Source: Mesotaenium endlicherianum
Taxonomy: Eukaryota
Assembly (NCBI GenBank): GCA_009602735.1
Contig: WELA01003242.1
Coordinates: forward strand, 58,208-106,568
Length of the DNA stretch: 48,361 nucleotides
Reading direction: 5' to 3'
The translations under genes and the position numbers were made by a program. Under the pieces are notes generated by a model that did no database searches, was not told where the DNA came from, and saw only the letters and a list, made by a program, of their open reading frames with translations. Below are positions 1-48,361 of the stretch, in pieces; within the stretch, counting starts at the first letter, position 1; every line of letters starts with the position of its first letter.

Positions 1-3000
1 CCCCCCCCCCCCCCCGGGGACTGAGAGCAGGGGTAGTCAGAATAGGAGTTTCCCCCCCTTCCTCACGCTCCCCCCTCCTCCTGGGCAGCTCCCAGACTGT
101 TCTGGTGCTGCAAGGAGTGGCAGGTTGTGCGAGTGGGGAGAGAGAGGTCGCCCCGCTGCAAGCCTGCACCCGGGGCCTGCACACCACCCCATCCCTAGCC
201 CCCCCCCCCTTTGACGTTCGCTGCTAGACCTGGGGATCAGAACAATGAGAACCAGTCTGACTGTGCCTTGATGGCCCGAGCCCCAAAGTTTCCCTACAAA
301 GCAGCACCAATGACCCCTTTGCTGAAACCCTGTTCGCCCATCTCCAAGATTTATTCCACATCCGAAGCTCCTCAAGCTTCTCAGGCCTATCAGATGGATG
401 AGAAACGTAAAGTTTAAAAGTGCAGGAGCCTTAAGACATACGGTTACGACTTCTTAATTGGCAAGGAGGGAAAAGAATATCCAGAAAGAGGACAGCGTTT
501 TAAGAAAGAGAATTTGTGTGCAAACTAAATGTAGGAGGCAACCACTTGGCTTGCATGAAGGCACGTGAAAGCCACATCCTTCCTTTCCCTTACCATTCAA
601 GAATGTAACAATTTAGAATCAGACTCCTTGAGAAAAACACATACATATGAGCAATGAGCCTCGATTGACAATTCTCTACTAGCCTAACATCCACCAATTG
701 CCAGCCATCCATACTCGAGTACTAGACAGCAAACTTTAACCACAATGAAAGCACAATAAATATGCGGCTTACACACCTCTATCGCTTGTCATATTACGGT
801 ATACAAGAACAGAGAACATTGGTAGTCCTCCTTCTGCTGGCGGCATAAATTTCTTTTGATTTCAACCTCGTGCCATTTGACTGTTCCCTCCTTCCTTATC
901 TCCCAACAGTCAAGGGATTTTTAAGAACTGACTTAATTCATCCTTCTTCTTATTTCAAATATCGAGTTCTGACAGCAACTACAAGTAAGTGCTAAGTAAA
1001 AAGATCCACAGTGTATAGAGCAGCACCTGATATGACGCAGTATCTTTCAGTGGTGCTTGCTGACAAAACGTAACTTCTCGAGACTCCACTAACCAACAAT
1101 CTTGCAAGCAATGTAGAAGATAAACGCTTAACGAGTAACTAAGAACCAATCTGCTTACCAAAGGAATTTTCTTTTAAGTGCAGGACGGACAAAATACCAC
1201 ATACGTAAATACTTCGCGCTTCGTTAAATTCAACCCATACTCCCAGATTCGTCGGGTTTCCTTCGCCACTCTGTCGAAAAACGTGTTCTCGACTCTTCGC
1301 TACTCTGGCGAAGCTTTTTCCGTTATAATGTGATGTCTTCGGCCGTTTGCCCAAGCACATCGACTCAGCTTGTGGAAAATCTCGACGGGTGCCGTTTGCC
1401 CGTGCGCCTCGGGAAGGGCTCGAGCGTGCGGGGTAAAATTTACCCGCTACCAAAAAGGTCCACCACCATGCGTGGGGCAAGGGGGATTGAGAGTATTCGG
1501 GTACCACCAAAGCAACTTGAAAGCACGGTACACCCTGAACTATTTAAAATTGCTGGAAATTGCTGGATACGGACCGACGCTCGCAAGCGTGCGTGTGGGT
1601 GCTGGTAAGTGTCTTTCAGCGCACATACGTGCGAGTGTACATGCGGCACCTCAGATTCTTTGGGACTACACTTTCAACTGAAAACAGAGTGGATTAGGTA
1701 AATGATGGATGTTATCCTATGTAAAGGACGTAATGGCGCGCGTGCGTGAGTGCATGATGCGCACATGTGCGCATGAATCCGTGCAACGGTGCGTCTAAGC
1801 ATGCAAAGCACGCGAGTGTTTATGCATAGGTGCATGCATATATGCTTGAGTGTGTATGCATGAATACGTGTGTGGTGTATGTACAAGCGCACTTGCAAAA
1901 TTAGTGAGTGTGTAATTGCATATGGACGCTTGCATGCAAAGATGAGATTTAAGTAATGCTTTTGCTCCTGTGTTTGTGTACATGTCTAATGCACACGCTT
2001 GAATGAGAACTTGCCAATTGTTTAGAGATGGTGCTTGTATGAAAGAGTGAAAGATTTATACTCGTACTTACATAAAATCTGCATGATATTGATTTGATTG
2101 TGTAAAGACATTTTTAAGAAAAACTTCGGATTTAGAATACAGTCAACTAGTCAAACAATATTTGTTGCAAATATTCACTTGCATCTTAGCTCAAGATGTG
2201 CACATGTATAGCAAGATCTACAATGGCAACAATTTACTTGTGGAATACGAGCGTATCGTTACGCCGTCGTCCATGAAGTAAATGAAATACGACACATTCA
2301 AAAAAAATGATTTTATATACATTGAAGTGAACATTGGGGAATACTAATGCTAGAACTTATTGATTTCAAGGCAAAGAATTACAATATGCATGTTGCGAGT
2401 GACAGCCATGGACCGTCTGACACGCGCGGCGGAAGTCGCGGCGAGTCAAAGTACGGTACGAAAACACGTTGACTAAAGAAGACCAAGTTACGTCGATCTC
2501 CAAAAGCGAGTCAGTCACGCAAGACTCCAGCAGAGGAGCAGAGAGCTCAGTGGCACGAGCGTGAGTCTCGAGCCAAGGTGTCATCAAAATTGCATGTGCA
2601 GCTTGGAGGGAAACACAAGTATGCACGGAATTGGAGTCCCATTTGCAAAGAAAAACGAAAGAAAGAGAAGAAAGAGCGTGAAGGAGAAGAACGTCATCCT
2701 CTTGGCAATCGGGAGCCGGAGAGCCACGCTTCTGCCGAGTGTATTCAAAATTTCATTTTCTTTTGCATTCCAAATTTGTAGATAAAACTAGTCCTACGAA
2801 GTTTCCTAGGCAAGATTCGACTTCTTGAGAGGCTAGAGTTGGCATATTCGATTTGGTAGGAGAATTTTGAACAAAAACTATAACAAACATCAGAGTGCAT
2901 GAATAACGTATAAGATGAGTTGTTGGTTAGTTTTCAAGTACTTATAGGTCCTTTCTACAAGAAGCAAGTGCTATAATTGAGAGCTCAATGAAGAATTGAG

Positions 3001-4416
3001 AAGATAGATATACAATAAAATACTGATAAGCATAACTAAGGGCAGAGAAGCTCTGGCCAACTAGCAATAGGTAGTTGTAAATGTAAAAGTTTGACAAGTT
3101 TGTATTTTGTATGAACAATAAAGCGAAAGTCTAAAAAGATAACTATCTTTGAGTCCTGTCAATCCTAGCACAACTTGCAGTTCATGCATGCAAACTACAG
3201 ATTGTGAACTCCTCAACATGGGCAAAAAGCGCGCCTAGAGATTCTTAGTATTGCACTACTTCTGAAAGCATATGTTGACTTGGTTGTAACATGAACATTG
3301 AAAATTGGAAAATGTATGAATTTCATCAGCCGACCCTGAAGAGGGGGCAAGCAAAAGTGAACTGTGTATGGAGTCGGAGAGTGGTAGTGTAGTGATACGA
3401 ACGAAAAGGTAACTCGAGGTACTTTGATTGCGCTCCAATTGGACTTATACAATTCAAACCGACACATTTCGGTCACAATCGGTCCACGTGACGTGTCGCA
3501 CGCGCCGCAACCGGCCACGTGGCGGATTGCTACACTCCTCCCACCTACACGTGTGCAAGTCTTGGGCACTTATGCCGCGGCGGCGCGAGGAACATTATTT
3601 CGGGATAGTGTCCTTTCTTCCAGGGTTACGCCGTACGCCGTACTGGCCGACCCTCGTACGCTTAATTAAGCGTACTGAACGAGTACGCACGTACTAAGCG
3701 AACGAAGTAAAATTCACGCGTGCGCCGCCCGGATACGGTTCGGCGCGATTGACGCCTTCACTATCAGGTTGTTTAGCTTTGGGAGTCAGAATAATCGCGT
3801 CGAAATTGTGAAAACTTCCTAAATTTGCACGCCAAAGTTTTTTGCGTTTGCCGACATTGTTTGCAATTGCTTCTGTGCACATACGAAACCCCTTTGAGAC
3901 TAAGTCTGAGGCCGCCTCCTAGTGAGGCCATTTTCCTCATTCGTTTCATTATTATCCATTTGGTAAGTTTGCTATCTTCGGTTACCCCTTCGCTCTTGCA
4001 TTGTCTTGCTTGCATTTTGATTGGGTCGTTGTTAGTCATCAAATCAATCCGTTTTGGGGGTTTATCCGGAGTTCTTTCATGTTTATTAGAATGCTCACTG
4101 TTTTTTATGTCTCTATATGTAGGTCCCGAAGCTAAGAAGTAGCTGAAGATTTCTTGCTGCAGATGTATTACATCGCTTGTCAACACCTGCAGCAGCAAGT
4201 GAGATTCCCCCCCGCTCCATCTCTCCCGTTCTTTGTGTATTTGAATGCAAATTGGAGATATCATTGAATGTGCTAGGTTGCAAATGTGACTCCTATTCTC
4301 TTTCATGAAACTTTCAGAAGGCGTGCTATTGCCCAGCTTCACCTGCTGGGCCACAGGATGCTCTTGCTGCTGCCCTGCACGCTTTGGAGGCCTGGAGCAC
4401 GTGGGTGGCTGTCCAG

Positions 4417-5700
4417 AGAGGGAGAGGGAAGGAGGGAGAGAGGGATGGAGGGAGGGAGGGACGGCGGGGAGGGGGAGGGGGAGGGGGAGGAGAAGGCGGG
4501 AGGGAGGGAGGGAGGCTTGGGGCTGGTCGACTCGATGCTGACAGGTCGCCGCGGGCCCATTGGGGATGGGAGCGAGAGTGGGCGACGCTGCTGCAGCCAT
4601 GGGAGGTTTGGGCAGCTTCGGGTTTTGGGCCGTCTGGAGCCTTCTGGCGCAGCGGCTCTGCTCATTTGTTCCCTGACAAAGTCAGGGGCAGGGGGAGGGA
4701 GGCAAGGGGGAGTGCGGAAGAGAGCATGGAGGGGGAGGGTGGGAGGGGTTAAAGCGGGGCAGGGAGCCAGGGGTGGACGGAGAGAGCGAAAAGCTTGGGA
4801 AGGGGGAGGGAACATGGAGAGAGGTAGAAAGATAGAGAGGGAGCAAGGGTGGGAAGGAATGAGGGAGAGGAGGAGGGAGGGAGCGAGGGAGGCTGCAAGG
4901 GAAGGAGGTAGCAAGGGAGGGAGTAATAATGAGCGAGAGTTAGGGGAGGGAGGCCAAGTGGGGAAGGGTTGTAGAGGGGTTGAGAATGGGGATAGGATGA
5001 CTGGGACGGAGGGTGGGTGGGAGGGTGGGGAAAGGGAAGAGACAGCACGGGGCAGCAAGAGACCAAAGGAGAGAGGAAAGGAAACGGAAGGAGAGAAAGA
5101 GTTTGCGGGAGGGAGGGGAAGAGAGCACATTAGAGAGGGTGGCAGGGAAAGGAGCAAGGGAGGAGGGTGGTGCAGCAAGAAAGTGGTTAAGGGAGGGAAG
5201 GACAGAGAGAGGGGAGGAGAGGGTGAATAGAAGAGGGAGGGAAAGAGGCAAGTAGGCAGTGCGATAGAGAGGGAAAGAGAGTGGAATGGAGGAGGGAGGG
5301 AGGGAGGGGTTAGAGAGAGAGAAGGGCGTGCAAGTCATTGATTGTGTGCACGCACGCGCACACACACACACATGCGTGCACACACACACAGAGAGAGAGA
5401 GGGGGGGGGAGGGGCAGGTGGAGGGGGAGGCTGTTCAATCAAGCGAGGAATGGAGAGAAAAGGGGAGGGAGAGAAGGAGCTATTGAGCAAGGGAGGTATG
5501 GGGGAACAGCGAGGGAGCGAGCGAGGACGCAAGGGTGGGTGGGAGGGAGGGAGGGAGGAAGACAGAATGCAAGGAGGGGAGCAAGGAGGGCGGGAGGGAT
5601 TGAGGGTGGCAGCTAGGGAGGGAGGGTTGGTGGGAGGGAAAGAGTAAGCAAGGGAGGGAGCGAGGGAGGGAGGGCTGGCCGCCTGCTAGAGAGAGGTAGA
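4417..5700. repeat. Purine-rich (GGA/GAGG) low-complexity tract with a short (CA)n/(GA)n run
   Basis: Visible base composition; overlapping ORFs are Gly/Arg/Glu or Pro/Ser/Leu low complexity. Confidence 0.85.
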
Positions 5701-6424
5701 AGGCCGTTACACTTGCACGACCCACACAGCTCGCTGTGAGGAGGGCCATCTGGCGGAAAGTGGTGCGGGATCACTAGCGCCCTCTCCTTGCTTTGACTAT
5801 CAGGGGACGCGTGTGGTCGTCAATGGCAGCAGTCGTCCCCCCCCCCGGGCCTCGCCTGCGTGCATGGGGGCCCGCATGCGCGGGGCAACAGCAGCAGAAT
5901 CGGCTGTCTGCCCCAGCTTGGTGTGTGCGAAGGGGGAAAACGGCAGCAGCTGCATGCAAGGGCTCTTCCTTGCACTTTGGTGGGCTTTAGCAGGGGCCCC
6001 ACAACAGTGGCTCACCCCTCTATCGTCGTGTGGGGGAGGGGGGTTCTGTGCAGGGAGTTGTGTGTGCAAGGCGATGGGAGCGGTGGCCCACTACCTGGTC
6101 TGGCGTGTGTGAAGGTGTGAAGGGGGGCTGTTCAGGGCATGGGTTACTCACAGTCAATGTGCGGGACTGGGGCTGCCTGCATTCAAGTTTTCTGCAGGTT
6201 GGGGGGCGGTTCAAGGGCTCTCTGGGGGGTGTGGCGACAACAAATGCTCCCCTTTGGTCTTATCTTAGCGTGGCTTTGGCGCAAGTGACATGCAGGGGCT
6301 GATTTCTTGCTTGCGACTGCCTGCGTGGGGCAACGCCTATGGCTGCCTTACTCTGGTCTAGCTTCTGGGGGGGGGGGCAGGTCGACGACAGCGGCCACAA
6401 GTGTTGGTGAGTGCATGCCTAATT

Positions 6425-6800
6425 GTGTACGTGTCATGTGCGTGCGTGGGCACTTGGGAGGGAGTGCTAGCCTCTCTCCCTCTTTCAGTGTGTGCATGTG
6501 TGTCTGTGCGTGTGTGCGTATGTGCGTGTGTGTTTGTGCAAGCAAGATGTTGCGGGGGCGAGAGCGCGCGGCAGGCATGTGTGTGTGCAAGTACGGGTGT
6601 GCGTGTGCACGTGTGTGTCCGTGTGTGTGTGTCTTTGCATGTTCGCCTGTGCGCAATCGCGCTTGCGTGTGCGTGTGCGTGTGTGTGTGTGTGTGTGTCT
6701 GTGTGTGCGTGCGCGGGTGCGGGTATGTACGCATGCGCACGTGCGGGGGTGTGTGCATGCCTGTGTATGAGGGTCATGTGCATGTTTGTATGTTTGTATG
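6425..6800. repeat. Degenerate (TG)n/(TGCG)n microsatellite
   Basis: Directly visible runs of gtgtgt/gcgtgt. Confidence 0.9.
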
Positions 6801-7842
6801 TGTAAGTAGAGGAAGAGGAGGTGGAGGAGCTTCCTAGTGCTGCAACTGCAGGAAGAAGAAGAGCAAGATCTAAATGTCGCTAGCTAGCTAGTAGCATGTA
6901 CATAATGTAATGTTTAAGAAATAAACCTCTTTTGAAATTTGAATCTATTTGGTACACTAAATCTTGATGCAATGTTGCATATTTTGTGAATGATGTACAT
7001 TGCATGAAGTGCTCATTAGAAGAGGAAAATGTGGTGCACTGGGGAGTATGCATGACATATTTACAGAAATATTGAGCCAATAAATTCAAATTAGAGTGTC
7101 CATTCCATGTATACGTAATTTGGAGTCATGACACACACGTAGATAAGAAGTTGTTATGAACTCATCCATTGCGGCACATGATTCCCCATTATATAAGTTG
7201 GTACACATGATTTGTCATTAAGTTAGGTAAATCTTCGAGTTTGTTTATGAAAAGGATGTGTCATGACAAATTAAAGATATGTCATCATAAAAATAAAAGC
7301 AAGACATTGGTGTGAAAGTTAGAGGAGAACCGAACGAACATTTTTGGTGTGTGGAAATTAGAGAGGGAGGCTCCGTACAACAATGTGAATGGTAATGCCC
7401 ATCTTGTACTCGCGTGAGTAGTTTTAGCGAAGGTAAGTGAAGAAGTGACGGGTTGTCACTTAGGTAACTATACAAGCCCACCTTGCGATCTGAAATTGTG
7501 TATTTGGCAATCTGGTTTGGCTCCGTTCCTTACATTAGGTGACGGGGTTTCACATCCGCCTGCTGGCAACCGTGTGAAGGTGAGACACATAAAAGTCTTT
7601 CGGACGGCAGTGAACACATCCGGTCAGCCGAAAAAAACAGTCAGTCTTGATCAAAAAGTTGAGTGCCATGACGTTGTACTTTTGCACGCGTGACCGACAT
7701 TGAACATCAACGTCAGCGCTATATAACGTCGACGACGTCGTGACTTGGCGTACTAAGCGAACTAGCCATAATTTTTATGCGGCGAATTAAGCGAACTAGC
7801 GTATTAGTCGAACTAAGCGAACAAGCGTACGGCGTAACCCTG

Positions 7843-9520
7843 GATGCATCGGTGATGACGTGCAAGGGCCAATCTGGGTTTGGACTTGGGAGTGTGAGCA
7901 CCGGGGATGTCGTCAATCTTTGCTTCAGTTGTTGGAATGCTTCCTCCTCTTTGTCGGTCCAAACATATGGCTCGTCCTTCTTGAGTAGATCCGTCAGAGG
8001 GGCTGCTATGTGCGAGAAGCTCTGGATGAATCTCCTGTACCATTTGGCAAATCCCAAGAATGATTGGAGTTCTTTCTTGGTCGTGGGGGTTGGCCACTCC
8101 TCCACCACCGTGGTCTTCTTGGGGTCCATCTTGATGCCATCAGCGGTCACGTGGTGACCTAGGAACTCCACTTCTTGTTTGGCAAACTCGCACTTCGACT
8201 CCTTTGCAAATTGCTTAGTTTGCTTCAATACTTCGAGGACTTCTTTCAAGTGTCTCGCATGCTCTTCAAGGGTCTTGCTGTAGATAAGGATGTCATCGAT
8301 GAATACCACCACAAATCTGTCCAACATGGGCTGAAATATGGTGTTCATCATAGTCATGAAAGTTGCTGGCGCGTTGGTGAGTCCAAATGGCAAGACCATG
8401 AACTCAAAATGTCCATATCTTGTCCTGAATGCCGTCTTCTCTATGTCCGGTTCTGCGATGCGAATCTGGTGGTAGCCGCTCCGTAAGTCAATCTTCGTGA
8501 AGTACTTGGCTCCAACCAGCCGGTCCATGAGCTCATCCATGCGCGGCAGCGGGTATCGATTCTTGATGGTGATCTTGTTGAGGGCGCGATAGTCCACACA
8601 CATCCTCAAGGTACCATCTTTCTTCTTGACAAATAGCACCGGGGCTCCAAATGGCGACTTGCTAGGTCGAATGAAGCCATGCTCCAGTAGCTCTTTGATT
8701 TGCTTCTTGACTTCGTCTAGCTCCGTGTATGACATTTTGAACGTAGGCCGAGAGATGGGCTTGCTTCCGGGCTCCAACTCTATCTTGTGGTCTACGAATC
8801 TTTTGGGGGGTAGGCCCTTGGGCAATTCCGGAGAGAATACTTCTTTGTAGTCCTCTAAGACTTCTTGTATCTCCTTGGGAAGCGGGTTGCCTTCTTGACT
8901 CTCGATGTCTTTCTTGATGTCTTTTGGCGTGATTATGGCCAAAAGAAGCTCGTGTCCCTTCCTCACAAGTCTCTTGAATTGGAGGGCGGACAATAGTATC
9001 TCGTGTGCCGGCTTCTCGATGTCTTGGGTCTGGATATTCTGGATTGCACACAAAATACAGATTCTTGAAGTGATGTCATTCTTGATCTTGATAGTACCGG
9101 TCCTCCAATCAACTTGGGGGTTGTGCTTGGTCAACCAAGGCGTCCCTAGGATGACGTCGTACTTGCCCAATTGCATGGGGGAGAACACTACTCTATCCTT
9201 GAAGGACTTGATAGAGAGTGCCAAGGGGTACGTCTTCTTGGAAGGGGTAGTATAGGAGAATCCATCGGGCATCATAATCTCCTCGTCGTGGTCAAGAGTT
9301 CGCATAGTATTACCGTGCTTGGTGGCAAAATCTACAGCAATGAAGTTGCCTTGAGCTCCGCTATCCACCAAGATGTGGACCTTCTCTCCTCCAAGGTAAC
9401 CTCTCAAAATCATTGGGGCTGGAACGTCGTCTTCAACGGGAGTCTCCACCTCACTTGGCTTGTTGTCTTCTCGTGAACTGGGTCTTGGGGTGGTAGGCTC
9501 CTGGCCTACCGGCGATGTCC
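7843..9520 (-). pseudogene. pol: Truncated pol of copy B (protease, RT, start of RNase H)
   Basis: [38 protein letters not shown]; ends at HVITDAS. Confidence 0.93.
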
Positions 9521-10757
9521 GTTAATTGACAACTTTTTGGGGCATGACAATGCACGATGGCCCTTTTCCTTGCAATAAAAGCATAGTCCACCCGTCATAA
9601 GAGCTTCTTTTTCAGCCGGGGAGAGTCTTGCTTTCACTCCTTGCTGGTTTCTTGCATCATAAGTGTCATTGGAGGGTCTTCCACTCTTCCTGGCAGCCGC
9701 AGGGTCCCTTTTAATAACTCCAATTTCCATGGGTGTGGGTCCAGATTCGGATGTGGAAGGGGCTGCGTACACCCGCGTCGCCGGAACCCGTGAAGATGGA
9801 GGCACGGACTGCTTGAAATCCAAGGTATCCACCTTTTGGGCCACTTCAATGATCCTTGAGAAGTCCGTCAAGTCGCGTAATTCCACTTCCTTTGCCACCT
9901 TGGGCTTGAGGCCAAAGATGTAGCGGTCAATCTTCTCCTGGAGAGACATGTTGGGGATCTCAAGAGTGAACGGACGTCGTTTGCTTGAGATGGTGGAGCT
10001 TTCCTTGAGCAATCTTCTCCGCATTGATGGGCATGAATTGCTTCTTGAGGGCCTCACAAAAATCTGCCCATCTTGCATATGATGGTGGGGGCTCTTGGCC
10101 GAGCATGGGGTGCGCCATAGCTTGATATATAGCCGCTTGATAGTTACGCCACCATGATGTTGCTGCTCCTCTAAGTAAGGTAACGGCAAAGGGAACGTAG
10201 TCCTCCTCGGGTACTTCAAGGAACGCGAGGTACGTCTCCACTTGGTAGAGCCATAAATTCAGGTTGGCACCTTTCCCGGGGTTGAAAGTGTCGGGTTTGC
10301 CGGGCTTGATGAGTTTCCTTGCTCTCGTTGGCTCTTGTGGAGGCGCTTGAGCCGGGGCTGGATTTTGAGCATTGCTCGCAATAGGGGCAACCATGGCAGC
10401 CATAGCTTCTCTTGACGCTTGCACGGTTGCTTTATAGGTGGCCAAGCCCACTTGGTTGTGGACGGTCATTAGGAAGGCTGCCTACTCATTTGCGGGAACT
10501 CCTTGTGGTGGGGTCAACTTTGCTATAGCGGCTACCACGGGATTTGACGGTGCTCCTCCTTGTGGTGCTTCTTGTTGTTGCAAGTTTCCTTGAGTAGGCT
10601 CTCCCATCGGCGCTGGAGGACGGTGTACTCCTCCTTGTGGTACTTCTTGTTGTTGCAGATTTTCTTGAGAGGGCTCTCCCATCGTCGCTGGAGGAGGGTG
10701 TCTTGGAGAGGAAGGGCTTCCTTCGAAAGCTTGCTGTTGGTCTTGAGGATCGGCCAT
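9506..10757 (-). pseudogene. gag: Disrupted gag of copy B
   Basis: Matches gag 40754-42034 but has a TGG>TAG stop at 10482-10484 and a 29-bp frameshifting deletion near 9970. CCHC knuckle [14 protein letters not shown]. Confidence 0.92.
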
Positions 10758-10794
10758 CTTCTTGTGCTACCAAAGTGCCTAGCTCCGATACCAC

Positions 10795-11304
10795 TGTAGT
10801 GAAACAGATAGATGAAGTACTTAGTGAAATATAATACTTTATCTATTCAAGAGAAGGACTTTTGAACACAAGTGGTAGCTTCTTGAAAGAGAGATGGCTT
10901 CTTGAAAGTTAATTTATTTCTGGATTTTGGAACAAATTAGCAACAAGAGTGATTCTGGAATGTCTTTCTATGTTTTAGCTCTTGTTTATATACTTGCTAA
11001 ATAAGTAATTTCTAGGAAGGTGCATGTTGATGTGTTGGCACCCAACACATCCCAAAACTTGCCACCTCTTTCTAGAATAATGTACACATGTCCTCTTGAC
11101 CTAAAAATGGCACATTTGACTTTTGCCACGTGGAGTTCTTCTAGGTCTTTCCTCTAACTTCGAAAATGCCTTAGAAGGTTCAAAGGACATGAACCAAGTC
11201 ACTAGAGTACCTATTCACACTTGAATCCACACAATATTACTCCAAATACATTTGAAAACATTAAAATATATGCAAACTAATATATAATAACTCAAATCAC
11301 TACA
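10795..11304 (-). repeat. 5' LTR of copy B; iMet-type PBS at 10782-10793
   Basis: TGTAGT...ACTACA termini; homologous to LTRs at 16728, 35895 and 42072; minus-strand TGGTATCGGAGC follows it. Confidence 0.95.
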
Positions 11305-11924
11305 CCAGTCCCTCTCGTTTCATTTTCCCTTGCCCATGCCTTAGCTATTCTAGGTCCTCGCGATTTTGAGTAGCTTAGTATGGACCTTCATGTTATTTCA
11401 AAGCTCGCTCCATTTTGATTAATACTCCCTTTTTTGTCCGGTTTTTTTTTTATTTTTTATTTTTAAAGACTGTAAGTTAGGTCGTCATTTGCAGCATGTA
11501 TTTCTTGTAAATCGAGAAAGAGCGTTTTCACACATGGGCATCACCATTGGACTTGGGCATCACCATTGCTGTCGTGCCTAACAGCATCAGACCCATGGCA
11601 CGTGCGTGGCTTCTTAGCACGTGTGACTTCGACCTGGTTGACGTGTCGGCAGTCCTCCTCGCGTGCGGAGATTCCCTAGTCGTTTGGTCGGTGCGTTGCT
11701 GCACGTGGGGAATCAACCGGATTGATTGACCTCTGCACGTGAGTTGGTGACAAACTGGCTGGGGGTTGACCCATTCTTGGTCTTCCTGCACTTGCATCAT
11801 GCGGTGAAGCATCCCCCACTCAGTGCTTTCCATGCTCTATCAGTTCCTCATTCCACACTACCCACACTTAGCATAAATTTTTGAAAAGGTAGCTTATCTT
11901 CAGCTTCCCTTACACCCCTCCCTT

Positions 11925-13417
11925 TCAGCTGAGGCGTCCTTGCCTTTCCGCTGAAAGCTTCAATTTCCTAACTCTGCGGATGGGGATTTTAGGAAGGCAG
12001 TCAGGACATTCCCACCGTCCTGCCATAATCTCTTCCTTACCAATGCAGAAGGTGTGCCGACGAGCACTACACTTATCGCAAGTTACCATTGCTTCTTGAT
12101 CATCCAGCACTTTGCAGCTGACACAAGGCGTGGCTGGCACTAATTTCTCAGGCACAGCCTTAACCGTAGGATCGATATTTGGCAAATGGCACAGCGAGCA
12201 GTTCTGCACGTGATCTCTCATGGTCTTACCATCAGAACCTTCCAGTTCCAACACACCATTGTCGAACGCATGTTTCACGCGTAAGATCACTGCACCTGAA
12301 CTGGTGTCGATGGTGGTCTTGGTCTGGCGCTTGCGATAGACAAAATCTCCTTCCTGGATCTGCGTCATTTGCAGGCGGTGGCTCCCATCTCGCATCCTGG
12401 CGTAACGCTGCGTGTCTCTTTTCGGTGCAATTTTTAGATAGTCCAGGGCAGCAGGCATCATGCGCTTGAGTAACGCCTTGCGGCGTACCATGACCTTTAG
12501 CAGTTCATTAGGGTTGTCCAGGTCTTTCACCTGCTCAATCTCCTGCTTGATGCTGCTGGCACCACTGGACTTCTGCAAAACAGAATCTGGTAAGGCGAGT
12601 AATTCGCCAACGCAGCTTGCTCGCTAAATCTATAACCCATAACCAGCCATGGCAGGGCCAAATCCCAATCACGCTTATCATGCTCAAGGCAAAACTTGCG
12701 CAAAGCAGACTTAATGGTTTGCACCATCCGTTCCGCTAGACCATTTGCTTGTGGGTGGTCTTTAGACGTAGTGCGATGGTCAATGAAGCATCTGTCCAAG
12801 AGTTTCTGAAAAGATCCTTGAAACTCAGACCCTTGGTCTGTCAACACTTTTGCTGGAGCTCCATGACGTACAATCACACCGTTGAGAAGCGCTTCCGCGG
12901 TCCCCAAGCTCTCCTTAGCAATTAGGGGCACAACCTCTATCCACTTAGAGAAATGCTCAATCATGACAACAATGTACTTGTTACCTCGCTTGGACAGCGG
13001 TAGCTCACCTGCGAGATCGCAGCTCCACCGATAGCCTAGGCCCATGATTGGCAAAGGTTGCAGGTGTGGATGTTGCTGAGTAAAACCAGCCTTGACGCGA
13101 TCACAGCTTTGGCAGGCCTTGATCACATCCTCACAATGCCGCTTCATGCCCCTCCACCAGTAAGACAGCTCCAAAAGACTGTACATCTTCTTGACACCAT
13201 AGTGTCCAGTATTCTCGTGCATTTCTTGCACCAGAGCTCGCCTTTTGGTGGGTTCTGGTACCAACTTCTCCTGATCAGTTTCTTCAATCTTGAAGAGGTT
13301 ATTGCGTTTCCAGCAAAAGCTTTTAGCTCGATGGCTCACCTGGTCCTTCTCTTTCACAGCTAATCCCTCCATGTGGGCTCCCGTCTTCAGCCAGTGCATA
13401 GTGGCTTGATCTTCCAA
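11925..13417 (-). pseudogene. Integrase of D with C-terminal PHD finger (frameshift near 12570)
   Basis: HHCC (HENTGH..CQSC); DDE motifs WSCDLAG, LTDQGSEF, NGLAERMV; C4HC3 pattern CVSC-x12-CDKC-x4-H-x2-C-x10-WECPDC at 11997-12125. Confidence 0.9.
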
Positions 13418-13559
13418 ATCTCTGGACTGAACAGGGGTAGAGGCTCAGCTTCACCTGACGCTACCATTCCAACCATTTTGGCCGGTATGCCAACTCTGCT
13501 GGGCTGCTCGGATCTTCGTCTTTTCAAGCTCTTGTTCTATCGTCTAAGGATGGGCTTGA

Positions 13560-14960
13560 GTTCCTGCTGAGTCCATCGGCGTCGTTGTTGAGTACACCTG
13601 CTCAATGTACCACCGTCATCTTGTACTCCTGGAGCTTGAGAGCCCAGCGAGCCAATTTACCAGTGAGGTCTCCATTCTTCATCAGCCAGAGCAACGGTGA
13701 GTGATCTGTGATCAGCGTGAAAGTTCTTCCCCATGGATACTCTCTGAAATGTGTGACAGCCCAAACCACTGCCAACAACTCTTCTTCGTAGGACGAGTGT
13801 TTGCTCTCTGCTCTGTTGTTAGAGCGCGAGGCATAGGCAATGACGTACTCCTCTCTAGGACTTGCAGCCTGAGTGAGTATTGCGCCGATTCCCACACGAC
13901 TCCAATAGGTGTGTAGATTGAACGGCTTGGAGTAGTCAGGCGTTCGCAAGACTGGGGCCGTTACCAGCCGCTCCTTGAGCTTGTTCATGGCTTTCTCCTG
14001 GGCTTCCGTCCACACAAAAGGAACATTCTTTTTCAGGAGTTTCGTCAAGGATTTAGCAATTTTGCTATAGTCCTTCACAAATTTACAATAGTATCCGCTT
14101 AGACCTTACAGAGCTTTCATCTTAGACACATTCGCAGGTGCAGGTATCTTGTAAATGGCTTCAGTCTTTACAGCTTGAGGGAACACAGCATTGTTCCCAA
14201 TCTCATGTCCTAAGTAAGGCACATGTGCCTCAAAGAATCTGCACTTTCCAGGATGCAGCGTCATCTGGAATTCCTCCAGGCACTGGAACACTTGTTCCAA
14301 GTGCTCGAGGTGCTCCTCCATGGACTTGCTAAACACCACTACCTCATCAATGGATGGTTTTGCAAAATCTAGCCCCTCCAGCACTTCATTCATAGTCCTC
14401 TGAAAGATGGCTGGGGCATTTTTCAGCCCAAACGGCAATACCGTCTATTGCCAAAGTTTCCTTTGAGCCCAGAAAGCGGTCTTACCTCGATCTTCCGTTT
14501 TTACAGGGATCTAGTTGAAGCCTTGGCGTAGATCGATGATGCTGAACACCTTTCCGATGGTGGCAATCGCAAAGATCCGCTCTGGTGTAGGCATCACGTA
14601 GCTGTCTGGCTCCGTGTGGAGGTTTAGTCGCCTGTAGTCTCCACACATACGAGTGGCTGTATAATTGCCAGCCTCGTCCTTCTTGGCAACTACTATTGTG
14701 GGCGCTCCATGTACTGAGGTCAATTTCTCAATCATGCCGAGCTTGTGCAATTCCTGGCAAGTTTTCTTCACACAATCCTATTTGGTCTGACTGAGCTTAC
14801 GCGGCCCCAGTCTGACTAGGTTATCAGTAGTTAGTGTGATCTCGCACACAACGGCAGTGGTTCTACCAATCTTCTCCTTGGTGAAAGCAAACACCTTGCG
14901 GTGCTTCTTCAGCAGCCTTTCTACTTGTGCTCTCTATTAGGCTGAGACCATTTTTCCAAT
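13560..14960 (-). pseudogene. Reverse transcriptase and RNase H of D (several stops and frameshifts)
   Basis: RMCGDYRRLN, IDLRQGFN, LPFGLKNAPAIFQR, decayed catalytic SIDE, VIAYASR, ELLAVVWAV, ITDHSPL, KLARWAL. Confidence 0.92.
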
Positions 14961-14970
14961 GGTGAAAACC

Positions 14971-17664
14971 TCAGTTTCCGACTGCATCACCCCAACACAG
15001 GCATCCAATAGTTGCTACTCTTTGGGAAAAGCCCTCATCTTGACCTTCAGGCTTTTCTGCCTGATTGTTAGGCGGTGGAGTGGCAGGCTTCGCAGCTTGC
15101 TCCTCCGCTGGCTTAGGCTCGGTGGCCTGCTTCTTAGGCCTTTTACCTTTTCCAATGGATTGCCGCCTCTCCTGTTGAGTGGAGTATGTCAGACGCCTCC
15201 GGATGGGCTGCCTCAAGAACCGTTCTTCATCGGCTGCAGTCCAGCTGGTCCCCGTTCCTCCCTCTTCACGTGGTGGGGGCGGGTTCGGCAAAGGCCACCC
15301 TGCTGGATCTGCTCTAAGGTCGATTGTCCAACCCCACTCGCGCTCAATGGTAGCAATGCGCGCAACGATTGTGCCAAACTCCTCCCTGGCTGGTGGCGTA
15401 ACCGTCCATGCTTGTGTCAAAGTCCGTGGTCTTTGAGCCGCAGCTAGTTGTGCGTATACAGCATTTTCTGCCGTTAAGCGACTTATGGTACTTTTCAGCT
15501 CTACCAATTCCCTTTCAAAAAGTGCGGGTGTCCTAGGAGCTGAACTATCCTTCTCCCACGTTCCAGTGGATGAAGGGCGTACCTTGGGAGTGGGAATTCC
15601 CAATGCCATGGCTTTGCGAACCAAGCCATCCTCTCCCTCTCTCTGCAAAATCTCTAGGATAGGTGACGAAGGAGGTGCCATGGTTCCTTTTGGAACCCCT
15701 TCTCTCTGAGCTGTTCCTCTAGAGATACCGCATCAGCATCCGCCTGAAAGGTGCATTCCCTTCTCGGGCCACCTTTCTTGGTCTGCTTGCGACCGTGAGG
15801 ATTACCTCGTATTGGTTCCACCTTAGCGGTGCAGGCAGCCACTTCTTGCGGCTGTTGTAGCTGATGTGGGGTAGCTTCTGGTGCTAGAAGACTGGCGGTT
15901 GGAGTGCTGGATGTAGGCGACCTCAGATCGTTGTATAGATTTGCCGGGCTGGGCCCCTCCATTATCAAGTGGTTGGCCATCCAGTCATCCGTCCTGAGCT
16001 CTTGTAGTTAGCTCTGGGGTAGGGCGTGGAATTTCTTCCGGAATCTCCTCTTCATTGGTGACTGACGACAGGTCTATCTGTGGAAGATCTGGCATCTTTG
16101 CCTCATCTTAAACTGACTTCTCCATTCTAGGTGGTGGTGGCTTTCCATCATTATCTGTGTTGAGCTTTGCCAGGTTGACGATGGATGATTGTAAAGCGCT
16201 TGCCGCCTTAGCCACTTCCTCTTCTTTGTGCCGTCGAGCGTCTGCTTCCAGCAGCTGCTCCATGATCTGTCTTGCAATAGATTTAGCTGTCTGACTGGCT
16301 GAACCCTGCTGTTGCCCTTTGGCCTGCGACTCTGGGCTCATCAAAGAAAGTGTTGTGGGCAATTGCTTGCTTGACTCCTCCTTACGTTCTTCGAATATCA
16401 CTTCGAGACATACGGTCTTTGCAGACCCTCCAGAATCTCCTGACTTTTGGCTACTCTCTTCAGCCCATTCACCAATATTACACTGGCGTTCTTGCACTGA
16501 TGCTTGGTTTAGTAGGTATTATTCATAGTCTTCAAGCGTTGGCTCAGGGGTCTTCTTCTCAGAATTCTCTGACATGTCTTGTAACAGCGCTTGCTCTGGT
16601 GAAGACGATAGACACCTTCGGTGAGCTTCCCAGCTACTTGAGCTTTCCTGCCGATAGTCTCCGCGCCTAGCTGCTCTTGGGCTGAGGTGGGTATCATACC
16701 CTGATCTGGCATCTTTTGGAGTCTCCTTGTAGTGAAACAGATAGATGAAGTACTTAGTGAAATATAATACTTTATCTATTCAAGACAAGGATCTTTGAAC
16801 ACAAGTGGTAGCTTTTTGAAAGAGAGATGGCTTCTTGAAAGTCAATATATTTCTGGATTTTGGCAAGTACAAGAGTGATTCTGGAATGTCTTTCTATGTT
16901 CTAGCTCTTGTTTATATACTTGCTAAATAAGTAAGTTCTAGGAAGGTGTATGTTGATGTGTTGGCACCCAACACATCCCAAAACTTGCCACCTCTTTCTA
17001 CAATAATGTACACATGTCCTTTTGACCTAAAAATGGCACATTTGACTTTTGCCACGTGGAGTTCTTCTAGGTTTTTCCTCTAACTTCGAAAATGCCTTAG
17101 AAGGTTTAAAGGACATGAACCAAGTTACTAGAGTACCTATTCACACTTGAATCCACACACTACTACTCCAAATATATTTGAAAACATCAAAATATATGCA
17201 AACTAATATATAATAACTCAAATCACTACACTCCTCACGCCTTGATGTCGTGGCTCTAAAAGGTGGACTCCCAGATATTTGATTGTGAGTGGCGATTCTC
17301 ACGGATGGCGGGGTGTCCTGCGTACCATCTTCTGCGCTTGGCAGCGGCGTTGTCTGCTCATGCGTCTGGTCCCCCATGGGTGTATCCTCTCTTTCCAGAG
17401 GTGCTTGTAATTCAGCGGTCCGGTTATCGATCCGGTAGAATAGATCCTGGTATCTCATCAGTTCAGCTACCCCAGCTTCCTTGAATGCTCTGTCTCTGGC
17501 AGCTTTTGCTGCATCTCTTTGCACACCGTATTCTTCTTGTTGCTGATGTGCCGTCCTGATAGCCCTCTGATCAGATGTTGGCACCACATGGACCCCAATT
17601 GTCACTGGTCTTGGCCTAGGCATAGGCTTGTCAGTGAAGATCAACTGCTGCAATGTCATGATGG
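14971..17664 (-). pseudogene. Long P/E/Q/S-rich linker of D between methyltransferase and RT, split by the solo LTR
   Basis: Chain of same-strand ORFs (17141-17797, 16108-16497, 15654-15980, 14971-15681). Frame continues across the solo LTR (..SRREE|TPKDARSG..). No domain recognised. Confidence 0.65.
16728..17230 (-). mobile_element. Solo LTR of family A (503 bp)
   Basis: TG...CA termini; perfect 5-bp TSD CTCCT (16723-16727, 17231-17235); no PBS or PPT. Confidence 0.97.
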
Positions 17665-18621
17665 TCACCACCAGCCAAGTCATAGAGTGCTGTCCAATCA
17701 TGTTGCTGAAAATCTTCGCAGCTTCATCTAATCCTACGACACTGACTATCTGCCGAGCTATGGTGTTGGGTATTCCAAGGCATTTTCCCTTCTCCACCGC
17801 AATAGGCTCTCTTCAAACGGCATCTCTTTCATGCATGTCTTTGACCATTCTTGGTCCACTTCCTATGAAGGCTCGAGATCCTGGATACGCTGTGAAGGTT
17901 GGCAGTACCACCCTTGGCTGACCTGGTTCGTTAATGACGCATTGTGGATAGGAATCCCTCCTAGTCACTGGCCTGGTATGTATCGCCAGCGCCTTTTCCA
18001 CCGTCAATGCCGTCGGTGATTGCCGTGTAAGGTCTTCCATCTCTCTCAGGATCTCAACAGACATGCCGTTGGTCCAAAATATTCTGGCCCTATGGGATAA
18101 TCCTCCGTGCTTAAAGTCGTTGATTAGCACATAATGACCCAAGGTGGAGTCAAAAATTAGCCATGGCTCTCCCGGCTTCATCTGCTTGTAATCCATTCCT
18201 GGATGTACGTTTTCAACCACAAACATTGGTGGGTGATAGTGCTGACGTTCCCGCAGCATGCTGATGATTTTCACCATCCATCCCAAGTGTTGTGCTCGTG
18301 GATCACTAAATCCCCTCCTGTTCCCAGCTTGAGAAAATGGTTGACAAGGGAATCCAGCAAAGATCCAGTCAATCTTGTAGCCATACAGGTCTTCAGGCTT
18401 CACATTAATAATGTTGCCTCCACGATGCGCTCAACATTAGTGTATGCGAGCACCAACCCCTTAAAGTGATGCATTTGCTGCATCTGACTCATGACTTCTC
18501 TGAATGCTAGAAAAGCATGGTTAACATTGTCCACATACAGGACTGTGGCCACTTGGATCCCTCGCTAGATCAATGCTATGGTCCCTGACCCAAGTCCGTC
18601 GAACAATTCCAACACCACTAC
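17665..18621 (-). pseudogene. C5-cytosine DNA methyltransferase domain inside the D polyprotein
   Basis: Motif I VLELFDGLGSG, II LYVD, IV AGFPCQPFSQAG (core 18341-18355), V DPR, VI FVVENV, VIII HRARIFW, IX REPIAVEKGKCLGIP, X-like FSNMI. Stops at 18565 and 17813, frameshift near 18420. Confidence 0.93.
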
Positions 18622-18899
18622 TCCCGTTTTACGAAAAGGATCTCCCATCCTGACAATGCCTTGCGGCAGCGGCTCGACTCCAGGCATCAGGTTTGCAGCG
18701 GAGATAACTGGGTAGGGTACTGGCAGCAGCTCTTGCGGGCCGCGGTCCCTATTACTCACAGTTTCCAGCTGCTCCATAATCAGAGGCTGCCATACCAAGG
18801 GTGTTGGCATGTTGATGCTCGTATAGCTTTCCTCTTCGCGCTTCATAATGTTGTCGCAAGATTCTGGGTACTTGTCGTTAACGCAGCAGTCTAGCAGCT

Positions 18900-19163
18900 C
18901 GTAGTTTGCTTCTCCTGTGCAAACCATCTTCACAGGAATTTCTCCTGCCGGCTGCCGATTTGTTGACTGGTAAGTCACCTGCTGCTTCCGCAGAACAATG
19001 ACTATACCCAAAGGAATCAACGCTTCCGTTCCCAAGAGAACATCATAGTTCTCTGCTTCCGTCACTGTGCACTCCATGAGTAGTGACGCCTCTTCAGGTT
19101 TCCCTCAATTTACTGTGATTTTCACAGGCTTGCGGGTAATCCCACAAGACTTTGAGACTTGCC
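18900..19163 (-). pseudogene. C-terminal half of D aspartic protease
   Basis: YDVLLGTEAL; in phase with LLDTGAQ...LRTAS| on the far side of element C (TAS|GQVSKSCG). Confidence 0.85.
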
Positions 19164-19168
19164 CTGAG

Positions 19169-19920
19169 TGTAAGGTCATAGGTTCATAAAGTGCATTTTT
19201 GAGTTTCATGAAAGTATGTTTTGATTGTATAGTAGTGTAGAGTGCATTTTTGTGGTCATTTTGATATAAAGTTCATCGAATTTGGTCAAGTATTGAGAGA
19301 GTTATGGATTTCCGAAGTTTAATTAGTTTAGAGGTCGGTTGACAACTGTCCTTAATTTGCGGTGAGCGCGACCGTCGGACTGACCGACAGCGTCGAGCGA
19401 TCTGGCCCATTAGAATGAACTCGAACCTTCACGTAAGTTCGGCTGACGCGGAGTGCCGACTAGGTCGATTTACCTAGAAGTTTCGGTTTAGCCTAGCGCG
19501 TCTAAGATAGAATATTCTAGTAATGTCGATGCATGTATGTGGACGTGAATTCAGCCCGANAGCCCGACACGTCGGATTAAACTGATCTGGCTTACTCACG
19601 AATATTCTGGAAGGGACGATTTGACGAACACTTTGGAAAATCCGTAGCTTCCTCCTAGGGAGGAGTACTTAGGCAGAAAATTAAAAATAGGCATAACTTC
19701 TTTGTTTCTTATCAGTTTTCACTTCTGTAAATTCCTACGGGTTAGTAATTACAAGGCCTTTCATCCTACATCATTTGTGAGCAGTTTCTTGCCACTCAAA
19801 ATGTCAAGTAATTTTCCTAAGCTTTCTTAGTAATATGCCGCTGCACTCTTGAGTATGATTGCAACAAGCTTTGTTCCTCGTGAGTCACTACGCTTCCACT
19901 AGGGCACTCTGCCCCTTTCA
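19169..19920 (+). repeat. 5' LTR of C
   Basis: TG...CA; highly similar to 31850-32602. Confidence 0.96.
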
Positions 19921-19957
19921 TCTGGTATTGGAGCAGGGCTAGTTTGCATATTATATT

Positions 19958-20223
19958 ATGGAGTCGCAGACGGAAGCTGGAGGAGGCGAACATGTCGAGC
20001 ATGTTGAGCGCGCGGGGCAGCAGGCAGCACCAACGATGACCAGAGAGCAACAAGAGATACAGGCGATGCTAAGGCACATGGCAAATGCAATGGGAGGAGA
20101 AGTCTACACCCAGTTTCAATAAAGTATGCGCGCGGAGGTGGAGAGAATGGTGCGAATTGTTGTGGGGAACGCCGCTTCGACGAGTTCGGCACCTGCACCC
20201 GTTGTACCACCAATTCATGTTGA
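19958..20223 (+). pseudogene. gag: 5' part of C gag (one in-frame TAA; cut by hAT insertion)
   Basis: ATG after the PBS: MESQTEAGGGEH...PVVPPIHV, continuing in phase as NPVVQPVIPP after 27493. Confidence 0.85.
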
Positions 20224-21089
20224 CATGGTTACGCCGTACGCGTATCTGACGCTCTTGATACGCTAAATTTAGCGTATCAAGTTGGTACGTGCGTATCAAG
20301 CGTACGAAACTTTTTGCACACCTGTGCGCCGCCCACGACGCCGTTCGACGGCCGTTTGGTCCGGTGCTCAATGTTTTTCCATTTCAAAGTTTCTCGTCGA
20401 CAATGTGGGACGGGGATAAAAATAAAGGTTGAACACAGTTCGATGAGTTAGGGCAGTCAATGGCGGGAACACCAGAACCTTCGTGCCTTTTAGTTTGGCT
20501 GCTGGCAAGCAAGAACTAATCGCTGTGTTAGGTACGAGGATTTAATTTGCAGCATGTACACTAGTGACTACTGACTAGAGTCTTTCTATTGTCATTTTCC
20601 GCGTATTCTTCATTCGTATGTAGAGTCGTATCCAAAACGAAGGAAGGCAATCATTTTAGCAGATCACTGTGGCGCGGCAAGACGCGAATAATAGGCTGAG
20701 AAAGAGTACCTGATAGCTTGCAGGTGATCACAATCTGGCTATCCTCAACTTTCAGAGCACCTCCCATGCATATCATCTTGTGCTCCTGAGTTTGGCAGGT
20801 GTGCACATAGGGCTGCCAGGCGTGTGCGGGGCGGACCGGGAGTTGTCCTTCTGCGCTTACACATTGCTGACCTCGTGAGCCCCGCACCGTCCCTCTCTAC
20901 TCTTGCTTGCACTCCTCATCTCGCCTCCGCCGCCACGTTGTGCTCTTCCAGTAGCAGCACTGCCGGGATTGGGCTTCTGTGGCTGCTCCTTGCTGGGTGC
21001 CTGATTAGTGGCAACGTCAGATCATCTGATAGGGGAGGCAAGGGAAGGCAGAGAGGGTGTGCGGAAGGGAACAAGCTAGGCAAGGGACG

Positions 21090-22745
21090 AGGGAGGAGAG
21101 AGAGGGCAGGGAGGGAGGGAGGAGCAGGCAGGGATGTGCAACGCTGCCTGCTGCTGCCTGCACACTCTCCCTTGCAGGCTCAGAGGTGTGCAGATGGGAG
21201 CAGGCGGGAGGAGGAAGGTGGTAGGAGGTAGGAGGTAGGAGGGAGGAGAGAGAGGGCAGGGAGGGAGGAAGCAGGAGGGAGGGAGGAGCAGGCAGGGATG
21301 TGCAGCGCTGCCTGCTGCTGCCTGCACACTCTCCCTTGCAGGCTCAGAGGTGTGCAGATGGGAGCAGGCGGGAGGAGGAAGGTGGTAGGAGGTAGGAGGT
21401 AGGAGGGAGGAGAGAGTGGGCAGGGAAGAAGGAAGCAGGAGGGAGGAGGGAGCGGTCAGGGATGTGCAGCGCTGCCTGCTGCTGCCTGCACACTCTTTGT
21501 CTCTTGCAGGCTCTGGCAGCAGGCTCTGGCTTGTTGGGGTGGGCGGGGGAGTGGGGGGGCTGCTCCTCTCGCGGGGCTGGCAATCATGAGGGGGCTGTAA
21601 CATAAGCATCTGCACCCCTTTTCGCCCTCCTTAGTGTGTCCAGGGGCTGTCCTCGCCTCCTGTTTTAGCGTGTGGAGAGGTCTGTGCAGGGGCTGTCTGG
21701 GGCAGGGCAAGGCAGGGCAGAGAGCAGACAGGCTGTGCAGAAGGGAGCAGGTTAGGCGAGGGAGAGGGAGGAGGGAGGAGGGAGGAGAGTGGGCAAGGAG
21801 GGAGGAAGCAAGAGGGAGGAGGGAGGAGGGAGGAGGGAGGAGAGTGGGTAGGGAGGGAGGAAGCAAGAGGGAGGAGGGAGCGGTCAGGGTTGTGCAACGC
21901 TGCCTGCTGCTGCCTGCACACTCTTTGTCTCTTGCAGGCTCTGGCAGCAGGCTCTGGCTTGTTGGGGTGGGCGGGGGAGTGGGGGGGCTGCTCCTCTCGC
22001 GGGGCTGGCAATCATGAGGGGGCTGTAACATAAGCATCTGCACCCCTTTTCGCCCTCCTTAGTGTGTCCAGGGGCTGTCCTCGCCTCCTGTTTTAGCGTG
22101 TGGAGAGGTCTGTGCAGGGGCTGTCTGGGGCAGGGCAAGGCAGGGCAGAGAGCAGACAGGCTGTGCAGAAGGGAGCAGGTTAGGCGAGGGAGAGGGAGGA
22201 GGGAGGAGGGAGGAGAGTGGGCAAGGAGGGAGGAAGCAAGAGGGAGGAGGGAGGAGGGAGGAGGGAGGAGAGTGGGTAGGGAGGGAGGAAGCAAGAGGGA
22301 GGAGGGAGCGGTCAGGGATGTGCAACGCTGCCTGCTGCTGCCTGCACACTCTCCGTCTCTTGCAGGCTCTGGCAGCAGGCTCTGGCTTGTTGGGGTGGGC
22401 GGGGGAGTGGGGGGGCTGCTCCTCTCGCGGGGCTGGCAATCATGAGGGGGCTGCAACATAAGCATCTACACCCCTTCTCGCCCTCCTTAGTGTGTCCAGG
22501 GGCTGTCCTCGCCTCTTGTTTTAGCGTGTGGAGAGGTCTGTGCAGGGGCTGTCTGGGGCAGGGCAAGGCAGGGCAGAGAGCAAACAGGCTGTGCAAAAGG
22601 GAGCAGGTTAGGCGAGGGAGAGGGAGGAGGGAGGAGGGAGGAGAGTGGGCAGGGAGGGAGGAAGCAAGAGGGAGGAGGGAACGGGCAGGGATGTGCAGCG
22701 CAGCCTGCTGCTGCTTGCCCACTCTCTGCCTCTTGCAGGCTCTGG
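21090..22745. repeat. Tandem array inside hAT with periods 164, 164, 428, 428, 373 bp
   Basis: Anchor similar to GGGATGTGCARCGCTGCCTGCTGCTG at 21131, 21295, 21459, 21887, 22315, 22688. Confidence 0.92.
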
Positions 22746-22797
22746 CAGATGTCGATGTGCTGACCCCACCCACTCTTGCATGGCACGTGCCTGGCAG

Positions 22798-22893
22798 CCC
22801 GCAGCCGAGAAGTACCTGAACGACAAGAAGGCCTTCTTCCACGAGTACGTTGAGGCGCACAAGAAGCTCAGCGAGCTGGGCGCCAAGCTTCAG
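22798..22893 (+). pseudogene. Captured exon resembling the ascorbate peroxidase C-terminus
   Basis: AG|CCC...CAG|GTGAG, 96 nt, PAAEKYLNDKKAFFHEYVEAHKKLSELGAKLQ, matching the APX consensus YAEKYAxDxxAFFxDYAEAHxKLSxLGAKF. Confidence 0.82.
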
Positions 22894-23781
22894 GTGAGCT
22901 CCATGACTAGCATGCCGTGCCTGGCCTCTGGCTTTGTCGCCCCTTTTTTGCAACCAGCCTCTGCCTGAATTGTTGATTAATCCAATGAAGGGAGCTTGGG
23001 GGGGGGGAAGGGGGGGGGGGGATGCAGGCTCAGACGGTCTCAACGCGCACAAATCTGCGTGTGGTGACCTTGCAACCTCTTGCACTTGAAGCCTGAAGGT
23101 GTGCGCAAGGCTTGCGCCCTACCTGGCCCGTGTCTCTGCGCGCTTCATCGCAGCCACCTCTTGCCTGATTTGTCAATTAATGCAATGAAGGGCTGCTGGG
23201 GGGGGGGGGGGTGTAGGCTCAGAAGCTGGCTGCCCCGCCAAATCTGCGTACTTCGATCCTGCAAGCTCTCGCACATCGAGGTGAGCGTGAGGACTTGCAC
23301 GCCCTGCCTGGCTTGTGGTTTTGCGCGTTTGTTTACTGCCAGCCCTTGCTTGAATTGTTGATTAAGGCAAAGAAGGGGGGGCTTTTGGGGGGGGGGTGTG
23401 GGTGCATGCTCGAAAGCAGACTGCTCCGCACAAATCTCGTGCGTCGACCCTGCGACCACTCGCAGTTTGCACAAATCTCGTGCGTCGACCCTGCGACCAC
23501 TCGCAGTTACAGGTCAGCGCGAGGACTAGCACGCCTATCCCCCTGCCTTTTTGCATGTATGTGTGTGCGCATGACTTGCCTGCATGCGCGCGTTCCTGTG
23601 CGCTTCATTGTGGGGATGTGGGGCAGCTCGCAACAGCGCGCCCAATGACGCTGCTGTGCGTGTGGCGGTTGTCGGGCACGCTGCTGTGGGCTGCCGCTTG
23701 TCGTCGTCGTCGTTGTTGTTGTCTTCTTGCCTTCTCCTTATTCTAACACTGTTTCTCTTGTCCATGCAGATTTTTCCCAAC

Positions 23782-26460
23782 ATGTCTATTCCCTCCACGT
23801 CATCCGCGTCGGCACTTGCTGCAGGGTCATCATCTGCAAGGCTACCTCGTTTGAGCAATGCAATAGAGTGGGGCCATGTGTCGGTCAAGTGGAGTGGGGC
23901 TACTCGGAAGTGGAAATGCAACTACTGCAGTAGTGAATTTGGCGGGGGAGTTCCTAGAATTCGCGGTCATTTTACGGGAGGGAGCAAGGATATTGGTGAG
24001 TGTGCAAAGGTACCCACAGAGGTTGTGGCGCTCATGATTAGGCGTCACCAGAACGTGTCGTCCATGGGGGAGGGCAAGAGACGTAGTAAGAGTGTCGTAG
24101 AGGAAAGACGTAGCCGCTTGCTTGGAAGGCCTTCTGCTGGTAATGGGGTTGGATATACCAGTCCAATTGCAAGTGTTGGGGGGGTAGGCTATGAGAGAGA
24201 GAGAGGACAAACGTCTCTCAATGACATGTTTCAGCGGATGAATGCTGATAAAGTTCATGAGGTAGTTGCCCGCTTTTTTTATGGTACTGGTTCTTCTTTC
24301 AATGTGGCTCGCTCCCCGTTGTTTAAGGACATGTTGGTTGCTGTCAGTAAGTACACACAGCAAACTGGTGTAGTGTACACCCCATTGAAAGACAAGCCTC
24401 TTGGAAGTGCTCTCTTAGATGCGGAGGTCAAGAGGCTAGAAGCGTGGGAGCAGACTCAGAAGAAGGGGTTGCCCTTTACAGGTTGTAGCGTTGTAGCAGA
24501 TGGCTGGACAGATCCAAGCGGTCACCCTCTTCTGAATGTCCTCATGGTCATAGCAGGTGTGGAGATATTTGTAGATGCTATCAATACCGAAGGGGAGAGG
24601 AAGACGGGAGAGTACATTGGTGAGCAGCTCCTTAAAGCAAGGTTACGCCATACGTTCATACGCTTAATACGCTAGATACGCTAGTTCGCTAAATTCGTTA
24701 CAGCAAAAATTGCTTGATACGCTTAGTACGCATCACAATTTACGCCTTATTTTACGGCATGTGTACAAAATTACTCCAGTCGACTTCTTTGAGAACTTTG
24801 AAGGCATATGACACTTCTTAGGACGGTACACCATGCTTTGAATACAATCTCTTGACCTCCCCCCTCCAAACGAATAAGTTTCATTTTTACACTTCAATTT
24901 TATCCAAATACGCTTAATACACTATACGCTATTTACACGCTGAATACGCCTAATTTTTTGGGCTGATACGCGTATGGCGTAACCTTGCCTTAAAGCTGTG
25001 GAGAAAATAGGGCCTGAGCATGTTGTACTTCTTTGCACTGACTCTGCAGCCAACATCAAGAAGGGGTGTGAGTTAGTTCAGAGAGAGCACCCGCACATAT
25101 TTTGGGCACCGTGTGCTGCCCACATCCTAGACCTGCTGTTGAAAGATCTAGGCAAGATCCCCGAGCTAGCGGACATCGTTGAGAGATTCAAAATTTTGGT
25201 TCAATTTGTGACTAACCACCATATGCCTCATGCACTCTATCGTGAGCATGGAGCGAGGCTATTGAATAAGTTAGAGTTGTTGAAACCAGGACCTACCAGA
25301 TTTGCAAGTAACTTTCTTTGCTTGCAGAGGCTGATCAGTGTCAGGGATACATTACAAGCCATGGTGTCTGATAGTAGGTGGCTTGAGTGGGCAGCGATGA
25401 ACAATTGTGTGAGTGAGGCAACACGGATTAGGGATTTAATTCGTGACGATCCAGTTTGGGAGAAAATGAAAGTGTGGGTGGATGTGTGTGAGCCGATAGT
25501 GGTGCTTCTGCGTTTGGTGGATTCTTCAACGCCTTCATTAGGAAAAATTTGGCATCGGATGAGTGGGATCCAGAAGCATATTGCCAATTCACCAAGTCTC
25601 AAGGCTAGTCACAAGACCCAAGCAAAGAAGGAAGTGGAGGCACGTTGGGAGCAGCTTCACAGTCCGCTCCATTCTGCAGGCAAGTGTTCATACTTGATGC
25701 TTCTTCTTATGTTCTCCATGGCATTAACATTATTTATTATGTTATTTAAATTTTGGCAAGCAATTTTGCCGGGCTAGCTTGTTGCTGTCAGGTGTTGCTA
25801 TAAGGCAATGGTGTATGTAAGTCTTTGTGCGTCCTGCTGAGCATTATTGTTTTTGTGGTTGCAGCATACTATCTGGACCCCGAGTTCCAGGACCATGACT
25901 CTTGGACCGCCGACAGGTGCCTACTCCCAGAGTACATGCAGGTGGTCAAGTGCATCATTGGAGGATCTGTAGCAGAACGTGCTAAGGTGGACCAAGAGTT
26001 GGCGCTCTATCGCCGATGTGGCGTCGCGTTCGGCGATGATGTTGTGAAGGCTAACAAGACCAAGATGCCAGCTCACATTTGGTGGGAAACATACGGAAGT
26101 GCGTGTCCTAACCTTCAAAGGGTTGCTATAAAAGTTCTCTCGCAACCTGCTTCTGCTGCTGCGTGTGAGAGAAACTGGTCTGAGTATGGTTTTGTTCATA
26201 ACCCGCTACGAAATAGGCTGCTTGCAACGAGAGCAAGGAAGCTAGTGTATGTGCATTCCATGTTGAGGCTGCAAGAGAAGAGTGTGAAGTTGCTAAGCGC
26301 AGAAAGCGTTGGAGAAACGTCTTGGGTGGAGGAAGCAGACTTTGTGCAAGCGTCTGAAGAGGAGGTAGTACCTTCCCAAGATAACGTTGAGTTGTCTGAG
26401 GAAGAAGAGGCAAAGGAGGAGGTGGAGGAGCTGCCTCTTACTGTGGCAGCTCCAGGTTGA
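23782..26460 (+). pseudogene. hAT transposase (BED finger, DUF659-type core, C-terminal dimerisation domain), disrupted by a MITE
   Basis: WKCNYC..RIRGHF..C; DGWTD; CTDSAAN; WAPCAAHILDL; TRF; WW..YG..PNLQRVAIKVLSQPASAAACERNWS. Segments 23782-24637, 24996-25679 and 25865-26460; true start uncertain. Confidence 0.93.
24638..24987. mobile_element. 350-bp hAT MITE
   Basis: 17-bp TIR CAAGGTTACGCCATACG; perfect 8-bp TSD CCTTAAAG (24630-24637, 24988-24995). Confidence 0.97.
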
Positions 26461-27493
26461 AGAAGATTCAGGTCAATTGACTACTAGTCTTTATATGTAG
26501 CTTGCATGTGATTAACAGGAAAAAACAAAACTGGAAGAGTCTTAATATATTTTATTATAATGTTGAATCCTATTAGCTTGCAAGTTATTTTTACCACCTT
26601 ATGACAGAACGGCAAGATAAGTAAGGACCATCTTATGACAAAGGTAGGATTTGCATGTCATTGATGATTTGTATGAGTTTTTTTTTTGCAATCATGTAAC
26701 ATTAAATTGTTGACACATGAACTTTAATTTGCTATTACATGAACCATTATTAAAGAAGTGGTAGGATACGTATTGTTGCATATTTATCTGGTTAAGAAGC
26801 AATTCATACGTTATTGACCATGTAGGTAACTTGTAACTTGTGCACTAAAAGTTACCACGCATACACATTTTGCGCTTCAAAATGTGTACCCAAAACTCTC
26901 TTCATGTGTAATTGGAAATCATTTTTCTTATCATAACAACCTATATGACTCTGTCTTGAACAAGGAGAGAATTTGACTTAAATTTGGACACAGCTAATGA
27001 GGAAATTTGCCAAATAATATGAATCACAAATAGAGGATAAAATATCAAATAATCCAACATGCCATACACCAAACATGGAGTGTAATATGCACTTGTTTAT
27101 AGATAAAACATACACCATCTTGAATGGACATAGTGATAAGTTACTGTGATTATAGTGTGCATCATTCACATTTTGCTGCCAGCACCGACGGCCAACTGGG
27201 TGAAGGGGAAAAAAAAAACTTCAAAAGTTTCCGTAATATATTTTTTCTTTAACAAAAAACGCCTTCATTAGGAAAAAAATTTGTTGCTGCTCGGTTTACT
27301 CAAAAGAAAGTACAATTGTACGGTTACGCGTGCGATCGTCAGGACTTACCGTCGACGTTCAAACTTAACGTCGTGACGTCGACATTAGCACGTATTAAGC
27401 GTATCAGGCGTATTGAGCTATTTTGTTACATAACGAATTTAGCGTATTAGCGTTTATAGCGTATATAGCGTACTAACGTATGGTGTAACTCTG

Positions 27494-28261
27494 CATGTTA
27501 ACCCAGTGGTGCAACCAGTTATTCCACCCGCATCAGGAGTGCGTGCGCCTAAGCCTAAAGTTTATACTGGAGAGCGTGGATCACCGCCTGTTCATCAGTG
27601 GATTTTTGGAGTGAAGAAATTTATGGAGTATTCTGCGCCCGACAGGCAAGTCGCCTTTGTCATAACTTTGCTGCAGAAGAGTGCTGGAGCTTGGTATGAA
27701 CGAGAAGAGCAGCTGTCTGGAGTTCCTGCTACTTTTGATCAGCTATTTGAAGGCTTGAAGAGGCAATTTCAACCTATTGCACCCGAGGCTACCGCTCGAG
27801 ATCTATTGGTGCGCCTTCGTCAGCGAGGAAGCGTTCAGGAGTATGTTTCGCGCTTCAACGAGCTGGTGCTTCAATGCCCATCCATGCACGAGTCAAAGAT
27901 GATGGACAAGTTCAAAAGGGGACTCAAGCCAACTGTGGCCAAGGAAGTGGCGCTCAAGGACCCTACCAGTCTTGGGGAAATGATGGCATTGGCAACAAGG
28001 GTCGACGCTGTGGAGTATAGTCAGAGGCAGTGGGGCAGCCACAACTTTGGAGGATATCGACACTTTGGATCTCAAGCGCCAAGCACGAGTGTTCAAGGTC
28101 CAATACCCATGGAGTTGGGACTTGTGCAGTACCAGCGCAGGCAGCAGAATTTCAAGCTAAGAGGACCCTGCTATAATTGCGGCAAGCTTGGACATCTGGC
28201 TCGAGACAGTCATGTGAAGGCGAAGCAACCTCAACAGCAGGAAAAAGGAGGACGCCAGTAA
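27494..28261 (+). pseudogene. gag: 3' part of C gag
   Basis: LRQRGSVQEYVSRF, FKRGLK, PMELG; decayed knuckle CYNCGKLGHLARDS. Confidence 0.92.
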
Positions 28262-31200
28262 GTCGTTTTGGGGTGTCTACTTGCGTGAAGACGAGAACTC
28301 ACAAGGAGGTTATCCCCAGGAGCCTGCCGAGAAGCGGAAGACGTGATGTTGACAAGCCTATTATCGTGGAAGGAGTAGTCGACGGCAACAAGGCGAAGTG
28401 TATGGTCGACAGTGGCGCAAGTGCAAACTTTGTGCACAAGAAGCTGGTGAAAGAGTGGCGAGTCCCTGTGCAGAAGCATAATGAGCCTAAGGAGGCAATT
28501 TTGGCAAATGTGCAGAGACTCAAGTGTGGTGCACCTACGGAAGCTATTCACGTGGAAGTAGCGGGGCACCAGAGTGCTGAAGTTATGGAGCAGGCAAAGT
28601 TAGGTCACCATGAGGTCATATTTGGCCGACCATGGCTGAGAAAAGCCAACCCTCAAGTGCACTGGAGCACAGGACAAGGTCCAAGGGCGTGATGGTCGAA
28701 TGGAGACAGCGAAACAGGTGGAGGTAGATACGACCACAAGTAACTGTCTTCTGTCGAGCCTGCAAGTTAAGAAGCTATGCAGGGCGAATCAGGTGAAGGA
28801 GATGCACCTTGTTTCGGTGGCCCTAGCCAGGTCATCAGATGGAGCAAGCTTGAATCCTAACAGCCTGGGCGAATGTACATCGCCGGAGGAGCAAGTAGTG
28901 GTGTCTGATCCCCTTGCTCAGAAGGAGCAGAGCCCAACTGCTCAAGAGAAGAAGCCTGCTGAGATGCCTGCCCAAATTAAGGCGCTGTTGGAGGAGTTCA
29001 AGTGCGTATTTCCTGAGGAGCTACCTACAGGATTACCTCCACAGAGAGCTATGGAGCACAAGATTGAGTTGGAACCAGGGAGCAAGCCACCAGTGAGACC
29101 CGCCTATCGACAATCGTTTGCGGAGTTGGATGAGTTGAAGAAGCAGCTGACAGAGTTGTTGGAGAAGGGATTCATCCGACCCAGCGAGTCTCCATTTGCA
29201 GCGCCAGTCTTATTTGTAAAGAAGGAGGATGGGACTATGAGGATGTGTGTCGACTACCGGGCTCTCAACAAGGTCACCATCAAGAACAGGTACCCACTTC
29301 CACGAGTGGACGAGTTGATTGACAGGCTTGTCGGGGCGAAGTATTTCTCGAAGATCGATTTGAGGAGTGGCTATCACCAGGTACGGATTGCGGAAAGAGA
29401 CGTTCAGAAGACTGCTTTCAGAACTCGCTATCGTTTGTTTGAGTTCACAGTCATGTCTTCTGGATTGACTAATGCACCTGCTACATTCATGGGACTCATG
29501 AATAGTATCTTCAGACCCTACTTGGACCAGTTTGTGGTGGTATTTTTGGACGACATCCTGATCTATTCGAAGACCTTGGAAGAGCATGTGGAGCATCTGA
29601 GGAAGGTGTTGGAGGTCTTGAGAGATCAGAAGCTATATGGGAAGATGAGCAAGTGCGACTTCTGTCTCAAGGAGGTCGAGTTTCTTGGACACATAGTGGG
29701 AGCTGAAGGAGTCAAGGTGGAGCAGAAGAAGGTGCAAGCAGTCAGAGATTGGCCGGTACCTGCTGATATTCATCGACTCAGAAGTTTCCTCGGCATGGCA
29801 AATTATTATCGACGTTTCATTGAAGGATTTGCCAAGGTGTGTGCACCGCTCACGGACATGTTGAAGAAGCAGGAGAAGTGGGTATGGGGTGACAAGGAGC
29901 AACAAGCATTTGAGAAGATTAAGGAGCTGTTGACACAGGCACCTTTGTTGGCAATTGCAAGTCCAGAGCTTCCTTTCACCATCATCACACACGCGTCAAA
30001 CTTTGCAGTGGGAGCCATTCTTCTCTAGGACCAGGGCAAAGGATAGCAGCCTGTGGCATATGAGAGCAGGAAGTTGAGTCCTCCTGAGCAAAACTATGCA
30101 GCACACGAGCGGGAGATGTTGGCTATTATCCAGGCTTTGAGGATTTGGCGATGTTATGTGGACGGCCGGAAGGTGTTCATCAAGACCGACCACAAGAGCT
30201 TGGAGAAGTTTATGACGCAACCAACGTTGACACCAAGACAGGCAAGTTGGATGGAGTTTCTGCAACAGTTCGACCACAAGATTGAGTATTTACCTGGGAA
30301 GATCAACCCTGCAGACGCTTTATCCAGGAGGTGTGACCTTGCAGCTGTCTCAGTCATCAAGGAGAATATGGACTTCAAGGAGAAGCTTCAAAGAGGTTAT
30401 GAGGAGGACCCACAGTTTGCTGATGGTGGAGCAGCGGAGTTCAACGCGAGTATGCAGAAGAAGGACGGCATATGGTATTATGGTGATTCCAACAGAGTGG
30501 TGGTACCTGACATCAAGGAGCTACGAGACTTACTGCTTGCGGAGCATCATGAGTGCTTATATGCTGGAGTCTTTGGAAGCGAGAAGACGGCAAGCGTGCT
30601 GAAGCGGGAATACTACTGGAGAAATATGGACAAGGACATCGAGGAGTGGATCAGGAGTTGCGATGCGTGCCAGAGAAACAAGACACCAAATCAAAAGAAG
30701 GGAGGTACATTGCGGCCCCTGCCTATTCCAGAGGATCCTTGGGAGCAGATTGCTATGGACTTCATCACATCGTTACCAGTCAGTGGTCAAGGGCACGATG
30801 CAGTATGGGTAGTGTCTGACAGACTCAGCAAGATGGCTCACTTCATTCCCATGAAGGNCGGAGGAGACGTGTACGGCAGCAGATGTGGCACGGCTATTCT
30901 TTGATCATATTTTCAGGCTACATGGGTTGCCGAAGGTGATTGTTTCTGATCTGGATTCAAGGTTTACTAGCAACTTCTGGCGGTCGTTGTTTACTTTGAT
31001 GGGGACCAAGCTGAGTATGAGCACTTCCTATCATCCTCAGACAGACGGGCAAAGTGAGAGGCTCAACAGAACTCTGCAAGAGGTGCTCAGGAGTTTTGCT
31101 TTGGAGGACCCTTCAGAGTGGGACAAGAACTTGCCAGGACCGGAGTTTGCCTACAACAATAGCATGCAGGGATTGACCAAGCAGTCACAATTCGCTATGG

Positions 31201-31862
31201 TTTATGGGCGAAAAGTATATCATCCAGGGAACATCTTGTTGGAGAAGGCCAAGGAGACTCAGGTTCCTACTACACAAGCTTTTATGGAGCAGATGGCCAA
31301 GACTTGGGATATGGCGAAGACGTGTATTCGGAAGGCACAGGAAGAGCAGGTCAAGCATGCTAACAAGCACAGGAGGGAAGTGACATTCCATGTGGGCGAC
31401 AAAGTACTCTTGTCAACAGAGAACCTACCTTTCACAAGCAAGAGGAAATTGCGGGCACGGTTTACAGGTCCCTTTGTGGTGCTCAAGCAGGTGAATCCAG
31501 TGACCTACAAGTTGGAACTTCCTTCAGGCTGGCGTATCCATGATGTGTTCCATGTCAGTTGTTTGCGACCATACGTTGACCCGAATGAAGGACATCCTAG
31601 ACGACTACCTACACCGCCACCACCGGTCGAGATCGATGATGTATTGGAGTATGAAGTGGAGGCGATTGTCGGCGATCGACGAGTCAAGCGAGGTCAACGA
31701 TTTGTCCAAGAGTATCTGGTCAAGTGGAAAGGCTACCATGCGGACGACAACACTTGGGAGCCAGAGGCCAACTTGACTCATTGTAAGAGTAAGTTGAGAC
31801 GTTATTTGCAGAATGCGTCGAGGACGTCGCATCTTGAGGAGGGGGATGATGCAAGGTCATAG
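28230..31862 (+). pseudogene. pol: pol of C (PR-RT-RH-INT-chromodomain) with stops and frameshifts
   Basis: [41 protein letters not shown], chromodomain EYEVEAIV..YLVKWKGY..NTWEP. Confidence 0.95.
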
Positions 31863-32602
31863 GTTTGTAAAGTGCATTTTTGAGTTTCATGAAAGTATGT
31901 TTTGATTGTGTAATAGTGTAGAGTGCATTTTTGTGGTCATTTTGATATAAAGTTCATCGAATTTGGTCAAGTATTGAGAGAGTTATGGATTTCCGAAGTT
32001 TAATTAGTTTTGAGGTCGATTGACGACTGTCCTTAATTCGCGGTGAGCGCGACCGTCGGACTGACCGACAGCGTCGAGCGATCTGGCCCGTTAGAATGAA
32101 CTCGAACCTTCACGTAAGTTCGGCTGACGCGGAGTGCCGACTAGGTCGATTTACCTAGAAGTTTCGGTTTAGCCTAGCGCGTCTAAGATAGAATATTCTA
32201 GTAATGTCGATGCATGTATGTGGACGTCAATTCGGCCCGACNGGCCCGACACGTCGGATTAGACTGATCTGGCTTACTAACGAATATTCTGGAAGGGACG
32301 ATTTGACGAACACTTAGGAAAATCCGTAGCTTCCTCCTAGGGAGGAGTACTTAGGCAGAAAATTAAAAATAGGCATAACTTCTTTGTTTCTTATCAATTT
32401 TCACTTCTATAAATTCCTACGGGTTAGTAATTACAAGGCCTTTCATCCTACATCATTTGTGAGCAGTTTCTTGCCACTCAAAATGTCAAGTAATTTTCTT
32501 AAGCTTTCTTAGTAATATGCCGCTGCACTCTTGAGTATGATTGCAACAAGCTTTGTTCCTCGTGAGTCACTACGCTTCCACTAGGGCACTCTGCCCCTTT
32601 CA
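31850..32602 (+). repeat. 3' LTR of C
   Basis: Follows the PPT; matches 19169-19920. Confidence 0.96.
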
Positions 32603-32607
32603 CTGAG

Positions 32608-34852
32608 GCAGTTCTCAATTGGAAAAGACTCTCTTTCAGGTCCCTTGCTGTCAATCCTAGAGCTTTCACAGCTCGCTTTCACAGGATGACTGGCTGTGCG
32701 CCCGTATCCAACAAAATGATGGGGGCTGCCCAGTTGTTGAATATTAGTGCACCATCCCTATTCTGCACTCTCACAGTGCTGATATTGGTAGGCAATGAGG
32801 CGCTGTTTGCACCTTCCTCAGCTATATCCAGCTGAAGTCCGGCTTCTTCAAGCGTGAACGAGTAGGTGATATGCAAATTAGCGAGAGAAAGCAAAGGAGC
32901 ATGCTGGATCCGGTGTTCCACCAGGGTCCTCAGCTTCTCTAGCAAAAATATAAATTTCTTACGCGTCCCAGGCCTGGCTTGTCGCAGTTGCGAAATCTCA
33001 TTTTCATCCAGAGAAATCCGAAAAGTCTGAGAAAGCTTTCCAGCATTCCTTTGCACCAGACGGTCGTGATCTGCTCGCTCGGCAGTCGTTGCACCCACGG
33101 CTTTTTTAGGCATTAGTTTCTTGCCTTTGCAGACGGTCCTTTCCGCAACATCTGCATCATAGTAGACATTAGGCGCATTTAGTTTTGCAAATTGAGCTTT
33201 CAACTCAGCGATTGCTGCACACATAGCGTCGTACTTCTGGTTACCCTTGCGGTTGCCAGAGCCACCCTTTTCTTTCTTTTTCTCCTTGTCTGCCTCTTTC
33301 ATGGCAGCATTCGCCCATGGCGGCTTTACATTTGGATTCTTAGACCAGCACTCATCTTCTGAGTGTCCCTTCTTGGTGCAATGTGCGCATATCTTTGCCT
33401 TGCTACCAGATAGTTGCTTAACATCCAGGTACGGACAATCTCTCTTCTGGTGTCGTGATTTCCCGCGATTCCAACAACCCTCTGCTATTTCAGCAGTGTT
33501 GGCGTGCTTAGCAAACTTATTGAAAGACCCGCTCTTTCTCTTAAACCGAAAATTGGAGCCGTTGGCCTTAGGCGGAGAGGATTCCTCCCTCCTCTCAGGA
33601 GCCATAAGCATCCTAGAAGCCTCCTTATACCACACTTTACCTTCTTCGACATTGCGTGCTATTTCAGCCGCCTCGTCAATGTCCCAATCAATCCCGTGTT
33701 TCGCGGACGGGTGTGGCCCGACTTCACAATCTGTTGCCTTGCCCAAGCACAACAGAAACTTGTCAGCCACTATTCTGGGCTCGTATATTTTTGCCTTTTT
33801 GGCGAGGTTTACCAATCTGGATTTAACCTTTATGATTGTCTCGCTCTTCTGACGAACAAAATGCACATAACGGTGCACCTTAAGACTGCAATCCTCTGGG
33901 AATCGTGCTTCAAGCAACTCAAAATAACGACGCAGGCAATGCTCGGAGTCTAGTTGGTCATCCCCAGCCTCCATATCCTTACGATAGCTAGCCAAGGCTT
34001 GCGCATGGCTTGCCTCTGTCGTGGCGCTATCGCCTTGCTGACCGTTAAAAGGTGCAGCTCTGCGCGTTACTCGTTCCTGAGCATTAGCAATCTTTTTGGA
34101 CAGTTCTGCACACACCTTTCGCAACTCTGCGGAAGAGCCGGCATCATCATTCTGAGTTGCAGCCCTTTGTTGGCCCTCAGTGAGTTGCCTCATGGCCTCT
34201 GTTAATTCTTGTGTTAGTGCAACTAAGTCTATGCTCTCAACAGGTGCAATTGGCACTCCTCTTCCTGAAGATAAAGAAGACATTCGGGCTTTCGCAGCCT
34301 CTTTCTGAATTTTCAAATCCCTTGCCCTTTTTTGCTCTCCAAATGCCCGTTCTTGAGTGAGATCCTCATCCTTCCGGAATTGGCGATATAGCAACAAGAC
34401 ATCCTTATCTAAGTACTGAACCAAGCCTATTATTGCGACAGATTGCGTATGAGAAGAATTCTTCCGAATCTTCTCAAAGAATTCTGCCCAATAGATCTCA
34501 TCAAACTCTTCAAAAGTGAGACCGTTTCCACTGGTTCGTCCATTAAAACACTTTGCAGACAGCTTGAACTTAGGATTTTCATCCCGATCATCACCGGCCA
34601 TTTCGAACGGTGACCAGGACTCACTGACTTTACCCCACACATCTTGCTCTCTGCCCGAATTAGGTGCAAAGGCTCGTGTGTTATCCGAGTTCTCATTGCT
34701 TGCGGAGATATGGCGAGACTCGTCTCTCGACGGTTGCTCACTCCACCGGTTGATGTATGCTCAGACGTCTCACTTCCTCGTGGACTCTGGCTAGAGTCAG
34801 AACCTTCTGCAGGCTCCACAAAGTGGTAGAGTCTTCCACTCCTCAATCGCAT
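32608..34852 (-). pseudogene. gag: Gag and N-terminal protease half of D
   Basis: 653-aa ORF with knuckles CWNRGKSRHQKRDC (decayed) and CAHCTKKGHSEDEC, ending in LLDTGA. Possible start MRLRSGR at 34852 would need a frameshift. Confidence 0.85.
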
Positions 34853-35894
34853 ATACAGCTGAATTTCTCCGGGTCCACTTCCACGTTGATTACCGCCAGC
34901 CTTCACAGGCCTAAATCCCCAACTGGCTTGGGAAATCTTGTTCACCTGAACCAATCAACCCCGAAGTTCTCAGAAGTAGGACAGAAGCGTCTTACTTCCA
35001 CGCAGGCTTTCGCCCAAGTTGAGGGTTTACAAAATGAACAAGTTTGTAGTTTGCAAAAATCACGTCTAAGCAGCTTAACAAGCAATGCCAGATTCAGAGA
35101 AAATTGCCCTTCAAGGCTTTCGCTTAACTTTCACAAGTCACAGCTTACAAAACTCTGAAACTGCACATCTATGCTGGCCTGGTCTGAGCTCTTCGCTCAA
35201 CGCCGTGCCTTAACAACTCTTCACTGCTTGGCTGGGCTCACTCAGTTCCTTCACTGAGAGCTTTACTTGTTGTCGTGCGCTAGGAGGTTGGGTGCGTACT
35301 ATCGACACAAGCAATGCATAATAAGCAAGCAGGCTTTGCTGGAATGAAGTCTACAATACATGGGGCTTTATAGCCAAAAAGGGAGGCAAGTGCTGGATGT
35401 TTCAATCAAGGGAGAGTGTACTCTCCAAAGTGAGCACCTCAAGATTGTAATCTGGTAGGAAAACAACTAATGAAGTCTGGCCCAAAAGATCACTGGAAGC
35501 ACATCATGATCTTCAAGAGTAGTCCTATGGCAGAGGGTATAAGCTGTGACTTTGCTCACCACTTGTGAAGTTCTTCTAGTGACTGGAAGCCAGCAAGGCT
35601 TGCTCTTCACAAGAGAGAGACTAAGTGGTCCTGAAAACACAAGATATAAAAGTGTAAGCTTTACTTATAATCTCTGTGACTCACAACTGGCATAATGGGA
35701 CTACTAAAAAGATGTTCCTCTAGGGACATCTCTAGTACTTATACTCCTGGAAACCCGGCGGGTTAGGCGCGGATTCAATGCATGTAGTCTTCATCTAAGA
35801 TCTACCTTTGCATACAGACACATATACCTATTGTGCTAGCGCTCCAATAGGCTAGTTACTACTCAATCCAATCAAAAGCGAGATGCTAGAATAT

Positions 35895-36397
35895 TGTAGT
35901 GAAACGAATAGATAAAGTACTTAGTAAAACAGAATACTTTATCTATTCAAGACAAGGATCTTTGAACACAAGTGGTAGCTTCTTGAAAGAGAGATGGCTT
36001 CTTGAAAGTTAATATATTTCTGGATTTTGGCAAGTACAAGAGTGATTCTCCAATGTCTTTCTATGTTCTAGCTCTTGTTTATATACTTGCTACATAAGTA
36101 ATTTCTAGGAAGGTGTATGTTGATGTGTTGGCACCCAACACATCCCAAAACTTGCCACCTCTTTCTAGAATAATGTACACATGTCCTTTTGACCTAAAAA
36201 TGGCACATTTGACTTTTGCCACATGGAGTTCTTCTAGGTCTTTCCTCTAACTTCGAAAATGCCTTGGAAGGTTCAAAGGACATGAACCAAGTTACTAGAG
36301 TACCTATTCACACTTGACTCCACACAATACTACTCCAAATATATTTGAAAACATTAAAATATATGCAAACTAATATATAATAACTCAAATCACTACA
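35895..36397 (-). repeat. 3' LTR of A
   Basis: TGTAGT...ACTACA, adjacent to the PPT. Confidence 0.97.
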
Positions 36398-36434
36398 TCA
36401 CCCCCCCGATAGAAAAAGCGACGTCTCGGCGCGT

Positions 36435-36560
36435 CAAGTCAGGTCTTACACATGTGGAGCAAACTAGTCAACAGTTTCAAGTCAGATGCCACACATGTGA
36501 AGAGGACTAGTCAAAGGCGCCAAGTCAGGTGCTACACATGTAAGGTAGACTAGGCAAGGT
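36435..36560. repeat. Three degenerate 43-bp tandem repeats in the 3' untranslated region of A
   Basis: CAAGTCAG..ACACATGT..ACTAG at 36435, 36478, 36521. Confidence 0.8.
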
Positions 36561-37166
36561 CGTAGGTGGTGTGACCTTATTGGCTAGCCTACTCCTTAAT
36601 GATAAAGAAAATTGTACAAGTTGGCCCAGAATCTGCCACGAACTCAAAAATTCATAGCGGCCACAGAACTGCTCCAAATCTGAAAATTCGAGTGCCAGAC
36701 GGACCGCGTCGGAGAACTCTACCGGGTCACCAAATTTGAGAGCATTCTCATTTCTGGAGTGTCGTTGAGAGCTGAGAGAGTAGGCACTCCTCCAAATCTG
36801 TGCAGAAACTTCTGAAAATCATAAGTCCTTCTATACTTCTCCAAATTCTGCAAACTAAGTCTCAAACTGGGCGCTGTAAGATGTTCTACCAGAGTCTTGA
36901 GTTTCAGAGCATTCCAAGTTCAGGGGAGGGCACAATGTCAGAAGGCATATTCTGCCCTAACAATGCCAGCAGCCTGACCCCCTTCTACTTAGAGCATCAT
37001 ATCTCTCTCACCAGTGCTCCAAATTGAGCAAACTTGGACTCTAAATGACCGGCTACTCATGGACTACAGCCAGGTAAATTTTCAGAATTTATTATGCAGA
37101 GACCTATTACCAGTAGCAGTTTTAGTTTTCTGTCCAGAAACTGCGAGAAGAGAAGAGTGTCTAATG

Positions 37167-40100
37167 TCAATTTTTCCTCTTTCTTGTTCTTGCAGGCTGC
37201 CTCCAAGGGGTCTTCTGCTGCTTCTTGATGGTGGCAGGCTGCCTCCCTGAAGTCTTCGGGCTTCTAGTAGAGAGACTTGGGGCTGGTCCAAGATGGGGGT
37301 TGGCGGCATGGAAGCGCTTCAACTTTCTCTGAACTTTGTCAAGGTAGTGCGCCGCCACCCAACTATTCTCCGAATCTGGATATCCTTTCCACTTGATCAA
37401 GTATTGCTGCTGTCTCCTGAAATTTCTCATAGCCACTATGTCTTCCACTTCGTACTCCAAATGATCATCCACTATTGTTGGGGCTGGTGGGGTTGTCACA
37501 CGTCCTGGGAACTTGTTGTCGGGTTGCACATATGGCTTGAAGAGGGAAGCGTGGAATACGGGGTCGATGTGCATAGTCTGGGGAAGTTCTAGCTTGAAAG
37601 CAACGGGGTTGACTTGCTGGATAATCTTGAAGGGTCCCAAATACTTGGGAGAGAACTTGCTGCCGGCAGGCCTGTTGTTCAGGGAAATGTTCTTGGATGA
37701 TAGTAACACGTTGTCACCCACTCTGTACGTAATTTCTCTTCTGGATCTGTTCGCCACTCTTGCTTGAGCATCTTGCGCGTGTTGTAGAGCTTTCTTCGCT
37801 GCTGTAAGGGCTGCTTCTAATGTCTCCATAAAATCTGTGGCTGCAGGTACTTCATCATGGCCAGCCGTGAAGCTCAGTGGCGTGGTCGGATGGAAGCCAT
37901 AGTTGAGGAAGAATGGGGACTCTTGGGTAGAGGCCTGCGTAGTGTTGTTGTAGGCAAACTCGAGGGGGGTCAAGTACATGTCCCAGTCTTGCTCGAGGGT
38001 AGACACGTAGGCCTTTAGAGAGGTCTTTAGGGTACGATTCATACGCTCGGTTTGCCCATCTGATTGTGGGTGGTAGGCAGTAGACATATCCAGCGATGTA
38101 CCCAAGTTCTTGAAGAGATTTTTCCAGAAATGGCTTGTGAATCTTGGATCTCTATCTGACACAATTCTTGATGGTAGTCCATGGAGTCGGAAGATGTTGT
38201 CAAAGATGAGTCTTGCAAGTTGTGGTGCTGTAGCCTTAGTCGTCGTGGGAATAAAATGAGCCATCTTGGTAAGTCTGTCCACCACCGTGAGTATTGCATT
38301 ATGGCCTCGAGGTGTCACGGGCAAGTCCACGATAAGGTCCATTGAGATGTCCGTCCATTGTCTTTCGGGGATTGGTAGTGGTTGGAGGAGTCCTCCCGCC
38401 TTTTGCGATGATGGCTTGATTCTTTGGCATGTGTCACAGCTCCTGCAGTACTCCTTGACTTGCTTAGACATGCCTGGCCAACAATAAGTCCTAGCTAGAA
38501 CGCCCGTGGTCCTTAGGATTCCAAAGTGTCCTCCAAGAGGGTTGTCGTGTGCTTCTCGTAGAAGCAAGAGCCGGAGGTCTAAGTCATTAGGAACACATCT
38601 CTGGCCCGTATCTTGCCTCACCCAATAATTGCCTTCTTGCTTCTTGCATGGGTCCAAGGCTGCTTCTCCGTTCTTGTAGTAAGGGTCTCTTTCATAGGCG
38701 GCTGAAAATCGAGCTTCCAGATCTGTCTTCAGGGATACCATCACTGCATTTAATTGCAGTCTTGAGAGGGGGTCAGCCGGGTTTGTCTTGCCGGGCTGGT
38801 ACTGAATCGTGATGTTGTATTGTTGCAAGTATCCGCTCCATCTTGCTTGTCTCCTTGAGAGATACGGCTGCGTTTGGAGGTGCTTTAACGCCTCGTGGTC
38901 CGTGGTGACCAGTACTTTGCGTCCTTCAACGTAGCAGCGCCAAACCTTCAAGGCATGTACAATCGCCAATGCCTCTCGCTCCGTGGTTGTATAATTTTGC
39001 TCGGCTGGATTTAGCTTCCTTGACTCGTAGGCGATGGGCTGCAGTCCCTTGCCTTGGTCTTGAAGCAGGATTGCTCCTATTGCATAGGAAGATGCATCGG
39101 TGATGACGTGGAAGGGCCAATCTGGGTTTGGACTTGGGAGTGTGAGCACCGGGGATGTGGTCAATCTTCGCTTTAACTCTTGAAATGCCTCTTCCTCTTT
39201 CTCGGTCCATGTATATAGCCTGTCCTTCTTGAGTAGATCTGTCAGGGGGGCTGCTATGTGCGAGAAGCCTTGGATGAATTTTCTGTACCAATTGGCAAAT
39301 CCCAAGAATGACTGGAGTTCTTTCTTGGTCGTGGGGGTTGGCCATTCCTCCACCACCGTGGTCTTCTTGGGGTCCATCTTGATGCCATCAGCAGTCACGT
39401 GGAGACCTAGGAACTCCACTTCTTGTTTGGCAAACTCGCACTTTGACTCCTTCGCAAATAGCTTGTTTTGCTTCAATACTTCAAGGACTTCTTTCAAGTG
39501 TCTCGCATGCTCTTCAAGGGTCTTGCTGTAGATAAGGATGTCATCGATGAATACCACCACAAATCTGTCCAACATGGGCTGAAATATGGTGTTCATCATA
39601 GTCATGAAAGTTGCTGGCGCGTTGGTGAGTCCAAATGGCAGGACCATGAACTCAAAATGTCCATATCTTGTCCTGAATGCCGTCTTCTCTATGTCCGGTT
39701 CTGCGATGCGAATCTGGTGGTAGCCGCTCCGTAAGTCAATCTTCGTGAAGTACTTGGCTCCAACCAGCCGGTCCATGAGCTCATCCATGCGCGGCAGCGG
39801 GTATCGATTCTTGATGGTGATCTTGTTGAGGGCGCGATAGTCCACACACATCCTCAAGGTACCATCTTTCTTCTTGACAAATAGCACCGGGGCTCCAAAT
39901 GGCGACTTGCTAGGTCGAATGAAGCCATGCTCCAGTAGCTCCTTGATTTGCTTCTTGACTTCGTCTAGCTCCGTGTATGACATTTTGAACGTAGGCCGAG
40001 AGATGGGCTTGCTTCCGGGCTCCAACTCTATCTTGTGGTCTACGAATCTTTTGGGGGGTAGGCCCTTGGGCAATTCCGGGGAGAACACTTCTTTGTAGTC

Positions 40101-40832
40101 CTCTAAGACTTCTTGTATCTCCTTGGGAACGGGGCTGCCTTCTTGACTCTCGATGTCTTTCTTGATGTCTTTTGGCGTGATCAAGGCCAAAAGAAGCTCG
40201 TGTCCCTTCCTCACAAGTCTCTTGAGTTGGAGGGCGGACAATAGTATCTCGTGTGCCGGCTTCTGGATGTCTTGGGTCTGGATATTCTGGATTGCGCGCA
40301 AAATACAGATTCTTGAAGTGATGTCATTCTTGATCTTGATAGTACCGGTCCTCCAATCAACTTGGGGGTTGTGCTTGGTCAACCAAGGCGTCCCTAGGAT
40401 GACGTCGTACTTGCCCAATTGCATGGGGGAGAACACTACTCTATCCTTGAAGGACTTGATAGAGAGTGCCAAGGGGTACGTCTTCTTGGAAGGGGTAGTA
40501 TAGGAGAATCCATCGGGCATCATAATCTCCTCGTCGTGGTCAAGAGTTCGCATAGTAATACCGTGCTTGGTGGCAAAATCTGCAGCAATGAAGTTGCCTT
40601 GAGCTCCGCTATCCACCAAGATGTGGACCTTCTCTCCTCCAAGGTAACCTCTCAAACTCATTGGGGCTGGAACGTCGTCTTCAACGGGGGTCTCCACCTC
40701 ACTTGGCGTGTTGCCTTCTCGTGAAGTGGGTCTTGGGGTGGTAGGCTCCTGGCCTACCGGCGCTGTCCGTTTTTTGACAACTTTTTGGGGCATGAAAGTG
40801 CACGATGGCCCTTTTCCTTGCAATAAAAGCAT
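37167..40832 (-). CDS. pol: Pol polyprotein of A (PR-RT-RH-INT-chromodomain), probably reached by -1 frameshift
   Basis: 1221-codon open frame: [59 protein letters not shown]. Confidence 0.96.
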
Positions 40833-42034
40833 AGTCCAGCCGTCATGAGAGCTTCTTTTTCAGCCGGGGAGAGTCTTGCTTTCACTCCTTGCTGGTTTCT
40901 TGCATCATAAGTGTCATTGGAGGGTCTTCCACTCTTCCGGGCAGCCGCGGGGTCCCTTTTAATAACTCCGATTTCCATGGGTGTGGGTCCAGATTCGGAT
41001 GTGGAAGGGGCTGCGTACACCCGCGTCGTCGGTACCCGTGAAGATGAAGGCACGGAGTGCTTGAAATCCAAGGTATCCACCTTTTGGGCCACTTCAATGA
41101 TCTTTGAGAAGTCCGTCAAGTCGCGTAACTCCACTTCCTTTGCCACCTTGGGTTTGAGGCCAAAGATGTAGCGGTCAATCTTCTCCTCGAGAGACATGTT
41201 GGGGATCTCAAGAGTGAGGGCGTGAAATCTGGATGTATACTCTTGAACGGACGTCGTTTGCTTGAGATGGTGGAGCTTTCCTCGGGCAATCTTCTCCGCA
41301 TTGATGGGCATGAATTGCTTCTTGAGGGCCTCACGAAAATCTGCCCATCTTGCATATGATGGTGGGGGCTCTTGGCCGAGCATGGGGTGCGCCATAGCTT
41401 GATATATAGCCGCTTGATAGTTACGCCACCATGATGTTGCTGCTCCTCTAAGTAAGGTAACGGCAAAGGGAACGTAGTCCTCCTCGGGTACTTCAAGGAA
41501 TGCGAGGTACGTCTCCACTTGGTAGAGCCATAAATTCAGGTTGGCACCTTTCCCGGGGTTGAAAGTGTCGGGTTTGCCGGGCTTGATGAGTTTCCTTGCT
41601 CTCGTTGGCTCTTGTGGAGGCGCTTGAGCCGGGGCTGGATTTTGAGCATTGCTCGCAATAGGGGCAACCATGGCAGCCATAGCTTCTCTTGACGCTTGCA
41701 CGGTTGCTTCATAGGTGGCCAAGCCCACTTGGTTGTGGACGGTCATTAGGAAGGCTGCCCACTCATTTGCGGGAACTCCTTGTGGTGGGGTCAACTTTGC
41801 TATAGCGGCTGCCACGGGATTTGACGGTGCTCCTCCTTGTGGTGCTTCTTGTTGTTGGAGATTTCCTTGAGTAGGCTCTCCCATCGACGCTGGAGGAGGG
41901 TGTGCTCCTCCTTGTGGTGCTTCTTGTTGTTGCAGATTTTCTTGAGTGGGCTCTCCCATCGGCGCTGGAGGAGGGTGTCTTGGAGAGGAAGGGCTTCCTT
42001 CGAAAGCTTGCTGTTGGTCTTGAGGATCGGCCAT
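40754..42034 (-). CDS. gag: Gag of A
   Basis: 426 aa; [29 protein letters not shown]; 25-aa N-terminal duplication. Confidence 0.96.
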
Positions 42035-42071
42035 CTTCTTGTGCTACCAAAGTGCCTAGCTCCGATACCAC

Positions 42072-42574
42072 TGTAGTGAAACAGATAGATAAAGTACTTA
42101 GTAAAACAGAATACTTTATCTATTCAAGACAAGGATCTTTGAACACAAGTGGTAGCTTCTTGAAAGAGAGATGGCTTCTTGAAAGTTAATATATTTCTGG
42201 ATTTTGGCAAGTACAAGAGTGATTCTGGAATGTCTTTCTATGTTCTAGCTCTTGTTTATATACTTGCTACATAAGTAATTTCTAGGAAGGTGTATGTTGA
42301 TGTGTTGGCACCCAACACATCCCAAAACTTGCCACCTCTTTCTAGAATAATGTACACATGTCCTTTTGACCTAAAAATGGCACATCTGACTTTTGCCACA
42401 TGGAGTTCTTCTAGGTCTTTCCTCTAACTTCGAAAATGCCTTGGAAGGTTCAAAGGACATGAACCAAGTTACTAGAGTACCTATTCACACTTGACTCCAC
42501 ACAATACTACTCCAAATATATTTGAAAACATTAAAATATATGCGAACTAATATATAATAACTCAAATCACTACA
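42072..42574 (-). repeat. 5' LTR of A
   Basis: Adjacent to PBS TGGTATCGGAGC. Confidence 0.97.
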
Positions 42575-44545
42575 AATATGCTAAATGCTTGTGATAGGTC
42601 GAGCTCACTTTAGCACATGCTCAGCTTGTAAGACATGCTTGCACACTTATGTTTGTGCAATCGGACGGTTGCCCGCTAAGCCGTGGTACTCCTGCAGGCT
42701 GTGACAGTTCCTGTCGGCTGAGCACATCTTGGTAGGGTGCGCATGGGCCAATCGACGGGCTGCAGCTGTCGGTCGGTGGCCCTGGGTGCCCTTGGTGGCC
42801 TCGCCACTTGGGTGTCGGGCACTTAGGAGTGCCTGGGCCCGAGTGACGGGCATTTAAGTGCCCCTGGGCCACTTGAAGGTGCCCTCCACCTTCCGGTGGC
42901 GCCACGTGGCCTCGGTGGCTCCCGTCGCTTGGCGCCGAGCACAATTAAGTGCTCGGGCTGGCTGTCGTGTGAGCCTGGGCCAAGCGCAGAAGCCTGCCAC
43001 CTTCCGGTGGCTCCACGTGGCCCCCTCGACCCTTGTTGCCTTTGCTTCGGGCTGTCGCTTGGGTCCCTGCGGCCTGTAGTGGCTATGAATACAAAGTCAA
43101 GTGCCACCGTCCAGTTTTGGACGGGGTATTCGGCCTGTACCTCTGGTGCGTCTAGTAGGTCTGGCGCAAGTGACAAGTGTTGACTTGTCATGTGGCATCT
43201 ATCCCCTAGACATGAGAGCATAGCAATTTAATAAACTAAATCACACAAATGCAAAGAGGCAAATGCCCGTTCGAGGTTGATTGCTCACACGCTTGTGGCT
43301 CGGGTACGTGCAACGATTTTGACTCAATAATTCATGACATTGTTAATACTACTCTTGCTATCAGCAATTCGACAATTGAGACTTCTAAGAACTTGGAAAC
43401 TAACACAGCACTCACCTTTCGCACGCTTGTGGTGTTTGACCCGAATCTGTGCTAATCTCCTAAAAGATTCTATTTTGCAGCTCTCTAGTTTCTACCAGTG
43501 AGATCCTCTCTTGGGAACTCCTGAGGTCTAACCTTTCTATGATACACTGAGAGGGAAATCTTCCAGCGTCGGCAGAAGCGTAGCGTCTTGGTTCTTCTGT
43601 GGCCTTGGGAACTCCTTCTTCGCGCTCCTTCTGCTCCTTCAACTTCCTTGACAACGATGCGAGTAAAAATGAGGCAGCTTCAGGCGGGACTCGTGCCTTT
43701 CACAGGCACCACACATTATCCTCTCTCGAGAATGCCAGTGCTTAGTCACAGCGCTTAGCTTGCATGCCATCCTTACCTAGCAGCCCTCAAACAGCTTAGG
43801 AGTTGTCACTCAGCATGCATGCATGCCTTGCGACTGTTGCGCGTGACCGCTTAGCCTTTCAGCTGACAATCATGCCTTTGTGGCTGGCTGGCAGCGTTTG
43901 AGATGAACGCTCAAGCCGTGACTAGTCACTTGAGGGTCTTGGCCGAGGTGGCACACAACGCCTCTGCAACATCCCTGCTGTACTTGGCTTAGATAGCCGA
44001 TTGATCAGTGCCTTACTTGGCACTTGTTGGGCTGGCTCATTGCTGGTTCCAGACCCCTAGCCTTTCGACTGACTACTCCGTCCGAATCCCCATCCATCCC
44101 TGGGTGTGGAGTTTGACGTGTCGTGACCACTTGGACAGTGGTATCAATTTTGACATCACTTCTGACTGAGATAACTCAGTCCTTTGGTCGGTGAGTTACC
44201 GCTGACTTTTCGTACCTGGGCGGCCGTGATTTGCGCTGCGCGTGCGGCAACGTCAAGTGGATAGCAGTCGCGACATTGATCTGCTCGAGCTTTGGAAATC
44301 TGATGCAATTAAGCTGACGAGCGTGCGTGTGTCTGATCCTTGCTTTTTGTCGACGGGCTCTATTGCACGCAGACCACAAACCGCTGCGGGATACTTGAGT
44401 TTTACTGCGAGGCATTTGGATTGATTTGGGTGCAACATGAAGACTTCAAACAGAATTCGACTTCTGCCAGCTAGCAGCTCTCAGATAAACAGTTCCATGA
44501 ACGCTTTAAAGGGCCTCTTACCGGACGTTGCATGTGCAGAAAGTT

Positions 44546-44758
44546 ATGGACGCTCGCTCCCTCCAGCAAGCGAAGGAAACTCTTGACGTGAGCCATCAGA
44601 TTTCCCAGTTACTGAATACGGGACTGGACGAGGAGACGCTTAAGATTTTGATCGAGCTCTGCGAGCAAGGGGTCAACCCGAAGGCTCTCGCTGTCATCGT
44701 CAAAGAGCTACGTCAGGAAGCATCTGCAACCTCAAGCGAGCAGCAGGGTCGTACTTAG
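44546..44758 (+). CDS. MZT1: Mitotic-spindle organizing protein 1 (MOZART1/GIP1), 70 aa
   Basis: AKETLDVSHQISQLLNTGLDEETLKILIELCEQGVNPKALAVIVKELR matches the MOZART1 signature. Confidence 0.93.
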   Translation: MDARSLQQAKETLDVSHQISQLLNTGLDEETLKILIELCEQGVNPKALAVIVKELRQEASATSSEQQGRT

Positions 44759-44888
44759 CAACTTATACTCCAACTTAGGGCGTGCCCTCCGGGTTTTCCT
44801 GCTGAGTTGAGGTCTGGCTCCATTATGTTGAGGATGCCCAGTCTGGCAATTCTCTTCTTCTATCTTGAATGAACGTTAAGGTTCAGCT

Positions 44889-47800
44889 ATGGATGAAACG
44901 ACAGAAGTTGTAGCTCGGGGCGGACCTCAGCTTTCGGAGCCATCAGCTGATACACCCAGCTCACCTTCTCAGGTACTCTTCTGTTCACTTTTGCCTCACA
45001 TTTGTTTGGGCAGTATCCACGTTGGAAGATTTAAATTCTACTTTCAGGTACTGTTAGATCAGGGGTATATTAACACCCATGAGCATAGGTCTGACGCGCG
45101 CGTGTGTGTGTGTGTGTGTGTGTATTTTGCTGATTTGCTCTTGCAGAAGGTGCTGAACCTGCAAGGTGTGGCCGATGGTGGTGCCCGGTTGAGTTCCGCA
45201 GTGGCGCAGGTGCGTTTGTGAGTCATCCCGGAGGCTCGACTAGTGTCGTCAAGTTGTATTTCCGAGCGGTGTCGTTATCACAGAGGCTCGAGCGTTGTCA
45301 TTATCCTGGAGGCTTAGACGAGGTCGTTTGCAGTGTCGTTAAACAGAAGTGTGGGTGACCAAGTGTGGGTGACCACACTGTGTAGCTCTAGCTCCTGACC
45401 TATTCAGCCCTCGCTTGATAAAAGCTGTCAGTCGAGCATGCCAGCAATGATGGAAAGTGTGAACACACCCCTGGCGCAGCTCTAGGTCAAAGCTGTTTCA
45501 TCCCATGCCGTGCCACTTCTGAACCTTTGAACCCTAAGTAGAGGCCCTAAACCTTCAAATCCTGAACTTAGGCCCTTACCCTTTGAACCCTAAGCCCTCA
45601 GTAAAACACAGGCTCTGCTGCTTGTCTGCTTCCTGCACAAGCGCACGTAGAACCTGTGCGCGCCTGTCACGCACAAAGGCAAGCTTCAAACTGCCCCCCC
45701 TGAAGCTAGCTACCGTCATCTTGCTGTTTTCTTACTTCCCCTAAGCCCTGCCCTAAAACCCTGAACATGGACCCTGCTTAAACCCGCAACCCCTGTTCAC
45801 TGTGTGCGTTCCCTCTACAAGCTTACTACCGTCACCTTACTGTTCTCTTACTTCCCCCCCAAACGCACGTCGAGTTGTGCGGACTCGTGTGCCCCTCTCA
45901 CGAGCGGCCAGGCTTCCGAATTGCCAGGCCTGAAGCTGACACTAAGCGCTAAGCGTTACCCTAAACCCCGACTGATGTGTCATGCTCCCCCCCGCAAACG
46001 CGTTCGAACATGTGTTGACTTGAAATGCCACCCCTAAGCCGACACTCCATCCCGGCTATTTTTTTCACCTATCCCCACATACGCTTGTGGCATTGTGTGG
46101 ACTCGTGTGGACTTGCACGCCTCTCGTGCTCAGCCAAGCCGCGCGCATCGCAAATCTTGAAGCCGACACAAAGCCCTACCCTGAATCCGAAACCTCGAAC
46201 CGCACAAACTCTGGCCCGCCCAAAACTGCAAAAACCGATACCTGCAACCCCTGCTGACCGTGTGCATTTTCCTCCACAAGCGCATGTGTGGGCTTGCACT
46301 CCCTCTCGCGCGCTCAGAGATGCCAAGCTCAGACATGCCACTCCCCTCAGCCGACACTTGATGGACGCAAAACTGGGCAAGCGTACCCGCCACTCGATGG
46401 CTTCCCGCATAAACACGTGTGGGAAATCGTGCGGCTGGGGGAAGCCACCATGGAGCTTGCTTTGCTTCCTAAACCCTCCCCTTGCCAGCACTACACCCTT
46501 GCCAACATTTGACCCCTTGCCGACAGTACACCCTTGCCGCAGATGCTCTGCTTCTTGCGCAGATTTACGAAGGCTTGTTCGCTCGTTCGCCCGCCCCCCC
46601 ACAGACTGTAGTTTGCCCCCGCCATCTGAGCCGCCGACGCCAAACGCCCTGCTTTGGTTGTTTGCTCGCTCTTTCCTTCACCGACGCACTTTGACTCGCG
46701 TGGACTTGCCCGCCTCTCTCTTGTGCTCTCTTACCCTCTCTCATGTCCTCTCTCGCCCTCTCTTATGTCCTCTCTCGCGCCCTTTCGTGCTCTCGTGATC
46801 ACAGGCGAGCTTCAAGATGCCGGAGGAAGTCAACCTGGAATTTGCGCAGGGCGTGGAGGACGCGCATCTACCCCAGATTGCCAGCGAGGTAGTCCCAAGC
46901 CCCACGCCTCCTCCCCCCCCCCCTCCTCCTACACCCTAAGCCCTGCTTCCTGCTGATCCGCTCTGCTCCAATTTGCTCTGCTCTGCAATTCCTAGCAGGC
47001 TGCAAGTCAGGATCCGGACCTATCGAGGCCCGAAATCATGCAACTCGACTGGTCTTTAGGGGCAAGGGTTGTATAGCTTTAGGGTACTTAAACCCCCCCG
47101 CTGATTTGCTCGTCCTGGGACGAAACCGGGAGCTGGTCCGAGTCAAGCCGAGGTTCCGGCTTTGGCTTGTGTAAGACCTCTCAAAACCCGAATCTCAAAC
47201 CCTAATTCTTCTCAGCTGGCCACAAGCTCTTGCACTGGTCGTCACCCTGGCGCGGCCCTCTCAGGCCCTAACCTGGGCCCTAACCTGGGCCCTAACCTGG
47301 GCCCTAACCCCTAGGCCCTAACCTGGGCCCTACCACCTAGGCCCTAACTTGGGCCCTAACCTGGGCCCTAACCTATGCCCCAGCCCCTAGGCCCTAATCT
47401 AGGCCCTAACCCGGGCCCTAACCTTGGGCCCTAACCTAGGCCCTTGCACGTGCTGTCAAGCGGTTGCAACTCCGACGGACTCTGAACCTCGTAGCCTGCC
47501 CCTGGCACGCCTGCCTTGCCCTGGGTGTGCCACCTGGCACACCTGACCTGTGCTGCCTGCTCGCGTCCCCTTCTCATGCGCTCCCCCAGAAGAAGCTCCT
47601 CCCCTCCAAGAAGGCCCCCAGGAGCCCGCAAGCGCTCTTCCAATCTCAGGGTGGCTGCCTTGCAAGCGTGCGAGCGTGCGAGTGAGCGAGCCAGCGGGGG
47701 AGAGCGGAAGCGCGCAAGGGTGCCAGCCGGCGAGGGAGCGCGCGCCGAGCATGCGCAAAGCAGGTGCAATCCAATGACACCGCTGGCTGACTGGCTGTCT

Positions 47801-48032
47801 GGCTGGGGACGGGTGGGCCTGGGTGGGCCTGGGTGGGGCTGGTTTGGGCTGGGTGGGTGGGCGTGTGGGGGTGTGGCTGGCTGGTGGGTTGGGGGGGAGG
47901 GGGTTTTGGGGACGCCCAGGTCCTGAAAGTGGTGAACCTGAACGCGTGCCAGAAGCTGACAGATGGCGGCATCGCGGAGCTCGTGGCGCGGAGCCCCAAC
48001 CTGACGAGCTTCTCCATCTACTGGAACCTCAA
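44889..48032 (+). CDS. 5' part of an FBXL-type LRR gene (At3g58530-like); exons about 44889-44972, 45147-45209, 46805-46888, 47920-48032; continues past the window
   Basis: Phase-compatible GT-AG exons encoding KVLNLQGVADGGARL, EVNLEFAQGVEDAHL and VVNLNACQKLTDGGIAELVARSPNLTSFSIYWNL. First exon is least certain. Confidence 0.75.
47263..47443. repeat. Intronic 12-bp minisatellite GGCCCTAACCTG with telomere-like CCCTAA core
   Basis: About 14 degenerate copies visible. Confidence 0.9.
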
Positions 48033-48039
48033 GTGAGGG

Positions 48040-48361
48040 CCTGCCCTGGTTGCCCCTGCCTGCCTGCCTGCCTGCCTGCCCCTGCCTGCCACTGCTTGCC
48101 TGACTGCCTGATTGCGTGCCTGCCCCTGCCTGCCTGCCTGCCTGCCTGCCCCTGCCTGCCACTGCTTGCCTGACTGCCTGATTGCGTGCCTGCCCCTGCC
48201 TGCCTGCCTGCCTGCCTGCCCCTGCCTGCCACTGCTTGCCTGACTGCCTGATTGCGTGCCTGCCCCTGCCTGCCTGCCTGCCTGCCTGCCCCTGCCTGCC
48301 ACTGCTTGCCTGACTGCCTGATTGCGTGCCTGCCCCTGCCTGCCTGCCTGCCTGCCTGCCC
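48040..48361. repeat. Intronic (CTGC)n-based 70-bp tandem repeat
   Basis: ACTGCTTGCC recurs at 48091, 48161, 48231, 48301. Confidence 0.92.

What the first reader, a model, noticed from the sequence alone, without database searches (positions are those of the whole stretch)
17665..19163. Gypsy retrotransposon with a C5 cytosine methyltransferase fused directly after its protease
Seen: C5-MTase motifs I, II, IV (GFPCQPFSQAG), V, VI (ENV), VIII, IX and a decayed X occur in order. Motif I lies in the same ORF (18565-19077) as the protease C-terminal YDVLLG, so the MTase belongs to the polyprotein rather than being a bystander. Known: the FPCQPFS motif resembles bacterial/viral Dcm-type enzymes more than DNMT3/DRM (GSPC). 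From memory, DNMT-carrying retrotransposons have been reported in dinoflagellates and the charophyte Klebsormidium, so the idea has precedent, but this family and domain position may be new. Inference: the enzyme could be packaged to methylate the element's cDNA or integration site. This copy is a pseudogene.
Basis: partly seen in the sequence, partly recalled or inferred. Interest (0 to 1): 0.9.

Follow-up and report, generated by a model that had tools for sequence, protein, structure and literature searches.

The report
Gypsy retrotransposon carrying DNMT3-like methyltransferase
This is a broken copy of a multi-copy jumping gene whose polyprotein carries a DNA cytosine methyltransferase of the eukaryotic DNMT3 type, likely used to methylate the element's own new DNA copies; it is a divergent new member of a kind already described in the alga Klebsormidium.

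Summary
A C5 methyltransferase (PF00145, 54.9 bits; 205 bits against a family profile built without it) follows the protease of a minus-strand Gypsy element: Gag-PR-DNMT-linker-RT-RH-IN-PHD. Removing a nested LTR element (5-bp target duplication) puts Gag, protease and motif I in one frame. This copy is dead (stops, frameshift, two inserts), but sibling contigs cover the whole enzyme, so it is no one-off. The enzyme family is DNMT3-like, not Dcm-like (profile and fold rank DNMT3A/B first). The position is not unique: Klebsormidium nitens GAQ93235.1 has Gag-PR-DNMT with the same GFPCQ motif, and Closterium, Mesostigma and Sphagnum proteins share the order. It is the same kind as KnitGypsy-Dnmt3 (de Mendoza 2018); this scan already noted relatives in two moss genomes. 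Not found in my literature searches: the clade spans green plants, with a second order, RT-RH-DNMT-IN-PHD, in chlorophytes. The window's family is a long branch (about 30% identity) with an extra linker of about 580 codons. Methylation of the element's own cDNA is inferred, not shown.

The parts
32679..34760 (-). Gag ORF (693 aa stop to stop) with one intact and one degenerate CCHC knuckle, ending in the protease N-half (catalytic LLDTG at 32714)
   Evidence: weak match to Gag of Closterium PR-DNMT protein P0151 (E 5e-8) and motifs; no Pfam hit
32604..32717 (-). Aspartic protease, N-terminal half
   Evidence: protease profile positions 4-41, 20 bits
19169..32602 (+). Nested chromodomain Gypsy element (752-bp LTRs, 2.5% diverged) that split the protease; itself holds a hAT remnant. 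Not part of the DNMT element
   Evidence: LTR pair; target duplication CTGAG and divergence; Pfam; insert plus duplication 13439 bp, Gag frame continues after removal
18961..19168 (-). Aspartic protease, C-terminal half (YDVLLG)
   Evidence: protease profile positions 40-109, 42 bits
17642..18639 (-). DNMT3-like C5 cytosine methyltransferase, motifs I-X; catalytic Cys, Glu and both Arg present; broken by two stops and one frameshift
14970..17640 (-). Long linker (about 2.1 kb to the RT start without the solo LTR) of unknown function, decayed; about 0.4 kb in relatives
   Evidence: no homologue among fetched proteins or loci; covered by sibling contigs at depth like the DNMT; spacing in relatives
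16728..17230 (.). Solo LTR of another chromovirus family inserted in the linker (target duplication CTCCT)
   Evidence: contigs skip it (joint 16722-17231, 4 contigs in X1, 1 in X3)
13602..14970 (-). Reverse transcriptase and RNase H, one frame, several stops
   Evidence: RVT_1 E 1e-17, RT_RNaseH E 3e-33
12527..13444 (-). Integrase (H2C2 zinc finger and core)
   Evidence: Integrase_H2C2 E 1e-16, rve E 7e-12
11925..12623 (-). Integrase C-terminal region with PHD finger (about 12125-11997)
   Evidence: PHD E 2.4e-5, 24.7 bits, cut-off 24
11306..11926 (-). Polypurine tract (11926-11915) followed by TG and a probable 3' LTR, cut off by a neighbouring element's LTR
   Evidence: sequence; no matching 5' LTR found in the window; LTR status inferred

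Best explanation
The locus is a dead copy of a multi-copy Gypsy LTR retrotransposon family whose polyprotein (Gag-protease-DNMT-linker-RT-RNase H-integrase-PHD) carries a DNMT3-like cytosine methyltransferase that likely methylates the element's own newly made DNA. Shown: domain order, in-frame link of Gag, protease and methyltransferase, sibling copies, retained catalytic residues, DNMT3-like family. Inferred: the enzyme was captured once from a eukaryotic DNMT3 early in this PHD-integrase Gypsy clade. In active copies the protease would release it inside the particle with RT and integrase, where it would use SAM to methylate cytosines de novo (probably CG, by analogy with SymbioDIRS-Dnmt3) on the double-stranded cDNA before or during integration, so that the new copy arrives pre-marked in a methylated genome. 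The PHD finger would steer integration by reading histone H3.
For: Family trait: contigs of runs X1 and X3 cover 30 of 30 bins; summed depth over the DNMT is 7,300-17,000 in X1, against 47-60 for most long single contigs; the contigs are open at the stop at 17815 (9 contigs in X1, 11 in X3) and several lack the frameshift. Relatives: 28 of 32 integrase relatives long enough to hold it carry the DNMT (29 of all 116). 35 of 84 loci examined have DNMT upstream of RT, 27 of them with a protease before it; 2 clade loci with room lack it, and 0 of 14 loci of other Gypsy clades with room have it. Catalytic residues in homologues: Cys 159 of 160, Glu 172 of 173, Arg 174 and 172 of 177 filled rows (180 rows). 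DNMT3 type. One RT-RH clade (SH-aLRT 100) holds the window and all 26 DNMT-bearing rows. dN/dS among decayed relatives: median 0.49 for DNMT, 0.41 for RT (229 of 300 pairs, 25 of 35 loci). Precedent: SymbioDIRS-Dnmt3 methylates CG de novo in yeast (PMC5890265, section 10).
Against: The one Gypsy enzyme tested, KnitGypsy-Dnmt3, gave no methylation in yeast; the authors call this inconclusive. CpG observed/expected in the element (0.55-0.76) is no different from its DNMT-less neighbours (0.58-0.67). About half of the homologues have Glu in place of the Pro before the catalytic Cys (81 of 161), and the window's motif X is diverged. A single ORF from DNMT to RT is not shown for this family (frame changes in the linker). 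The window enzyme is a long branch (2.41) joined to the retrotransposon clade at SH-aLRT 94 only, in a quick tree with no host DNMT3. The folded model is of homologue P0123, not of the window protein. Two RNA runs with the same species label gave next to no reads on the DNMT, so there is no sign of current activity. X1 and X3 are one sample and may be the window's source.
Confidence: 0.6

Rival explanations
1. The DNMT travels with the integrase-PHD and methylates host chromatin or the LTRs at the insertion site, with PHD plus DNMT3 working like the ADD-plus-catalytic module of animal DNMT3 (ADD function recalled).
For: In 89 of 114 classifiable proteins the DNMT lies after RT/RNase H and/or just ahead of the integrase. 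PHD is present in both orders.
Against: In the window's order the DNMT is several kb from the integrase. No data on insertion-site methylation.
Confidence: 0.2
2. The domain is kept for DNA or RNA binding or shielding (for example hiding cytosines from host deaminases or sensors), or as a self-brake on copy number, rather than as camouflage by catalysis.
For: No activity of KnitGypsy-Dnmt3 in yeast; Pro-to-Glu change in motif IV in half the family; the 2018 Discussion lists slowing of transposition as an option.
Against: Near-invariant catalytic Cys, Glu, Arg and SAM-binding Gly point to catalysis.
Confidence: 0.14
3. The window's family took up a bacterial or viral Dcm-type methyltransferase independently.
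For: The fragment's best PDB hits are HaeIII and HhaI, with no DNMT3 among 20; a word-index search of longer proteins gave only 3 hits, all prokaryote-like; long branch next to the prokaryote-like outgroup.
Against: 205 bits against the retrotransposon family profile, against 33-71 for six prokaryote-like MTases. The variable region carries the family signature (LPT..AYPGS.AF). Same position and same RT clade as the DNMT3-type elements. Top hit among 1.84 billion representatives is a Mesostigma PR-DNMT protein.
Confidence: 0.04
4. A one-off insertion or assembly chimera placed a methyltransferase in this single copy.
For: The region is a nest of insertions, and no contig spans the whole element.
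Against: Sibling contigs and dozens of relatives with the same order; intact Gag-PR-DNMT-RT-RH-IN protein P0255.
Confidence: 0.01

Closest known systems
KnitGypsy-Dnmt3 of Klebsormidium nitens (de Mendoza et al. 2018, PMC5890265; abstract, sections 6, 9, 10, 11 and peer-review passages read; Fig. 4c and supplementary figures not seen)
   Same: Gypsy element with an intronless Dnmt3-related domain in the polyprotein and conserved catalytic residues. K. nitens GAQ93235.1 (P0236), which I infer is one of these elements, has knuckle-protease-DNMT in that order with GFPCQ; 31% identity over 176 columns to the window fragment. A K. nitens integrase-PHD protein is the top integrase hit (its score is inflated by a duplicated segment).
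   Different: Only about 28-31% identity. Extra linker of about 580 codons between DNMT and RT. The paper gives a DIRS-like repeat layout for KnitGypsy; no repeat pair was found here, and relatives L034, L019 and L079 have two ordinary direct LTRs.
SymbioDIRS-Dnmt3 and SymbioLINE-Dnmt of Symbiodinium (PMC5890265, sections 6 and 10)
   Same: Retrotransposon-borne C5 methyltransferase; SymbioDIRS is also Dnmt3-type, lies in Pol, occurs in two domain orders and methylates CG de novo in yeast.
   Different: Different retrotransposon classes (tyrosine recombinase or LINE), independent captures, no protease-integrase-PHD anatomy.
PHD-bearing Gypsy elements of Chlamydomonas: REM1 and Gypsy-7a_cRei (PMC9940879 and PMC6673714, passages)
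   Same: Gypsy polyprotein with a PHD finger in a green alga.
   Different: No methyltransferase is listed among the Gypsy-7a_cRei domains in the passages read. Sequences were not compared, so kinship is untested.
Mammalian DNMT3A/DNMT3B catalytic domain
   Same: Best profile match (63 bits) and best fold match for an intact homologue (Z 28.3, rmsd 2.6, 269 aligned); motif VIII H-R-x-R-x-F/W-W.
   Different: About 25% identity; no PWWP or ADD; motif IV reads G[WF][PE]C rather than GSPC (recalled); embedded in a polyprotein.

Membership tests
Dnmt3-carrying Gypsy retrotransposons (KnitGypsy-Dnmt3 kind) | Gypsy domain set and order (PR, RT, RNase H, integrase) | tested here: met
Dnmt3-carrying Gypsy retrotransposons (KnitGypsy-Dnmt3 kind) | Intronless C5 methyltransferase inside the polyprotein frame | tested here: met
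   in frame with Gag and protease after removing the nested element; collinear with the family profile over positions 28-353
Dnmt3-carrying Gypsy retrotransposons (KnitGypsy-Dnmt3 kind) | DNMT in the same ORF as RT and RNase H | tested here: inconclusive
   frame changes in this copy's linker; met in relatives P0006, P0034, P0255
Dnmt3-carrying Gypsy retrotransposons (KnitGypsy-Dnmt3 kind) | DNMT is Dnmt3-related, unrearranged motif order | tested here: met
   family profile and homologue fold rank DNMT3A/B first; motifs I-X in order. No tree with host DNMT3 was built
Dnmt3-carrying Gypsy retrotransposons (KnitGypsy-Dnmt3 kind) | Key catalytic residues conserved | tested here: met
   Cys, Glu, Arg, Arg present in the window and in at least 97% of filled homologue rows; motif X Gly differs in the window
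Dnmt3-carrying Gypsy retrotransposons (KnitGypsy-Dnmt3 kind) | Purifying selection on the DNMT (Ka/Ks under 0.2 in K. nitens) | tested here: inconclusive
   decayed relatives from other genomes: 0.49 for DNMT against 0.41 for RT; the window's own family could not be measured
Dnmt3-carrying Gypsy retrotransposons (KnitGypsy-Dnmt3 kind) | DIRS-like repeat layout reported for KnitGypsy-Dnmt3 | tested here: inconclusive
   both ends of this copy are cut by other insertions and no repeat pair was found; 3 of 6 relatives checked show a plain LTR pair around the coding region
Dnmt3-carrying Gypsy retrotransposons (KnitGypsy-Dnmt3 kind) | De novo DNA methylation activity | not testable with these tools
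   needs an assay; negative and inconclusive for KnitGypsy-Dnmt3 in yeast
Bacterial or viral Dcm-type C5 methyltransferases | Closer to prokaryotic MTases than to the DNMT3-type family | tested here: not met
   PF00145 55 bits for the fragment against 220-617 for six prokaryote-like proteins; family profile 205 against 33-71 bits
Plant DRM methyltransferases | Circularly permuted motif order | tested here: not met
   motifs I-X in canonical order; DRM2 matches only model residues 1-143

The most novel reading that the evidence does not exclude
One ancient capture of DNMT3 gave rise to a Gypsy clade spread across green plants (chlorophytes, Mesostigma, Klebsormidium, Closterium, peat moss). The enzyme was later moved from behind the protease to directly before the integrase-PHD in one sub-lineage, so these elements carry their own chromatin writer and reader and methylate themselves on insertion. 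The window's family is one of its deepest or fastest branches, with an extra unknown domain.
Probability: 0.4. Interest if true: 0.7.

Novelty: new member of a known kind. Interest (0 to 1): 0.4.

Why it matters
Retrotransposons that carry the enzyme class normally used to silence them are rare, and what the enzyme does for the element is an open question. This locus is a dead copy of a known kind, so by itself it is modest. Its value lies in what it leads to. The clade is much wider than the single alga described in the papers I read, it has intact polyproteins in two domain orders, and it includes Scenedesmus and volvocine members that would allow a direct test in tractable green algae.

Tried and rejected
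No whole genome is held, so intact sibling copies and family dN/dS could not be obtained. A word-index search with the DNMT fragment among longer proteins found only 3 prokaryote-like MTases; the full HMMER search and the integrase search then found the family. The 5' LTR and primer site were sought upstream of Gag and beyond the next insertion with no match; no tRNA gene in the window. The linker matched nothing among 288 proteins and 84 loci. CpG depletion gave no element-specific signal. Contexts of 21 window-specific C-to-T-type differences (from the 40 of 1062 rows shown) were 3 CG, 9 CHG and 9 CHH: too few to read. No RNA holder was listed in the run index, which is no evidence on expression. 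The host was not identified: a search with the MOZART1 gene found no scored hit; a green alga or other non-seed plant is inferred from relatives only. Whether siblings lack the nested element in the protease was not seen in reads; it rests on the target duplication and frame arithmetic. The careful DNMT tree did not finish, so the quick tree is reported (21 of 25 type A rows, 28 of 89 type B rows, 6 prokaryote-like rows). The RT tree used 5 of 7 A, 21 of 45 B and 40 of 44 DNMT-undetermined rows. 61 of 65 viral-collection loci (RT-only matches, 28-33% identity) were left out. Literature searches gave no report of DNMT3-Gypsy elements in chlorophytes, Mesostigma, Closterium or mosses, or of two Gypsy orders. 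The library lacks most subscription papers, and the 2018 supplementary figures and the 2025 survey's tables were not seen.

Full report
Observation. The methyltransferase is real and lies on the minus strand at about 18640-17640. Pfam PF00145 hits the ORF 17813-18430 at 54.9 bits. Motifs I, II, IV, V, VI, VIII, IX and a diverged X occur in order. Motif I shares an ORF with the protease end YDVLLG. A profile of 57 homologues containing no window sequence scores only this region of the window; read through with X at the breaks it scores 205 bits. Two stops and one frameshift break the enzyme in this copy.

Anatomy. The element runs Gag (34760-32680), protease, DNMT, a long linker, RT and RNase H (14970-13602), integrase (13444-12527), PHD finger, and a polypurine tract with a probable 3' LTR. 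A 13.4-kb chromodomain Gypsy element sits inside the protease, with a CTGAG target duplication and LTRs 2.5% apart. A protease profile hits both halves, and removing the insert keeps Gag, protease and motif I in one frame. A solo LTR with a CTCCT duplication sits in the linker. No 5' LTR was found. Without inserts the span from Gag to the polypurine tract is about 8.9 kb.

Family, not accident. Contigs of two runs of one sample cover 30 of 30 bins of 11310-19168. In X1 the summed depth on the DNMT is 7,300-17,000, against 47-60 for most long single contigs; the tool warns that this is no copy number. Siblings are open at the stop at 17815, several lack the frameshift, and some skip the solo LTR. 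Two RNA runs with the same species label put reads on the solo LTR (depth up to 86) and next to none on the DNMT (6% and 13% of each run read).

Relatives. The integrase found 116 proteins, 10 with a precomputed PF00145; by the family profile, 29 of 116, and 28 of the 32 with room for the domain. The DNMT fragment found 658 representatives at E up to 0.001, the best from Mesostigma viride. Of 288 proteins held, 186 hit the profile: 25 have the window's order (PR-DNMT and/or DNMT-RT), 89 have a second order (DNMT after RT/RNase H and/or directly before integrase), and 72 are too short or prokaryote-like. Named members with the window's order are K. nitens GAQ93235.1, several Closterium proteins, Mesostigma and a decayed Sphagnum fallax model; the second order includes Scenedesmus pol and Astrephomene. 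In DNA, 35 of 84 loci examined have DNMT upstream of RT, 27 of them with a protease before it; 2 clade loci with room lack it, and none of 14 loci of other Gypsy clades with room has it (the query was built from first-order elements and their close RT relatives). DNMT-to-RT spacing there is mostly about 0.4-0.6 kb, against about 2.3 kb by the same measure in the window, so this family has an extra region with no homologue among the sequences held.

Which methyltransferase. The family profile (24 rows, one of them the window) reverses this: DNMT3A 63 bits, HaeIII 44, DRM2 36, DNMT1 12. An intact homologue, P0123, does the same by itself. Its model (pLDDT 96) matches DNMT3B at Z 28.3 and DNMT3A at 27.0, ahead of M.MpeI 24.7 and HhaI 22.0; all Foldseek rows listed are DNMT3. 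The K. nitens protein has the same GFPCQ motif. In a quick DNMT tree the window is a long branch joined to the retrotransposon enzymes at SH-aLRT 94, and the second-order enzymes form one group at 99; no host DNMT3 was included. In the RT-RH tree one clade at 100 holds the window and all DNMT-bearing rows, with the second order again one group (plus 2 rows without a DNMT hit). One capture followed by one relocation is the simplest reading; it is inferred.

Mechanism. Catalytic Cys, Glu and both Arg are near-invariant in 180 homologues and present here. Decayed relatives show dN/dS 0.49 for DNMT and 0.41 for RT, both probably inflated by decay after insertion, so this says only that the two domains were constrained alike. 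From established LTR biology, a domain between protease and RT is made with Pol, processed and packaged with RT and integrase, so its first double-stranded substrate is the cDNA. I therefore favour self-methylation of the cDNA (0.6), ahead of action at the insertion site with integrase-PHD (0.2) or a non-catalytic or braking role (0.14). Against: KnitGypsy-Dnmt3 was inactive in yeast, CpG content is no different from neighbouring elements, and half the family has Glu before the catalytic Cys.

Comparison and novelty. De Mendoza et al. 2018 (PMC5890265; abstract, sections 6, 9, 10, 11, peer-review passages) described Dnmt3-related domains in the Pol of a K. nitens Gypsy element. I could not see Fig. 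4c or the supplementary figures, which may give the domain order and the accessions. The 2025 survey PMC12344493 (passages, section 5) repeats the streptophyte and dinoflagellate cases. PMC6338049 (passages) states that such elements are absent from land plants such as tracheophytes. PMC11244446, PMC6673714, PMC9940879 and 10.1101/2021.11.30.470311 (passages) add nothing on this clade's methyltransferase. This scan's notes e1-7364918 and e1-7226111 already report moss members. Verdict: a new, divergent member of a known kind; interest 0.4. The wider range and the second domain order were not found in my eight searches and are the part worth following.

Noticed in passing
proteins P0050, P0061, P0071, P0150 (Scenedesmus KAF8056149.1), P0093 (Astrephomene): A second domain order, RT-RNase H-DNMT-integrase-PHD, is the commoner one among proteins found (89 against 25) and forms one group in both trees; named members are chlorophytes.
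   Followed up: partly
homologue alignment: The Pro before the catalytic Cys is Glu in 81 of 161 rows (GWEC), unusual for C5 methyltransferases (recalled); effect unknown.
   Followed up: no
P0116, Sphagnum fallax BDL97_09G086500: Decayed Gag-protease-DNMT-RT-integrase gene model in a land plant; Pfam misses its DNMT, while the family profile finds it in three pieces.
   Followed up: partly
P0100: Clade member without a DNMT hit but with a weak D12-class adenine methyltransferase match after the PHD finger (E 4e-4, below cut-off). P0061 has an unexamined C-terminal tail at the same place.
   Followed up: no
window 14970-17640: Family-specific linker of about 580 extra codons between DNMT and RT, rich in Pro, Glu and Lys, with no homologue among the sequences held.
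   Followed up: partly
window 35895-42574: Young chromodomain Gypsy element (LTRs 1.2% apart, target duplication AATAT) with long open Gag and Pol frames; a second, truncated copy lies at 7843-11305.
   Followed up: partly
window 23575-26460: hAT transposase remnant (DUF659) inside the nested element, with related ends near 7748-7842 and 27399-27494.
   Followed up: no
window 44546-44758: Intronless host gene for MOZART1/MZT1 (PF12554, E 1e-23).
   Followed up: partly
window 21000-23120: Tandem 428-bp and 164-bp GA-rich repeats next to an exon that looks like the end of an ascorbate peroxidase (recalled; no Pfam hit), possibly a gene fragment carried in the nested element.
   Followed up: no
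window 47246-47450 and 47981-48361: Degenerate CCCTAA-type repeats and a perfect 70-bp tandem array at the window end.
   Followed up: no
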